NCBI RefSeq assembly: GCF_000025665.1
Contig: NC_013926.1
Coordinates: 360,001 to 392,000 of the forward strand
Length of the DNA stretch: 32,000 nucleotides
Direction: 5' to 3'
Source: Aciduliprofundum boonei T469
GTDB lineage: Archaea; Thermoplasmatota; Thermoplasmata; Thermoplasmatales; Aciduliprofundaceae
The notes under the pieces were generated by a model. The model did no database searches. It had not been told where the DNA came from and saw only the letters and a list, made by a program, of their open reading frames with translations. Shown in pieces: positions 1-32,000 of the stretch (positions within the stretch are counted from its first letter, which is position 1; each line of letters begins with the position of its first letter). The translations under genes were made by a program, and so were the position numbers.

Positions 1-2
1 TC

Positions 3-116
3 ATCACCTTTGAGTTGGGAATTATGAAAGCATATAAATACCTTCTCAATGAGAAATATAAGATGCTTGAAAATATAGATGTTCTATCAAAGACATCCTG
101 GGGAGTTGAGAAATAG
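3..116 (+). CDS. Possible 3' end of a CDS that begins upstream of the window
   Basis: Frame 3 is open from base 3 to the TAG at 114-116 (37 codons plus stop). It is too short for a family assignment. Confidence 0.25.
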   Translation: MTFELGIMKAYKYLLNEKYKMLENIDVLSKTSWGVEK

Positions 117-119
117 AGC

Positions 120-332
120 ATGCTTATAGGGTTAATCATTGTAGCCACTGCAGCTTATGGTATTAACCCAAGTATGAATCTTTACAGAGAATTTAAATCA
201 TCAGCTATGTTGAGAGGGATATCCAAAGAATCGGCGGAAAACATTTACAAGATAAAAGATGAAGAGGTGAATATCACCCTTTTTGTAGTATCTCTTGTGC
301 TAATTAGTGTGAGGTGGGATGGATTGTTCTAA
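120..332 (+). CDS. Hypothetical small protein (70 aa) with hydrophobic N- and C-terminal segments
   Basis: ATG-initiated ORF with two hydrophobic stretches (LIGLIIVATAAYG, ITLFVVSLVLISV). No obvious SD and no recognisable domain. Confidence 0.35.
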   Translation: MLIGLIIVATAAYGINPSMNLYREFKSSAMLRGISKESAENIYKIKDEEVNITLFVVSLVLISVRWDGLF

Positions 333-369
333 TCGCAAATAATTTTATATTCTAACTCTATGGTGCCCT

Positions 370-774
370 ATGAAAGAAGAGATTAAGATATTGAAGAGCT
401 TTCTCACCGTGGACTCTCCGGCAGTGCTATTGACGCCCTGCGAATTAAAAAATAAAGATTGGGTTTCTGAGTTAAATTATAGCGAGATAAAATGTACAAG
501 CTTAGATTGCCAAGAGGAAGATAAAGATTGTATAAAAATGAATCCTCAGGGTCTATATCTGCCCCTTCACAGATTTCATGCTTGGATCATCGACCCAGAA
601 TATTTTATATACACTCCAGGTTATGCTTTTTACCTTGGGAGAAGTTCTCTCAAAGAGTTCGGCATAATAGCCCTGACTTCACTCGTAGATGATGCCATGG
701 ACTCCATCGCCCTGAGTTACGGATTTCAGATCCTTCACCACGGCAACTGGCATTATTATCTAAAAGCCACTTAG
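370..774 (+). CDS. Hypothetical protein (134 aa)
   Basis: ATG ORF with protein-like composition in a codirectional gene string. No recognisable motif. Confidence 0.5.
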   Translation: MKEEIKILKSFLTVDSPAVLLTPCELKNKDWVSELNYSEIKCTSLDCQEEDKDCIKMNPQGLYLPLHRFHAWIIDPEYFIYTPGYAFYLGRSSLKEFGIIALTSLVDDAMDSIALSYGFQILHHGNWHYYLKAT

Positions 775-848
775 AGTTATCTCAATTTCCACCAAAACGC
801 AGAAACTTATAAATATATAAAATCACATAATGAATATGGGTGATATTT

Positions 849-1676
849 GTGAAAAGGGGCATCGGGATTCTTGTAATAATGTTTGCCATTTTAATGGTGG
901 CAACAACGGTAAGCGCTCAAACTTTAAATTTTGAGCAAAGTGCTACTTCCGGCAATGTTCTCAACGGAAAAATAGATATAGTGAAGATAGGGGGCTATGC
1001 ACAAGGAGATTACCAGTATTTTTATGTAGTAACAAAAGATAGTGGAATAAATTCACCACCATCCAACTCTGTATACACATTAACAATAGCTATTGAGGCT
1101 AAGGTTGACGGAAAAGATGTGACAGATTATGTAGACATTGTAGTTACATGGACTAATGACAATGGAAATGTGAAAACCCAAGCTATTTTCACCACCTCCA
1201 GCGGCGGAATGTCCACACTAGGAAACAATGATTTAGTCATCTCTGGGAATAAGGTAACTGTGAGGGTACCAGCCACACTATTCCAAGATGTAACTATTTA
1301 CAATGTAGAATTCACCACGGTAAGTACCGGAGGAGGGCAGTTTGCAGGAGATCAAGTGACTTACTATCCAAACTCATCCAGCTCTGGTGAAAGTGGCAAT
1401 AATGATGAAACAGGAACAACAGAAAATGAGTATCCTGAAATGTGGTGGCTAGGTCCCGTGGCAAGTATTGCATGCGTAGCAATATGGTTTATCATATGGA
1501 TTCTTATAGCATTATGGGCATATAAAGATGCAAAGAAGAAGTGCAATGAACATCCGGGCTTGTGGTTCGTAGTAGTATTGCTCTTAGGACTTATAGGAAT
1601 TATAATCTATGTGATTGTTGTAAAGGACGAGTGCAATAAACAGCAAGTTTATGTGCCACCACCACCGCCTTCTTAA
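849..1676 (+). CDS. Secreted or membrane-anchored protein with a signal peptide, a Ser/Gly/Asn-rich linker, two C-terminal TM helices (PLDc_N-like W..W..DA..K motif) and a poly-Pro tail
   Basis: The ORF track starts at GTG 840. GTG 849 is preferred because GGGTGAT (SD-like) lies 5 nt upstream. Signal-like MKRGIGILVIMFAILMVATTVSAQ. C-terminal IWFIIWILIALWAYKDAKKK ... LWFVVVLLLGLIGIIIYVIVV, ending in PPPPPS. Confidence 0.65.
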   Translation: MKRGIGILVIMFAILMVATTVSAQTLNFEQSATSGNVLNGKIDIVKIGGYAQGDYQYFYVVTKDSGINSPPSNSVYTLTIAIEAKVDGKDVTDYVDIVVTWTNDNGNVKTQAIFTTSSGGMSTLGNNDLVISGNKVTVRVPATLFQDVTIYNVEFTTVSTGGGQFAGDQVTYYPNSSSSGESGNNDETGTTENEYPEMWWLGPVASIACVAIWFIIWILIALWAYKDAKKKCNEHPGLWFVVVLLLGLIGIIIYVIVVKDECNKQQVYVPPPPPS

Positions 1677-2482
1677 ACCTCTCTATTTTTTATTTCCAAT
1701 GAAAAATTTATGTGCTTGGCAGAATGAGTTATAAAACCCATAGATATGATATCCACATCGCACTTAGCGTAGTCCTCCAGGGTATCTGGTGTTATTCCTC
1801 CTGAAACTTCTATCAATACACGGTATCTTCTTAACTTCTTTGCTATTTTGCAAACTTCCTCCGGTGAGAGATTGTCCAGCATAATTATGTCCACATCAAG
1901 CTCTGCAGCTTTTATAGCATCTTTCTCATTTTCAACTTCAACTTCAATCTTCTTTGTAAAACTAGCCCTTTTAGCCCTTTTTATTGCCTCTTCTAGTCCA
2001 ACCAAAGCGATGTGATTGTCCTTTATCAAAACCATATCGGCAAGGTTCCAGCGATGTGGGTCTCCTCCCCCAATCTCCACAGCCAATTTGTCCAGATAGC
2101 CCCAGAGAGTTTTGCGTGTTGCTGCTATTCTCACTTTAGAATTTACCTTTCTCGCTTTATCCACCATTTCCCTTGTTAATGTAGCAATACCGCTCATTCT
2201 TCCAAGAATGTTGAGCAAAGTCCTCTCCACACTCAAAATCTTAGCTGCATTTCCTTCAATCTCCATAACCACTTTTCTTCTTTCTACTTTCTCTCCATCA
2301 TCGGCATATTTCTTAACTCCCAATCCAAATTTCTTTAACTTGCTTTCCAAATAATCAATTCCCACAAGAATGCATTCTTCTTTTGCAATTACATCCGCTA
2401 TGGCATTTAAATCCTGAGGAATTATTAAACTTGATGTTAAATCGCCGAAGCTCATATCCTCCTGATACAATTTTTCAAACAT
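1673..2482 (-). CDS. nadC: Nicotinate-nucleotide (quinolinate) pyrophosphorylase
   Basis: 269 aa with QPRTase-like blocks (ATRKT, IIMLDN, EVSGGI). Lies directly downstream of nadA with a 1-nt spacer. Confidence 0.9.
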   Translation of the reverse strand: MFEKLYQEDMSFGDLTSSLIIPQDLNAIADVIAKEECILVGIDYLESKLKKFGLGVKKYADDGEKVERRKVVMEIEGNAAKILSVERTLLNILGRMSGIATLTREMVDKARKVNSKVRIAATRKTLWGYLDKLAVEIGGGDPHRWNLADMVLIKDNHIALVGLEEAIKRAKRASFTKKIEVEVENEKDAIKAAELDVDIIMLDNLSPEEVCKIAKKLRRYRVLIEVSGGITPDTLEDYAKCDVDIISMGFITHSAKHINFSLEIKNREV

Positions 2483-2483
2483 T

Positions 2484-3371
2484 TCAAGATACCTCCAGCA
2501 TTCTCTCTATCGCTTTTCTTGCCTTATTTGCTATATTTTCAGGAACTCTAACTTCATATTTTAAATCTTTCAAACTCTCATAAATTTTTTGCAAGTTTAT
2601 CTGCTTCATTCCAAGGCATATTGCGTAGGGCCAAGCGGGAACAAATTCCCTATCTGGATACTCCATCTTCAAGCGCTCTACCATATCCCTCTCAGTAGCC
2701 ACTATGAACTTCTTTGCGTTGCTCTTGGCCACATACTTAACCATACCACCCGTGCTGGCAATAACATCCGCCTTAGCTTGCAACTCTGCAGGGCATTCTG
2801 GATGAACCATCAAAACTCCATCATACGGGACATTTTCAACATTCAAATTTGTATGAACATAACAATGGCCATTTGGAGGTACAGGAATTATCTTTTTATT
2901 CGTTCTCTCTGCAACATAGTGGGCGAGATTGGAATCCGGACCAAATAAAATTGTATCTGCATCGAGAGAATTAACAACTTTAACGGCATTGGCAGATGTG
3001 CATGTAATATCCGCAAGAGCTTTACAATCTGCGGTGGAATTCACATAGAGCACCACAGTCGCATCAGGATATTTCTTTTTGTACTCTTTTATCAGTTCGG
3101 GAGTTAAAAATCTAGCCATCTCACAGGAGGCAATTTTACTAGGGATGAGAATAAGCTTATCTGGATTCAATATGGCAGCCGTCTCTGCCATAAAATCCAC
3201 CCCTGCAAATACTATGACATCTGCATCCACCTGTGTAGCTTTTCTTGCCAGTTCAAGGGAATCTCCAACAAAATCTGCAATCCTCTGAACCTCTCCAATT
3301 TGATAGTTATGGGCCATTATTATTGCATTTCTCTCCTTTTTTAGCTTCATTATTTCCTCTTTCAGATTCAT
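2484..3371 (-). CDS. nadA: Quinolinate synthase
   Basis: 295 aa with NadA-like blocks ([26 protein letters not shown]). Sits in an operon with nadC and aspartate dehydrogenase. Confidence 0.92.
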
Positions 3372-3374
3372 ATT

Positions 3375-4106
3375 TCACACCCCCATCCTTATCACATCAT
3401 TTAGAGAGCTTATCAAGTAAATGGGAGATAACACTGCAAGATAGCTTGTCTTTGGATTTTGAGGAGATGGTTTGTTTCTAACTCTAATCTCCGCCTCTCC
3501 AAAATCCCCTTCTACCAAAATTTCATGTATATTCTCTTTCACATCGGGATCTGCATAAACTTCCACATCTATATCCATTCCCGCAACTATGGAGAGGAGA
3601 ACTGAAACATTTACGCTTTTTGGAAATTTCTTTATAGCTTCACTGGCCTTTCCCTTGAATACCAAAGTTCTTTCTTTCACATCGTATCCAAGGGTTTTCG
3701 AGTTCTTAGTGCTGCGGAGAGTTACCTTTTTCAATCCCGCAACTTTTGCGGATTTTATCAAATCTATGCCACCAATGGCTCCCGAGGGTAAATAGATATG
3801 CGCTCCATTTTTCCTCGCAAGCGTAAATATCTTCTCTCTGAATTTCACATCTGCAAGGCCCCCAACACTCATTATGAGCATATCTTTTCCCTTTTCTATA
3901 ATCTTGGGAGCGTAGTCAATCACAGCTTGCGGGGATGCTGCTTCTACTATAAAATCACACTCGTCTATTAACTCATCCACATTGTTGCAAACGTTAGCAT
4001 CTATATCCTCACATTTAGACATTACAACATCGTAAACTGCTTGAACTTGAAAGCTTTTAGCAATATTATGCGCAATGTTTCCACATCCAATTATACCTAT
4101 TTTCAT
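3375..4106 (-). CDS. nadX: L-aspartate dehydrogenase (NAD biosynthesis, archaeal/Thermotoga-type first step)
   Basis: N-terminal Rossmann motif MKIGIIGCGNIA and a C-terminal PQNPKTS block. Context is upstream of nadA-nadC. ATG 4106 is chosen because AAGGTGAT lies about 5 nt upstream; the ORF track offers ATG 4124. Confidence 0.8.
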   Translation of the reverse strand: MKIGIIGCGNIAHNIAKSFQVQAVYDVVMSKCEDIDANVCNNVDELIDECDFIVEAASPQAVIDYAPKIIEKGKDMLIMSVGGLADVKFREKIFTLARKNGAHIYLPSGAIGGIDLIKSAKVAGLKKVTLRSTKNSKTLGYDVKERTLVFKGKASEAIKKFPKSVNVSVLLSIVAGMDIDVEVYADPDVKENIHEILVEGDFGEAEIRVRNKPSPQNPKTSYLAVLSPIYLISSLNDVIRMGV

Positions 4107-4213
4107 GAGCATCACCTTGAACATATGTTCAGGGGGTTATTACAAACTCCAATTTTAATCTTGCGAGAAAAGTTTCAAAAAATTTAAATTCAATAAGTTT
4201 CTTCTTCAATTGC

Positions 4214-5194
4214 ATGCAGGAGAAAATACTTAGAATTTTAATAAATGCCGGAAAAAATGGCATATTACAAGAAGAATTTACAAAAAAGTATGGTATAAGC
4301 AAGAGCACAGTTTCTACCATACTCTCCAAATTTGAAGATGAGGGTAAAATTGTGAGAAAGAGAGTAGCTGGAAAATCTTACAGAGTATGGCATGTGGAAT
4401 ATTCTCCATTCCCCATACCCGATGTTTTAAGAGTGGGCATAGGAAGAGCAACAGAGTATCCAGCGGTGCTTTTAGCTTATAAGGATTCGGATTATCCCAA
4501 AATTGAACTTAAAATTTACAAAAACGCATTCACCTTAACAAAGGATCTCGCAGAAGGCTATTTGGATGTGGGCTGCTCTCCCCTAATAACCCAAGTGCTA
4601 TTCGCGTTAGTATATAGAAACATAAAAATTAGAGCTGGATGCGGTTTTAGAGGTGGGGGCATTGCATTGAGGGTTTCTAATCCAAAAATATTTGGAAGCA
4701 GCGAACTTTCCACAATGGAATTCTCACTTAGAACCTATATAGAGAAGACGGGCATAGACGCACAAATAAGATACTTTCCCTCCCCGGATAGGATGATTAA
4801 AGCCCTTGGAAGTGGCGAAGTGGATGCAATTGCCATATGGGAACCCTTTGTCACAGAACTATCTCAAAGGTATAAGATCATTCGATTTGAGGAGCTCTTC
4901 GGGAGATACCCATGCTGCACTCTAGCTACAAACATGCAAACTGAGAATTCAAAAGAGGTAAGAGAGTTCCTTAAAATTTATAAAAATGCAGTGGAGCAAC
5001 TGGAAGAAAGAAAAGATGAGGCAATATCTCTGGAAGCTAAGTTTTTGAGAATTAAAAAAGCTAGAATTGAAAAAGCCTTTTACGGCTTTGATTACGATTG
5101 GAAACTTGATATGAATGTTGCTTCAAAATTTTTGGAAGAATTCGGACTCAAACTAACAAATGCAAGCAAAGCAAGGATTTTCAATCTGCTATGA
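4214..5194 (+). CDS. Putative transcriptional regulator: N-terminal winged HTH fused to a periplasmic-binding-protein-like (NMT1/SsuA-like) ligand domain
   Basis: N-terminus ILRILINAGKNGILQEEFTKKYGISKSTVSTILSKFEDEGKIVRK is wHTH-like. The remainder has SBP-like alternating beta/alpha composition (VDAIAIWEPF). Divergent from the NAD operon. Confidence 0.6.
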   Translation: MQEKILRILINAGKNGILQEEFTKKYGISKSTVSTILSKFEDEGKIVRKRVAGKSYRVWHVEYSPFPIPDVLRVGIGRATEYPAVLLAYKDSDYPKIELKIYKNAFTLTKDLAEGYLDVGCSPLITQVLFALVYRNIKIRAGCGFRGGGIALRVSNPKIFGSSELSTMEFSLRTYIEKTGIDAQIRYFPSPDRMIKALGSGEVDAIAIWEPFVTELSQRYKIIRFEELFGRYPCCTLATNMQTENSKEVREFLKIYKNAVEQLEERKDEAISLEAKFLRIKKARIEKAFYGFDYDWKLDMNVASKFLEEFGLKLTNASKARIFNLL

Positions 5195-5261
5195 GCAATA
5201 TTAAACTCCTTCCCCGCAGAGCAATAATGATAAATCCTGTAAATGCAAAGAAGTACGCATA

Positions 5262-6128
5262 TCACCCTTTATATCCTTTTTTACGAGCCACATAGTAAAG
5301 ATAATCAGGATAGAACCTCTCATCCACAATGATCTCATAGATAACTCTTTTTACACCTTTCATTGCTATTATCTCTTCCATTATATCGTCTATTTCTTTT
5401 ATGGATGTCCCATAGAATACTCCATAAACCATCTTGGGCTCTGCAAAACTAGATGTCCTCCATAGATTATTTATTCTTTTGACCTTACTTTCAAATAAAG
5501 GATCATCGGTTTCTATGAATAGAGAGAACCAGAATATCTCCTTGGTAGAGGGCCTGTTGACAATGGGATATGCCCTACAAATATCTTCCTCTTTTAACCA
5601 TCTCCATCTTTTCGATACTGTTTTTGTTGAAACTCCTACCTCCTCTGCCACCTCTCTAAAAGGTCTCCTCGCATTATCTTTCAACGCAAGTATTATTTTC
5701 CAATCCAAAGGAGATAAATCCATTTCCTTTTCCTTTCTATGCTTATAAATCTCAATTCTATATGCCCCCGTGAGCTTTTTGAGATAATTTACCTTGTCAT
5801 TTAACTCATATTCATCTACATACCAGAATTCCCCATAATACCTTCCTCCAAATCCTGCTATGATATGCATCACGCCACTGAGTTCACTTATAATGCTCAT
5901 AACTTCATCCCTCTTTTTCCTAGCTCTTATTGAAATCACAGCACTATTAAGAACTTTATCCATATTGAGAAGAATGGTAAATCCCCTCAGCTCTCCTCTT
6001 TTCTCCATAGCTTTAATCCTTTTGTAAACGGCTGCATTTGATAACCCTACCTTATCAGCAATTCTATATATGGGCATTCTTCCATCTTCCCACAACAGCT
6101 TGAGAATTCTTACATCTACTTCGTCCAT
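5262..6128 (-). CDS. Lrp/AsnC-family transcriptional regulator with two tandem HTH modules
   Basis: Two AsnC-type HTH segments: VDVRILKLLWEDGRMPIYRIADKVGLSNAAVYKRIKAMEKRG and LDWKIILALKDNARRPFREVAEEVGVSTKTVSKRWRWL. Confidence 0.75.
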   Translation of the reverse strand: MDEVDVRILKLLWEDGRMPIYRIADKVGLSNAAVYKRIKAMEKRGELRGFTILLNMDKVLNSAVISIRARKKRDEVMSIISELSGVMHIIAGFGGRYYGEFWYVDEYELNDKVNYLKKLTGAYRIEIYKHRKEKEMDLSPLDWKIILALKDNARRPFREVAEEVGVSTKTVSKRWRWLKEEDICRAYPIVNRPSTKEIFWFSLFIETDDPLFESKVKRINNLWRTSSFAEPKMVYGVFYGTSIKEIDDIMEEIIAMKGVKRVIYEIIVDERFYPDYLYYVARKKGYKG

Positions 6129-6370
6129 AAATATGATATTGTTTTATCGTATATTTATTTTCCTGTTTTAGAACTTTAAGTTAAGAATTTTTACTAAATA
6201 CGCATTATTTTGCAAAATTTTTCCTTTTTATGAATAAGCATTTAAATATATGGTGAATATAAGAGAAATTAGGATATCACAGGAGGTGATAAAAATGATA
6301 GAGATCATGCTGATGATTGGAAAGAACAGGGCCGAGGAGATGAGAAGGAAAAAGTAATCACGCTGACACC

Positions 6371-7006
6371 CTACCCCTTTTTATTTTCTTTGTAATATTT
6401 GCAGTATTTTTTTATTGGACATACATCGCATTTAGGCGCCACAGGTCTACATATCGTGCGCCCGAACATCACCAATAGCTCGTTAATATCTTTCCAATAT
6501 TTCTTCAGGAGAACTTTCATAAGCTCCCTTTCTGTTTCCTCTGGAGTTTTTGTGTTAACCCAGCCGAGGCGATTTGAAATGCGGTGCACATGTGTATCAA
6601 CAGCAATTACATCCTTATCATAACATCTTGAAAGCACTATATTTGCAGTTTTTCTGCCAACGCCCGGCAATTTTAACAGTTCCTCCAGATTATCTGGAAC
6701 TTTGCCATCATAATCCTCATCAATAATCTTAGCTATTTCCTTTATTTTCTTTGCTTTTTGCTTGTAAAATCCAGCAGGATAGATGAGATGAGCTATATCA
6801 TCTGTAGGTGCATTTTTCAAATCTCTGGGTAAAGGATACTTCCCAAATAATTTCTCAGCAACGGTGTAGGTGACTTCATCCTTGGTGCGCTGGGAAATTA
6901 CCGTTGCAATTAGGACTTTAAACGGCTCTCGGGACTTGTAAGGGTGTGGAGGTACATTAGCCCGAAGGATCTCCATAACCTTCCCTATATCCTCATCTTT
7001 CACCAT
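6371..7006 (-). CDS. nth: Endonuclease III (DNA glycosylase/AP lyase)
   Basis: HhH-GPD motif [23 protein letters not shown], and a C-terminal Cx6Cx2Cx5C [4Fe-4S] loop ([17 protein letters not shown]). Confidence 0.9.
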
Positions 7007-7088
7007 CCTTCATCGTTAGGATTTATTAAAAACTATCTAATTCTTTTTCCCAAAAAATTTATAATTTTCATAACTATACCCCCTTGCA

Positions 7089-7457
7089 ATGGATATTGTC
7101 ACTTATGATATTTTATACACTGTGCTTAAAAAGCTGTTGGGGCACAAGCTTGAAGATAAGGACATCAAAAATTTAGCAGAATATGTGATAAATTTCTTTG
7201 GATACCAAGATAGGATAATAGATAATATGCTAACTCCTGCGGATAGGGATGTGTTTTACTACCTTGAAGAACTGGAAGTTGTTAAGCCTTTAGAGGAGGA
7301 GATAACAATATCCAAGGGAAAACTCTGGCGCATACACTATTGGATTTACAGAAAGGACAAAATTGAAGAAATTCTGAATCAACATATGGAAGAAAAGAAG
7401 GAAGAAAGCCCAGAGGATTTTTACAAAAAACTATTTGAAGAAATGGGAGAAGAGTAG
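7089..7457 (+). CDS. Hypothetical protein (122 aa) with an acidic C-terminus
   Basis: ATG ORF with protein-like composition. Its stop codon abuts the 3' end of the convergent tRNA-Gln. Confidence 0.55.
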   Translation: MDIVTYDILYTVLKKLLGHKLEDKDIKNLAEYVINFFGYQDRIIDNMLTPADRDVFYYLEELEVVKPLEEEITISKGKLWRIHYWIYRKDKIEEILNQHMEEKKEESPEDFYKKLFEEMGEE

Positions 7458-7578
7458 CAGCCCCGGGAGGATTCGAACCCCCGTCGCGGGATCTCCTCGA
7501 AGCCCTTTGGGGGTAAAGCACCTTTTCCAAAGGGGCTTCGCCAAAGTCCCGCATGCTTGACCGCTACACCACGGGGCT
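7458..7578 (-). tRNA. tRNA-Gln(UUG) with a 48-nt intron (7493..7540) at the canonical 37/38 position
   Basis: Hand-folded cloverleaf: acceptor AGCCCCG/CGGGGCT, T-arm GGGGG-TTCGAAT-CCTCC, anticodon stem CGGGA/TCCCG, loop CU-UUG-G|intron|A. Mature length 73 nt. CCA is not encoded. Confidence 0.85.
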
Positions 7579-7622
7579 ATGCCTTTAGAGCAAAGATGCT
7601 ATATTTTTCACCTATTTTAACT

Positions 7623-7934
7623 TTATTTTTCACCCAACTTCTCTTCCATAAAATTCAAAATGATATTGGCTCGAGGGAGCATCTCCTCCTCATACATATC
7701 CTTTGGATAATAATTTACAAGGGCATTCAAAACCGCACCTACGGCTCTTTCTTCTTTATCTTTCACATCTTCCAATTTTGCATACTCTTCTTTAACTTTA
7801 TTCACAAATTCTTTTTTAAGCTTTATCTCATCACTGCTGTCCTTAAATATTCCATGCTTCATCATATCCACTATGAGCGCCATACTCAGATGCTCTACAT
7901 ACTCCTCTAACAGCTTGCAATATTCCTCGTCCAT
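7623..7934 (-). CDS. Hypothetical protein (103 aa), charged and helical
   Basis: ATG ORF with plausible composition. The overlapping plus-strand ORF 7557..7910 is Phe/Ile-rich and starts inside the tRNA, so the minus-strand ORF is preferred. Confidence 0.5.
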   Translation of the reverse strand: MDEEYCKLLEEYVEHLSMALIVDMMKHGIFKDSSDEIKLKKEFVNKVKEEYAKLEDVKDKEERAVGAVLNALVNYYPKDMYEEEMLPRANIILNFMEEKLGEK

Positions 7935-7968
7935 ATATGCGTTAGGATGGTTTCATATAAAAATATAT

Positions 7969-8442
7969 TCATTTAAGATATTCGGGCAAGAACTTCAACA
8001 TATCTTTGTAGATTGGATACCCTATCTCGCTATATTCTTTTGCCTGATATGCCATTTCCGCTTTATCTACTTCTCTAGCAAGCATGGCTTCTCCAGAATC
8101 ACCATAATTGAACTCTATCCAGAGAAGGTATATATCATCAATCTCAGCCATTTCGGCTATCTCCTTTATCGCTTTCTCCTCAACATCCAATTTATCCATA
8201 AACTTCTCGCCTTCAGGGGTTATATCTCCTATTAGCGATTCTGCTAAGTCATGGATGAGAAGCATGCCTACAACTTTCTCTGCATTCAATCCCCTATCCT
8301 TTGCCAAAAAATAGCCAAGAAGAGCAGCACGAAAACTATGCTCAGCAATGCTTTCCGGAGATGGTATACCTCTCATAACCCAACCAGTTCTCTTCATTCT
8401 TTTCAATCTTCCTGCATAATTCATAAGAGCACGGAAATTCAT
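7969..8442 (-). CDS. HD-domain phosphohydrolase (YfbR-like 5'-deoxynucleotidase family)
   Basis: H...HD...D motifs: AEHSFRAALL and LLIHDLAESLIGDITP. ATG 8442 (MNFRALMNY) is chosen to avoid overlap with the upstream TatD-like gene; the ORF track start is 8505. Confidence 0.8.
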   Translation of the reverse strand: MNFRALMNYAGRLKRMKRTGWVMRGIPSPESIAEHSFRAALLGYFLAKDRGLNAEKVVGMLLIHDLAESLIGDITPEGEKFMDKLDVEEKAIKEIAEMAEIDDIYLLWIEFNYGDSGEAMLAREVDKAEMAYQAKEYSEIGYPIYKDMLKFLPEYLK

Positions 8443-8464
8443 AGTAGGACATTGCAACAAATTA

Positions 8465-9292
8465 TTAAATCCATTCTTCAAATCTCGTATATATCCTCCT
8501 TGCATTATCCATTATTTCACACCAAGTATCCTGCCCATATTCTTGCACAATCCACTGTGCTCTTTTTGGCACGGATTCTATGGGTAAAACAGCATTTGGC
8601 CTAGAAGGCTCATCCATAAAATCTGTCTCTAAGAGAAACCGGGTACCTTGAGAAAGAGCTAAGCGAACATTCTTGCGAGACGCAATCACCGAGGGAAATA
8701 TACCAAAATTACGAGAGTCCACAACGGGCGGAGAGTAATGCTTTATGACCCTATCCTTAGGCAATCCTACTTTCCCGGCGAATTCTGCAAGATCTTTCCA
8801 TGTTCTTTCTGTTGCGCTTTCGGTATGCAAAATTACAGGCACATCAAGTTTCTTTGCATACTTCATACTCTCCAAAATAACTTCATTACTGGCATTCCAT
8901 ATCTCATCGCTAACATCAAAATGAGGTCTACCAACTTCCCCAATTGCATGGGCTTCTCCCTCTTCAATGTATTTAGATGCAAGCTCCAACCCATCAATCA
9001 AAAACTCTTTTGCACTCTCAACTGTCATTCCTCCATTAACCAGTTCAACCATATCTACTGGATAAGGCCCAAGAGTCAATAAAACTTTTACATTCGTCTC
9101 TCTTTCAACAATCTTTTTAAGTTTCACTGTGTCTTCATAGATGCGAAGATAATAATTTTCATCGAGGGGATATGAATAATTCGGTACATTGGTTAAATTT
9201 ATATGTGTGCCACCGAATTTTTCAAAGCGCTTAACAGCAGCAACATTCTCTCCTTTAAATTGTAGGTGCATGTGATTATCAAACACGAGCAT
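8465..9292 (-). CDS. TatD-related metal-dependent hydrolase
   Basis: N-terminal HxH (FDNHMHL), plus later ILHTESA and LLETDFMDEP, which are typical TIM-barrel amidohydrolase/TatD metal ligands. Confidence 0.8.
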   Translation of the reverse strand: MLVFDNHMHLQFKGENVAAVKRFEKFGGTHINLTNVPNYSYPLDENYYLRIYEDTVKLKKIVERETNVKVLLTLGPYPVDMVELVNGGMTVESAKEFLIDGLELASKYIEEGEAHAIGEVGRPHFDVSDEIWNASNEVILESMKYAKKLDVPVILHTESATERTWKDLAEFAGKVGLPKDRVIKHYSPPVVDSRNFGIFPSVIASRKNVRLALSQGTRFLLETDFMDEPSRPNAVLPIESVPKRAQWIVQEYGQDTWCEIMDNARRIYTRFEEWI

Positions 9293-9294
9293 TC

Positions 9295-9510
9295 TTACAC
9301 CTCAAATATGAGCTTTTCATCCTCAAAAATTCTAAAATGCTCTCTCAAGCCGAGAATTTCTCTAATTTTATTGATACGCTCTTGCATATAATTTTCAAAC
9401 TCTTCACGCTTATCCTCTCTCATAACCTTCTCAGCAGTTTTGTAAAGGGATATCTGAAGTTTAACATCAAATCTGATTTTCTCATCAAGATTTGAGAGAT
9501 CTACATCCAT
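9295..9510 (-). CDS. Hypothetical small protein (71 aa)
   Basis: ATG ORF lying 2 nt upstream of the TatD-like gene on the same strand, so probably co-transcribed. Confidence 0.5.
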   Translation of the reverse strand: MDVDLSNLDEKIRFDVKLQISLYKTAEKVMREDKREEFENYMQERINKIREILGLREHFRIFEDEKLIFEV

Positions 9511-9552
9511 AAATTAGGAAATATTTTGAAATATTTAAACCCATTCTATCCT

Positions 9553-10212
9553 ATGAAAGCGATTATAACTGGAGGAGACAGCGGACTCGGATTTCACATA
9601 GCAAAAGAGCTTAAAAACAGGAGATATGAGATAATAATCATCGCAAGAAACGAAGATAAGTTAAGAAGGGCGGCAGAGAATTTGAAAGCAAATTGGTATG
9701 CTATTGATTTATCCAAAAACTATGAGGATGCTGGAGAAATCATTAAAAGGAAGAATCCCACAATTCTGGTAAATAATGCAGGATTCGGATTGTATGGAAA
9801 ATTTGAAGAGCAGAATTGGGATAAACTCGAAAATATGATTAAACTTAATATTTTGGCGCTTACATACCTAACATACATAGGGCTAAAAGTTATGAATACC
9901 GGCCATATCCTAAATGTATCCTCAGTGGCTGCTTGCAGAGCTCAGAAGAAATTAAGCGTTTATGCAGCTACAAAATCTTATGTAGAACAATTCACCAAGA
10001 GTTTGAATAAAGAGAGAAGAAAAATTAAAATTTCATATCTTCTACCAGGTCCGACAAAAACGGATTTTTTCAAAAATGCCAATATGCCAACAAGAGGCTT
10101 TGAAAGATTTATGCTGAATCCAGAGAAAGTGGCGAAGTATGCCGTGGATAAAATGCTAAAAGGTAAGGAGAGAATAGTACCGGGAATCATCTACAAGCTC
10201 TACTGTCTTTAA
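9553..10212 (+). CDS. Short-chain dehydrogenase/reductase (SDR)
   Basis: TGGDSGLG (TGxxxGxG), NNAG and catalytic YAATK (YxxxK). ATG 9553 is preferred over the TTG 9526 given by the ORF track. Confidence 0.85.
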   Translation: MKAIITGGDSGLGFHIAKELKNRRYEIIIIARNEDKLRRAAENLKANWYAIDLSKNYEDAGEIIKRKNPTILVNNAGFGLYGKFEEQNWDKLENMIKLNILALTYLTYIGLKVMNTGHILNVSSVAACRAQKKLSVYAATKSYVEQFTKSLNKERRKIKISYLLPGPTKTDFFKNANMPTRGFERFMLNPEKVAKYAVDKMLKGKERIVPGIIYKLYCL

Positions 10213-10311
10213 AATTAAAAATACCCGAAATATATTTCAAACGCACATAGAGCTATCTGCACCAACAGAATGAGAGATATAGCCTTGCTCAATACATCCT
10301 TGAATAAATAG

Positions 10312-10437
10312 TGCCCGAGCCGGGATTCGAACCCGGGTCAAGGGCTACCTGCAAAGCCCCCTTCTTTACGGGTAAAGCACCTTTTTAAAGGGGCTTTTCC
10401 GCAGGCCCCCAGGATATCCATGCTACCCCACTCGGGC
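10312..10437 (-). tRNA. tRNA-Arg(GCG) with a 52-nt intron (10347..10398) at 37/38
   Basis: Acceptor GCCCGAG/CTCGGGC, T-arm CCGGG-TTCGAAT-CCCGG, anticodon stem GGGGC/GCCCT (one G-U pair), loop CU-GCG-G|intron|A. CCA is not encoded. Confidence 0.8.
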
Positions 10438-10463
10438 TTGGGAGGAAATTAGCATACACATAT

Positions 10464-10757
10464 TTATGTTTTGGTCATTTTCTTCTTTCTTTCCTTCGCA
10501 GTATAACCAGTTGCGCGGAAAAGAAAATCATTCCATCTTTTCAATGTTTCTTGGGCTAAGCTGCTCTCAACCTTTCTACTCTTTGTCTCTGCAGCCATTT
10601 TTCCATCCTCAATCCATACCTCTATTCTATCAAGAGCCCCGAAGGAAGATAAAAGATGTCCATTCTCTTCCCTAACATTCCCAAATATATCCTTCATTAT
10701 CTTCCCAATCTCTTCCAAGCTTTTTTTGTGACCTCTCTTGAAAGTATACAACCTCAT
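10464..10757 (-). CDS. Hypothetical protein (97 aa)
   Basis: ATG ORF downstream of and codirectional with the respiratory cluster. No recognisable motif. Confidence 0.5.
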   Translation of the reverse strand: MRLYTFKRGHKKSLEEIGKIMKDIFGNVREENGHLLSSFGALDRIEVWIEDGKMAAETKSRKVESSLAQETLKRWNDFLFRATGYTAKERKKKMTKT

Positions 10758-10783
10758 AAAAATAGGAAAAATTAAGGATATTA

Positions 10784-11266
10784 TTAACTTTTCTCCTCTT
10801 CCTTAGGTTTAGGAGGTACATAGTCCTCTGGCCTGAATAATACTTCATCCATATGTATCTCCTTATCCTTCTTCTCTCTAATCTCGTAAGTTGGTATAAA
10901 TTTGAACTCATCTATATTCTCCGTTACAAGCTCATACCTTGGAGTCAATATGAGTGATTTTGTAGGGCAAATATCGGTACAGAACCCGCAGTAGCAGCAG
11001 CGTCCATAGTCAATCACAGGCCTCCATTTAAGTCCCTTCTTTCCCGAATTCTCAATTTTAACATATGTAATTGCTGCTGCAGGACAAACTTTAGAACATA
11101 GCTGGCATCCTATACAGGTTTCAATATTATTAGAATGAAAGCCTCTATAGCGCTCTGTAGGTAATTCAAGCCCTTCTATATCAGTATGTTTTTGATAAGG
11201 ATACTTAACAGTATGGGGAGCTTTTGAAAGATGTCTCAATGCTTTAAAAGGTTTTACTATACTCAT
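10784..11266 (-). CDS. NuoI-like 2x[4Fe-4S] ferredoxin subunit (MbxN-like)
   Basis: Two CxxCxxCxxxCP motifs (CIGCQLCSKVCP, CCYCGFCTDICP). SD GAGGTGATC upstream. Last gene of the cluster. Confidence 0.85.
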   Translation of the reverse strand: MSIVKPFKALRHLSKAPHTVKYPYQKHTDIEGLELPTERYRGFHSNNIETCIGCQLCSKVCPAAAITYVKIENSGKKGLKWRPVIDYGRCCYCGFCTDICPTKSLILTPRYELVTENIDEFKFIPTYEIREKKDKEIHMDEVLFRPEDYVPPKPKEEEKS

Positions 11267-11270
11267 CTGA

Positions 11271-12398
11271 TCACCTCTCTATGTCTGGAGCACAAACATC
11301 CAGACTGAATATTGTTTGAGAGAAATCTGCAATATTCAACCCCTTAGCTATAGTTTCTGTGACATTTATTCCATGGGTATAAGAGGGGCCACGCACATGA
11401 ACCCTGTACGGCATTTTCCCACCGTCGCTTATAACAAAATATCCATATTCTCCCTTAGAACTCTCAACACGAGCGTAAGCATAGCCTGCGGGAACTTTCC
11501 ACGCAATAGGATTGGGAAGTTTCAAAGTGTGAGGACCATCTGGTATTTTCTTTATAACCTGTCTAAGGATCCTTATACTCTGCTCGATTTCCAATCTTCT
11601 GACAATCATCCTAGAATAGCAATCACATCCATGGCCAAGAACTTCAAAATCACCAAATTTAGGATAATGAGGTATCTCAAAATCCAAATCTGGATAAGCT
11701 GCATAAGGATCTACCTTTCTGACATCATATTCATAGCCACAAGCTCTGAGATTTGGACCTGTAATTCCCCACTCTATTGCCTTGTCTTTTGGTACAACTC
11801 CCACATCAGGAGCTCTGCGGAAAAACACTTCATTAGCAAATAGGAGCTTATCGTAAAACTCCAGTCTGCTTTCCAAATAATTAAGAACCTTTTCGAGTTT
11901 GCGCAAAAATCCATCGGGGAGATCCCAGCGCACACCTCCGGGGAAGATGAAGATGTGATATACTCTGGCTCCAGTAAGCTGCTCAAATAAATCGAGCAAA
12001 TAATCCCTATCTCCAATCGTCCACTGACCTACGGTATAAAGACCTATGGCCCCCGCATAACCACCCAATGTTAAAAGATGGGACGACAACCTGGCCATTT
12101 CCAGCACTATGGTACGTATGTATTTGGCTCTCTCTGGAATATCCCAGTCCATAAGGGACTCAACGGCCATAGCATATACTGCCTCATTCACATCGGGCTC
12201 AGGAACGCATATTCTAGGAATCAATGCCACATTCATCTGCCAAGTACGCTTCTCCATTAATTTCTCAAAACCTCTGTGGAGATAACCTGGATGAGCTTCC
12301 GCCTTCACAATAGTATCTCCATCAACCCAAAGATGATACATAAAGTTACCAGTTATACCTGGATGTTGCGGCCCAATGAATAATTCAAATTCCTTCAT
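11271..12398 (-). CDS. NuoD / [NiFe]-hydrogenase large-subunit-like catalytic subunit (MbxL-like) with incomplete Ni-Fe cysteine motifs
   Basis: 375 aa starting FIGPQHPG. N-terminal PRICVPEP replaces RxCGxC, and C-terminal DVCAPDIER replaces DPCxxCxxR. ATGA overlap with the upstream gene. Confidence 0.85.
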   Translation of the reverse strand: MKEFELFIGPQHPGITGNFMYHLWVDGDTIVKAEAHPGYLHRGFEKLMEKRTWQMNVALIPRICVPEPDVNEAVYAMAVESLMDWDIPERAKYIRTIVLEMARLSSHLLTLGGYAGAIGLYTVGQWTIGDRDYLLDLFEQLTGARVYHIFIFPGGVRWDLPDGFLRKLEKVLNYLESRLEFYDKLLFANEVFFRRAPDVGVVPKDKAIEWGITGPNLRACGYEYDVRKVDPYAAYPDLDFEIPHYPKFGDFEVLGHGCDCYSRMIVRRLEIEQSIRILRQVIKKIPDGPHTLKLPNPIAWKVPAGYAYARVESSKGEYGYFVISDGGKMPYRVHVRGPSYTHGINVTETIAKGLNIADFSQTIFSLDVCAPDIER

Positions 12399-12892
12399 TC
12401 TTTTTCACCCCCCTCATCTATAAGGGGCACGCTTTCATATTTCTCCCTCGCATATTTTACTGTGTCAAAATCCTTCCGCATGGGTGGCATCTCATTCCAA
12501 TCTTCTAAGATGAACTCACCCAATCTATCATTACCCTCGAATTCCACTCCGAACATTTCATAAATCTCCCTCTCATATGTTTCAATCTGAGGGAACAGAT
12601 GCCTCAGAGTTCTATATTTTGGCTCATTTCTCGGCAAAAATATACTTAAAAATACATCCTCGCTATCTTCATAACTAAAAAGATGATACACGAGCTCAAA
12701 TTTTTCATCCTTTATCCAGTCAATGCAACTTAAAGCTACAAAGTGGTTAAAACCACTATTTTTGAATTTGATTATAGCATCCTCAAGCTTCTCGGGTTTC
12801 ACCTCTGCCTTGTATCTTGGAAGAGTATTTCCCTTCACCTTTAGCTTTTCAAATTCCACTCCGAGCTCTTTGAATATCTGCTCGGCCTTCAT
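12395..12892 (-). CDS. NuoC-like subunit (MbxK-like)
   Basis: 165 aa with NuoC-like blocks (ERExYDxFG-like: YEREIYEMFGVEFEGN). ATGA overlaps on both sides. Confidence 0.8.
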   Translation of the reverse strand: MKAEQIFKELGVEFEKLKVKGNTLPRYKAEVKPEKLEDAIIKFKNSGFNHFVALSCIDWIKDEKFELVYHLFSYEDSEDVFLSIFLPRNEPKYRTLRHLFPQIETYEREIYEMFGVEFEGNDRLGEFILEDWNEMPPMRKDFDTVKYAREKYESVPLIDEGGEKE

Positions 12893-13431
12893 TCATCCCA
12901 CCTCTTGAATACTTTCATCTGATTTCTTCTGTACTGGTCATAATATTTCCTGTACCTCATCCAACCATTAGCTTTTCCTTCATCTATATCCTTCATAAGC
13001 TTAAGAAATGCATCCATTATTGCCTCTGGCCTAGGCATACATCCCGCTATGTATAAATCCACGGGAATGTACTTATCCAATCTCTTTATGATATTGTAAG
13101 AATCCCAGTAAATACCACCATTTATTGGACATGAGCCAAAGGCAATAACATACTTAGGGTCCTGCATCTGCTCATATACCCTAACAATCCTTTTTAGAGT
13201 TTTTGTAGCCACATAACCTGTTACGAGCATCAAATCTGCTTGTCTTGGAGTGGCCATTGGTATTATCCCGAACCTTTCCATATCATAACGAGAGGTCATG
13301 ACAGGGGGCATCTCCATAGCACCACAGCCAGTACAGAAATGTATCATCCACAATGAGCGCCTTGAAAGCATTCTCTGTATCTTTTTCCACTCTTTATCCG
13401 GAATTACATTGGGCAATGGGTTCTCGTTCAT
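12889..13431 (-). CDS. NuoB / hydrogenase small-subunit-like [4Fe-4S] subunit (MbxJ-like)
   Basis: Cluster ligands CTGCGAMEM, GSCPINGG and AGCMPRPE. ATG 13431 forms an ATGA overlap with the upstream stop; the ORF track start 13503 would overlap by 76 nt. Confidence 0.85.
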   Translation of the reverse strand: MNENPLPNVIPDKEWKKIQRMLSRRSLWMIHFCTGCGAMEMPPVMTSRYDMERFGIIPMATPRQADLMLVTGYVATKTLKRIVRVYEQMQDPKYVIAFGSCPINGGIYWDSYNIIKRLDKYIPVDLYIAGCMPRPEAIMDAFLKLMKDIDEGKANGWMRYRKYYDQYRRNQMKVFKRWDE

Positions 13432-14393
13432 GGTACCACCCCCAGGAATACAGACATAATATATGCCTGAGCTAAACCCAATATTGCAATCACTGTTGGC
13501 CATTTCCAGTAAAACTTAAAGGCCTGCTCAATTCTGAATCTGGGAAATACTGCATTTATAAACACTGCAATCATCCAAACCACGAATATTAGGGCAAACC
13601 ATACTAGATAATTAACCACATAGGCGATTATTCCATAGGTTGCCGGATTTAATACCATACCACCACCGAGGAATAGATCCACAAATAGTGTTGTTTCTAA
13701 AACTATGGAGCCTGCAGAGAACAGCATAAGCATGCCAAGATACTTGCCTCCAAACTCAACCAGAGGGCCAGAAGCAATTTCATGGGGCGCAATAGCAATA
13801 TCAAAAGGCTTCTCCATCATCATGCCCTGGAGGGCCAGGTCGGCAGCCAAAGCAGATATTGGTAAAGCGATTATTCCCCAGAGATAACTCATCTGTTTAT
13901 CCAATAATACAGACAGAGAAGCAGTATTGTAGAAGATCATAAGTGATAGCAACACAAGGAGGAATGGCATTTCATAAGAGAGCATAAGAGTGAGAGCCCT
14001 CATAACTCCCACGCCTGCATTAGGATTGCCTGAGGCCCCTGCGCCGAGGGCAAAGCCAAGTGATGGTATAGCCATTATATACAAGAGAAGAATTAAATCG
14101 CCCTCTCCGCTCAGCATTTTATAACCACCCATGGGTAGATAAGCTAAGGCAAGGAGCACTCCTGCAAGTGCAAACAGAGGGGCAAAATCAAATATCCAAT
14201 TATGCTTGATGTTAGTTTTCTTAGCCAACAACTTGCCCACATCTAAGAAATTCTGGTAAACTGGGGGACCAACCCTGTTTTGAATCCTGGCTGTAACCTT
14301 TCTAGCAATACCCATAAACAGTAACCCTATGACCACCGCAAGGAATAGGTAAAGCGCAACTAGTCCTGCTTGAATAAGCCAATCAACTATCAT
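13428..14393 (-). CDS. NuoH-like integral membrane subunit (MbxM-like)
   Basis: Polytopic membrane protein at the NuoH position. ATG 14393 forms an ATGA overlap with the upstream gene; the GTG 14405 alternative comes from the ORF track. Confidence 0.8.
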   Translation of the reverse strand: MIVDWLIQAGLVALYLFLAVVIGLLFMGIARKVTARIQNRVGPPVYQNFLDVGKLLAKKTNIKHNWIFDFAPLFALAGVLLALAYLPMGGYKMLSGEGDLILLLYIMAIPSLGFALGAGASGNPNAGVGVMRALTLMLSYEMPFLLVLLSLMIFYNTASLSVLLDKQMSYLWGIIALPISALAADLALQGMMMEKPFDIAIAPHEIASGPLVEFGGKYLGMLMLFSAGSIVLETTLFVDLFLGGGMVLNPATYGIIAYVVNYLVWFALIFVVWMIAVFINAVFPRFRIEQAFKFYWKWPTVIAILGLAQAYIMSVFLGVVP

Positions 14394-16207
14394 AGCAACC
14401 ACCACCCAACAAGAAGGAATACTAAAAAGGCAATTCCCAGATAAGCAGCATAATCCTGTGGGTTTCCAGTATACATATTCTTAATTTCAGAGAAGCCATC
14501 AGCAAAGAATTTACTTAATTTCTCGTAAGCCCTATCAGCGCTGTATTTAAGCAATGGAGCCCATGTGTCCCTCAATGGTTTATAATAATTATGAGCAGCA
14601 TGGAGAGCAACCGAAGAGGGCGCCTCTCCTGCCAAGTAGTTATCGTACTGATCTACAACTCTCGCCTTCTTTCTTAAGAATATCACCATTGCCACAAAGA
14701 ACAACACCATAAATGCAATCCAAAATGTTGCCATGTTTGCTCCGCCTATATTTGATAGATATGCAAATTTGCTATAATCCAGAGGTTTAAGACCTGTATG
14801 TACAAGAATGTCATTTATCCAATTCAAAATCCAACCAGGAACGATGGAAAATACAAGTAATGGAATTGTCAAGATGAACATGGCCGCAAGCATGGGTGCC
14901 GGTGCTTCCTTAATTTTCTTATGCTCCTCTTTTAATTCGCCCAAGAATATTCCATATAATATGCGATAGCTATACAGAAATGCTCCGACAGATGCAATTA
15001 GCATCAACGGGGCTATTATCACAAATTTTTTCTCTATAGCTGCCTCGTAGAGCATCCACTTTGATATGAATCCCGAGGTTAAAGGAATACCAGCAAGAGC
15101 AAATATGGCAAATAAGACAAATAGAAATGTGAATGGCATCCTATATCCAAGTCCTCCCATCTCACTGATCTTGTACTTTCCTGTGCGATATATAACCGCA
15201 CCTGCACCGAGGAACAGCAGAGATTTGAAGAATGCATGGTTGAATGCATGGAACAATGCTCCACCAAGAGCCAAGGATGTACCTAGCCCAAGACCTACCA
15301 TAACATAACCGAGCTGTCCTATGGAAGAGTAAGCTAACAACTTACGGATGTCATCTTGGAAAATCGCCAAAATCGTACCCACAAATGCTGTTATAGCACC
15401 CAGGAGTGCAAATGGATAACCTAGGAGAGAAACACCCCTAAATGTGCCGAAGGAATTCAAAATCCCTACACCTGCAATGGAATACATGCTCATATAAATT
15501 CCAAATGTACCAAGCTTGCTCAATCCTCCAGATAAGAACGATACAAAGGGCGGTTCAGAAGAATACGCATAGGGGGCCCATACATGCAAAGGAACTATAG
15601 CCATCTTCACTCCAAATCCAAGAATTAAAAATGTGAGAATCCAAGCCCATGCATAATGGGGTATTGCACCAGAAAGCGCATCCGCGTACAAGAAACTTCC
15701 AGTATAATAATACACAATTCCAATACCCATTATTATGAGATAAGCAGAGAGAACTCCGAAAAGCAGGTATCTCCTTGCATATTCACCAGATGTGCGAAGG
15801 ATTAACACATAAACTGACCAAGACATAAGTTCCCAGAATAAATACAAACTCAGGAAATCCCTGGAGAGAAGAACTCCATTAGCCCCTGCAAATCCAAGGA
15901 GCACCAATGTTGAAAATCCTCCAGCATTCTTAAGTCCCGCACTCACTGCAAATAAGAGAGATGAGAATAGGACAGTGTTCATCATCAACATAAAGAACCA
16001 GGTGGTTATATCAAATGTAAAATTCAACTTTACTCCAATATCAATAGTGTAAGAGCCAAAGCTTCCATACCACACATACAGGAATATACCTGTTATCGCC
16101 ACAAATATCAATGCTATAGCCGGAGCATATTTCCTGCCAAAATAAGAGAGTAAGGCACCAGCAAGCGGAAGCAGTATGAATATTCCAAATAAAGTTAAAG
16201 CATCCAT
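14390..16207 (-). CDS. MrpA/NuoL-type proton-conducting antiporter-like subunit (MbxH'-like)
   Basis: About 605 aa, polytopic, with antiporter-like blocks (WAPYAYSSEP, AYSSIGQLGYV, HAFFKSLLFLGAG). ATG 16207 is preceded by GGAGGTG. Confidence 0.8.
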   Translation of the reverse strand: MDALTLFGIFILLPLAGALLSYFGRKYAPAIALIFVAITGIFLYVWYGSFGSYTIDIGVKLNFTFDITTWFFMLMMNTVLFSSLLFAVSAGLKNAGGFSTLVLLGFAGANGVLLSRDFLSLYLFWELMSWSVYVLILRTSGEYARRYLLFGVLSAYLIIMGIGIVYYYTGSFLYADALSGAIPHYAWAWILTFLILGFGVKMAIVPLHVWAPYAYSSEPPFVSFLSGGLSKLGTFGIYMSMYSIAGVGILNSFGTFRGVSLLGYPFALLGAITAFVGTILAIFQDDIRKLLAYSSIGQLGYVMVGLGLGTSLALGGALFHAFNHAFFKSLLFLGAGAVIYRTGKYKISEMGGLGYRMPFTFLFVLFAIFALAGIPLTSGFISKWMLYEAAIEKKFVIIAPLMLIASVGAFLYSYRILYGIFLGELKEEHKKIKEAPAPMLAAMFILTIPLLVFSIVPGWILNWINDILVHTGLKPLDYSKFAYLSNIGGANMATFWIAFMVLFFVAMVIFLRKKARVVDQYDNYLAGEAPSSVALHAAHNYYKPLRDTWAPLLKYSADRAYEKLSKFFADGFSEIKNMYTGNPQDYAAYLGIAFLVFLLVGWWLL

Positions 16208-16208
16208 T

Positions 16209-17627
16209 TTAGGCACCTCCTGCTATAAATGCACTCACATGTTGCAATACAGCAAGTATGGGCTTTGGATATATGCCAATAAGCACTATCAATATAGCCA
16301 AGAGTATCAAGGGTATATATGTAGCCGCATCTGGCCTTATTACCTTATTACCCTTCTCGAACACTATTTTTATGAATCTTGCATAATAGGCAACCTCCAC
16401 AATACTAGCAGCCAAGAAAAGTGCAATGATAGCATAGTAACCCTGTGAAAATCCACCCATAAGAATGAAGAATTTACCGTAGAACCCTGCAAATGGTGGC
16501 ATACCCATTATGGAGAGAGCACCTATCAATAAAGGTATCCCAATTAACGGGTTTCTTGCCATACCCTTCATATCCTCTATTTTATTGCTTTTAGCCGCAT
16601 AAATCAGAAAACCGGCAGCTATGAACAGCAATGCCTTTCCAAGAGCATGGGCAATCATTTGATAAAACGCACCCTCAACTGCAAGGGTTGTGCCTATTCC
16701 TAAGCCCATTATTATCATACCCATTTGCCCAATGGAAGAGTAAGCCAGCATCTTCTTTAGATTCTTTTGAGTATATGCTATAATTTCCCCAAAGAATACA
16801 GTGAGAAGACCCATTATTACGACAAACCATAGGAAATTCGTGAATGAAAACATTGTAAATATAACCCTTGCCAAGGCAAATATGCCTGCTTTAGCGGGTA
16901 GCGAGGCAAAAGCTGCACTTATGGGATGCGGTGCACCATCGTATGCATCTGGAACCCATGTGTTTAAAGGAAACATCTCAGCTTCAACACCGAATCCAAG
17001 GAATAATGATGTGAATGCAATAATTTTCACATAAGGGTCCATTGTACCTATCCTCGCTGCAATGTCCAGCATATTAAGTGTTCTCAGCTGTGAGTATATC
17101 AAAGTTATACCTATAAGAACGAAGGTACTTCCTATGGAGCCGATAATCACATACTTCATGGCACCCATGAATCCCTCCTTATCTTTGTTATAAGCAGCAA
17201 GACCGTAGGAGGCTATGGAAGTTACCTCCAAGAACACAAATAGATTGAAAAGATCTCCCGTAAGAACCATGCCCGTAGAGCCCATCACCAATAGGAGATA
17301 GAGCATGGAATATTTCACTATGGGCTCTTTTTCAACTTTTAGGTTATAAATTGATATTATGAACGCCACAATGTTGATTATCAGTGCAATTATCGCACCC
17401 AATGGCCCTACCATCAAAACTATGCCAAGAGGGGGTTGAAAACCTCCAATTATATCAAAGATCGGATGCTGAAGTGCCTCCATAAGTATGAATCCCGCAA
17501 GTGTGGCATTTAGAGCCGTAGCAAATATGACTAAATACCTGACCCATTTTTTACTCCAAAGACCTATGATTGGAGAGAGAAATGCGAATAGGAGCGGAAA
17601 TGCTATCAAGAGCACAGGCCTAATCAT
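16209..17627 (-). CDS. MrpD/NuoN-type antiporter-like subunit (MbxH-like)
   Basis: 472 aa, polytopic, with blocks WVPDAYDGAP, AYSSIGQMGMI and HALGKALLFIAAG. ATGA overlap upstream. Confidence 0.8.
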   Translation of the reverse strand: MIRPVLLIAFPLLFAFLSPIIGLWSKKWVRYLVIFATALNATLAGFILMEALQHPIFDIIGGFQPPLGIVLMVGPLGAIIALIINIVAFIISIYNLKVEKEPIVKYSMLYLLLVMGSTGMVLTGDLFNLFVFLEVTSIASYGLAAYNKDKEGFMGAMKYVIIGSIGSTFVLIGITLIYSQLRTLNMLDIAARIGTMDPYVKIIAFTSLFLGFGVEAEMFPLNTWVPDAYDGAPHPISAAFASLPAKAGIFALARVIFTMFSFTNFLWFVVIMGLLTVFFGEIIAYTQKNLKKMLAYSSIGQMGMIIMGLGIGTTLAVEGAFYQMIAHALGKALLFIAAGFLIYAAKSNKIEDMKGMARNPLIGIPLLIGALSIMGMPPFAGFYGKFFILMGGFSQGYYAIIALFLAASIVEVAYYARFIKIVFEKGNKVIRPDAATYIPLILLAILIVLIGIYPKPILAVLQHVSAFIAGGA

Positions 17628-17959
17628 TCTTCCACCCCCATCAGCTCGTCAAGTTCTAAAGTTCCAGTTTTCTTGTAAATTCCAATTGCTATAGATAATG
17701 CTAGAGCCATGACGGATACGCCTATAACGATAGCCGTGAGCACTAAAGCTTGAGGAATCGGGTCAACATAAGGGCCAGGTACATTCTCTATAGGTGCAGT
17801 AGCATTCTTCACATAGCCCACAGAGATGAGAAGGAGATTCACTCCAGTATCCATTATGTCCAAACCAATTATTATCTTTATGAGATTTTTCTTTGCTATG
17901 ACTATATAAATCCCAATAACAACGAGTGCTATTGAACCAAGGTAGTAATATGGGATCAC
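17624..17959 (-). CDS. MrpC/NuoK-like small membrane subunit (MbxG-like)
   Basis: 111 aa with 3 TM helices at the MnhC/NuoK-like position. GTGA overlap with the upstream gene. Confidence 0.75.
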   Translation of the reverse strand: MIPYYYLGSIALVVIGIYIVIAKKNLIKIIIGLDIMDTGVNLLLISVGYVKNATAPIENVPGPYVDPIPQALVLTAIVIGVSVMALALSIAIGIYKKTGTLELDELMGVEE

Positions 17960-18684
17960 TCTCTCACCCCCATCATTGCATCCACGATACCCGTCAGCTC
18001 GCTTCCCACTTTAACGCCTATGGCAACATAGATAACGGGGATCACGCCAGCACTGAATAGATATGTTGGCAGCCCAAAGGGCAAGAAGTTATAGAGGAAA
18101 TAACCCGCTATTGCAAGCCCAAGAAGACCTACAATAACAAAGGTTAATCCTGCAAGACTTTCCGAGACATTCAACCTCTTATGCTCCGCATGGAATTTTG
18201 GATACGCTAGATAGAGAAGGAGAAAAGATGATGCAATTATTGCACCACCCGGGAATCCTCCTCCTGGAGTGAGGTGTCCGTGTATAAATATATAAGCACC
18301 AAATAAGATAATGAAACCAAACAGAAGCTTAGAGCCAGTTTCCACAACAGCATTAGACCTCTTCACCTTTTTCTTTGCCTTATTCTCAACATACATTAAG
18401 GAGCCAACACCTGTGGAGGCCAAAAATAGCACAGTTACTTCACCCAAGGTATCAAAACCTCTGTAATCTACCACAACCGCAGTTACCATATTCGTAGCAC
18501 CAGTATCTTTCTTACCATAAGTTAGGTAATGTTGTGGAAGAGACATATTTGATGTTTGATTTTCAATAGGATTGTAATAATGAGGATATTTACTCATCTG
18601 CTCTCCAAACGGTATCTTTGCAAAGGCCATGGCAAACACAACGAATAATAGAATCGCAATGATAATAGCTAATACTCTCTTCAT
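17956..18684 (-). CDS. MrpB-like membrane subunit (MbxF-like)
   Basis: Polytopic. MnhB-like core (VTAVVVDYRGFDTLGEVTVLF). ATG 18684 forms an ATGA overlap and is preceded by AGGTGGGAG; the ORF track GTG is at 18693. Confidence 0.75.
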   Translation of the reverse strand: MKRVLAIIIAILLFVVFAMAFAKIPFGEQMSKYPHYYNPIENQTSNMSLPQHYLTYGKKDTGATNMVTAVVVDYRGFDTLGEVTVLFLASTGVGSLMYVENKAKKKVKRSNAVVETGSKLLFGFIILFGAYIFIHGHLTPGGGFPGGAIIASSFLLLYLAYPKFHAEHKRLNVSESLAGLTFVIVGLLGLAIAGYFLYNFLPFGLPTYLFSAGVIPVIYVAIGVKVGSELTGIVDAMMGVRE

Positions 18685-18929
18685 TTCTCCCACCTCTTTG
18701 TGCTTCTAATTGCAAATATTATAACAGCCATACTCAAAGCCGCACCTATGGCAGCTTCTGTGATTGCAACATCTGGAGCCTGCAGTATGTAAAATAGTAT
18801 GGAAACTATTAAACTCATCACTCCCAAAGCAATAGCAGCCGAGAGCAAATCCTTCATTTCAGCGGCTATTATTGCTGTTATTATTGTTATGATTATTAGG
18901 ATTAAGGATACTATAGTAAATAGATCCAA
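18681..18929 (-). CDS. Small MrpA-C-terminal/MnhB-related membrane subunit (DUF4040-like, MbxD-like)
   Basis: Hydrophobic, 82 aa. TTG 18929 sits immediately after the MrpG-like stop and is preceded by GGAGGAGG. The longer ORF-track version (to 19028) would overlap the upstream gene by 98 nt. Confidence 0.6.
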   Translation of the reverse strand: MDLFTIVSLILIIITIITAIIAAEMKDLLSAAIALGVMSLIVSILFYILQAPDVAITEAAIGAALSMAVIIFAIRSTKRWEK

Positions 18930-18930
18930 T

Positions 18931-19278
18931 TTAATCCTCCTCCTTTTCTTCCTTGTACTTATCAACCACGCTACCTTCCCAAAGCTTAACTCCATGCTTA
19001 TAACTGGCCCTAGCCAAGGCGCTCGCACCTATTGGCGCAGTCAAAACTATGAACGCTGCAATAATCAAACTCTTAGGAAGCCACCCAAGATCTATTAATC
19101 CTATACCAACGAGTACGCTTAAAGCTCCGAGAGTGGTCGCTTTTGTTGCTGTTTGCATCCTATTGTAAACATCAGGCATGCGAAGCAAACCTATAGAGGC
19201 AAGCAGGAGAAAGAATGTCCCTATGCTGATAAATATATAACCTATTATCTGCAAAATTAAAAGTATCACATTGCTCAT
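18931..19278 (-). CDS. MrpG-like subunit (MbxC-like)
   Basis: 115 aa, 3 TM helices, MnhG-like (LLRMPDVYNRMQTATKATTLG). ATGA overlap upstream. Confidence 0.75.
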   Translation of the reverse strand: MSNVILLILQIIGYIFISIGTFFLLLASIGLLRMPDVYNRMQTATKATTLGALSVLVGIGLIDLGWLPKSLIIAAFIVLTAPIGASALARASYKHGVKLWEGSVVDKYKEEKEED

Positions 19279-19541
19279 AGGCCTCCCTCCAGATACCTTG
19301 CAAGTGCTATTACGCCTACAAAAGCCAAAATGCCATACACGAGTGCCACATCCATATATATGAACCTCTGGAAGAAATATCCAAGGAGAACCAAGAGCAC
19401 TATGGTTATGTTAGTCAATATATCCAACGCTACTGCCCTATCTGGCGCTGTGGGGCCCTTTACAAGGCGAATTATTGTTAAAAATGCTGCCACGGAAATT
19501 AATGCTATGAATATTGCACATATATCAATTGAACAGTTCAT
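19275..19541 (-). CDS. MrpF-like subunit (MbxB-like)
   Basis: 88 aa, 3 TM helices, MnhF-like (RLVKGPTAPDRAVALD). ATGA overlaps on both sides. Confidence 0.75.
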   Translation of the reverse strand: MNCSIDICAIFIALISVAAFLTIIRLVKGPTAPDRAVALDILTNITIVLLVLLGYFFQRFIYMDVALVYGILAFVGVIALARYLEGGL

Positions 19542-20062
19542 TCAAACACCTCTCTTAGGTATTTCTCAAAATCCCCTTTTATAATATCTCCAGCTTCCTT
19601 CTCATCCTCGCTGTGCACATAGATCCAGTGAATGTAATATTTATCATCAATAATCTGCATAGTCATAGTACCTGGAGTGAGAGTTATTGAATTTGCCAAA
19701 GCCAGCTTCCCGACAGGATTTTTCAAATCCGTCCTTATCCTCACAATACCGGGCTTTATAGGCCTCTTAGGACTCAAAACCCTATAAGCAACATCAAAAT
19801 TTGCTTTTATCATAGCCCAAATAAAAACAGGGATATATTTCAAAAACCACCAAACTCTATGGGGGGATAAATTATACAAACCCCTTTCGGATAAATGCTG
19901 ATAACTGAAAGCTGCTGCAATAAGTGATAGAACAATACCTGCTGTAAACTCCTGCAAAAATTGCTCCTCTTTAATCCCAGGTGAAAATGTGAATCCACAC
20001 CAAATTATGATGAATATCAGGAAGGCATACAGGAACCGGTTCGCATTGCTTACCTTTTTCAA
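19538..20062 (-). CDS. MrpE-like subunit (MbxA-like), first gene of the cluster
   Basis: MnhE-like core (VAYRVLSPKRPIKPGIVRI...LANSITLTPGT). The start is uncertain. The ORF track gives TTG 20185, only 8 nt from tRNA-Pro. I prefer TTG 20062, which is preceded by GAAGGTGGT and has a TATA-like TTAAATATAAAA about 45 nt upstream. Confidence 0.65.
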   Translation of the reverse strand: MKKVSNANRFLYAFLIFIIIWCGFTFSPGIKEEQFLQEFTAGIVLSLIAAAFSYQHLSERGLYNLSPHRVWWFLKYIPVFIWAMIKANFDVAYRVLSPKRPIKPGIVRIRTDLKNPVGKLALANSITLTPGTMTMQIIDDKYYIHWIYVHSEDEKEAGDIIKGDFEKYLREVFE

Positions 20063-20106
20063 GTTACCACCTTCTTTGAGGCTTTTTTCTCTCTGGTAAT
20101 CTTGAG

Positions 20107-20118
20107 TTTTATATTTAA
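20107..20118 (-). promoter_or_regulatory. Candidate TATA box for the Mbx-like operon
   Basis: The minus strand reads TTAAATATAAAA, about 45 nt upstream of the proposed TTG 20062 start. Assigned by eye only. Confidence 0.3.
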
Positions 20119-20192
20119 TCTTATTTGTTCGATTTCCGAACCATTGAAAAGGAAAAATTAATTTATTAGTTTGTTCATTCACCAATCCCCAT

Positions 20193-20313
20193 GGGGCCGT
20201 GGGGTAGCTTGGTTATCCTACCGGCTTTGGGAGAGGAACCACCAGCGGGTTCCTTTACCTCCTGCAACCCTCCAGAAAAGCCGGTGACTCCGGTTCAAAT
20301 CCGGGCGGCCCCA
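20193..20313 (+). tRNA. tRNA-Pro(UGG) with a 47-nt intron (20232..20278) at 37/38; its 3' end is the casposon target
   Basis: Acceptor GGGGCCG/CGGCCCC, T-arm TCCGG-TTCAAAT-CCGGG, anticodon stem CCGGC/GCCGG, loop UU-UGG-G|intron|A. CCA is not encoded. Confidence 0.85.
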
Positions 20314-20323
20314 CTACGAGGAG
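20309..20323. repeat. Target-site duplication, left copy (CCCCACTACGAGGAG)
   Basis: Identical 15-mer at 29400..29414. The left copy includes the last 5 nt of tRNA-Pro. Confidence 0.85.
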
Positions 20324-20359
20324 GGGGATATATATACATCCCCTCTTAAGTTCCCTTTT
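20324..20359. repeat. Left terminal inverted repeat
   Basis: GGGGATATATATACATCCCCTCTTAAGTTCCCTTTT matches the reverse complement of 29364..29399 at 35 of 36 positions. Confidence 0.9.
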
Positions 20360-23058
20360 CACATCACTCCTGATTTGTAGATCTGATATAGGATTGGATA
20401 CAACTTCCTTTTTCTCTTGGGATACTTTCCACGCTTTAGGTTTGTTTTAAGCTTCTTTATTGCCCTTAATGAGACTTTGACATCAGGATATTTTGCATTA
20501 ATATACTCTAATATTTTCTTAGGTGAAAGACTCGATATAAAATCTTTGAAATCTTCCATTTTCTCATATTCTATGTATTCAGGTATACCCATTATCATAT
20601 TTTTCTCTAGCTCGTTAGACTCCTTCCCTATGTATTTTATGTGGTCAACTGTTATTTGTCTCCTATTCAACAATCCAACATCCCCTTCATACTTTCCGTC
20701 ATGGTGGTTAAAGTAGTCTTCAAGAACTTTAGAAATGGGTTTCCAGTATTCTTTTGTATCTAAGGGTAGATCTTGAGAGCTCAGACCTGACTTGTAGTCA
20801 ATAAACGGTCGGTATGGTATAAGCTCAAACTTTTTATCTTGAGGGCTTATGAAGGGCATAATTGGTATTACTGGCTCACCATTCTCGGAGCGGTAGGCAG
20901 TCCCAACAGTAACAAAATTGAAAGGTTTTATCTTCTTTGCTAGTTCTTTATTATTGTTCAGATAGTCAAACCTTTTAAGAACCTGTGGGGTTGTGACTGT
21001 TAGTTGAGATACAGCATACTTGTGGTGGTATTTTTCAATTATCTCTTCTCTACTATCAGGGTGATAGTGCATTTTTAGAATATCTTCCCAAACCTCTTTT
21101 GGGTCTATGCCTATTATATGACCTAAGCCGTGAGAAGACTCTTTTAATATCTCTATTTTTTCACCATTAATACGATACAGGCAATACCTCTTAGCAGAGA
21201 TGCCATAAAATAGCACATTATCTAATGGTATGCCCTCTTCGTTGTCCTCGATTTTAAACATGTCAACACTATAAGAATAGGGGTTTAATTTTTCAAAGAG
21301 CTCCTTGACCTCTCTAACTTTTTCAGGTTTTACAAATATGCTGTCTGTATCCATGTAGGCATAGTACCCATTATTTGAAGCAATACTTTCAGCAATAGCC
21401 AAGATAAGCCTTGCACCAGAGGTTAGGAATATGGCTATTATTGGGTTATATGCCTTTCCAATGCTCTCTATTTTGCCTACCTTAGTGTTAAACTCTTCAA
21501 GACCATAGACGGTGATCTCCTTATCTTTTACTTTTTCACTATTTACCTCTATAAATATTCCATAAGAAGAAGCATTTGCTATTATCTTAAACTCATTCTG
21601 GATAACTTTTAACTTCTCAATATCTCCAATGCCTCTCTTTATTTGGTCTTTGTACTCAAGCCTCTTCTCTATGATCTTCTTTATGAAATTCTCTTCAGGG
21701 GCTATTGTAATACCGTTGATCTCTATAGCTCTTAAACTCTGTCTACCTACTGGCTCAAATGTCAAAGAATCTATTATTTCAGGGGCTTTTCCAGTTAAAA
21801 TTTTAGATGAAATTACATCTTCTATAGTGTACCATATAGGTCTTTGAGAAGTCAGGTAGTTAATTCCTATATTGTAGACATCTCCACGGTACTTCATCCT
21901 TATGGGTAATATGTCCCTATCAGGTCTTATTAATACAATACTCCTCATTAAAGGGTCTCTCCATACCTCTTTATCCTGTAGGCTTTCAACACTTATCTTT
22001 GATAGGAATGATTTGACCTCACCTTTGGTAGCTCTTACTCTTATAGACCTAGCCTTAAGAATCTCATCTAGCTTGAGTAGTATGAAAAGGGTGGGGTACA
22101 TAGAGGTAAAGTCAAGGTATGTAACGGGAATAGGGCTCTTCCTTATCTTACACTCAGTCCTACCACCATAATAAGTAGTCATAGCAAAGCCCAGTACCTC
22201 TTTAGGAAAATCAGGGTTAAGCTCCATAAATGGACTTATACCCATCTTATTGAGGTAGTACTTACCTATTGATGCTGGGGAATATAGTAGGTTTTCTTCC
22301 ATGTCTATATTGAACATCTCTTTTCTCTCCATAAGTTTAAGGTAAAGTTCAAAGGTCACTTGCACATCGTTTAAGTTGTACTCTATGTAGTCTTTATTTA
22401 TTGCTCCATGCCTCTCAGGGTGTGTCTTATAGTGCTCACACTTGAACTCTTTGGAGGCTGACTCTAAAGTATGTCTCTTGTTTGTTAGGGCAAATGCAAA
22501 AGTCCTCAGATCTACAAAATACCCTTCGTAGTGCGTGTATTTTCTCTTGCTCTTCTTTCTGAGTGGTCTTAAAAACTTTATAAAAGACTTTGTGGAGTCC
22601 AATGCTCTTATCATGACCCTTGGGTTTCTAGGATCCTTTGAGAGTGTAAAAGAAAAAGCCCTCGGGTCTTTCCTAGATATTGTGTAGTCAATAGCCAGTC
22701 TAGACAAGTCAAAAGGTAAGTTGAACCCTATACACTTTGCCCTTGCTTGGTAAACATAGGGGTAAAAGACCTTTTCAACAAACCTAGTCTTTGGTATGAC
22801 CTTAATACTGTGGCTATCTCCAAACTCTATTATTTTCTCCTTTTCAGACTCTTTTAGGTTATCTTCATAGAAAATATACCTCTCAATAACCTTATTGTTC
22901 CTTGCAATTAAACTTGATCCGAATAGTAGGTTTTGGTACTCATCAGTAGTTGTCTCGGTATCGAAAACAAGCAATAGTGAGGGGTTAGGTGATATTTTCT
23001 CTTTATACCCACTCCTATTATCACTATGAGAAAAACACCTTAGAGCAATATCACTCAT
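20359..23058 (-). CDS. polB: Family-B DNA polymerase (casposon PolB)
   Basis: Exo I FDTET, Exo II FNLPFD, Exo III YNLND. Pol A YLDFTSMYP, Pol B KIIANASSYG, Pol C YMDTDS, plus KRY. ATG 23058 is preceded by GGAGGT; the ORF track TTG is at 23073. Confidence 0.9.
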   Translation of the reverse strand: MSDIALRCFSHSDNRSGYKEKISPNPSLLLVFDTETTTDEYQNLLFGSSLIARNNKVIERYIFYEDNLKESEKEKIIEFGDSHSIKVIPKTRFVEKVFYPYVYQARAKCIGFNLPFDLSRLAIDYTISRKDPRAFSFTLSKDPRNPRVMIRALDSTKSFIKFLRPLRKKSKRKYTHYEGYFVDLRTFAFALTNKRHTLESASKEFKCEHYKTHPERHGAINKDYIEYNLNDVQVTFELYLKLMERKEMFNIDMEENLLYSPASIGKYYLNKMGISPFMELNPDFPKEVLGFAMTTYYGGRTECKIRKSPIPVTYLDFTSMYPTLFILLKLDEILKARSIRVRATKGEVKSFLSKISVESLQDKEVWRDPLMRSIVLIRPDRDILPIRMKYRGDVYNIGINYLTSQRPIWYTIEDVISSKILTGKAPEIIDSLTFEPVGRQSLRAIEINGITIAPEENFIKKIIEKRLEYKDQIKRGIGDIEKLKVIQNEFKIIANASSYGIFIEVNSEKVKDKEITVYGLEEFNTKVGKIESIGKAYNPIIAIFLTSGARLILAIAESIASNNGYYAYMDTDSIFVKPEKVREVKELFEKLNPYSYSVDMFKIEDNEEGIPLDNVLFYGISAKRYCLYRINGEKIEILKESSHGLGHIIGIDPKEVWEDILKMHYHPDSREEIIEKYHHKYAVSQLTVTTPQVLKRFDYLNNNKELAKKIKPFNFVTVGTAYRSENGEPVIPIMPFISPQDKKFELIPYRPFIDYKSGLSSQDLPLDTKEYWKPISKVLEDYFNHHDGKYEGDVGLLNRRQITVDHIKYIGKESNELEKNMIMGIPEYIEYEKMEDFKDFISSLSPKKILEYINAKYPDVKVSLRAIKKLKTNLKRGKYPKRKRKLYPILYQIYKSGVM

Positions 23059-23485
23059 ACTTATTACCTCCAAGGGGGAAACACCTTAGTGCAATTTCCC
23101 TAGCAATCCTCTCATAAAAGAAGTTTTGGGTCTTGTAAGCCTTTAACTCTAAAATATCTATGAGTCCCCTCAAAAAGAACTTGTGTCTCTTTTCTGTAGG
23201 TAATCCTCTCTTTAACCATTCTTCGCCCCATAGGTTCTGTTTAGCACTTAAATGTTGGTGACATTCTTTACAGACTAAAACGACCCTGCTGTCATGCTTC
23301 CTACCTGCAATATGGTGTCTTTCAAGACCTTTTGTAGCTCCGCATATCTCACAGTACTTTGGTAGCTCTCTCTCATACTCAAATAAAGAGAGAACCCAGT
23401 TCGAAGCTTTAGAATACTCTTTTTCAATAGTATCTCTAACATCCATAAGGATCTCATCAATGCATAGTGGAGACTGAGAATACAT
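23051..23485 (-). CDS. HNH endonuclease
   Basis: CEICGATKGLERHHIAGRKHDSRVVLVCKECHQHL is CxxC...HH...CxxCH, a zinc-stabilised HNH core. Its 3' end overlaps the polB start by 8 nt. Confidence 0.8.
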   Translation of the reverse strand: MYSQSPLCIDEILMDVRDTIEKEYSKASNWVLSLFEYERELPKYCEICGATKGLERHHIAGRKHDSRVVLVCKECHQHLSAKQNLWGEEWLKRGLPTEKRHKFFLRGLIDILELKAYKTQNFFYERIAREIALRCFPLGGNKYE

Positions 23486-23491
23486 AGGGAC

Positions 23492-24001
23492 TCACCAATT
23501 GTATATCTCATAGAACTCGGGTTCTTCTATAGACCTTGCAATATCTACCAGTTTTTCAGGGTCAGTCTCTAGCTTGTGTATGTTACCCTGAGCATCTTTT
23601 ATTTTTATGTTTCTAAACCTCTCAACAGCTGTAATATCACCAGTCTCTAGAAATATTCTTACTGCATTGTGGTACTTACCTATTATAGAAGCATACCTTG
23701 AGTCATTCACCTCTATGCTAATTTTCTTACCATTTTCATTTATGTCCATTACTCTAGAGATTTTGTCATACCTCTTTGCTATCCACCTACCGTTAACCTT
23801 CTTAAAAGCATTAGTGCTCTTAATCACGGTGTTTGGAGATATACCTACCTTCTTACATGCACTTGACAAAGACTCCCCTTTCCTTACTCTAGCAAGTACT
23901 TCCAAGCTCTTTTCCCTTAGCATTTTCTCTCGAGGGCTCAATAAGCTCCAAGGCTTCTTGAAGACCCTCTCTTTTCCAGACATACTACTTTTCTCTCTCA
24001 T
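23492..24001 (-). CDS. HTH DNA-binding protein (casposon-encoded)
   Basis: HTH-like LSSACKKVGISPNTVIKS. The start is ambiguous: ATG 24001 has TTTATAGTATAGG directly upstream (possibly leaderless), and alternatives are 23983 and 24064. The ORF-track start 24118 would overlap the divergent gene. Confidence 0.55.
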   Translation of the reverse strand: MREKSSMSGKERVFKKPWSLLSPREKMLREKSLEVLARVRKGESLSSACKKVGISPNTVIKSTNAFKKVNGRWIAKRYDKISRVMDINENGKKISIEVNDSRYASIIGKYHNAVRIFLETGDITAVERFRNIKIKDAQGNIHKLETDPEKLVDIARSIEEPEFYEIYNW

Positions 24002-24129
24002 ACCTATACTATAAACATTGGGGATATATAATATAGTGAATTCACTACACTTTACTTTATCCATAATGTTAAATATCTTTGAAAAACTTGAAAATACACG
24101 GAAAATATTATATTGCATTGTTCACTATC
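24002..24129. promoter_or_regulatory. Divergent promoter/operator region inside the casposon
   Basis: AT-rich spacer between divergent HTH genes. Contains GGGGATATATAATATA (24020..24035, the same first 11 nt as the TIR tip) and the perfect palindrome GTGAATTCAC (24036..24045). Confidence 0.4.
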
Positions 24130-25170
24130 ATGAGTATGGAAAAGTTCCAATCAGCTACTAGGATAATAGCACATAGAAGGAAACAAAAGACAAGAGAAAA
24201 AGTTCTTGGAATTATAAAATCACATGGAAAAATAAGGTTCAAAGAGCTTATGCAAGAAAGTGGGTTGTCTAATAGGTGGCTCTCTATAACTCTCCATGAA
24301 CTCCTTGAGGAGGGTCTGATTAAGCAAGTAATTGGGGATATAGAGGTTAAGGGTAAAAATGGGGAGCCTGTGTTAAAGAAGAGGGCTAAGTTATACACAA
24401 TCACTAAAAAAGGTGATAATGTTTACAGTAATGCATGGTATATATTACACAAACTAGAAGATTTGAGAGAAAGAGGTTCTACATATTATCATAACGATTT
24501 TGAACTATTTGGAGTTGATATAATAATGAATGGGGTAGAAGGTGATGCATTTAATACATTACCTACAATTCCAGAATATGAATTTTTCATAATGCGTAGC
24601 ATATTTAGAAAAGTGGGTGCATACGATATTAAAAACCTCTCAGGTGAAGTGATTATTGCACTAAACTTTGATATGCATAAATTAATTGGAGGTATTTTAG
24701 AAATTAAAGACTTCATTAAGATGTTAATTAAAAATGCCGATGTTTTTGAGAGTGATCTTTTTAGGGATATGGGTTGGAGAGATAAAATTCACAAGTTTAT
24801 ACATCTCCTTAATTATTCCAAATTACTAGTTGATAATAAGGATATAATTGAAAGAATAACGAAAAATGGGAATAAGTTATTTTTGTCCTACAAGCCATTA
24901 ATAATTTCGAGTTATTATCGTACTGGAAAAGGTCTTGATGAAGAAATACTAGAAAAGGTCAAAGAGCATATTGAAAATGATACAAATCCCTTAGAGGATG
25001 AAAATATTAAGCATAAATTGATTAGAAAATCTGGTAATATTACCGAATTTCCCATTTATGATTATTTAAATTTACTTAAGGTATTTAATCTCACTAATTA
25101 CCCATTTCTACAAAAAATAGAGTTAGTGAATGAAAAAATAACTAGAACAATAGAGAATGGAGGTATCTAA
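24130..25170 (+). CDS. Winged-HTH protein with a large C-terminal domain of unknown function (casposon-encoded)
   Basis: N-terminal wHTH-like KVLGIIKSHGKIRFKELMQESGLSNRWLSITLHELLEEGLIKQV. ATG 24130 is preferred over TTG 24079. Its stop is immediately followed by the cas1 ATG. Confidence 0.6.
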   Translation: MSMEKFQSATRIIAHRRKQKTREKVLGIIKSHGKIRFKELMQESGLSNRWLSITLHELLEEGLIKQVIGDIEVKGKNGEPVLKKRAKLYTITKKGDNVYSNAWYILHKLEDLRERGSTYYHNDFELFGVDIIMNGVEGDAFNTLPTIPEYEFFIMRSIFRKVGAYDIKNLSGEVIIALNFDMHKLIGGILEIKDFIKMLIKNADVFESDLFRDMGWRDKIHKFIHLLNYSKLLVDNKDIIERITKNGNKLFLSYKPLIISSYYRTGKGLDEEILEKVKEHIENDTNPLEDENIKHKLIRKSGNITEFPIYDYLNLLKVFNLTNYPFLQKIELVNEKITRTIENGGI

Positions 25171-26385
25171 ATGAACCCTCTTTTAGTTAGTGGTTATGGA
25201 ATTTCCATAAATGTGGATAAAAGGAAACTAGTAATAAGGGAAAAAGGTAAACAAGTTCACGAATTTTACCCCCACCAGATAAACTACGATTCCCTAATAA
25301 TTGAAGGTTATTACGGGAATATTTCCTTTGAAGCTATAAGATGGTTAATGAAGCACAATATAACGGTATCCGTTTTAAACTGGAACGGAAACCTACTTTC
25401 CGTATTTTTGCCTAAGGAACCCATTAACGGAAAACTGAAAATAAGGCAGTATGAAATATACATTAACGAAAAAGAGAGACTGAAAATTGCGGAAAAAATA
25501 TTAGAGGAAAAAATAAGGAAATCGGAAAATATGCTATATGAATTAAGTGAGTATTATCCAGAAATTGAGCACATTAAAGTAAAAAAGAGGATAGAAAAAG
25601 AGGAAAAACTAAAAAGGGACATGGAATTAAAAGAGGAAAATAAACCGAAATTATCCTATTTATTGATGTATGAGGGAAGGGTTGCGCAAATATACTGGAA
25701 AGAGTTATCAAAGATTTTCAATAAACTGTACCCTGAATTTAACTTCACTTCAAGGAGTACTAAGTCTTATTCTTGGAACATGAACGCTTCAGATGAAATA
25801 AATGCACTTTTAAACTATTCTTACGCACTACTTGAGTCTATGATAAGAAAGCATATCAATGCGGTAGGTCTAGACCCATCGATTGGTTTTTTGCATGAAC
25901 TAGCTTCCTCTAAGACCCCTCTTGTATATGATCTTCAAGAGCTTTTTAGGTGGGTATCTGACCTATCCGTTATCCAACTTCTAGAGGATAAGAAGTTAAA
26001 GAAATCATCTTTTATTGTAACTGAGAACTACCATATACGCCTTAAGCCCCAGACCTCAAAGCTCCTTGTTGAGAAGTTCAAGCTCAATATGAACAAGAAA
26101 TATGAAGTTGGTAAAAAGAGGTACACTCTGGAAACAATTATGTTCAATACAGTTCGATCCTTGGGTAAATATATCCTTGGGAAATCTAACACCTTGAAAT
26201 TTGAGATTCCATATATCCGTATAGAACATATAGAACCTGAATTAACAGAGAAAATACTTAAAATGACACCAGAAGAGAGGAAAGCACGGGGAATAAACAA
26301 GTCTACACTCTGGTACCAAAAGAAGAAACTGGCTCAAGGTAAGAGTATAAAAGTGTATGGGAAGGTAAAGAGTAAATTAAAATAG
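25171..26385 (+). CDS. cas1: Cas1 homolog (casposase) with a C-terminal HTH extension
   Basis: Cas1 signature blocks: LMYEGRVAQIYW (catalytic Glu), INALLNYSYALLES, GFLHE (His), LVYDLQELFRW (Asp/Glu). C-terminal TPEERKARGINKSTLWYQKKKL is HTH-like. GGAGGT lies 8 nt upstream. Confidence 0.9.
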   Translation: MNPLLVSGYGISINVDKRKLVIREKGKQVHEFYPHQINYDSLIIEGYYGNISFEAIRWLMKHNITVSVLNWNGNLLSVFLPKEPINGKLKIRQYEIYINEKERLKIAEKILEEKIRKSENMLYELSEYYPEIEHIKVKKRIEKEEKLKRDMELKEENKPKLSYLLMYEGRVAQIYWKELSKIFNKLYPEFNFTSRSTKSYSWNMNASDEINALLNYSYALLESMIRKHINAVGLDPSIGFLHELASSKTPLVYDLQELFRWVSDLSVIQLLEDKKLKKSSFIVTENYHIRLKPQTSKLLVEKFKLNMNKKYEVGKKRYTLETIMFNTVRSLGKYILGKSNTLKFEIPYIRIEHIEPELTEKILKMTPEERKARGINKSTLWYQKKKLAQGKSIKVYGKVKSKLK

Positions 26386-26407
26386 ATTTAAGTATTATAT
26401 CATTAAG

Positions 26408-29311
26408 ATGTCAGAAAAAAGAGGAAAGGTCACTGAAAGATCTTTATATCCAGCCATTATAGATCTATTAAAAAAAAGAGGTGCCGAAGGAGTCGAGGAG
26501 ATTAAATACGAATCTCAGCCAGATATAATCGCTGATTGGTTAGGAGCAAGATGGATTATTAGCATAAAAATAGGGAATTATACAAAAAGTATGTTCTTTA
26601 AAAATGCCATGATACAATATGCAAGGCATATAATTGATTCGGGTCTTAAATATGGAATGATTATATTTTTACCAGAGAGTATTAGAAATATTTCTGTAGA
26701 AGAGAAAGCTCTTTATAATGCTATCAGAAATAAAAAAGCTTATGTTATTTTAGATACTCCTGAAACTCAGAAAGAATTTTTAGATACCTTACCCAATATT
26801 TTTGAGGAAGTAGAAAGAATTTTAAAAGAGAAAATCAAATCCACATATAGTTTAAAAACGGTAATTACCCTTTTAAAAGAGCAAATCAATGATATTATGA
26901 AAGAGACTAGAATTACAGAGAAGGAAATGACCAATATAATTACAAGTGATGAATTGTTTCTTGGGATTAGTGCATCAAAACATAAGGATATAAAAGTAAT
27001 AAAGTTTATTTCGACATATATTTTTTTAACACAGGTTCTATTTGCTAGGTTATACGGTGTAGAACATCCAGCAATTTTAAGCGGTTTTGATATTAGAAAT
27101 ATAACTAAAGAAGGTATAAGAGAACTCTTTAGACGAATTACTGAGATAAATTATAGACCAATATATAAATTTGATATACTGGATACCATACCTGAACATT
27201 ATATAAAAGATACTTTCACTTTGATATGGAATTTAAAGATAGAAAATATTAGGTTTGAACTCCCAGGAAGATTATTTCATGAGCTTATGCCAAAAGAAAT
27301 TAAAAAAATGCTTGCTGCTTTTTATACTAGACCAATAGCTGCAGAAATTTTATCTTGTGTTACAATTAACAATGCTGAAGAAGTCGTATTTGATCCTGCT
27401 TGCGGTTCTGGTACGATACTGACTGCAGCATATAGAAGAAAACGAGAATTATGGAATAAACAAGAAGATCCTCACAAACTCTTTTGTGAAGAACAAATTT
27501 ATGGAACAGATATAATGCCATTTGCCGTAAATCTAACCACAGCTAATTTAGCATCTCTTAATCCTAAAATTACAATAGAAAAAATGAACATAGCAAGAGC
27601 TGATAGTCTTAAACTTGAACTAAACGTGCCTATTAAAAATGGTTTATCTAAATTAGAAAGATATGGTATACCTATCTCATCTAATATTAAAAGTAAGAAT
27701 ATGCAAGGTGATGAATATGATATGGTTCTAGACCTAATGGATGTTGTTCTAATGAATCCCCCATTTACAAAAATTGAAAGGGGAGTAAAGAAATATATAA
27801 AAATAGAGCGTTTCAAATCACGAGTTGGAGGAGAAATAGGATTATGGGGGCATTTTATAGCTTTGGCAGATATGATTCTTAAGCCAAATGGTATGTTTGG
27901 AGGGGTTATTCCTATTAATATATTGAGGGGAAGAGAAAGTGAAAAAGTAAGAAAAATAGTTTTTGAAGAGTGGTTACCTCTATATGTAATAAAATCAACA
28001 ATGAATTATGGTTTTTCTGAATCTTCTGAATATAGAGACATTCTAATAATAGCTAAAAAAACCAAATCAAAACCTATTAATCATAAAGTTAAGTTTGTTT
28101 TAATTAAAAAAGATCTAAATTCATTAAGCTTTAAAGATGTTAAGCGGATATGTGATAGGATTAAAACCTCATCAAAGTTAAATGACCCTCTACTAGAAAT
28201 AAGATCGTATTCTATGGAAGATATAAAAAAGCATTTTGTTAATATGATGTGGTTTATTAGTGGGTCATCTTTTGAATGGAAAGATAATCTTTTAAACATA
28301 ATAAGAAAATCCGAAATGGTGTTAGATTATTTCCCACATAGTGGTAATGGATATTTTATGGAAGGATATAGACCCGTACCAAAAGGTGTTTCTAAATTCA
28401 TGTTTATTACAAGACCTATTAATGAAAATAGGATCGATAAAGCCTTTTTAGTTCTCATCAAAGAAGATGATAAAAAAATATTCGCTGAAACAAAAATGAT
28501 GTATGAAATGAGTAAACTCAATGAACATTCAAAGAGTAGCATTTTCGATTTTGATAAAGATAAGTTTTTACTCACTATTAGAACACCCGTTGGATTGAAT
28601 ACAATGGATATTACAAATAAACATGATTATATTGCTATATCTCCTTATAAGGACATAGAAAAAATCCAGAGACTTTCAGGATTTAATAGTTCATTAAAAA
28701 ATAGTTATTGGAATAATATTAAAAAACAAATGAATAATATAAAAACTAAAATTATTGTAAGCCGTCGCATAAACCCTTATTCTCCAAATACACATTTGAT
28801 AGCTTTCTTCTCTGAAAATGATATTTTTCCTTCCAATCAAGTAAATGTGGTTGTAGAACCAGATCCAAGGAAGGCAAAAGCTGTGACCGTTTTATTAAAT
28901 TCAATATTTTTCTTGGCTTATTTCTTTAATCTTAAGGAAGAGACTACTGGGAGATATATAGATATTCGTTTTTATGATTTATACTCAATGAAACTGTATC
29001 CTACTACTAACACACAAATTGATAATTTAGTAAAAGTATTTAATAAATTTAAAGATGTAAATTTTCCTCCCTTAAGAGAGCAGCTTGATGAGCATTTTAC
29101 TGAAAGATATTCTGTATTCTGGAGCTCAGAAAGAAAAAAAATTAAGCCTTTGATACCTGTTGATTCTATAAAGCCGCATCCTGTACGACTAAAATTCGAT
29201 AAAGCCATAATAAAAGCTTTAAACTTATCAATTTCGCATGAAGAACTATTGCAAGCTTATAATGCAATAATAAACGATATGATTATTACCCGAGGATTAA
29301 AAAAAGATTGA
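26408..29311 (+). CDS. Large N6-adenine DNA methyltransferase, gamma-class, with N- and C-terminal extensions (type IIG/IIL-like single-chain R-M candidate)
   Basis: Motif I VFDPACGSGTILTAA is followed by motif IV LMNPPFTK. 967 aa. The N-terminal ~100 aa has a PD...(S)xK-like segment (QPDIIADWLGARWIISIK). The long C-terminal region could be a target-recognition domain. Confidence 0.75.
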   Translation: MSEKRGKVTERSLYPAIIDLLKKRGAEGVEEIKYESQPDIIADWLGARWIISIKIGNYTKSMFFKNAMIQYARHIIDSGLKYGMIIFLPESIRNISVEEKALYNAIRNKKAYVILDTPETQKEFLDTLPNIFEEVERILKEKIKSTYSLKTVITLLKEQINDIMKETRITEKEMTNIITSDELFLGISASKHKDIKVIKFISTYIFLTQVLFARLYGVEHPAILSGFDIRNITKEGIRELFRRITEINYRPIYKFDILDTIPEHYIKDTFTLIWNLKIENIRFELPGRLFHELMPKEIKKMLAAFYTRPIAAEILSCVTINNAEEVVFDPACGSGTILTAAYRRKRELWNKQEDPHKLFCEEQIYGTDIMPFAVNLTTANLASLNPKITIEKMNIARADSLKLELNVPIKNGLSKLERYGIPISSNIKSKNMQGDEYDMVLDLMDVVLMNPPFTKIERGVKKYIKIERFKSRVGGEIGLWGHFIALADMILKPNGMFGGVIPINILRGRESEKVRKIVFEEWLPLYVIKSTMNYGFSESSEYRDILIIAKKTKSKPINHKVKFVLIKKDLNSLSFKDVKRICDRIKTSSKLNDPLLEIRSYSMEDIKKHFVNMMWFISGSSFEWKDNLLNIIRKSEMVLDYFPHSGNGYFMEGYRPVPKGVSKFMFITRPINENRIDKAFLVLIKEDDKKIFAETKMMYEMSKLNEHSKSSIFDFDKDKFLLTIRTPVGLNTMDITNKHDYIAISPYKDIEKIQRLSGFNSSLKNSYWNNIKKQMNNIKTKIIVSRRINPYSPNTHLIAFFSENDIFPSNQVNVVVEPDPRKAKAVTVLLNSIFFLAYFFNLKEETTGRYIDIRFYDLYSMKLYPTTNTQIDNLVKVFNKFKDVNFPPLREQLDEHFTERYSVFWSSERKKIKPLIPVDSIKPHPVRLKFDKAIIKALNLSISHEELLQAYNAIINDMIITRGLKKD

Positions 29312-29329
29312 GTTCAATTAGTTCAAGTC

Positions 29330-29342
29330 TTTTTATTTTTTT
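29330..29342 (+). terminator. Oligo-T tract, candidate archaeal terminator after the methyltransferase gene
   Basis: TTTTTATTTTTTT lies 19 nt after the stop codon, just inside the right TIR. Confidence 0.35.
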
Positions 29343-29363
29343 GTGTTTAAATAGATATTTATA

Positions 29364-29399
29364 AAAAGGGAACTTAAGAGGGGATATATATATATCCCC
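29364..29399. repeat. Right terminal inverted repeat
   Basis: AAAAGGGAACTTAAGAGGGGATATATATATATCCCC. The terminal 20 nt (29380..29399) form a perfect palindrome. Confidence 0.9.
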
Positions 29400-29414
29400 C
29401 CCCACTACGAGGAG
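29400..29414. repeat. Target-site duplication, right copy (CCCCACTACGAGGAG)
   Basis: Identical to 20309..20323. Confidence 0.85.
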
Positions 29415-29487
29415 ACACCTACGATTAAGTCCCCCTTTGGGACTAACTCGCAGCTTTTGCTGCTCGTTTCCCCCTCTACCCTCTTCC

Positions 29488-29580
29488 CTAAGGGATAGGT
29501 GCTTTACCTCCCAAAGAAGAAAAGTGTTTTATCCCAAAAGAAAAAAGTTCCTTTAAAAAGCAGCTTTACCCCCAGAGAAA
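29488..29580 (+). repeat. Degenerate tandem units related to the tRNA-intron core (GGTGCTTTACC...AAAG-AAAA)
   Basis: Successive units: GGTGCTTTACCTCCCAAAGAAGAAAA / GTGTTTTATCCCAAAAGAAAAAA / GTTCCTTTAAAAA / GCAGCTTTACCCCCAGAGAAAA. Confidence 0.4.
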
Positions 29581-29646
29581 ATTTGCTTTTTCTATTCTAG
29601 AAATTAAAGAAAAAAAGCAATATATTCAAAAATATTTCAGATACAT

Positions 29647-31020
29647 ATGAAAAGATTTCCAAAGGTGAAAGTTATCACACTTATAGTGGTTTTGCTCTTA
29701 TTATCTATTACTGCAGGATATTATATTTTAAACACCAACAAAATAAAAATTTTGGAGTGTGGGTATTTCTTTGGTGCCAATCCCAAAAATCCTAATCAAA
29801 CAATAACCTACATTTATTTGAAATTATCTGCGCCTGTTCATAATGGGGATATTATCCATATTTACAAAAATGAAAGCGATTTTTACTATAACTTGGTGAC
29901 TTGGAAGGTTAATCGCACACAGGATGGCAAAACCAATATAACCATACCGCTTGATATGCTTGATAATCTCAATGGCTCCATGGACATTTATATAAAGAGA
30001 GGTAGTTCTTATCTTTACAGGGGAAAAATATCGTTTTCTGTACACCCCCACCTTGATGTATCCGTGACAAATATACATGTTCGTCCTGTAAGTGCCAAAT
30101 ACGCGTACATAACAAATGTGCATCTCTTAATAAAGTCTCAAAGACCAATTTATATATGTGGATTGAATTTTACAGTGTTTAATATGAATATCTACAAGGA
30201 GGTTAATAGTGTGATTTATGGTGTAAAGAAGGTTAATATAAGTGTGTCTCCTGGAAAGGTTGTACAACTTGTGCAAAAGGGCATCGTGCCTGTGAAGATT
30301 ACACTTCTCTATCCAGCATATCCCGATAATCTTGATAAGCCAGAGAAATATCCCGTTGATAGTGAATGTGTAATCAATTTCACTTACCCTCCTGTTGTTA
30401 TAACTAATTTCTCGATTTATAATTCTTCGTCATATCCGTCATATATCTTCCTTTTATTTCAACTCAGCAGATTTCCTGATTATCCGGTCCACATTATAGT
30501 TTACAAACTCAATGGTACAATTATAGGAGAAGGATATGGTGTTGGAATAGGTAAAAATGATACTGTATTCATATCCGTACCCTTCCCCCCTAATTATAAT
30601 TTCAACGGCACATATGTTGCAGTTTTAGAAGACAATTACGGATTTGCCCTTAATAGCCTTACATTTACTCTCAAATCTGGGCCACTTAAGTTAATTTCTC
30701 ACGAAGAAATATTTAATGAAACAAATGACCCCAATAAAGTGATTTTGAGATCACTAGTCCTTAAACTGGAGAATCTTGGAAATTTCAACTTCTACATAAC
30801 ACACTATGAATATAAGATAAGTTTTATTTCAAATGGCACCGTTGCTGCATCAGGGGACTATACTTGGTTCTATCAAGCGATACCCCCCAGAAAATTTACT
30901 AATGTAACCCTTCCATTTTATGTGCACCTCATTAAAGGAAAAACTTATAAAATTTCCCTTACATTTGAAGGTGGCAACAAGAATGTCAAATGCACGATTG
31001 ATTACACTTTTAAAGCGTAA
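29647..31020 (+). CDS. Secreted or surface protein with an N-terminal signal/anchor and many N-glycosylation sequons
   Basis: N-terminal KVKVITLIVVLLLLSITAGYY. I count 16 N-x-S/T sequons in 457 aa. Beta-rich composition and no recognisable catalytic motif. Confidence 0.6.
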   Translation: MKRFPKVKVITLIVVLLLLSITAGYYILNTNKIKILECGYFFGANPKNPNQTITYIYLKLSAPVHNGDIIHIYKNESDFYYNLVTWKVNRTQDGKTNITIPLDMLDNLNGSMDIYIKRGSSYLYRGKISFSVHPHLDVSVTNIHVRPVSAKYAYITNVHLLIKSQRPIYICGLNFTVFNMNIYKEVNSVIYGVKKVNISVSPGKVVQLVQKGIVPVKITLLYPAYPDNLDKPEKYPVDSECVINFTYPPVVITNFSIYNSSSYPSYIFLLFQLSRFPDYPVHIIVYKLNGTIIGEGYGVGIGKNDTVFISVPFPPNYNFNGTYVAVLEDNYGFALNSLTFTLKSGPLKLISHEEIFNETNDPNKVILRSLVLKLENLGNFNFYITHYEYKISFISNGTVAASGDYTWFYQAIPPRKFTNVTLPFYVHLIKGKTYKISLTFEGGNKNVKCTIDYTFKA

Positions 31021-31142
31021 TTGTAAGAATGCGCTCCAGCACTTGAAAACTACAAGTTTTATTCATACAGGAGAAAGATTGAGGAGAATATTATTAGCTG
31101 CGTTCGCGGTTTCGGAGGAAATGAGGAAAATAGAAGAAAAGA

Positions 31143-32000
31143 TCATTCCATATGCTCTTTGAACCAATCAACTATCTCCTTCAATCTTATTTCTCTGTGC
31201 TTTGGCTTTCCACTGCGAGATAAATCGTGATTTTCGTGGGGAAATAGAACCATCTTTGTATCCACACCCTGCATCTTAAGGGCATAGAATAATTGATATG
31301 CTTCACTTATGGGGCATCTGTAATCCTCCTCGCTATGTATTATCAGCAGCGGAGTTTTTATATTCTTGGCATATTTCAATGGACTCATACTCCAATAATT
31401 CTCAAATCCTTCCCAGAGATCCTTACCGGCACCAATATAATCTTTGTTAAACCACGGCCCTATATCACTAGTGCCCCAGAAAGAGAGTTGGTTGCTTATG
31501 CTCCTCTGCGTAGCTGCAGCTCTGAATCTATCCGTATGCCCAACAATCCAGTTAGTCATAAATCCCCCATAAGAGCCTCCAGTAACAAATACCTTTTTCT
31601 TATCAATTGAATAATTCTCAAGCACAAAATCAAGAGCTTCCATCAAATCCTTGTAATCTCTATTTCCAAAATCACCTCTAATCTTCAAAGCAAATTCTTC
31701 AGAATAGCCAGATGAGCCACGGGGATTTGTGAAGATAACAGCAAATCCTTGAGAGAGGAAATAGTAGAACTCAAACATAAATGCATGGCCATAAGATGTT
31801 TTAGGTCCCCCATGAATCTCCAAAATAGCTGGATGTGGCCCTTTACCCTCTGGCAACAAGAGCCATCCCTCTACCTCTTCACCATCACTTACTTTCACTG
31901 TAAAATGCTCTCCTTTGGGCAATTTTAAGAACCTATTTAAATTGGTTATTCTTCTCTCTCTGTCCCTTTTTATAAAAACATCTGCAGGATGATTCATTTC
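31143..32000 (-). CDS. S9-family serine peptidase (prolyl oligopeptidase/acylaminoacyl-peptidase catalytic domain), possibly truncated by the window edge
   Basis: Nucleophile elbow GGSYGG, with downstream SEEDYRCP (Asp) and PHENHDL (His). There is an ATG at 31997, but the frame is still open to base 32000, so an upstream beta-propeller domain cannot be excluded. Confidence 0.8.
   Translation of the reverse strand, partial: EMNHPADVFIKRDRERRITNLNRFLKLPKGEHFTVKVSDGEEVEGWLLLPEGKGPHPAILEIHGGPKTSYGHAFMFEFYYFLSQGFAVIFTNPRGSSGYSEEFALKIRGDFGNRDYKDLMEALDFVLENYSIDKKKVFVTGGSYGGFMTNWIVGHTDRFRAAATQRSISNQLSFWGTSDIGPWFNKDYIGAGKDLWEGFENYWSMSPLKYAKNIKTPLLIIHSEEDYRCPISEAYQLFYALKMQGVDTKMVLFPHENHDLSRSGKPKHREIRLKEIVDWFKEHME

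Follow-up and report, generated by a model that had tools for sequence, protein, structure and literature searches.

The 9,076-bp segment at a tRNA-Pro gene of Aciduliprofundum boonei T469 is almost certainly the known family 2 casposon AciBoo-C1

What is a gene for a Cas1 homologue doing beside a DNA polymerase gene, within a 9-kb segment that has inverted repeats at its ends and sits where a tRNA-Pro gene ends, and is there anything new in it? The locus lies in a 32-kb window (the whole stretch of DNA that was analysed), for which an initial annotation, made from the letters alone, had proposed a casposon. We are highly confident that this segment (20324-29399) is the family 2 casposon of Aciduliprofundum boonei T469, AciBoo-C1; this element is already described and biochemically dissected, so that it is not new and adds no new biology. 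The interest of casposons lies in their Cas1 integrase, the presumed ancestor of the machinery for CRISPR adaptation, and the biochemistry was established on the A. boonei element. The present case further illustrates that the ends, duplication, target tRNA and gene content of a textbook casposon can be recovered, base-exact, from raw sequence.

The segment (20324..29399) measures 9,076 bp and terminates in inverted repeats (TIRs) of 36 bp, the left one (GGGGATATATATACATCCCCTCTTAAGTTCCCTTTT) at 20324..20359 and the right one at 29364..29399 (both given on the plus strand, and identified by an inverted-repeat search and by direct reading). The two arms are identical at 35 of 36 positions, the sole difference being a T for a C at position 14 of the right-arm reverse complement. 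The terminal 20 nt of the left TIR, GGGGATATATATACATCCCC, form an imperfect palindrome and those of the right TIR, GGGGATATATATATATCCCC, a perfect one. Directly abutting the TIRs are the two copies of a 15-bp target site duplication (TSD), CCCCACTACGAGGAG, on the plus strand at 20309..20323 (read directly; the same string is printed in PMC5137440) and 29400..29414 (retrieved by a repeat search). They match perfectly, have a length in keeping with family 2 (about 14-15 bp) and are the only occurrences of this string in the window, where no further copy with up to two mismatches was found; the two-match outcome arose in 0 of 100 shuffles in a shuffle control for this 15-mer. Both pairs of repeats thus have the coordinates and matches first assigned to them. 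A perfect TSD together with TIRs that agree at 35 of 36 positions indicates a recent insertion; the element is present as a single copy in the window and all six of its ORFs are intact.

The left TSD copy had been said to begin within the last 5 nt of tRNA-Pro(UGG), and this proved correct. The tRNA gene, which contains an intron, occupies 20193..20313 on the plus strand; it is recognised by Rfam RF00005 (45.5 bits, E 8.5e-07), no tRNA being called at this locus by ARAGORN, and its anticodon, UGG (Pro), was read directly from the anticodon loop TTTGGGA. The intron, of about 47 nt, is located in the anticodon loop after position 37. Since the tRNA ends at 20313, the overlap with the TSD is 5 nt, CCCCA being at once the last 5 nt of the tRNA and the first 5 nt of the TSD. 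The same 5-bp overlap was reported by Beguin et al. 2016 (PMC5137440), and family 2 casposons are known to insert at the 3' ends of tRNA genes with an overlap of 4-7 nt that leaves the tRNA intact (PMC4046053). From the Rfam match and direct reading, the site analysed here is of this kind: the sequence of tRNA-Pro is left intact by the insertion, its final 5 nt being restored by the duplicated 15-mer. Upstream, at 20295..20301 (plus strand, -14 to -8 when counted from the TSD), the part of the gene coding for the T-loop carries the "leader" motif TCAAATC (direct reading), published for this very position as the motif that the A. boonei casposase recognises; the CC dinucleotide at the start of the 15-mer has also been mapped as recognised (PMC6614799).

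The integrase is a Cas1 homologue of 404 aa (25171..26385, plus strand) with strong matches to PF01867 (5.1e-63, in agreement with the first assignment) and TIGR00287 (4e-54); its protein is the exact sequence of ADD08202.1 (Aboo_0391). The catalytic-type residues are E168, H242 and E257. The Cas1 domain ends at around residues 303-339, and a C-terminal HTH extension covers approximately residues 355-404. The closest solved structure is 6opm (E 4.4e-75, 256 bits, residues 2-392, identity roughly 40-45% as read off the alignment), which we take to be the Methanosarcina mazei casposase (Hickman et al. 2020), the tool itself labelling every match as Cas1. This alignment takes in the C-terminal HTH extension, through residue 392, and the best Cas1 chain other than 6opm reaches 1.5e-25 (93 bits). 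The CRISPR subtype-specific NCBIfam models of Cas1 all scored far below their cut-offs with the protein of the element. Judged by these sequence comparisons, casposases appear to be nearer relatives of the protein than the Cas1 of CRISPR systems. The fusion of a C-terminal HTH to Cas1 is specific to family 2 (PMC4046053), and it is present here.

The polymerase is a more delicate case. The initial annotation assigned to family B the product of 20359..23058 (minus strand, 899 aa, identical to ADD08198.1, Aboo_0387), with all exonuclease and polymerase motifs, and recommended a profile search. Conducted with the single sequence, this search did not bear the claim out, as Pfam, NCBIfam and PDB gave zero matches; conducted with relatives of the protein, it did. 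A profile of 26 homologues matches Pol alpha (2e-06) and archaeal PolB (1e-04), and PF00136 is matched by 8 of the 26 homologues taken individually (down to 1.4e-10). The exonuclease and polymerase motifs are present (Exo I D33/E35, Exo II N113-D117, Exo III Y227-D231; A D316-Y321, B K491-G500, C D570/D572, KxY K623-Y625) and all of them are invariant in the 26 homologues. Finally, with an AlphaFold model (pLDDT 88), the top 50 Foldseek matches in PDB are all family-B polymerases (E 3e-14 to 4e-12). The homologue profile, the homologues themselves and the predicted fold confirm that the element polymerase belongs to family B; its sequence is very divergent, which is why curated single-sequence searches miss it. 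As the protein is invisible to Pfam and NCBIfam in such searches, automated pipelines would label elements of this type "Cas1 plus hypotheticals".

The genes of the element form two divergent arms, with PolB, HNH and HTH genes on the minus strand and wHTH, Cas1 and methyltransferase (MTase) genes on the plus strand. Next to PolB lies a candidate HNH-type nuclease of 144 aa (23051..23485, minus strand). Its profile matches are weak (HNH and HNH_5, E 0.05-0.06; HNH region of IscB, 0.0014; HNH of ZorE, 0.003), and direct reading gives the motif CxxC..HH..CxxCH (C45xxC48, H57-H58, C72xxC75-H76); the gene adjoins PolB in related casposons as well, with 37-46% identity. It is followed by an HTH protein (23492..24118, minus strand; HTH_23, E 0.005) whose start codon is uncertain (163 to 208 aa across gene calls) and which is kept in related casposons with 37-55% identity. 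Divergent in transcription from the PolB arm, a winged-HTH protein of 346-363 aa, again of uncertain start, is encoded at 24079..25170 (plus strand; weak matches to HTH_45, HTH_24 and Csa3-HTH); family 2 casposons have been described as carrying a conserved HTH protein that ends in HEAT repeats (PMC4046053). We note in passing that the A. boonei draft genome record has no gene call for the winged-HTH protein at 24079-25170. The five-gene core of family 2 is therefore complete: Cas1, PolB, the HNH candidate (weak matches, E 0.001-0.06, plus motif) and two HTH proteins.

The sixth gene would be the cargo. It encodes an N6-adenine methyltransferase-domain protein of 967 aa (26408..29311, plus strand; PF02384 4e-14, PF07669 7e-10), identical to ADD08203.1; with it, all six genes listed at the outset have been located. 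The literature on AciBoo-C1 calls it an "N6 methyltransferase", whereas we read it as a type IIG-like fusion: an N-terminal alpha-beta-beta-beta-alpha-beta domain precedes the MTase domain (residues ~270-610) and a C-terminal domain. E10, P38, D39 and K54 of the protein are invariant. The protein matches the PADLOC model REase_MTase_IIG (8.7e-13), and its AlphaFold model (pLDDT 84) has the type IIG enzyme BpuSI as best Foldseek match (5e-24). The protein labelled a methyltransferase appears to be a type IIG restriction-modification enzyme similar to BpuSI, and it may be a complete one.

Could the cas1 gene be the leftover of a CRISPR-Cas adaptation module, with flanking repeats that have nothing to do with it? 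The generic models PF01867 and TIGR00287 do match strongly, as they would in that case; however, no CRISPR-like array came up when the 32-kb window was searched twice for repeats, and Pfam scans of its ORFs found neither cas2 nor any other cas gene, so that Cas1 stands there unlinked, as in casposons, and lacks the Cas2 and repeat-spacer array that accompany it in an adaptation module. Furthermore, the subtype-specific models fail, 6opm outscores the next Cas1 chain by 256 bits to 93 with the HTH extension aligned, and the gene sits inside a unit bounded by TIRs and TSD in which its linkage with PolB is conserved. We regard this hypothesis, to which we attach a vanishingly small probability, as effectively refuted. 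The idea of a plasmid or provirus integrated by a tyrosine or serine recombinase, the 15-mer being the att core, is a natural one for this type of site, the 3' ends of tRNA genes being classic att sites at which a direct repeat overlapping the tRNA end is expected. Nevertheless, Pfam scans of the ORFs in the 32-kb window revealed no tyrosine or serine recombinase (nor a DDE transposase) in the element and its flanks, there are no genes for capsids or packaging, and TIRs of 36 bp abutting the repeat are typical of transposition and not of att recombination. Above all, in vitro work has reconstituted the integration that Cas1 catalyses at precisely this site (PMC5137440), and for this reason the recombinase scenario, too, can be considered effectively refuted and scarcely worth any credence. 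The casposon reading thus stands, with Cas1, PolB, TIRs and TSD all in place and with the absences noted at the outset upheld by the repeat searches and Pfam scans.

The initial annotation had pointed to a close likeness to the A. boonei element that targets tRNA-Pro, and the likeness turned out to be an identity. The window is 100% identical to contig DS990515.1 of A. boonei T469 (GCA_000151085.1) over 15,840 nt, and the segment and AciBoo-C1 (locus Aboo_0387-0392) agree in DNA, accessions, TSD, target, size and gene map. The name and the family 2 placement come from Krupovic et al. 2014 (PMC4046053); Beguin et al. 2016 (PMC5137440) described a 9.1-kb casposon with the TSD CCCCACTACGAGGAG, a tRNA-Pro target and the same gene map; Beguin et al. 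2019 (PMC6614799) mapped target recognition; and Hickman & Dyda 2015, cited within the Krupovic and Beguin papers, also treated AciBoo-C1. Among the closest known systems are the family 2 casposons and casposase of M. mazei (PDB 6opm; Hickman et al. 2020, PMC6977970; Krupovic et al. 2016, PMC4779613), which belong to the same family as AciBoo-C1 and, like it, have PolB, HNH and a pair of HTH proteins as their core but differ from it in host, target tRNA and cargo. The Cas1-Cas2 integrase of CRISPR-Cas resembles the casposase in its Cas1 fold, in its catalytic residues of E/H/E type and in a staggered integration beside a "leader" that produces a duplication of fixed length, the repeat in one case and the TSD in the other (PMC5137440). 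In contrast to CRISPR adaptation, AciBoo-C1 has no Cas2 or array, the integrated DNA is a 9-kb element with TIRs and not short spacers, and Cas1 acts alone in vitro.

Purified-system work with the same protein and target has demonstrated that Cas1 integrates DNA ended by TIRs (PMC5137440, PMC6614799). According to this published biochemistry, the casposase binds the 3' ends of the TIRs and recognises its target through TCAAATC in the T-loop coding part and the CC that starts the 15-mer; the two 3'-OH ends are then joined to opposite strands 14-15 bp apart, and repair of the two single-strand gaps yields the flanking duplication of 15 bp. The roles of the other proteins can be proposed more tentatively: the element may be copied by its own family-B polymerase (hence "self-synthesizing"), the HNH nuclease may assist in excision or in the processing of ends, the two HTH proteins could regulate the two divergent arms, and the large MTase-domain protein could be cargo.

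Recent mobility has been shown by comparative genomics for the casposons of M. mazei, and not for AciBoo-C1. An empty site had been predicted in relatives of the host, and one exists: in the locus L017 of a related DHVE2 MAG, a single copy of the 15-mer is present (...GGCGGCCCCACTACGAGGAGACACCTACG...), followed by a homologous downstream flank (ACACCTACG...CTCTACCCTCTTCCCT), and relatives that lack the element have one copy of the 15-mer rather than two. At four other syntenic MnhE-tRNA-Pro loci (L011, L022, L023 and L047) there are no casposon genes. The insertion is lineage-specific, as is evident from the empty or casposon-free sites of these relatives. A fifth syntenic MnhE-tRNA-Pro locus (L027) is casposon-free but uninformative, its sequence stopping 5 nt after the tRNA.

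One may still ask whether AciBoo-C1, a casposon by descent, is by now a fixed and immobile resident of A. boonei, whose genes (for instance the restriction-modification-like cargo) are kept for the benefit of the host and not for transposition. Only one copy is present in the window, the TIRs have a mismatch, and the element of the environmental MAG contig L005 is in the same place as that of T469 and identical in sequence, all of which would fit. Yet the six ORFs are intact, the perfect TSD and nearly perfect TIRs indicate recent insertion, the sites in relatives make this insertion lineage-specific, and in vitro the casposase shows site-specific activity (PMC5137440). We therefore think that a fixed resident is very improbable.

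A pattern that might bear on activity in vivo was observed in the Logan assembly of run SRR606249, where one contig stops precisely at 29399, the final base of the right TIR, and the next begins, by position arithmetic, 30 nt earlier (29370), the left junction being read through with no break. This pattern marks a branching node of the assembly graph, for which presumably k=31. Some of the culture DNA might have the right end of the casposon joined to a non-chromosomal partner (an excised, hairpin-ended, circular or newly inserted form), which we consider unlikely; more prosaically, a fold-back artefact may have arisen at the right-end palindrome while the library was being prepared. If true, such right-end junctions would be the first sign of AciBoo-C1 activity in vivo and a clue to its excision or replication intermediate, and public reads of the A. 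boonei strain are a possible source for mining casposon ends in vivo.

Finally, the PolB-HNH-HTH/Cas1 core is syntenic, with 37-56% identity, in four metagenomic family 2 casposon loci (L062, L064, L065 and L068; the metagenomic casposon contigs include Ga0315282_10000737 and Ga0213870_1001096). They share the order of AciBoo-C1, with Cas1 encoded on the strand opposite to PolB-HNH-HTH, and, unlike it, carry no MTase cargo. L065 and L068 form a tandem pair with TIRs of 46 bp and a common TSD of 12-13 bp, ATTACATCGTGG(G); the TIRs of L068 start with GGGGGATATA, which resembles GGGGATATA of AciBoo-C1. In another locus (L066), a tRNA-Pro(UGG) gene is followed, 218 nt downstream, by the start of a related cas1.

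The 9,076-bp segment at 20324-29399 is the already known casposon AciBoo-C1, so that the present analysis has rediscovered the best-characterised casposon. The initial annotation had warned of a likeness to a known Aciduliprofundum boonei element, and the warning was well placed: exact-sequence lookup in A. boonei T469 identified the Cas1 as ADD08202.1/Aboo_0391, the family-B DNA polymerase (PolB) as ADD08198.1/Aboo_0387 and the methyltransferase as ADD08203.1, the window is 100% identical to T469 contig DS990515.1 over 15.8 kb, and the duplicated target site is the same CCCCACTACGAGGAG that was printed by Beguin et al. 2016 (PMC5137440). The element was named AciBoo-C1 by Krupovic et al. 2014 (PMC4046053), who assigned it to family 2 and noted its N6 methyltransferase cargo; its length of 9.1 kb, its gene map and its 5-bp overlap with an intron-containing tRNA-Pro were described in PMC5137440. 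The published anatomy and that of the window segment agree to the base.

The boundaries proposed from the raw sequence hold in every particular. The 15-mer CCCCACTACGAGGAG is present in exactly two perfect copies in the 32-kb window (20309-20323 and 29400-29414), with no further copy at up to two mismatches, and a pair of matches was seen in 0 of 100 dinucleotide-preserving shuffles. Directly inside these copies lie the 36-bp terminal inverted repeats (TIRs), at 20324-20359 and 29364-29399, which match at 35 of 36 positions and differ at one; both the repeats and the length of the bounded segment were confirmed by repeat search and direct reading. The right TIR ends at 29399 with ...ATATATCCCC, after which the sequence continues into CCCCACTACG, and the empty-site junction is GGCGGCCCCACTACGAGGAGACACC.

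On the left, the element abuts a tRNA-Pro(UGG) gene at 20193-20313 (Rfam tRNA model, 45.5 bits), whose anticodon loop, read directly as TTTGGGA, specifies UGG (Pro) and whose intron, about 47 nt long, follows position 37. Since this gene ends at 20313, its last 5 nt are shared with the left 15-mer, as had been claimed, and by our reading of the sequence the insertion has left the tRNA intact. ARAGORN made no tRNA call in the whole window; we regard this as a false negative due to the long tRNA introns, because both this gene and a tRNA-Gln were recovered by Rfam and direct reading.

The Cas1 assignment of the ORF at 25171-26385 was borne out by profile searches (Pfam Cas_Cas1, 5.1e-63; TIGR00287, 4e-54), and the CRISPR subtype-specific Cas1 models all scored far below their cut-offs against it. 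Among solved structures its closest relative is 6opm (E 4.4e-75 over residues 2-392), which we take to be the Methanosarcina mazei casposase, and the best other Cas1 chain reaches 1.5e-25. E168, H242 and E257 occupy the catalytic positions of Cas1. The protein also carries a C-terminal HTH extension, a feature specific to family 2 casposases (PMC4046053).

The integration of AciBoo-C1 has been reconstituted in vitro: TIR-ended DNA offered to the purified casposase is inserted at this same site, reconstituted, with a 15-bp duplication (PMC5137440). The reaction is catalysed by Cas1 alone and requires the TIR 3' ends, joining is staggered by 14-15 bp and the end of tRNA-Pro is preferred (PMC5137440, PMC6614799). 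Beguin et al. 2019 (PMC6614799) traced recognition to three determinants: TCAAATC at -14 to -8, which corresponds to 20295-20301 in the window, CC at +1/+2, and the five nucleotides at the 3' terminus of the TIR. In the remainder of the cycle, the element would be replicated by its own PolB, the HNH protein may help to excise the element or to process its ends, the HTH proteins would regulate expression, and the methyltransferase protein would be cargo.

The polymerase is the assignment that came near to failing. Single-sequence searches with the 899-aa ORF at 20359-23058 (minus strand) returned no match in Pfam (down to E 10), in NCBIfam or among PDB sequences, yet we do not read this as a refutation, because motifs, family profile, homologues and fold all agree. 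The protein carries Exo I-III, motifs A, B and C and KxY, all invariant in 26 homologues (43-53% identity), and the profile of this family matches Pol alpha (2e-06) and archaeal PolB (1e-04) across motifs B and C; PF00136 was matched independently by 8 of the 26. The AlphaFold model (pLDDT 88, pTM 0.84) finds among PDB folds only family-B polymerases in its top 50 matches (E 3e-14 to 4e-12), including phi29, Pol alpha, RB69, Pol zeta, Pol II and poxvirus polymerases. The ORF is a family-B DNA polymerase, and the original assignment stands. Automated annotation labels this protein hypothetical, its nature being revealed only by the family profile, some of the homologues and the structure model.

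The other genes announced for the element were all located, with the reservation that the matches of the 144-aa HNH candidate are weak (E 0.001-0.06, together with a CxxC..HH..CxxCH motif), as are the HTH matches of both HTH proteins. The 967-aa N6-adenine methyltransferase protein (26408-29311, plus strand; PF02384, 4e-14) has a methyltransferase domain that is limited to residues ~270-610. Full-length homologues (~950 aa, 43-57% identity) occur widely, in Thermococcus, Archaeoglobales, Chloroflexi and other groups, and in the three genomes examined the homologue stands among unrelated genes, none of them recognisable as a restriction or specificity partner. For the N-terminal 90 residues the predicted order is alpha-beta-beta-beta-alpha-beta, with E10, P38-D39 and K54 invariant, and a structural comparison of the whole model ranks the type IIG enzyme BpuSI first (5e-24), ahead of methyltransferase-only proteins; DrdV matches too. 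The match to BpuSI and the N-terminal domain with its invariant residues indicate that the cargo is probably a single-chain type IIG restriction-modification enzyme, whose nuclease activity is uncertain because S52 stands at the usual D/E position before the lysine. Across 20001-31000, G+C content is 0.35-0.39 in the PolB-HNH-HTH arm and 0.28-0.32 in the wHTH-Cas1-methyltransferase arm, with the host flank at ~0.40.

A gene for Cas1 might also be left over from a CRISPR system, and a segment inserted at a tRNA gene might be an island mobilised by a recombinase. Both readings were rejected. The window contains no CRISPR-like array, and within it the flanks, which encode NAD biosynthesis enzymes, regulators, a DNA glycosylase, an Mbh/Mrp-type membrane complex, a peptidase and similar functions, encode no cas2 or other cas gene, no tyrosine or serine recombinase and no DDE transposase, just as the initial annotation had maintained. 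Cas1, PolB, the TIRs, the target site duplication (TSD) and an empty site in a relative, together with the lack of an array and of cas2 in the window, support the casposon interpretation.

This empty site, which had been predicted, is found in the DHVE2 MAG S014_41 (L017, WALG01000147.1, reverse strand ~7836-7900) and reads ...GGCGGCCCCACTACGAGGAGACACCTACG...: a single CCCCACTACGAGGAG follows tRNA-Pro, then comes ACACCTACG and then a flank homologous to window 29415-29495, with GGGGACACCTACGG recurring in degenerate form about 115 nt further on. Relatives lacking the element while carrying both 15-mers were looked for and not found, in keeping with a duplication made on insertion. Scanning one genome per species for the 3' half of tRNA-Pro gave 51 loci, and tblastn of all casposon proteins detected no second casposon at this site within the fetched DNA. 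Five relatives (L011, L022, L023, L027, L047) share an MnhE neighbour (66-93% protein identity); tblastn found no casposon gene beside tRNA-Pro in four of them, and the contig of the fifth, L027, ends 5 nt after the tRNA and is uninformative on occupancy.

The TIR end AACTTAAGAGGGGATRTATATAT has no match among IMG/VR viral contigs. Metagenomic Cas1 relatives at ~50-57% identity have PolB-HNH-HTH divergent from Cas1, as in AciBoo-C1. Contig Ga0315282_10000737 bears two related family 2 casposons in tandem (L065, 10480-10560, and L068, 1948-2015 and 15364-15421); the complete copy is ~13.4 kb long with perfect 46-bp TIRs starting GGGGGATATA. Where the two casposons meet, the right end of one and the left end of its neighbour share a TSD of 12-13 bp, ATTACATCGTGG(G). 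On Ga0315282_10000398 (L066, 9710-11182), a Cas1 that shares 54% identity with the A. boonei casposase begins 218 nt past a tRNA-Pro(UGG), so a target of the same kind may serve this element; the contig stops short of the element's far end, too early to delimit a TIR and TSD.

Just outside the right TSD is a 457-aa ORF (29647-31020, plus strand), which we considered as part of AciBoo-C1 or as an older insertion and set aside, since it lies beyond the TSD and has no Pfam or PADLOC match. It is identical in a same-species MAG (L005), and tblastn found no match in the fetched DNA of syntenic relatives, which mostly reaches a short way past the tRNA. It has an N-terminal hydrophobic segment and many N-x-S/T sequons and looks like a secreted protein; its G+C content is also low (0.32-0.35). 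We treat it as a strain-specific gene.

In the Logan contigs of SRR606249 the left junction is contiguous, being read through in L008, and at the right L003 stops with the final base of the TIR, 29399. By position arithmetic L006 starts at 29370, and the resulting 30-nt overlap places a branching node of the assembly graph, for which we assume k=31, exactly at the casposon terminus. The last 20 nt on this side, GGGGATATATATATATCCCC, are perfectly palindromic (the left counterpart has a mismatch), and an exact fold-back continuation would read TCTTAAGTTCCC. The break could be a fold-back artefact at this palindrome or a real alternative junction.

At least three tRNA genes in the window contain introns. 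Besides tRNA-Pro, these are a tRNA-Gln(UUG) with a 48-nt intron (7458-7578, minus strand), matched by Rfam and missed by ARAGORN, and a tRNA-like gene whose acceptor stem is GCCCGAG/CTCGGGC (~10306-10432, minus strand), read directly and absent both from the ARAGORN calls and from Rfam at the gathering threshold. An 18-nt motif, GGTGCTTTACCC(C/G)(C/T)AAAG, occurs four times against 0.03 expected, twice in tRNA introns (7505-7522 and 10364-10381, minus strand) and twice shortly downstream of the casposon, in the trailer of tRNA-Pro (29498-29515 and 29560-29577, plus strand). These copies, and the resemblance of the tRNA-Pro intron of L017 to the tRNA-Pro trailers of L022 and L058, suggest a shared, possibly mobile, intron-like element.

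Follow-up and report, generated by a model that had tools for sequence, protein, structure and literature searches.

How did a tRNA gene, a 15-bp segment that recurs about 9 kb away and a long inverted repeat come to lie side by side in the genome of Aciduliprofundum boonei T469, and how far does the resulting junction resemble the leader-repeat junction of a CRISPR locus, to which an earlier note on this DNA had likened it? The stretch analysed here (the window) is 32,000 nt long. The features on which the question turns, with the two copies of the 15-mer given as the target-site duplication (TSD) and the inverted repeats as terminal inverted repeats (TIRs), are as follows:

20193-20313, plus strand: tRNA-Pro(UGG) gene with a 47-nt intron (full-length match to Rfam RF00005, 45.5 bits; bulge-helix-bulge motif; tRNA-Pro in PMC5137440)
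20295-20301, plus strand: leader motif TCAAATC, located in the T-loop and extending to the first base of the T-stem, at a distance of 9-15 bp on the upstream side of the insertion point (mutagenesis in PMC6614799)
20309-20323, plus strand: left TSD copy CCCCACTACGAGGAG (exact match; quoted verbatim in PMC5137440)
20324-20359, plus strand: left TIR GGGGATATATATACATCCCCTCTTAAGTTCCCTTTT (35/36 match to the right arm)
29364-29399, minus strand: right TIR AAAAGGGAACTTAAGAGGGGATATATATATATCCCC (35/36 match to the left TIR)
29400-29414, plus strand: right TSD copy CCCCACTACGAGGAG (exact match), followed by the original flank ACACCTACG

The junction pair at tRNA-Pro almost certainly represents the two ends of the casposon AciBoo-C1 of A. 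boonei T469. The TSD string published for that element, CCCCACTACGAGGAG, is the same as the 15-mer of the window (PMC5137440), and the published flanks (CP001941.1 380184-380323 and 389415-389539) differ from window positions 20323 and 29415 by an offset of exactly 360,000 at both junctions; thus, the window corresponds to CP001941.1 360001-392000. The palindrome AGTCCCCCTTTGGGACT quoted in PMC5137440 is likewise present, at 29428-29444, and scaffold DS990515.1 of assembly GCA_000151085.1 is 100% identical to window positions 19171-32000. In its TSD, TIRs, gene content and genome coordinates the element is identical to AciBoo-C1 as described earlier (Krupovic 2014; Hickman & Dyda 2015; Beguin 2016, 2019), with no differences between the two, and we found no evidence that contradicts this explanation. 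The junction feature is real and had been read correctly, with coordinates and sequences that prove accurate base for base, and it has already been described and dissected experimentally for exactly this sequence. What the present analysis adds to the known picture of AciBoo-C1 is a set of empty-site alleles and further metagenomic examples.

The tRNA gene that borders the element on the left is not detected at 20193-20313 by a default run of ARAGORN, and its identity is established by its intron. A canonical bulge-helix-bulge, worked out both by hand and by script, places the 47-nt intron (20232-20278) after G37, which yields the anticodon UGG (TGG at 20228-20230) and hence proline. The motif combines the anticodon stem CCGGC/GCCGG, a central helix UUUG/CAGA, 3-nt bulges GGA and AAA, and an outer helix GAGG/CCUC. 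With introns allowed, ARAGORN proposes Leu(taa) for the same coordinates. A tRNA-Leu is characterized by a long variable arm, and this assignment is ruled out by the 4-nt variable region, typical of class I, together with the bulge-helix-bulge after G37. The T-stem and T-loop occupy 20289-20305, the 3' strand of the acceptor stem 20306-20312, and the discriminator A position 20313. The first 5 nt of the left TSD copy are the last four acceptor bases plus this discriminator; gene and 15-mer share these 5 nt, and with the left copy the tRNA gene is complete and intact. This bears out the view that insertion duplicates 14-15 bp from within the 3' strand of the acceptor onwards and does not disrupt the tRNA, as has also been published for this locus.

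The duplicated segment and the inverted repeats are both far removed from chance expectation. The 32-kb window contains exactly two copies of CCCCACTACGAGGAG, both on the plus strand and 9,091 bp apart, even when up to two mismatches are tolerated; at that tolerance the chance expectation is 0.01, and none of 100 shuffled sequences gave two copies. The left junction reads GGTTCAAATCCGGGCGG, CCCCACTACGAGGAG and then GGGGATATATATACATCCCCTCTTAAGTTCCCTTTT, and the right junction reads AAAAGGGAACTTAAGAGGGGATATATATATATCCCC, CCCCACTACGAGGAG and then ACACCTACG. The sole mismatch between the arms is at TIR position 14, and the similarity stops sharply after position 36. No chance match was seen in 100 shuffles when the TIRs were tested by a pattern-based procedure, plain inverted-repeat shuffling being confounded by local palindromes (one shuffle yielded 25 nt); the outer 20 nt of the left TIR, GGGGATATATATACATCCCC, are palindromic in themselves. 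The interpretation as an element bounded by TIRs stands on two 36-nt arms, matching at 35 of 36 positions and abutting both 15-mers, and agrees with the published conclusion for this locus. The run of eight consecutive C residues at 29396-29403 was also confirmed. Because of the C run at the junction, the sequence is equally compatible with cuts that give 14 or 15 bp, and the ambiguity in TSD length noticed earlier is genuine: the literature is split in the same way, counting 15 bp from 20309 (PMC5137440) or 14 bp, +1 to +14, from 20310 (PMC6614799), with the critical CC dinucleotide at 20310-20311 in the latter numbering.

If the two 15-mers were a host intergenic repeat that predated the element, or a chance repeat, they would say nothing about insertion. 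The stretch downstream of this tRNA is indeed repetitive in the lineage: a DHVE2 metagenome-assembled genome (L024) carries an imperfect TSD-like segment, CTAAGAGGGGACACCTACGG, about 105 nt downstream on its minus strand as a second copy. Against this reading stand the chance expectation of 0.01 and the exact abutment of both copies on the outer ends of the TIRs, as well as the recreation of the duplication by insertion in vitro (PMC5137440) and the structure of the site in relatives that lack the element. When the 3' end of this tRNA was used to scan species-representative genomes, at least 120 loci were returned. Among the matches listed, L024 has the tRNA followed by one CCCCACTACGAGGAG joined straight to ACACCTACG, the right flank of A. 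boonei, and L010 and L059 are syntenic with diverged single copies. In a strain-level survey, based on loci in which the MnhE gene neighbouring the tRNA encodes exactly the same protein, the following alleles were distinguished:

L163/L174, L172 and L176: occupied allele, 100% identical to the window
L164/L173: empty allele with the exact 15-mer and then directly ACACCTACG, flanks 96.4% identical
L171 and L181: empty allele with the one-base variant CCCCACTACGAGGGG
L167/L178 (DS990525.1): unoccupied allele with an altered site, 97.6% identical, T-loop TTCGAAT, no TSD segment
L165, L166, L168, L169, L175, L177, L179 and L180: sequence diverging right after CCCCAC

Two further loci, L092 and L170, show the same first bases as the last group, and their contigs end there. 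At empty sites whose flanks are 96-97% identical, a single copy is joined directly to the right flank; as the 15-mer is single in uninterrupted loci, it is a true target-site duplication, and the thought that it might be naturally tandem in such loci, which would have undone the duplication reading, is answered by these relatives. Thus, natural empty-site alleles confirm the duplication by comparative genomics, and an origin of the two 15-mers as a host or chance repeat has to be regarded as extremely improbable. At the unoccupied locus on DS990525.1 the leader motif is mutated to TCGAATC and the CTACGAGGAG segment is absent. Alleles of this kind, with a TCGAATC T-loop or a missing TSD segment, are possible natural tests of the published recognition rules. 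Assembly GCA_000151085.1 contains both the occupied scaffold DS990515.1 (L159/L176) and the 97.6%-identical unoccupied DS990525.1 (L167/L178), which implies that two strains or alleles are present in this draft.

The survey also brought to light a strain-variable cassette between tRNA-Pro and a peptidase S9 gene, which starts immediately after the tRNA. The alleles diverging after CCCCAC were considered as an alternative insertion and rejected: what they show is replacement of a variable host segment and no mobile element, the next gene being the same peptidase S9. They encode an 836-aa ORF (L175 1145-3655, minus strand) without similarity to PolB or Cas1, whose N terminus resembles a signal peptide and whose C terminus resembles a membrane anchor, as judged by eye. 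In T469, the 457-aa ORF to the right of the casposon (29647-31020, plus strand) has no family match and is swapped for this unrelated 836-aa ORF in several close relatives. To the right of ACACCTACG (29415-29600), T469 has an extra 42 nt that form two small hairpins, in a stretch that varies between strains. In L063 (4214-4330, plus strand), a degenerate second T-arm, acceptor and TSD-like segment with flank lie about 58 nt past the intact tRNA. These extra copies in L063 and L024 and the hairpins of T469 may be relics of earlier integrations at tRNA-Pro.

Between the outer ends of its TIRs the element measures 9,076 bp (20324-29399) and contains six ORFs:

20359-23058, minus strand: gene for a putative divergent family B DNA polymerase, 899 aa in public assemblies, within a 904-aa ORF reaching 23073 (motifs; weak PHROG match; PMC5137440 Fig. 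1)
23051-23485, minus strand: HNH endonuclease gene (best PHROG HNH match, E 6.9e-06; weak Pfam HNH match; HNH in the PMC5137440 map)
23492-24118, minus strand: gene for a small helix-turn-helix (HTH) protein (weak HTH_23 match; HTH in the PMC5137440 map)
24130-25170, plus strand: gene for a winged-HTH protein, 346 aa as called (L160; ORF from 24079) (weak winged-HTH matches)
25171-26385, plus strand: gene for the casposase, a Cas1-family integrase of 404 aa (PF01867, E 5.1e-63; TIGR00287, E 4.1e-54)
26408-29311, plus strand: cargo gene for an N6-adenine DNA methyltransferase, Eco57I/MmeI-like, 967 aa (Pfam N6_Mtase, E 4.3e-14; Eco57I, E 7.3e-10)

The winged-HTH gene lies directly upstream of the casposase gene. 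The best solved relative of the casposase is 6OPM (E 4.4e-75), which we take to be the structure of the Methanosarcina mazei casposase bound to DNA. The N6 methyltransferase has been recorded for AciBoo-C1 (PMC4046053). The product of 20359-23058 appears to be a divergent family B polymerase, as judged from its motifs, one weak PHROG match and the literature: FDTETT (Exo I), DFTSMYP (motif A), KIIANASSYG (motif B) and YMDTDS (motif C) can be read in the translation, the single PHROG match to a DNA polymerase has an E value of 0.0011, and the gene is drawn as PolB-like in PMC5137440 Fig. 1; searches of Pfam, NCBIfam and PDB (phmmer) returned no match even at E 10. Every feature of a family 2 casposon that can be tested by sequence was found, except that the polymerase is identified by motifs and literature with no significant profile match. 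At 27-32%, the G+C content of the right half of the casposon (24000-29000, with cas1 and the methyltransferase gene) is lower than that of the polymerase half (35-39%) or of the flanks (about 40%), which suggests a mosaic origin.

These contents bear on two other ways of accounting for the junctions. As the 3' ends of tRNA genes are classic att sites, the 15-mer could in principle be the att core of an integrative element or provirus brought into tRNA-Pro by a tyrosine or serine recombinase, and the tRNA 3'-half relics downstream in L063 make past integrations at this site possible. However, searches of Pfam, NCBIfam and PHROG revealed no tyrosine or serine recombinase among the six ORFs of the element, the duplication is abutted by 36-nt TIRs, which att-type integration does not make, and the encoded Cas1 integrase produces the same duplication in vitro (PMC5137440); in practice this alternative is already refuted, and we accord it next to no probability. 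Equally hard to credit is a conventional IS or DDE transposon that carries cas1 as passive cargo: its appeal is that TIRs and a TSD are generic transposon hallmarks, but the same searches gave no DDE or other transposase domain in any of the six ORFs, the 14-15-bp TSD is as measured for the casposase at random sites, and the reaction is performed by purified casposase alone (PMC5137440, PMC6614799 for both). How the encoded casposase integrates has been shown in vitro, in biochemical work by others on this very sequence.

Given TIR-derived duplexes or mini-casposons as substrates, purified A. boonei casposase favours the reconstituted site, where its insertions produce a 15-bp duplication; the segment that is duplicated does not serve as a target by itself, the flank on the downstream side can be dispensed with, and the upstream T-loop segment is essential (PMC5137440). 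The idea that recognition resides in the upstream T-arm has therefore been vindicated by published assays of the kind that the earlier note had proposed and refined by later mapping of the determinants to TCAAATC (20295-20301; -15 to -9), which the casposase needs for concerted integration, and the CC just past the upstream cut (20310-20311) (PMC6614799). In the window the combination TCAAATC-N8-CC occurs once, at the 20295 site. Even after deletion of the greater part of the TSD segment, the second cut falls 14 bp downstream, a 14-bp "yardstick" that has been ascribed to the spacing of two active sites (PMC6614799). Casposase without the His tag is more promiscuous than the tagged enzyme: insertions at the target made up 4 of 9 clones in one set and 4 of 28 in another (PMC5137440, PMC6614799). 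In these in vitro reactions, the casposase recognizes TCAAATC as a "leader" in the T-loop together with the CC at the leader/target border, one casposon 3'-OH is joined at that border, and the other is joined some 14 bp further downstream, to the opposite strand, at a distance given by enzyme geometry and not by sequence. Gap repair, as for other transposons, would then duplicate the 14-15-bp segment, and since this segment opens with the final acceptor-stem bases, an intact tRNA gene would be regenerated in its left copy.

By analogy, a two-part target of this kind, with upstream recognition and a duplicated segment of fixed length, can be said to follow the same functional logic as spacer integration by Cas1-Cas2. 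A CRISPR leader-repeat junction and the AciBoo-C1 site share a Cas1-family integrase, a first attack at the border between the upstream recognition sequence and the duplicated segment, a second attack set by a ruler, and the fixed length of the duplication. In contrast to CRISPR, AciBoo-C1 lacks a repeat array, Cas2 and a short spacer selected for size; the insert is a 9-kb element with TIRs, the duplicated unit measures 14-15 bp against about 30 bp for a CRISPR repeat, and the "leader" belongs to a tRNA gene. A search for CRISPR-like tandem arrays found none in the 32-kb window, and neither Cas2 nor any other Cas family was detected among the six element ORFs and the two neighbouring ORFs scanned. 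A CRISPR array at the locus itself was rejected, given only two 15-mer copies enclosing a TIR-bounded element, no repeat-spacer array in the window and no Cas2 among the scanned ORFs. The comparison with the leader-repeat junction that the earlier note had made was drawn explicitly by Beguin et al. (PMC5137440); the likeness was shown experimentally in 2016 and 2019 and so is not new. Its importance lies in the proposal that casposons are the ancestors of the CRISPR adaptation module, for which the AciBoo-C1 junction is a textbook case.

Among transposons that use a homologous enzyme, the closest parallel is provided by the family 2 casposons of M. mazei (Krupovic 2016; Hickman et al. eLife 2020), for which the structure of the casposase bound to DNA was solved (Hickman et al. 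eLife 2020). As in AciBoo-C1, the TSD, there of 14 bp, overlaps the end of a tRNA gene (its last 4 bp); integration depends on an upstream segment of the tRNA, and casposons arrayed in tandem have one TSD in common. The two systems differ in their target, tRNA-Leu in M. mazei versus tRNA-Pro in A. boonei, in the upstream extent needed, TSD plus 30 bp versus TSD plus 15 bp, and in the conserved start of the TSD, CGCA versus CC(CC)A. A more remote parallel is Tn7, whose machinery (TnsABCD) is unrelated to Cas1, whose TSD is 5 bp against 14-15 bp in the casposon, and whose site, attTn7, lies downstream of glmS. The likeness to Tn7 at attTn7 is that the 3' end of a conserved essential gene is recognized, the gene is left intact, and one site is reused; this comparison with casposons was made by Krupovic 2014 (PMC4046053) and Krupovic 2016.

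Further casposons with similar junctions were found in metagenomes, where a scan with the casposase returned 38 loci; viral contigs scanned in the same way contained no relatives. Three of these loci encode casposases about 50-57% identical to the A. boonei enzyme, and in each a tRNA adjoins the casposase gene:

L136: tRNA-Pro(CGG), ending in CCCCA, then TTCTGTATGT, then GGGTATATATT
L126: tRNA-Pro(UGG), ending in CCCCG, then CTCTTATTCC, then GGGTTATAGC
L121: intron-containing tRNA, probably Ile, ending in GCCCA, then CTTCAAAGCA, then GGGGTTATATATAAG

All three have a GGG(G)TWATA terminus, like the A. boonei TIR, exactly 10 nt past the tRNA discriminator, and all three carry TCAAATC in the T-loop. 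The 15-bp duplications of the L126, L136 and L121 elements (CCCCGCTCTTATTCC, CCCCATTCTGTATGT and GCCCACTTCAAAGCA) are predictions from the left junctions, the right ends lying beyond the contigs. The recurrence of the spacing between tRNA and terminus at tRNA-Pro genes and at one other tRNA fits a leader motif located in the near-universal T-loop. On Ga0315282_10000737 (L125/L128), two casposons with casposases 56% identical to the A. boonei enzyme form a tandem pair: one ATTACATCGTGG lies between them and another follows the second (L125 10510-10545; L128 1948-2017 and 15362-15421), the second element measuring 13.4 kb with 48-nt TIRs and the first being cut by the contig start. This tandem with a shared repeat is the arrangement described for Methanosarcina (Krupovic 2016). 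Taken together, the metagenomic casposase loci fit the published model and contain nothing categorically new. One apparent match from a Methanocellaceae metagenome-assembled genome (L090), with GGGGATATATAC exactly 10 nt past a tRNA-Pro, resembled a further casposon at first sight and was dismissed as chance, with PAS/histidine kinases downstream and no partner TIR.

Whether AciBoo-C1 still moves is a separate matter. In vivo transposition or excision was not shown for A. boonei according to Hickman et al. (eLife 2020), and in vivo translocation has been reported for M. mazei (PMC10359463). The tRNA-Pro site is polymorphic among Aciduliprofundum genomes with an identical MnhE: besides occupied alleles there are empty ones, some bearing the exact 15-mer and others a mutated leader. 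An occupied and an unoccupied scaffold also occur together under the accession GCA_000151085.1. One short-read contig (L161, Logan SRR606249_1935) corresponds to window positions 24138-29399 and stops exactly at the last base of the casposon, inside the C8 run. The source, SRR606249, is presumably a synthetic mock community containing A. boonei. The contig may end there as an artefact of the homopolymer or of coverage, or because the casposon end is joined to more than one sequence at a branch point; should it reflect casposon ends that are free, or joined in some other way, in the culture, excision or transposition of AciBoo-C1 would be indicated for the first time. As the occupied copies found all share one site and 100% sequence identity, occupancy could reflect one old event, and with the end of L161 falling within a C8 homopolymer, we consider present-day mobility of AciBoo-C1 in vivo unlikely.

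Finally, the window contains two further tRNA genes with introns:

7458-7578, minus strand: intron-containing tRNA gene
10311-10437, minus strand: intron-containing tRNA gene

Their T-loops read TTCGAAT, unlike that of tRNA-Pro. All three intron-containing tRNA genes of the window are missed by default ARAGORN, and Rfam at its gathering threshold detects only two of them; with introns allowed, ARAGORN assigns implausible identities to two of the three (Stop(tta), and Leu(taa) for tRNA-Pro). A motif GCTTTACCYCC, often in the form GGTGCTTTACC, occurs at 7509-7519 (minus strand), 20252-20262, 29501-29511 and 29563-29573 (all plus strand), and also within 10311-10437 (minus strand); it is placed in the introns of the tRNA genes of the window and twice in the intergenic stretch to the right of the casposon. 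Its four matches compare with 0.83 expected, and none of 100 shuffles reached four. The motif may be a marker of fragments derived from tRNA introns.

Follow-up and report, generated by a model that had tools for sequence, protein, structure and literature searches.

The adaptation module of CRISPR is proposed to descend from casposons, the best studied of which is AciBoo-C1 of Aciduliprofundum boonei T469. The element has been described in several reports (Krupovic et al. 2014; Hickman & Dyda 2015; Beguin et al. 2016, PMC5137440), and the one protein characterised in this literature is its Cas1 casposase. The casposon polymerase was originally assigned to the RNA-primed family-B polymerases (rPolBs), and replication of family-2 elements was predicted to be primed by the host primase (PMC4046053, PMC4779613); no biochemical data on casposon polymerases were found in the literature searched. 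In Kazlauskas et al. 2020 (PMC7544198), the A. boonei casposon protein is placed in a cluster termed PolB_CDTDS, which was taken out of the main rPolB cluster, is described as related both to the protein-primed PolBs and to the main group, which is RNA-primed, and was left out of the phylogenies presented there.

The window analysed here, 32,000 nucleotides of the A. boonei T469 genome, contains AciBoo-C1, a family-2 element and the type example of a casposon, at positions 20324-29399 (~9.1 kb). The target site duplication (TSD) sequence, the 36-bp terminal inverted repeat (TIR), the tRNA-Pro target and the coordinate offsets (CP001941.1 380323/389415 versus 20323/29415 in the window) all match those published (PMC5137440), and the DNA is the same, with no sequence difference. 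Exact-sequence look-ups identified Aboo_0387 as the polymerase (PolB), Aboo_0388 as an HNH protein, Aboo_0389 as an HTH protein and Aboo_0391 as Cas1; the proteins run from Aboo_0387 to Aboo_0392, in the published order PolB-HNH-HTH / HTH-Cas1-MTase. All of the features that define family 2 were found, namely Cas1, PolB, TIR and TSD, HNH with two HTH proteins, and integration at a tRNA 3′ end. A first-pass annotation of this DNA had recognised a casposon-type element, which is borne out by the Cas1 gene inside it and by the agreement of TSD, TIR and target with the published ones. Since the element, its polymerase, its repeats and its target site were all described between 2014 and 2016, the finding as first noted is already known and adds nothing new.

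The integration target is an intron-containing tRNA-Pro gene (20193..20313, + strand; Rfam tRNA model 45.5 bits; name per PMC5137440), with an anticodon (UGG) read off the sequence and a 3′ end that overlaps the left TSD. ARAGORN reported no tRNA in the window, missing tRNA-Pro; Rfam recovered two intron-bearing tRNAs in the window, and lowering its threshold to a permissive level brought up no credible match in the right flank or at a third tRNA-like locus. The left TSD copy (20309..20323; 15 bp, CCCCACTACGAGGAG) is identical to the TSD in PMC5137440 and is matched 15/15 by the right copy (29400..29414). An inverted repeat search paired 20320-20359 with 29364-29403 (40 nt, 95% complementary), and subtraction of the 15-bp direct repeat leaves TIRs of 36 bp, 35/36 matching, at 20324..20359 on the left and 29364..29399 on the right. 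The outer 20 nt of the right TIR form a perfect palindrome, GGGGATATATATATATCCCC, and those of the left TIR a near-palindrome, with predicted DNA folds of -7.0 and -5.2 kcal/mol, respectively. The natural 3′ end of the TIR reads 3′-...ATATCCCC.

With the TSD removed from the repeat, the last base of the PolB stop codon (TGA, 20361..20359, minus strand) coincides with the innermost base of the left TIR (20359), such that gene and repeat share one base. The earlier claim that the gene reads outward and ends at exactly this point is therefore accurate. Automatic TIR detection in related loci returned mostly noise, and convincing repeats were seen only in L007, L008, L038 and L041. Among the loci with convincing repeats the distances from stop codon to TIR were -1, 119, 226 and ~530 nt, so a stop codon abutting the TIR is not general to the family.

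A conserved HTH-HNH-PolB operon runs outward into the TIR with PolB as its final gene, and related loci show the same synteny. The operon opens with Aboo_0389 (23492..24064, minus strand; 190 aa; 100% look-up match), a conserved HTH protein with a C-terminal tail of EEPEFYEIY and an AF2 model of pLDDT 83; in 53/62 loci PolB is preceded, on the same strand, by an Aboo_0389-like gene. The HNH endonuclease Aboo_0388 follows (23051..23485, minus strand; CxxC...HH...CxxCH motif; PHROG HNH E 7e-6), with an 8-nt overlap between its stop and the start of PolB (ATGAGTGA). On the plus strand lie a winged-helix HTH protein, the second HTH of family-2 casposons (24079..25170; weak Pfam matches to HTH_45 and HTH_24, PHROG transcriptional regulator), the casposase Cas1, Aboo_0391 (25171..26385; Pfam Cas_Cas1 E 5e-63, TIGR00287 E 4e-54), and, as cargo, an Eco57I/MmeI-like N6-adenine DNA methyltransferase (26408..29311; Pfam N6_Mtase E 4e-14, Eco57I E 7e-10) that was mentioned in PMC4046053.

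The polymerase gene Aboo_0387 occupies 20359..23058 on the minus strand (899 aa plus the TGA stop; ATG at 23058 within an open reading frame of 20359..23073). The first-pass annotation had listed complete 3′-5′ exonuclease and polymerase motif sets, and every motif that it quoted was located: FDTET at residues 32-36 (22951-22965), FNLPFD at 112-117 and YNLND at 227-231 for the exonuclease, and YLDFTSMYP at 314-322, KIIANASSYG within 488-500, YMDTDS at 568-573 (21340-21357) and KRY at 623-625 for the polymerase. The catalytic residues D33/E35, D117, Y227/D231, D316, K491, D570/D572 and K623/Y625 are all present, and the motif residues are retained by at least 98% of the 242 members of the family, so that the disruption which would have spoken against activity was not seen. 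By its predicted catalytic residues, Aboo_0387 is thus an intact proofreading polymerase. It belongs to a large family (5081 50%-identity cluster representatives at E<=1e-3), and Cas1 adjoins its relatives in 50/52 loci with enough flank. The latter result leads us to reject the idea, raised in the first-pass annotation as a way in which its reading could fail, that a cellular PolB is carried here as passive cargo.

Routine searches place this protein poorly. Pfam (E<0.01) gave no match for Aboo_0387, leaving both PF00136 (DNA_pol_B) and PF03175 (DNA_pol_B_2) unmatched; among 40 relatives the former is matched by 10 and the latter by 3, and the failure on Aboo_0387 is attributed to divergence rather than to a missing fold. 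NCBIfam gave no usable match, phmmer against PDB chains returned nothing at E<10, and PHROGs only a marginal match to an exonuclease domain. Because the protein is too divergent for these tools, its assignment as a polymerase is based on motifs, profile searches and a structure model (AF2; pLDDT 89.3, pTM 0.86).

In this model, the 3′-5′ exonuclease domain spans approximately residues 28-250 (22309..22977, minus strand; ExoI D33/E35, ExoII D117, ExoIII Y227/D231) and is preceded by only 27 residues before the ExoI strand, the N-terminal domain being absent. ExoI thus lies at D33, compared with positions 9-35 in protein-primed PolBs (pPolBs) and 112-156 in Pol II and T4, and the median for the family is 36 residues ahead of ExoI. 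Between the helices of motif A and the fingers, at the position of phi29 TPR1, model DSSP places an insertion of ~115 aa (residues 338-452; 21703..22047, minus strand), and the spacing from motif A to motif B is 175 aa, against 120-137 in pPolBs and 74 in Pol II. This region aligns collinearly with phi29 and His1 in hhalign and is a putative TPR1 equivalent by position. Between motifs B and C, at the position of phi29 TPR2, the model contains a 37-aa beta-hairpin (residues 501-537, strands 505-518 and 522-533; 21448..21558, minus strand) that aligns with phi29 TPR2 with gaps of only 1-2 residues and has no counterpart in the alignment with Pol alpha. The hairpin measures 37-42 aa across the family, and the motif B-to-C spacing is 79 aa, compared with 73-94 in pPolBs and 52 in Pol II. 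The earlier proposal that structure prediction be used to look for TPR1/TPR2-like insertions therefore yielded a TPR2-like hairpin and, at the position of TPR1, a ~115-aa subdomain that may be its equivalent.

The protein ends in a conserved region of 250 aa (residues 650-899; 20362..21111, minus strand) comprising the thumb and an extra domain that ends in a helical basic tail. The tail has been reported as an HTH fusion (PMC9939771), and the HTH similarity described in the literature was not reproduced when the C-termini of Cas1 and PolB were compared by BLASTP (E 0.55). A PIP-like clamp motif was found by regular expression, the only test applied, in 1/242 family C-termini. Taken together, the modelled architecture of Aboo_0387 looks like that of protein-primed or primer-independent PolBs and not like that of cellular RNA-primed PolBs.

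Comparison of the family profile with individual polymerases by hhalign gave probabilities of 94.8% over 295 columns for His1 pPolB, 86% over 391 for phi29, 82% over 358 for PRD1 and 88% over 259 for Bam35, against 72% over only 67 columns for Pol II and 35% over 53 for T4. T4 gp43 proved to be a poor rPolB control (12-35% probability), so E. coli Pol II and a profile search of the PDB were used in its place. Foldseek pointed in the same direction: the best PDB match was the phi29 DNA polymerase (E 4.5e-14, TM 0.52-0.54 on target), with Pol zeta, Pol alpha, poxvirus and RB69 polymerases within 1-2 orders of magnitude of phi29 and global TM-scores all low (0.3-0.5), and the best BFVD match was His1 pPolB (E 5e-18). 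At motifs B/C the profile scored 30.8 bits for Pol alpha, 30.3 for Pyrobaculum PolB3 (5MDN) and 28.8 for Thermococcus PolB, compared with 28.4 for His1 and 20.5 for phi29, the rPolBs thus being equal to or slightly above the pPolBs and PolB3 not above Pol alpha. These scores reproduce the dual relationship of PolB_CDTDS given in PMC7544198.

The question of how copying starts was left by the first-pass annotation as one that sequence alone cannot answer, and that caution stands. We think it rather probable that Aboo_0387 is the intact PolB of AciBoo-C1, built like a pPolB or piPolB and copying the element itself, with initiation likelier to come from a protein or from an end of the element than from a host primer. 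The casposase would excise AciBoo-C1 and the polymerase would then copy it processively and with strand displacement, using neither sliding clamp nor helicase; initiation may occur at the C-run 3′ termini, primed by a protein hydroxyl group or by the end of the element itself. The modelled architecture of the polymerase makes either route plausible and is the reason for preferring them to a primer made by the host primase. Priming by host-made RNA, in which host primase primers would start replication of the excised element by a PolB3-related enzyme, is the proposal in print for families 2 and 3 (PMC4046053, PMC4779613), and is consistent with the canonical KxY motif of Aboo_0387, with the top profile matches among solved structures (Pol alpha, 5MDN and Thermococcus PolB, E 6e-7 to 3e-6) and with our failure to find a terminal protein. 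Nevertheless, we consider it unlikely, as the rPolB matches are confined to ~40-75 residues around motifs B/C, an N-terminal domain and a conserved PIP box are missing, extra subdomains sit at the putative TPR1 and TPR2 positions, and the clade has been separated from the main rPolBs in PMC7544198. The first-pass annotation had likewise identified no terminal-protein gene, and neither Aboo_0388 nor Aboo_0389 gave a terminal-protein signal in the PHROG and PDB fold searches, a negative that carries no weight because terminal proteins are too divergent. As for Aboo_0389 as a candidate terminal protein, its model matched no PDB fold, that of the phi29 terminal protein included, at E<0.1 and only generic HTH folds at E>0.1, which speaks neither for nor against this role.

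The termini themselves might supply the primer if the outer 20 nt of the TIR folded back, the 3′-OH then priming rolling-hairpin-style copying by a strand-displacing polymerase. The palindrome is perfect on the right and near-perfect on the left with its 3′-terminal C paired, the fold energies of -7.0 and -5.2 kcal/mol correspond to z-scores of -2.5 and -1.5, and the TPR2-like hairpin is compatible with strand displacement. We regard self-priming of this kind as highly improbable all the same, because the AT-rich stems are weak already at 37 °C and A. boonei grows near 70 °C. In addition, a terminal palindrome is not evident in other TIRs of family 2, such as those of M. mazei (PMC10359463), L041 and L007, and casposase recognition also explains the palindromic shape (PMC5137440). 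De novo initiation of a DNA chain, as by the piPolB of pipolins, would suit an element in which Pfam, NCBIfam and PHROGs reveal neither a primase gene nor a terminal-protein gene, and piPolBs also combine TPR1/TPR2 with the lack of a terminal protein on self-replicating integrated elements (PMC5695915). This seems highly improbable for Aboo_0387, in which the KH-X8-KTRG signature is absent, motif C is a full DTD and K623-R-Y625 (within SAKRY) is canonical, with K623 invariant and Y625 present in 237/242 members. Finally, the enzyme might not replicate the element at all and instead fill the 15-nt TSD gaps or serve host repair: Cas1 integration creates staggered gaps that need fill-in (PMC5137440), and M. 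mazei has so far shown excision and reintegration, not replication (PMC10359463). A role in repair only is, in our judgement, extremely improbable, as an 899-aa proofreading enzyme with processivity-type insertions exceeds the needs of gap filling, intact catalytic residues are kept across thousands of elements, and tandem copies with inactivated polB have been interpreted as dead elements (PMC4779613).

The description of casposons as "self-synthesizing" stays an inference. The present analysis suggests a sharper point than the first-pass annotation made, namely that the family-2 polymerase resembles the clamp-independent, strand-displacing, protein-primed type, which argues against the label "RNA-primed, host primase" still repeated in reviews. 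More tentatively, the family-2 and family-3 casposon polymerases may constitute a fourth functional PolB lineage, numbering thousands of archaeal and bacterial members, with a TPR1/TPR2 build combined with motifs B/C near those of the archaeo-eukaryotic replicases, and protein or DNA-end priming at C-run TIRs. If so, a pPolB-type replicase would be common to all casposon families, the way in which families 2 and 3 are described in print as replicating would have to be revised, and the co-conserved Aboo_0389-like HTH protein would become the first candidate for a priming or origin-binding partner. A thermostable phi29-like polymerase from an archaeon living at 70 °C might also find practical use.

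Aboo_0387 belongs to the PolB_CDTDS clade, which is specific to casposons and has YCDTDS as its consensus for motif C; in Aboo_0387 the residue before DTD is M in place of C, as in 37/242 members. The RNA-primed PolBs (PolB3 5MDN, Thermococcus PolB1, Pol alpha) provide the top HMM-to-sequence scores over motifs B/C (28-31 bits), but the alignments stop there, with no full-length relationship, and Aboo_0387 differs from them in lacking the N-terminal domain and PIP box and in having two extra subdomains. The piPolB of pipolins (Redrejo-Rodriguez et al. 2017, PMC5695915) is likewise divergent and has insertions of the TPR1/TPR2 type, and its element, integrated and self-replicating, carries neither a terminal-protein nor a primase gene; the enzyme has KTRG and an altered motif C where Aboo_0387 has a canonical KxY and a full DTD, and pipolins integrate via a tyrosine recombinase whereas AciBoo-C1 uses Cas1. 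With the protein-primed PolBs (phi29, PRD1 P1, Bam35, His1), which are relatives of the family-1 casposon pPolBs, Aboo_0387 shares the absence of an N-terminal domain, inserts at the putative TPR1 and TPR2 positions, ExoII NLxFD, profile alignments that are collinear over ~260-390 columns, and a gene beside a terminal inverted repeat that reads outward; the YCDTDS of its family consensus is also the motif C of phi29, PRD1 and Bam35. It is set apart from these enzymes by ~230 extra conserved C-terminal residues, a TPR1-position insert ~40 aa longer, an identity of only 13-15% and an element with no recognisable terminal-protein gene.

The longest inverted repeat in the window (20320-20359 and 29364-29403; 40 nt, 95% complementary) bounds an element; read directly, its ends show 15 bp, CCCCACTACGAGGAG, directly repeated without mismatch (20309-20323 and 29400-29414) and, inside these copies, a 36-bp terminal inverted repeat (TIR; 20324-20359 and 29364-29399) matching at 35 of 36 positions. 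Between the repeats the minus strand carries genes for an HTH protein, an HNH nuclease and a family-B DNA polymerase (PolB), and the plus strand genes for a winged-helix protein, Cas1 (Pfam Cas_Cas1, E 5e-63; TIGR00287, E 4e-54) and a large N6-adenine methyltransferase. Directly left of the element lies an intron-bearing tRNA with anticodon UGG (Rfam, 45.5 bits), whose 3' end overlaps the left duplication. The casposon of A. boonei T469 was reported to have this same 15-bp target site duplication (TSD), a 36-bp TIR, a tRNA-Pro target and a size of 9.1 kb, with flanks that end at nt 380,323 and start at nt 389,415 of CP001941.1 (Beguin et al. 2016, PMC5137440); these are window positions 20323 and 29415 plus 360,000. 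The polymerase, HNH, HTH and Cas1 proteins are exact-sequence matches to Aboo_0387, Aboo_0388, Aboo_0389 and Aboo_0391, respectively. The element is therefore AciBoo-C1, a casposon of family 2 known since 2014 (PMC4046053); its casposase has been the subject of in vitro work. The feature was thus already known; the observation made in the first-pass annotation is confirmed, and its casposon interpretation is supported by Cas1, the TIR, the TSD and the tRNA-Pro target.

Three tRNA genes in the window contain introns (7458-7578 and about 10309-10430 on the minus strand, 20193-20313 on the plus strand). These introns of ~45 nt have the motif CCCTTTaAAAAGGTGCTTTACCCC in common, and two further copies, not part of a tRNA, stand close to the right end of the casposon (29486-29514 and 29543-29579). 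The middle gene scored under the Rfam gathering threshold, and ARAGORN detected none of the three. GC content is far lower in the Cas1/winged-helix/methyltransferase half of the element (24000-29500; 0.28-0.34) than in either the polymerase half (20359-23500; 0.35-0.39) or the host flank (~0.40); the contrast suggests a mosaic origin of the two halves.

The polymerase open reading frame occupies 20359..23073 on the minus strand and encodes 899 residues from the ATG at 23058. Each exonuclease and polymerase motif quoted earlier was found in it: FDTET (residues 32-36), FNLPFD (112-117), YNLND (227-231), YLDFTSMYP (314-322), KIIANASSYG (491-500), YMDTDS (568-573) and KRY (623-625). The TGA stop codon (20361..20359) finishes on the innermost base of the TIR, and the gene reads outward, as the first-pass annotation had noted. 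The upstream HNH gene and the polymerase gene share 8 nt (23051-23058, ATGAGTGA), and this overlap of stop and start codons suggests translational coupling within an HTH-HNH-PolB operon.

A profile of 40 polymerase homologues matched 5081 cluster representatives among 1.84 billion proteins (E<=1e-3); Aboo_0387 was absent from the first homologue list, its 90% cluster being represented by a 103-aa fragment. We surveyed synteny at 77 genome loci (L followed by a number) from Thermoplasmatota, Nitrososphaeria, DPANN archaea, Methanosarcinales, Methanomicrobiales, Actinomycetota, Chloroflexota and other bacterial phyla, across which gene order around the polymerase was stable. Of the 52 loci with 6 kb or more of upstream sequence, 50 have Cas1, in 44 of them divergent from the polymerase, and in 53 of 62 loci an Aboo_0389-like gene lies upstream of the polymerase in the same orientation, which rules out passive cargo: the polymerase is a casposon gene. 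It was invariably the outermost gene on its side. A position abutting the TIR is no family rule, the gap at loci with confidently found TIRs being -1 nt (L041, Methanolobus), 119 nt (L038), 226 nt (L007) and ~530 nt (L008). Catalytic residues are retained in at least 98% of 242 aligned relatives, and Aboo_0387 has the complete set.

Several genomes hold at least two polymerase loci, including Methanolobus sp. WCC5 (L035, L041), M. bombayensis (L024, L029) and an uncultured Methanolobus (L019, L020); such genomes fall among L014-L029, L041 and L063 (Methanolobus, Methanococcoides, Methanosarcina). Polymerase matches were fragmented at L044, L048 and L063. These multiple and fragmented loci are consistent with casposons having integrated repeatedly and then decayed. 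Close homologues of archaeal type (41-49% identity) on short contigs assigned to unrelated lineages, a Bacteroidota MAG (L033) and a Woesearchaeota MAG (L002), could reflect binning error or horizontal transfer.

Casposon papers of 2014 and 2016 described family-2 and family-3 polymerases as RNA-primed and PolB3-related, and proposed priming by the host primase (PMC4046053, PMC4779613); a 2019 paper called the family-2 enzyme "a distinct PolB". Kazlauskas et al. 2020 (PMC7544198) assigned the A. boonei polymerase to a separate "PolB_CDTDS" cluster, related to both the main and the protein-primed groups, and omitted this cluster from their trees. The consensus at motif C in our alignment of homologues, AYCDTDS, confirms the assignment; Aboo_0387 has M in place of the consensus C, as do 37 of 242 relatives. 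Motif C likewise reads YCDTDS in phi29, PRD1 and Bam35, a likeness to the protein-primed type, but YGDTDS in Pol II. Aboo_0387 itself matched no Pfam family and no PDB chain, and we found no published report on the biochemistry of any casposon polymerase in the literature searched. The family profile scored solved RNA-primed polymerases (rPolBs) at 30.8 (Pol alpha), 30.3 (Pyrobaculum PolB3, 5MDN) and 28.8 bits (Thermococcus PolB), values that favour the host-primase model but cover motifs B and C only. The same kind of profile gave 28.4 (His1), 27.3 (Bam35), 21.5 (PRD1) and 20.5 bits (phi29) for protein-primed polymerases (pPolBs), 13.1 bits for E. coli Pol II and 2.9 bits for T4. By motif scores the clade is about equidistant from the two groups, in agreement with Kazlauskas et al., and at this level the comparison of polymerase types is ambiguous.

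The architecture of Aboo_0387 points to the protein-primed type. Its ExoI aspartate is residue 33 (family median, 36 residues ahead of ExoI), preceded by two short strands only before the ExoI strand in the AF2 model (pLDDT 89.3, pTM 0.86); ExoI lies at residue 9-35 in pPolBs and at 112-156 in Pol II and T4. Therefore the N-terminal domain of rPolBs is absent, which counts against priming by the host primase, a model we regard as unlikely. Motifs A and B are separated by 175 residues (167-185 in 90% of relatives), compared with 120-137 in pPolBs and 74 in Pol II; the modelled fingers consist of two short helices (458-475 and 480-498), and ~115 extra residues (338-452) form a mixed alpha/beta subdomain at the position of phi29 TPR1. 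The span from motif B to C is 79 residues (pPolBs 73-94, Pol II 52, T4 63), the surplus being modelled as a long beta-hairpin (strands 505-518 and 522-533), kept at 37-42 residues in the family, that was passed over in the HMMER alignment to Pol alpha and aligned by hhalign to phi29 TPR2 with gaps of 1-2 residues only. Subdomain 338-452 and hairpin 505-533 are the putative TPR1/TPR2-like insertions that the first-pass annotation had proposed to seek by structure prediction. Alignments by hhalign to pPolBs were long and collinear from the exonuclease domain to motif C (His1, probability 94.8%, 295 columns; phi29, 86%, 391; PRD1, 82%, 358; Bam35, 88%, 259), compared with 67 columns for E. coli Pol II (72%) and 53 for T4 gp43 (35%). 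In the PDB the best Foldseek hit of the model was phi29 DNAP (E 4.5e-14, TM 0.52-0.54 on target); among viral models it was the His1 polymerase (E 5e-18), with a tectivirus pPolB next. A pattern search found a PIP-like clamp motif in 1 of 242 C-termini. Pol zeta, Pol alpha, poxvirus, RB69 and 9N polymerases came within one to two orders of magnitude of phi29 in the PDB list, and global TM-scores were low throughout it, weakening the phi29-type argument. Past a phi29-size thumb, Aboo_0387 has ~230 conserved residues closing in a helical basic tail; reviews describe the tail as an HTH fusion (PMC9939771), and its reported likeness to the Cas1 HTH was not reproduced by BLASTP.

Overall, protein or self priming seems moderately probable. 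Priming from a terminal hairpin is very improbable: the outermost 20 nt of either TIR form a palindrome whose fold pairs the 3'-terminal C (-7.0 and -5.2 kcal/mol at 37 C), but stems so rich in A and T are weak for a host growing near 70 C, and the palindrome was not evident in other family-2 TIRs. De novo synthesis, as by the primer-independent piPolBs, is likewise very improbable, as KxY is kept (K623 invariant, Y625 in 237 of 242) in place of KTRG; judged by the published signature, the enzyme is no piPolB. The 3' ends of AciBoo-C1, L008 and L038 terminate in a C-run (...ATATCCCC), and sliding-back protein priming in phi29 and PRD1 uses terminal base reiteration. Because the casposase also requires these bases (PMC5137440), the run does not discriminate between priming modes. 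The enzyme is most likely the element's own replicase, which would work processively and displace strands with no host clamp or helicase; a role in repair only is extremely improbable. This reading disagrees, in a way that can be tested, with calling family-2 and family-3 casposon polymerases "RNA-primed".

Aboo_0389 (23492-24064, minus strand) is at most a candidate replication partner for the polymerase. It is conserved at 50-60% identity compared with 45-50% for the polymerase, accompanies the polymerase in bacterial casposons too, and has invariant Ser, Tyr and His residues and an acidic, Tyr-rich C-terminal tail (EEPEFYEIY). Its confident model (pLDDT 83) matched nothing in the PDB but generic HTH domains (E>0.1). 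In phi29, PRD1 and Bam35 the gene directly upstream of the polymerase encodes the terminal protein, whereas in AciBoo-C1 the HNH nuclease and Aboo_0389 are found there instead.

Follow-up and report, generated by a model that had tools for sequence, protein, structure and literature searches.

The CRISPR adaptation module is proposed to descend from casposons. The described element that concerns us most is AciBoo-C1 of Aciduliprofundum boonei, which gave the first biochemically characterised casposase; the 2015 paper by Hickman and Dyda is said to be the first biochemical one on this enzyme. The published record of AciBoo-C1 to which we compare our results consists of Krupovic et al. 2014, Hickman and Dyda 2015, and Béguin et al. 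2016 and 2019. The element was named AciBoo-C1 and assigned to family 2 by Krupovic et al. (2014; PMC4046053). Béguin et al. (2016; PMC5137440) describe the A. boonei casposon with the gene map DNAP-HNH-HTH-HTH-Cas1-MTase, the target CCCCACTACGAGGAG and terminal inverted repeats (TIRs) of 36 bp. Its target gene is a tRNA-Pro with an intron, which the target-site duplication (TSD) overlaps by 5 bp. An adjacent 18-bp segment in the TΨC arm is needed for targeting (PMC5137440).

The integration assays of PMC5137440 and PMC6614799 used the casposase alone. In these two studies the A. boonei enzyme integrates TIR-flanked mini-casposons in vitro without Cas2, and TIR-derived oligonucleotides, whether duplex or single-stranded, also serve as substrates. 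The target duplications that it produces are 14–15 bp long (PMC5137440, PMC6614799). The native tRNA-Pro site is strongly preferred, with both the 15-bp segment and residues of the upstream leader being needed, and the strictly needed part of the TIR amounts to about five 3′-terminal nucleotides (PMC5137440, PMC6614799).

Another element of family 2, MetMaz-C1 of M. mazei (PDB ID: 6OPM; Hickman et al. 2020; PMC10359463), is similar in its insertion at the 3′ end of a tRNA gene, in its PolB and HNH genes and in its TIRs. The casposases of the two elements are alike over their full length, including the tail. MetMaz-C1 differs from AciBoo-C1 in its target, which is a tRNA-Leu gene, in its TSD of 14 bp and in its TIRs of 31 bp. 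Its cargo is also different; an N6 methyltransferase has been noted for AciBoo-C1 (PMC4046053). Furthermore, excision and integration in vivo have been demonstrated for the M. mazei casposon, the only one for which they have been reported (PMC10359463). Family-1 casposons such as NitAR1-C1 of Ca. Nitrosopumilus koreensis share a Cas1-family integrase, PolB, TIRs, a TSD and site-specific integration in vitro (PMC6614799). They are described as differing from AciBoo-C1 in having a protein-primed PolB and a casposase without the C-terminal HTH predicted for family 2, and they insert into the 3′ end of the EF-2 gene (PMC4046053, PMC6614799). CRISPR Cas1-Cas2 has the same fold and catalytic residues as the casposase, and it also performs a staggered integration that duplicates a repeat-sized segment beside a “leader” (PMC5137440). 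Unlike the AciBoo-C1 locus, a CRISPR system includes Cas2, an array and other cas genes, all of which are missing at AciBoo-C1.

Identity of the locus

We analysed a 32-kb stretch of DNA from A. boonei T469, hereafter the window. Its positions 16161–32000 are 100% identical to the A. boonei draft assembly GCA_000151085.1. Between 20324 and 29399 lies an element of 9,076 bp that is bracketed by TIRs. It holds six genes, encoding PolB, an HNH-like protein, an HTH protein, a wHTH protein, Cas1 and an N6-adenine methyltransferase, and all of the ORFs are intact. The GC content of the element is 33%, compared with 39.5% in the left host flank.

This element is, in our judgment, almost certainly the family-2 casposon AciBoo-C1 at the 3′ end of tRNA-Pro(UGG), and the Cas1 ORF of 404 residues is its casposase. 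Its Cas1 and methyltransferase have the same protein sequences as those of AciBoo-C1. The locus and the published element also share the TSD string, TIRs of 36 bp, an overlap of 5 bp with tRNA-Pro and the order of the genes; no difference could be detected, and no observation speaks against the identification. As the measured TSD, TIR length, tRNA overlap and gene map equal the published ones, we have re-discovered a published and experimentally characterised element. It is already known in detail, and nothing new follows from finding AciBoo-C1 again.

The casposase and its active site

The casposase gene (Aboo_0391) starts with ATG and occupies positions 25171–26385 of the forward strand. Its assignment as a Cas1 homologue of 404 aa comes from profile, exact-sequence and motif matches. 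The Pfam family Cas_Cas1 matches residues 4–303 with an E-value of 5.1e-63 and covers profile positions 1–281 of 283. The NCBIfam model TIGR00287 (cas1) matches the 404-aa protein with an E-value of 4e-54, and many Cas1 models of PADLOC match as well. Generic Cas1 models score above their cut-off, whereas every subtype-specific Cas1 model in NCBIfam scores the protein under its cut-off. The sequence is an exact match to ADD08202.1 / WP_008082266.1 of A. boonei T469. The closest structure in the PDB is the M. mazei casposase (PDB ID: 6OPM; E 4.4e-75), to which the protein aligns over its full length, up to query residue 392. Casposases that are 49–63% identical occur in MAGs of Nitrosotalea, Nitrososphaera, Thermoplasmatota, Micrarchaeota, Nanoarchaeota and Methanocellaceae.

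The catalytic residues are found in conserved motifs. E168 is contained in LMYEGRVAQIYW (residues 165–176), H242 in GFLHE (residues 239–243), and D254 and E257 in LVYDLQELFRW (residues 251–261). A further motif, NALLNYSYALLES, spans residues 211–223. We aligned a profile of the casposase and five relatives to the Cas1 of E. coli K-12 (NC_000913) with hhalign. In this profile–profile alignment, H242 corresponds to H208 of E. coli Cas1, D254 to D218 and E257 to D221. E168 lies outside the local alignment with the E. coli protein, and it pairs with the conserved glutamate of 6OPM and of A. fulgidus Cas1 (PDB ID: 4N06). All four residues (E168, H242, D254 and E257) are invariant in the five relatives. 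Replacement of E141, H208, D218 or D221 of E. coli Cas1 by alanine abolishes nuclease activity (PMC4046053).

An earlier account of this DNA, made from the letters alone (the sequence-only reading), had described a 404-aa Cas1 with the catalytic blocks of the family. The Pfam and NCBIfam matches, the motif positions and the residue alignment agree with that description, and the motifs that it quoted are all present, at residues 165–176, 211–223, 239–243, 251–261 and 366–387. It had proposed alignment to Cas1 structures as a check on the active site. The alignments to E. coli Cas1, 6OPM and 4N06 place the proposed E/H/D residues at the Cas1 active site. It had also expected this Cas1 to act as a transposon integrase rather than as a spacer-acquisition enzyme. 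This interpretation is supported: the exact protein is the published A. boonei casposase, which integrates in vitro (PMC5137440, PMC6614799).

The same account did not mention the PolB gene, the 36-nt TIRs, the 15-nt TSD or the tRNA-Pro target, all of which lie within the window, nor the name AciBoo-C1.

The C-terminal tail

The casposase extends beyond its Cas1 part into a basic tail of about 55 residues (approximately residues 350–404; positions 26218–26382, forward strand). The alignment to 6OPM reaches into this tail as far as residue 392, and the tail is kept in the relatives. Residues 366–387 form the string TPEERKARGINKSTLWYQKKKL. A single-sequence AlphaFold model of the tail contains three short helices, at Cas1 residues 356–363, 367–372 and 377–388. 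The pLDDT of this model is about 77 in the helical core, with a mean of 58 overall. A Pfam scan of the tail gave no HTH, and a Foldseek search of the tail model against the PDB gave no significant match.

Family-2 casposases alone are described as carrying a C-terminal HTH (PMC4046053). An HTH has also been reported as common to the Cas1 tail and the C-terminus of PolB; a BLASTP comparison of these two regions of the present element found no significant similarity (E 0.49). The M. mazei enzyme has a disordered tail in the 6OPM crystal and is inactive when the tail is deleted. The HTH fold of the tail is a prediction here, as it is in the literature. The “basic HTH-like tail” of the sequence-only reading therefore stands as far as a basic extension with three predicted helices is concerned, and the HTH part of that claim found no counterpart in Pfam or by Foldseek.

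Element ends and the tRNA-Pro target

The left TIR (20324–20359, forward strand, 36 nt) belongs to the inverted repeat that ranks first in the 32-kb window in both length and quality. The right TIR (29364–29399, forward strand, 36 nt) matches it at 35 of 36 positions. A perfect palindrome makes up the terminal 20 nt of the right TIR, and the left terminus has one mismatch. Each TIR end is flush with a 15-nt copy of the TSD, CCCCACTACGAGGAG. The left copy (20309–20323, forward strand) covers the last 5 nt of tRNA-Pro, and the right copy (29400–29414, forward strand) is identical to it. These are the only two occurrences of the 15-mer in 32 kb. Upstream of the left copy is the 18-bp leader CGGTTCAAATCCGGGCGG (20291–20308, forward strand), which encodes the TΨC arm. 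Its role is taken from publications, according to which the leader and the TSD segment are needed for site-specific integration (PMC5137440, PMC6614799).

The host tRNA gene whose 3′ end is the integration target lies at 20193–20313 of the forward strand and contains an intron of about 48 nt. Rfam identifies it as a tRNA with 45.5 bits (E 2.7e-07). Its anticodon loop reads UUUGGGA, and with the intron at the canonical position 37/38 this gives the anticodon UGG. The identity as tRNA-Pro rests on this canonical intron position and on the published assignment. The intron placements proposed by ARAGORN were rejected, since they give implausible anticodons (Stop, Leu). Under default settings ARAGORN finds no tRNAs in the window because all three have introns; Rfam and the intron mode of ARAGORN recover the three intron-containing tRNAs.

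Other genes of the element

The first gene of the element (20359–23058, reverse strand) encodes a family-B DNA polymerase of 899 aa, identified by its motifs and by profile search. The PolB motifs occur in canonical order: Exo I FDTET, Exo II NLPFD, Exo III YNLND, motif A DFTSMYP, motif B KIIANASSYG, motif C YMDTDS, and KxY. As a single sequence, the protein had no match in Pfam, in NCBIfam or in a phmmer search of the PDB. A profile built from the query and four homologues was then compared with the PDB. The top 46 matches are all family-B polymerases (best E 8e-6), and the alignment to them runs through motifs A and B. The best of these matches are Thermococcales RNA-primed PolB and Pol alpha. 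The homologues match DNA_pol_B of Pfam, and some of them also match DNA_pol_B_2. Family-2 PolB has been described as related to the RNA-primed archaeal PolB3 and not to protein-primed PolB (PMC4046053).

The neighbouring gene (23051–23485, reverse strand) encodes an HNH-like nuclease of 144 aa, recognised by its CxxC...HH...CxxCH pattern. Its profile matches are weak: the HNH region of IscB has an E-value of 0.0014, and the Pfam families HNH and HNH_5 have E-values of about 0.05. This gene of the element is named as HNH in PMC4046053. It is followed by a conserved casposon HTH protein of 190 aa (23492–24064, reverse strand), which comes from an independent gene call and has a weak match to HTH_23 (E 0.005). 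In four unrelated archaeal MAGs among those with a related casposase (L003–L006), polB, HNH and HTH genes also stand beside cas1. In these MAGs the HNH-like gene likewise adjoins polB, and the homologues of the HTH protein, which are 36–59% identical, occupy the same position. The core set of family 2 (Cas1, PolB, HNH and two HTH proteins) is thus present in the published order, with the HNH and HTH calls each coming from weak profiles.

To the right of cas1, positions 26408–29311 of the forward strand encode an N6-adenine DNA methyltransferase of 967 aa, the cargo of the element. Pfam matches are N6_Mtase (E 4e-14) and Eco57I (E 7e-10), over residues 300–590. Its sequence is exactly that of ADD08203.1, and an N6 methyltransferase is listed for AciBoo-C1 (PMC4046053). 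The PADLOC methyltransferase and type IIG models cover only the methyltransferase core. A nuclease domain in the N-terminus of this protein had no profile or PDB support.

PADLOC also reported an REase_II match, for which none of the five non-Cas1 proteins of the casposon accounts. It most likely corresponds to a host HhH-GPD glycosylase encoded at 6371–7006.

The gene that abuts cas1

The wHTH protein is encoded directly upstream of the casposase. An independent gene call begins its gene at 24130, which gives a protein of 346 aa (24130–25170, forward strand); a longer reading from a TTG at 24079 would give 363 aa. The start at 24130 is the most likely one, rather than the TTG. The gene diverges from that of the HTH protein, and the spacer between them is 65 bp long (24065–24129). 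Its profile matches are to HTH_45 and HTH_24 at residues 37–118 of the 363-aa reading, with E-values of 0.004–0.008, under the Pfam cut-offs. The sequence-only reading had called this gene a wHTH gene, with which the HTH_45 and HTH_24 matches agree in kind, at a strength short of the Pfam thresholds.

The stop codon TAA (25168–25170) abuts the ATG of the casposase at 25171. A Shine–Dalgarno-like hexamer, GGAGGT, which may serve in translation initiation, lies 6 nt upstream of this ATG (25159–25164, forward strand). The same account had placed the casposase ATG directly downstream of the wHTH stop, with a GGAGGT inside the upstream gene, and we read both features in the same way, at 25159–25171. 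Translational coupling of the wHTH and cas1 genes can reasonably be inferred from the TAA/ATG junction and the hexamer.

In one of the MAGs mentioned above (L003), an ORF of 354 aa overlaps the start of cas1 by 4 nt. It is 24% identical to the wHTH protein over 301 aa (E 2e-4). This weak homologue at the start of cas1 suggests that the wHTH partner is a conserved but fast-evolving component of casposons. Such a partner would fit the description of family 2 as having “two conserved HTH proteins” (PMC4046053).

Published and proposed steps of integration

Published work on the same protein shows that integration proceeds by two staggered transesterifications, 15 bp apart, in which the casposase joins the 3′-OH ends of the element to the target. 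The target is made up of the 18-bp leader that codes for the TΨC arm and the 15-bp segment CCCCACTACGAGGAG. [quoted passage not shown] By analogy with the M. mazei structure (6OPM), the casposase would need no Cas2 and would act as a tetramer made of two dimers, with one catalytic monomer in each. Its C-terminal tail would be essential, as it is in the M. mazei enzyme. A tetramer of this kind, with its extra C-terminal tail, differs from the Cas1(4)-Cas2(2) complex of CRISPR adaptation.

The roles of the remaining genes are more conjectural. The element may be copied by its own PolB, in which sense it would be “self-synthesizing”. The HNH protein and the two HTH proteins might act in excision, in target choice or in regulation. 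The wHTH gene and cas1 are presumably co-translated.

Alternative readings of the locus

A Cas1 gene might belong to a conventional CRISPR adaptation module with its cas2 and array beyond the window, and the generic Cas1 models that the protein matches above cut-off would fit this. The sequence-only reading had noticed neither cas2 nor a repeat array in the 32 kb, and the repeat, Rfam, TRF, Pfam and PADLOC scans bear it out. No CRISPR array was found in the 32-kb window by repeat search, Rfam or TRF, and no Cas2 family of Pfam matched any of the seven Cas2-sized ORFs of the window. PADLOC was run on the 37 ORFs of at least 60 aa; among the 25 listed of 57 families, those of cas type were Cas1 and weak, HTH-only matches to Csa3/CasR/CARF. 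Beyond the window, gene calls over the next 10 kb downstream contained no cas genes. Around the casposase gene, the stretch in which neither a cas gene nor an array was found thus covers 25 kb on the upstream side and about 15 kb on the downstream side. Moreover, the protein falls under the cut-off of all subtype-specific models, its closest structure is a casposase, and its gene lies within TIRs together with PolB. Integration in vitro is independent of Cas2 (PMC5137440, PMC6614799). Given this context and the published Cas2-independent activity, a conventional adaptation Cas1 is excluded for practical purposes. We also give practically no credence to an integrated virus or plasmid that captured cas1 and was inserted by some other integrase. 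A polymerase and a methyltransferase are present, and the site is a tRNA gene, as for many integrated elements. However, the six ORFs include no tyrosine or serine recombinase and no capsid or packaging gene. A 15-nt TSD next to TIRs is the hallmark of staggered transesterification and not of att-site recombination, and the junction has been reproduced in vitro by Cas1 alone (PMC5137440). Gene content and TIR/TSD architecture thus exclude insertion by another integrase.

The one alternative that retains some weight accepts the element as AciBoo-C1 and takes it for a casposon by descent that is now an immobile single-copy relic, whose genes persist, or were co-opted by the host, without transposition. 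One copy is visible, the TIRs have one mismatch, and the left terminus is an imperfect palindrome. The site of the element is occupied in all three independent assemblies with contigs that reach an element end, and mobility in vivo is unreported for A. boonei. In metagenome contigs the empty junction had no match, the empty site being GGCGGCCCCACTACGAGGAGACACC; the tRNA-plus-target sequence was unmatched as well, so the locus is absent from these contigs and the missing empty site carries no weight for or against mobility. Against loss of mobility, the purified enzyme is active on the TIRs and target of AciBoo-C1 (PMC5137440). The six ORFs are intact and the catalytic residues conserved, the TIRs agree at 35 of 36 positions, the two TSD copies are identical, and the GC content is still unlike that of the host. 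Together, these features suggest an insertion that is recent or still competent, and we consider a relic unlikely.

A branch at the right end

The public run SRR606249 is a mock community that presumably includes A. boonei DNA. In its assembly the left junction of the element is contiguous (contig L020). At the right end, contig L018 stops exactly with the final TIR base (29399), and contig L024 begins at 29370. The 30-mer before the right-hand junction is GAACTTAAGAGGGGATATATATATATCCCC. The 30-nt overlap of the two contigs equals k−1, which indicates a branch in the assembly graph and not a gap in coverage.

Such a branch could arise if some molecules differed past the right terminus, for example because the casposon end had been excised, circularised, re-inserted or closed into a hairpin. 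We find this very doubtful; if true, the alternative right junction would give A. boonei its first sign of casposon ends in vivo. The likeliest cause of the branch is a fold-back or assembly artefact, since the terminal 20 nt of the right TIR form a perfect palindrome and the contig ends at exactly that base.

Casposon Proteins and Related Loci

The casposon PolB (20359-23058, minus strand) carries the textbook family-B motifs, although single-sequence searches miss it. As a single sequence it went undetected in Pfam, NCBIfam and PADLOC and in a phmmer search of the PDB. An annotation pipeline would label this protein 'hypothetical', and because PolB would remain under that label, casposons would stay hidden from domain-based scans. 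The polB homologue is broken over two reading frames in each of two loci from other genomes that keep polB, HNH and HTH genes beside cas1 (L005, 4680-7137; L006, 6247-8791). Frameshifts, pseudogenes or errors in the assembly of the metagenome-assembled genomes (MAGs) could be the cause of this split.

A third locus with a casposase relative, from a Thermoplasmatota MAG (L002), has several extra segment copies downstream of the casposase gene (11149-11547, 14485-14883 and 15712-16038). These segments show similarity to residues about 780-894 at the C-terminus of PolB and also to residues 325-403 in the casposase tail. Either HTH-tail modules in several copies or tandem remnants of casposons could account for them.

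Family matches in the 967-aa methyltransferase (26408-29311, plus strand) are confined to residues about 270-610, and the PADLOC models for type IIG REase-MTases cover just the MTase core. The N-terminal part of about 270 aa gave no family match in profile searches. By eye, a PD...SIK string is seen near residues 38-54 of this part. The C-terminal part of about 360 aa gave a weak match to the TaqI_C specificity domain alone (E 0.009). The protein may be a restriction-modification fusion.

The wHTH gene that precedes cas1 is absent from the annotation of the draft A. boonei assembly GCA_000151085.1 (L016, 7823-9011, equivalent to window positions of about 23983-25170). On Logan assemblies the gene was called at 346 and 343 aa. 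An exact-sequence look-up in the protein collection found no match to the 363-aa translation with a TTG start.

Base Composition and the Right End of the Casposon

The two halves of the casposon differ in GC content, with 37% for polB/HNH/HTH (20324-24078) and 30% for wHTH/cas1/MTase (24079-29399); the host flank, at 39.5% GC, lies above both.

In run SRR606249, one contig (L018) stops at window position 29399, where the right TIR ends, and another (L024) begins at 29370. The overlap of 30 nt equals k-1, which places a branch of the assembly graph precisely at this final TIR base. The left casposon junction, unlike the right one, is unbroken in the same run. Over the terminal 20 nt, the right casposon end is a perfect palindrome and the left end has one mismatch. 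The branch is probably a fold-back artefact, but it may represent an alternative junction.

tRNA Introns and the Host Flanks

All three tRNA genes in the window (7457-7578 and 10311-10437, minus strand; 20193-20313, plus strand) have anticodon-loop introns of about 48-52 nt. The second of these, tRNA-Arg(GCG) with a 52-nt intron, was recovered solely by ARAGORN in intron mode; neither default ARAGORN nor Rfam at the gathering threshold gave a match.

The motif GGTGCTTTACCC has 10 matches in the window with at most two mismatches, against 1.4 expected. Exact copies lie in tRNA introns at 7511-7522 and 10370-10381 (both minus strand). The 230-bp spacer directly right of the right casposon TSD holds two near-copies, at 29498-29509 and 29560-29571 (both plus strand). 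A tRNA was looked for in this spacer, and none was detected.

To the left of the casposon, a long Mrp/Mbh-type operon for a membrane-bound hydrogenase or antiporter occupies 10784-20185 (minus strand). Its members are MnhE, MrpF, MnhG, MbhD/E, Proton_antipo_M, NADHdh and Complex1_30/49kDa. The tRNA-Pro gene starts 8 nt past the end of this operon.

Follow-up and report, generated by a model that had tools for sequence, protein, structure and literature searches.

Most described systems that resemble the protein studied here combine DNA recognition and adenine methylation, with or without a nuclease, in one chain. BpuSI (type IIG, PDB 3S1S) is a single chain encoded by a solitary gene, and MmeI (type IIL, PDB 5HR4) likewise has a one-protein R-M-S layout. 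CamA and M.BseCI are solitary gamma-class adenine methylases that recognise DNA through a C-terminal domain. PglX/BrxX of BREX, MAD2 of MADS and HsdM of type I systems are methylase subunits of multi-gene systems and depend on partners. Cfr10I and NgoMIV display a variant nuclease motif, PD...SxK, with a substitute glutamate on the following helix, ~14 residues later. AciBoo-C1 of Aciduliprofundum boonei serves as the model casposon for experiments, among them in vitro studies of its casposase. An N6 DNA methyltransferase has already been named as cargo of this element (Krupovic et al. 2014, PMC4046053). In the open literature we found no description of a type IIG-like architecture, a variant nuclease motif or a wider family for the AciBoo-C1 cargo, no paper pairing 'casposon' with 'type IIG', and neither an experiment nor a methylome for the casposon methylase or any family member. 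A survey of archaeal restriction-modification (RM) systems lists nothing for Aciduliprofundum under 'genomes with methylation data' in its Table 2 and does not individually identify the gene in its supplements. In this study, we show that the open reading frame (ORF) at positions 26408-29311 is the N6-adenine DNA methyltransferase cargo of AciBoo-C1. We consider it likely that this cargo is a type IIG-like fusion whose methylase is probably active and whose nuclease activity is uncertain and possibly lost.

All coordinates refer to the window, i.e. the 32,000 nucleotides of the A. boonei T469 genome that were analysed (NC_013926.1, positions 360,001 to 392,000). The original prediction regarded the ORF as casposon cargo, and the surrounding element bears this out: it comprises a Cas1 casposase, a family B DNA polymerase, terminal inverted repeats (TIRs) and a target site duplication (TSD) of 15 bp, the range of the class being 14-15 bp. 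The integration target is a tRNA-Pro UGG gene with an intron (20193..20313, + strand; Rfam tRNA, 45.5 bits, E 3.4e-07), assigned by inspection of its anticodon loop, CT-TGG-GA; ARAGORN detected no tRNA in the window, which we attribute to the intron. Use of tRNA-Pro as AciBoo-C1 target is published (PMC6614799). The left TSD, CCCCACTACGAGGAG (20309..20323), overlaps the 3' end of the tRNA gene and the right TSD (29400..29414) is an exact copy; two exact copies of this 15-mer are present in the window as compared to 0 expected. The TIRs, 36 nt each (20324..20359 and 29364..29399), were located by inverted-repeat search, on the left together with sequence inspection, within a 40-nt inverted repeat of 95% complementarity (20320-20359 and 29364-29403). 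On the minus strand the casposon encodes a family B DNA polymerase (PolB) of 904 aa (20359..23073), recognised by the motifs DTETT, YGGR and YMDTDS in its translation, a listed ORF of 144 aa that has no Pfam match (23051..23485) and an ORF of 208 aa with a weak helix-turn-helix match (23492..24118; Pfam HTH_23, E 0.005). PolB has no match of its own in Pfam, NCBIfam, PADLOC or the PDB sequences, but is homologous (E 3e-86) to a gene called PF03175 DNA_pol_B_2 in the bacterial casposon-like locus L046, where a homolog of the 208-aa ORF (E 7.5e-10) adjoins PolB. On the plus strand follow a winged-helix DNA-binding protein of 363 aa (24079..25170; weak Pfam HTH_45 and HTH_24 matches, weak Csa3-like HTH matches), the Cas1 casposase of 404 aa (25171..26385; Pfam Cas_Cas1 E 5.1e-63, NCBIfam cas1 E 4e-54) and the methylase gene.

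The methylase gene (26408..29311, + strand) begins with ATG, encodes 967 aa exactly as originally delimited, and is the final gene before the right TIR, 52 nt separating its stop codon from the repeat. Its product is 100% identical over the full length to a Candidatus Aciduliprofundum boonei protein at NCBI. A chance ORF is ruled out by its full-length homologs, which number more than 400 (42-57% identity). The gene is intact: its product deviates at 8 of 178 highly conserved columns. A scan for sigma-70 promoters returned fewer sites than in shuffled sequence; the sigma-70 model is uninformative for an archaeon.

The AF2 model of the whole protein (pLDDT 85.5, pTM 0.83) predicts four modules, all read from the plus strand: an N-terminal domain (aa 1-146; 26408..26845), an all-helical linker assigned with DSSP (aa 149-284; 26852..27259), a gamma-class N6-adenine DNA methyltransferase domain placed by Pfam, motifs and PDB sequence matches (aa 285-570; 27260..28117) and a C-terminal target-recognition region placed by Foldseek alignments to CamA, M.BseCI and BpuSI (aa 575-967; 28130..29308). 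In a Foldseek search with the whole model, type IIG BpuSI ranked first (E 3.8e-24) over nearly the full length, ahead of CamA, BrxX/PglX, BseCI, MmeI and DrdV. By its fold-level architecture the protein is predicted to be a type IIG-like fusion, in agreement with the original proposal. It shares with BpuSI the single chain, the order of modules and the solitary gene, but identity is 12%, the sequences resemble each other in the methylase core alone (profile E 4e-9), and the N-terminal domains have no detectable sequence relation, the Glu of ExK being Ser in the clade of the casposon methylase. The layout of MmeI is matched at the level of structure (E ~4e-13), whereas by sequence MmeI_Mtase reaches 22.3 bits, below its cut-off of 27, and MmeI_N, MmeI_hel, MmeI_TRD and MmeI_C give no matches; membership of the MmeI family by sequence was rejected, as just this sub-threshold MmeI_Mtase match was found. 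The methylase and recognition half superposes on CamA and M.BseCI (~700 columns aligned, TM ~0.65-0.69 on the target) at 12-14% identity, but neither enzyme has a helical linker or an N-terminal domain of nuclease fold; they would be the model for the casposon protein if its nuclease is dead. Residues 158-631 show ~26% identity to Halorubrum tailed-virus proteins that carry the annotation 'type IIG restriction modification enzyme'.

The SAM-binding motif I (FDPACGSGT, aa 328-336; 27389-27415, + strand) lies N-terminal to the catalytic motif IV (NPPF, aa 450-453; 27755-27766, + strand) in the translation, the order of gamma-class N6-adenine methylases noticed originally, and the recognition domain lies C-terminal; 327 aa precede motif I and 514 aa follow motif IV, close to the first estimates of about 330 and 500. 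Pfam N6_Mtase matches aa 300-590 (E 4e-14, 53 bits against a cut-off of 20.4) and Eco57I matches aa 362-519 (E 7e-10, 39.6 bits against 25.3). Sequence matches of this domain are limited to DNA adenine methylases, those in the PDB being PglX, HsdM, BseCI, BsaXI, BpuSI and TaqI. Throughout the superfamily D329, G333, S334, G335, N450, P451 and P452 are invariant, and the methylase is very probably active. The specificity domain originally foreseen as possible finds its counterpart in the C-terminal region, which matches the recognition parts of CamA, BseCI and BpuSI and includes a TaqI_C-like module (aa 762-858; 28691-28981, + strand) with a weak Pfam TaqI_C match (E 0.01). It is part of the same chain as the methylase, and no separate M, S or R gene is present in the neighbourhoods examined. 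For a specificity domain, this region shows unusually high conservation, which counts against a type IIG-like protein as the best explanation.

Concerning the N-terminal domain, the AF2 model of aa 1-146 (pLDDT 91.7) reveals the order alpha-beta-beta-beta-alpha-beta (H-E-E-E-H-E), the core topology of PD-(D/E)xK nucleases; the domain contains E10, E31, P38-D39, S52-I-K54 and Q70. The nuclease fold suspected from the PD...SxK segment thus gains support from structure prediction. Foldseek matches of the domain concentrate on Cas4, Hjc and XisH, each weak (best E 3.6e-3) and interspersed with unrelated folds, and sub-threshold Pfam matches among its relatives (Hjc, DpnII-MboI, CoiA_nuc, PDDEXK_9) belong mostly to PD-(D/E)xK families. 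A Pfam scan of the domain alone returned nothing useful, and a PDB profile search with it gave zero matches at E up to 10. The query reads P38-D39...S52-I-K54 in place of a canonical PD-(D/E)xK motif, and the acidic residue whose absence had been noted originally is missing in all 120 close homologs, which have S (97), G (19), P (3) or A (1) at position 52. Judging from this alignment, the Glu of ExK was lost in the whole clade and not in the casposon copy alone. Position 57 is D/E in 114 of the 120, and N in the query only (codon AAT, 26576-26578), where no acid is found at 58-60 either; covariation counts for positions 52 and 57 are confounded by shared ancestry. Of 109 representative N-domains of the superfamily, 61 have E at position 52, 22 have S and 21 have Q; E10 (109/109), D39 (108/109), K54 (104/109) and E31 (96/109) are widely kept. 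An E52-type relative is encoded on plasmid pRMAS01 of Methanothermobacter tenebrarum (WP_248565342), and a D57 relative by Thermococcus sp. GR7. The canonical PD...ExK is found in most of the superfamily, and its presence in more distant relatives suggests that the domain descends from a nuclease, its activity here being uncertain. In the S52 clade itself, E10 (118/118), D39 (120/120), K54 (119/120) and E31 (116/120) are near-invariant, which argues that the domain retains a role needing them.

The protein belongs to an uncharacterised superfamily of ~950-aa proteins that are nearly always encoded by a solitary gene. Among 1.84 billion proteins the N-domain occurs in 146 clusters only; short fragments aside, its proteins are mostly ~930-1140 aa long with the domain N-terminal, and no other architecture was seen. 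Six chromosomal homolog contexts hold no adjoining partner restriction, specificity or BREX-type gene; in one of them (L006) CRISPR-Cas genes lie ~5 kb from the homolog. Other copies have Cmr genes, or Cas9 and ThsB-TIR (Thoeris), as neighbours, are part of a mobile element or lie on plasmids, and related methylases are present in viruses. Solitary genes, copies beside CRISPR or Thoeris genes or on plasmids, and viral relatives are in line with a role as defence or addiction cargo, which is how we would interpret the gene.

If the protein works like BpuSI and MmeI, its C-terminal region would recognise a short motif in DNA, whose target adenine the methylase would flip and methylate at N6. This methylation would mark the host chromosome as well as the casposon, the enzyme acting on its own and needing no partner genes. 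The nuclease half would be derived from a canonical E...PD...ExK site whose Glu changed to Ser or Gly in the whole clade; the acid at position 57, kept in 95% of the clade, would then have been given up as N57 in the casposon copy. Since the ExK Glu is replaced by S/G and residue 57 is N, we judge that cleavage by this putative nuclease is weakened or lost, and consider it rather doubtful that the casposon copy still cuts DNA. In practice we judge the protein to be a defence or addiction cargo that modifies DNA only, or restricts it weakly.

This lean is opposed by the possibility, to which we assign a low but real likelihood, that the protein is a fully active type IIG RM enzyme. The S52 clade would use a rearranged metal site formed by E10, E31, D39 and K54, with or without residue 57, and the casposon copy would cut unmethylated DNA at some distance from its recognition site, providing defence and post-segregational killing. 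A dead domain should drift, and conservation of these four residues in a clade devoid of E52 could mean that cleavage is retained; the architecture matches that of BpuSI, and several copies are solitary or beside defence genes. Cfr10I and NgoMIV offer a precedent: they too have Ser at the (D/E) of (D/E)xK, the acid being supplied from elsewhere by a relocated Glu. However, they have no sequence or family relation to the casposon protein, and the candidate acid of the clade sits 3 residues past the Lys and is absent in A. boonei (N57). The canonical Glu is missing, D/E57 is the sole conserved candidate substitute, and the absence of E52 from ~40% of the superfamily clusters fits repeated disarming. 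These points favour the reading of a type IIG-like fusion whose nuclease is weakened or lost. Dependence on partners, as for BREX PglX, MADS MAD2 or type I HsdM, is extremely improbable. PglX/BrxX and MAD2 are indeed the best sequence-profile matches of the methylase core, PglX/BrxX recurs among structural and sequence matches, mad2 is the best PADLOC model (E 4e-16), and NCBIfam gives weak matches to MAD2 (27 bits against a cut-off of 720), BREX-1 PglX (24.6 against 500) and BREX-2 PglX (19.8 against 400). Yet these scores are about 15-25x under the cut-offs, all matches, including that to mad2, stay within the methylase core, PglX lacks a nuclease domain where the N-domain lies, and the Pfam domain HsdM_N was sought in the casposon methylase without a match. 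Neither brx, mad, hsdS nor hsdR genes are found in the casposon or beside homologs for which gene lists were examined. The low scores and the absence of partner genes led us to reject BREX, MADS and type I systems as readings of the protein.

The methylase might also serve the casposon itself by marking the TIRs or the tRNA-Pro target and so regulating casposase or excision, in the way Dam methylation regulates IS10/Tn10. The gene starts 22 nt past the casposase stop in the same orientation, and a second adjacency exists in an Acidobacteria MAG (L022), where a casposase remnant and a methylase stand in the same order with a gap of 54 nt. Against this, Cas1 adjoins the methylase in 2 of ~125 family loci only; when 80 additional metagenome loci were scanned, neither Cas1 nor PolB turned up again as a neighbour. 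Few pairs in the clade are as distant from each other as the two casposon-linked methylases; a shared casposon-borne ancestor was therefore rejected, and the two were presumably captured independently. Moreover, a related casposon-like locus has a gene for a SIR2 protein after the casposase in place of the methylase, which suggests that this slot holds interchangeable cargo, and most casposons have no methylase (PMC4046053). We regard a service to the casposon as very improbable and retain the type IIG-like fusion carried as cargo. A weak Cas1 match near a further homolog (L025) was rejected as casposase, since this Cas1 belongs to a type II CRISPR-Cas9 locus.

Going further, we tentatively propose that the superfamily is an undescribed type IIG-like lineage whose nuclease site was repeatedly remodelled or lost (ExK to SxK or QxK), and whose S52-type members were captured by casposons at least twice independently, immediately after the casposase gene. 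With its further change of D/E57 to N, the A. boonei copy would then be a disarmed, methylation-only derivative shielding element and host. For the largest cargo gene of AciBoo-C1, previously left at 'N6 DNA methyltransferase', the type IIG-like architecture is now added; this fills in an annotation and leaves the understanding of casposons or RM systems unchanged. This architecture also provides a second example suggesting that the casposase-adjacent slot holds exchangeable defence-type cargo. The natural series from ExK over QxK and SxK with D/E57 to SxK with N57 may illustrate how one-chain RM enzymes get disarmed.

The methylase gene lies within a complete casposon of the A. boonei chromosome, which is the published element AciBoo-C1. 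The casposon is bounded by a 40-nt inverted repeat (20320-20359 and 29364-29403, 95% complementary), and both flanks carry the 15-mer CCCCACTACGAGGAG (20309-20323 and 29400-29414), which has only these two copies in the window, with 0 expected. A 121-nt tRNA gene (20193-20313), detected by the Rfam tRNA model and not reported in an ARAGORN scan of the window, overlaps the left copy with its 3' end. The TGG in its anticodon loop identifies it as tRNA-Pro, and given its length the gene contains an intron. In vitro work has reproduced both the tRNA-Pro target of AciBoo-C1 and its duplication of 14-15 bp (PMC6614799). Between the repeats are found a 904-aa polymerase ORF, two small ORFs, a winged-helix protein, a 404-aa Cas1 (the casposase; Pfam Cas1, E 5e-63) and the methylase, which is separated by 22 nt from the Cas1 stop and by 52 nt from the right repeat. 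The polymerase (PolB, 20359-23073, minus strand) shows the family-B motifs DTETT, YGGR and YMDTDS and has no Pfam, NCBIfam, PADLOC or PDB sequence match; standard profile libraries miss this lineage. Two tandem 46-nt direct repeats (repeat family D1, 23007-23098, 72% identical) are located where the PolB start meets a 144-aa ORF. GC content inside the casposon (20324-29399) is uneven, 0.28-0.32 in the right half (winged-helix gene, Cas1 and methylase; 24-29.4 kb) and 0.35-0.39 in the left half (PolB and the two small ORFs), with flanking host DNA at about 0.40, and may reflect a mosaic origin. Just beyond the right end, a 457-aa ORF (29647-31020, plus strand) with an N-terminal hydrophobic segment and many N-x-S/T sequons gives no Pfam or PADLOC match and is possibly a host secreted or surface glycoprotein.

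The 967-aa ORF of the original prediction holds exactly (26408-29311, plus strand, ATG start). Its product is 100% identical over the full length to NCBI 'class I SAM-dependent DNA methyltransferase [Candidatus Aciduliprofundum boonei]', and more than 400 full-length homologs establish it as a real gene. The proposed gamma-class motif order is present, FDPACGSGT (aa 328-336) preceding NPPF (aa 450-453), and the flanks estimated at about 330 and 500 aa prove to be 327 aa (N-terminal to motif I) and 514 aa (C-terminal to motif IV). Pfam N6_Mtase matches aa 300-590 (E 4e-14) and Eco57I aa 362-519 (E 7e-10), and PDB sequence matches are all DNA adenine methylases (PglX/BrxX, PacII M, HsdM, M.BseCI, BsaXI, BpuSI, M.TaqI). 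By its motifs and its Pfam matches above threshold, the protein belongs to the gamma-class N6-adenine DNA methyltransferases.

Sequence profiles recognise the methylase core alone. The AlphaFold model of the whole protein (40-sequence alignment; pLDDT 85.5, pTM 0.83) divides into four: an alpha-beta-beta-beta-alpha-beta domain (aa 11-140), a region made up of helices only (aa 149 to about 284), a Rossmann-type methylase (to about aa 570) and, at the C-terminal end, a mixed alpha/beta region (aa 575-967), in which aa 762-858 give a weak match to the TaqI_C specificity domain (E 0.01). In a Foldseek search of the PDB, type IIG BpuSI ranks first (E 3.8e-24), aligned across nearly both proteins, followed by CamA, BrxX/PglX, M.BseCI, MmeI and DrdV. 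Model, fold matches led by BpuSI and TaqI_C match together point to a one-chain R-M-S (type IIG-like) design, in line with the type IIG/IIL fusion enzymes to which the motif order had been compared.

Membership in several known systems was considered and rejected. The protein scores 22.3 bits against the MmeI cut-off of 27 and has no other MmeI domains; it remains far below the cut-offs for BREX PglX (24.6 vs 500) and MADS MAD2 (27 vs 720), and the partner genes of a type I HsdM are absent. It resembles type IIG enzymes in looks and inferred working, but lacks the canonical form of their defining catalytic PD-(D/E)xK motif. We file it as 'type IIG-like', a predicted and not a proven type IIG enzyme. 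AciBoo-C1 itself has been published, as has the presence of an N6 methylase in it; neither a joint treatment of casposons and 'type IIG' nor a domain-level reading was found in the searchable literature, and the type IIG-like architecture is added here.

The N-terminal PD...SxK segment noted originally is present as P38-D39 ... S52-I53-K54. In support of the hedged nuclease interpretation, the N-domain (aa 1-146) modelled alone reaches pLDDT 91.7 and adopts the canonical PD-(D/E)xK core topology, in which helix 1 carries E10, strand 2 has D39 at its start and strand 3 carries S52-x-K54. Its Foldseek matches are weak (best E 3.6e-3) and mainly to nucleases of this fold, including Cas4 SSO0001, several Hjc resolvases, XisH and a splicing endonuclease. 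Sub-threshold Pfam matches in the N-domains of 34 relatives comprise Hjc (in 6), DpnII-MboI (in 4), CoiA_nuc, PDDEXK_9, NucS_C, Cas4, EcoO109I, NERD, Mrr_cat and VRR_NUC. Searched against 1.84 billion representative proteins, an N-domain profile retrieved 146 clusters only; short fragments aside, most have a length of about 930-1140 aa and carry the domain N-terminally. The domain thus appears essentially restricted to the ~950-aa methylase architecture, and this N-terminal nuclease-fold domain is the exclusive feature of a small, uncharacterised superfamily defined here.

Among 109 representative N-domains, E10 is found in all 109, D39 in 108, K54 in 104 and E31 in 96, while residue 52 varies (61 E, 22 S, 21 Q); a Methanothermobacter tenebrarum plasmid member reads PD...EVK. 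On these residue counts, the superfamily descends from a canonical E...PD...ExK nuclease. The lack of the usual acidic residue, first remarked in the A. boonei protein, extends to the close clade of 120 homologs (S 97, G 19, P 3, A 1 at position 52), a family-wide ExK-to-SxK change that, like the N57 found uniquely in the casposon protein, is added here. Position 57, three residues past K54, is D/E in 114 of the 120; it is acidic in 73% of S/G/P-type clusters vs 26% of E52-type clusters, a comparison confounded by shared ancestry. This hints that the acid may have relocated from 52 to 57, much as it has moved in Cfr10I-type enzymes. The A. boonei protein alone among the 120 has N57, encoded by AAT (26576-26578), one transition from GAT, and its residues 58-60 include no acid. 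Of 178 highly conserved columns it deviates in 8 (median of other members, 2), mostly conservatively except for H375N and R592N, and apart from N57 the gene is intact.

SAM-binding and catalytic methylase motifs are intact and partner genes are absent. If the enzyme works like BpuSI and MmeI, its C-terminal region would recognise a short DNA motif, the methylase would modify adenine in it on host and casposon DNA, and in nuclease-proficient relatives the N-domain would cut unmodified DNA nearby. The casposon copy is very probably active as a methylase. Near-invariance of E10, E31, D39 and K54 in a clade without E52 suggests a still functional site, whereas the casposon copy lacks D/E57, the one conserved candidate substitute; that this copy still cleaves seems to us rather doubtful. 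Compared with most homologs, the recognition region carries a lineage-specific insertion (approximately EMSKLNEHSKSS, aa 697-712), which could alter specificity.

The close family (42-57% identity, full length) occurs in both archaea, including Thermococcus, Archaeoglobales, Njordarchaeia, Thermofilum, Micrarchaeota and Promethearchaeota, and bacteria, including Chloroflexota, Bipolaricaulota, Acidobacteriota, Planctomycetota and Armatimonadota. In six chromosomal contexts no partner RM gene stands beside the homolog and the neighbours are housekeeping genes; in one of them (L006), CRISPR-Cas genes follow about 5 kb downstream. One homolog adjoins Cmr genes, and others are plasmid-borne (Methanothermobacter, Halorussus). 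In a Pirellulales MAG (L025:2518-13979) the homolog is flanked by a type II CRISPR locus with Cas9 and Cas1 on one side and by a Thoeris ThsB-TIR gene on the other, a setting like that of a defence island. The fourth-closest homolog (52% identity; L043:1-22862, GCA_053997255.1) resides in a different mobile element with DNA_pol_B, Cdc6/Orc1, two resolvase genes, SLFN/AlbA_2, a tyrosine integrase and an SMC-like ATPase, and no Cas1. Moreover, the helical and methylase part is about 26% identical to Halorubrum tailed virus proteins annotated 'type IIG restriction modification enzyme'. The family's occurrence is patchy and mobile, at times in defence islands, which is consistent with an RM-type gene.

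Members of the family are rarely linked to casposons: among about 125 loci examined, Cas1 stands beside the gene at only 2, AciBoo-C1 and an Acidobacteria MAG contig (L022, JAJYIU010000007.1). There, a truncated Cas1 C-terminus with Zn ribbon (9428-9925; Pfam Cas_Cas1, E 3.7e-10), from a large Zn-ribbon Cas1 family of more than 490 proteins, is followed 54 nt past its end by the methylase homolog (9980-12853), so that the gene order matches AciBoo-C1. Since a glycosyl hydrolase on the opposite strand lies upstream, the remainder of the element is apparently deleted; the locus is likely a decayed bacterial casposon with the same kind of cargo. This second casposase-methylase linkage is new and independent: the two methylases share 41% identity and are among the clade's most distant pairs (ranks 171/228 and 224/229), and were therefore captured separately. 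Of two further bacterial casposon-like loci, L046 (3079-8864) has a ~287-aa Zn-ribbon Cas1 near a DNA_pol_B_2 gene homologous to AciBoo-C1 PolB (E 3e-86), and a homolog of the AciBoo-C1 208-aa ORF. In the other (L045:7288-10629) the PolB is fragmented, the Cas1 is split into two called pieces, and a SIR2_2 gene directly follows the casposase in the methylase's place. The slot beside the casposase thus looks like an exchange place for defence-type cargo.
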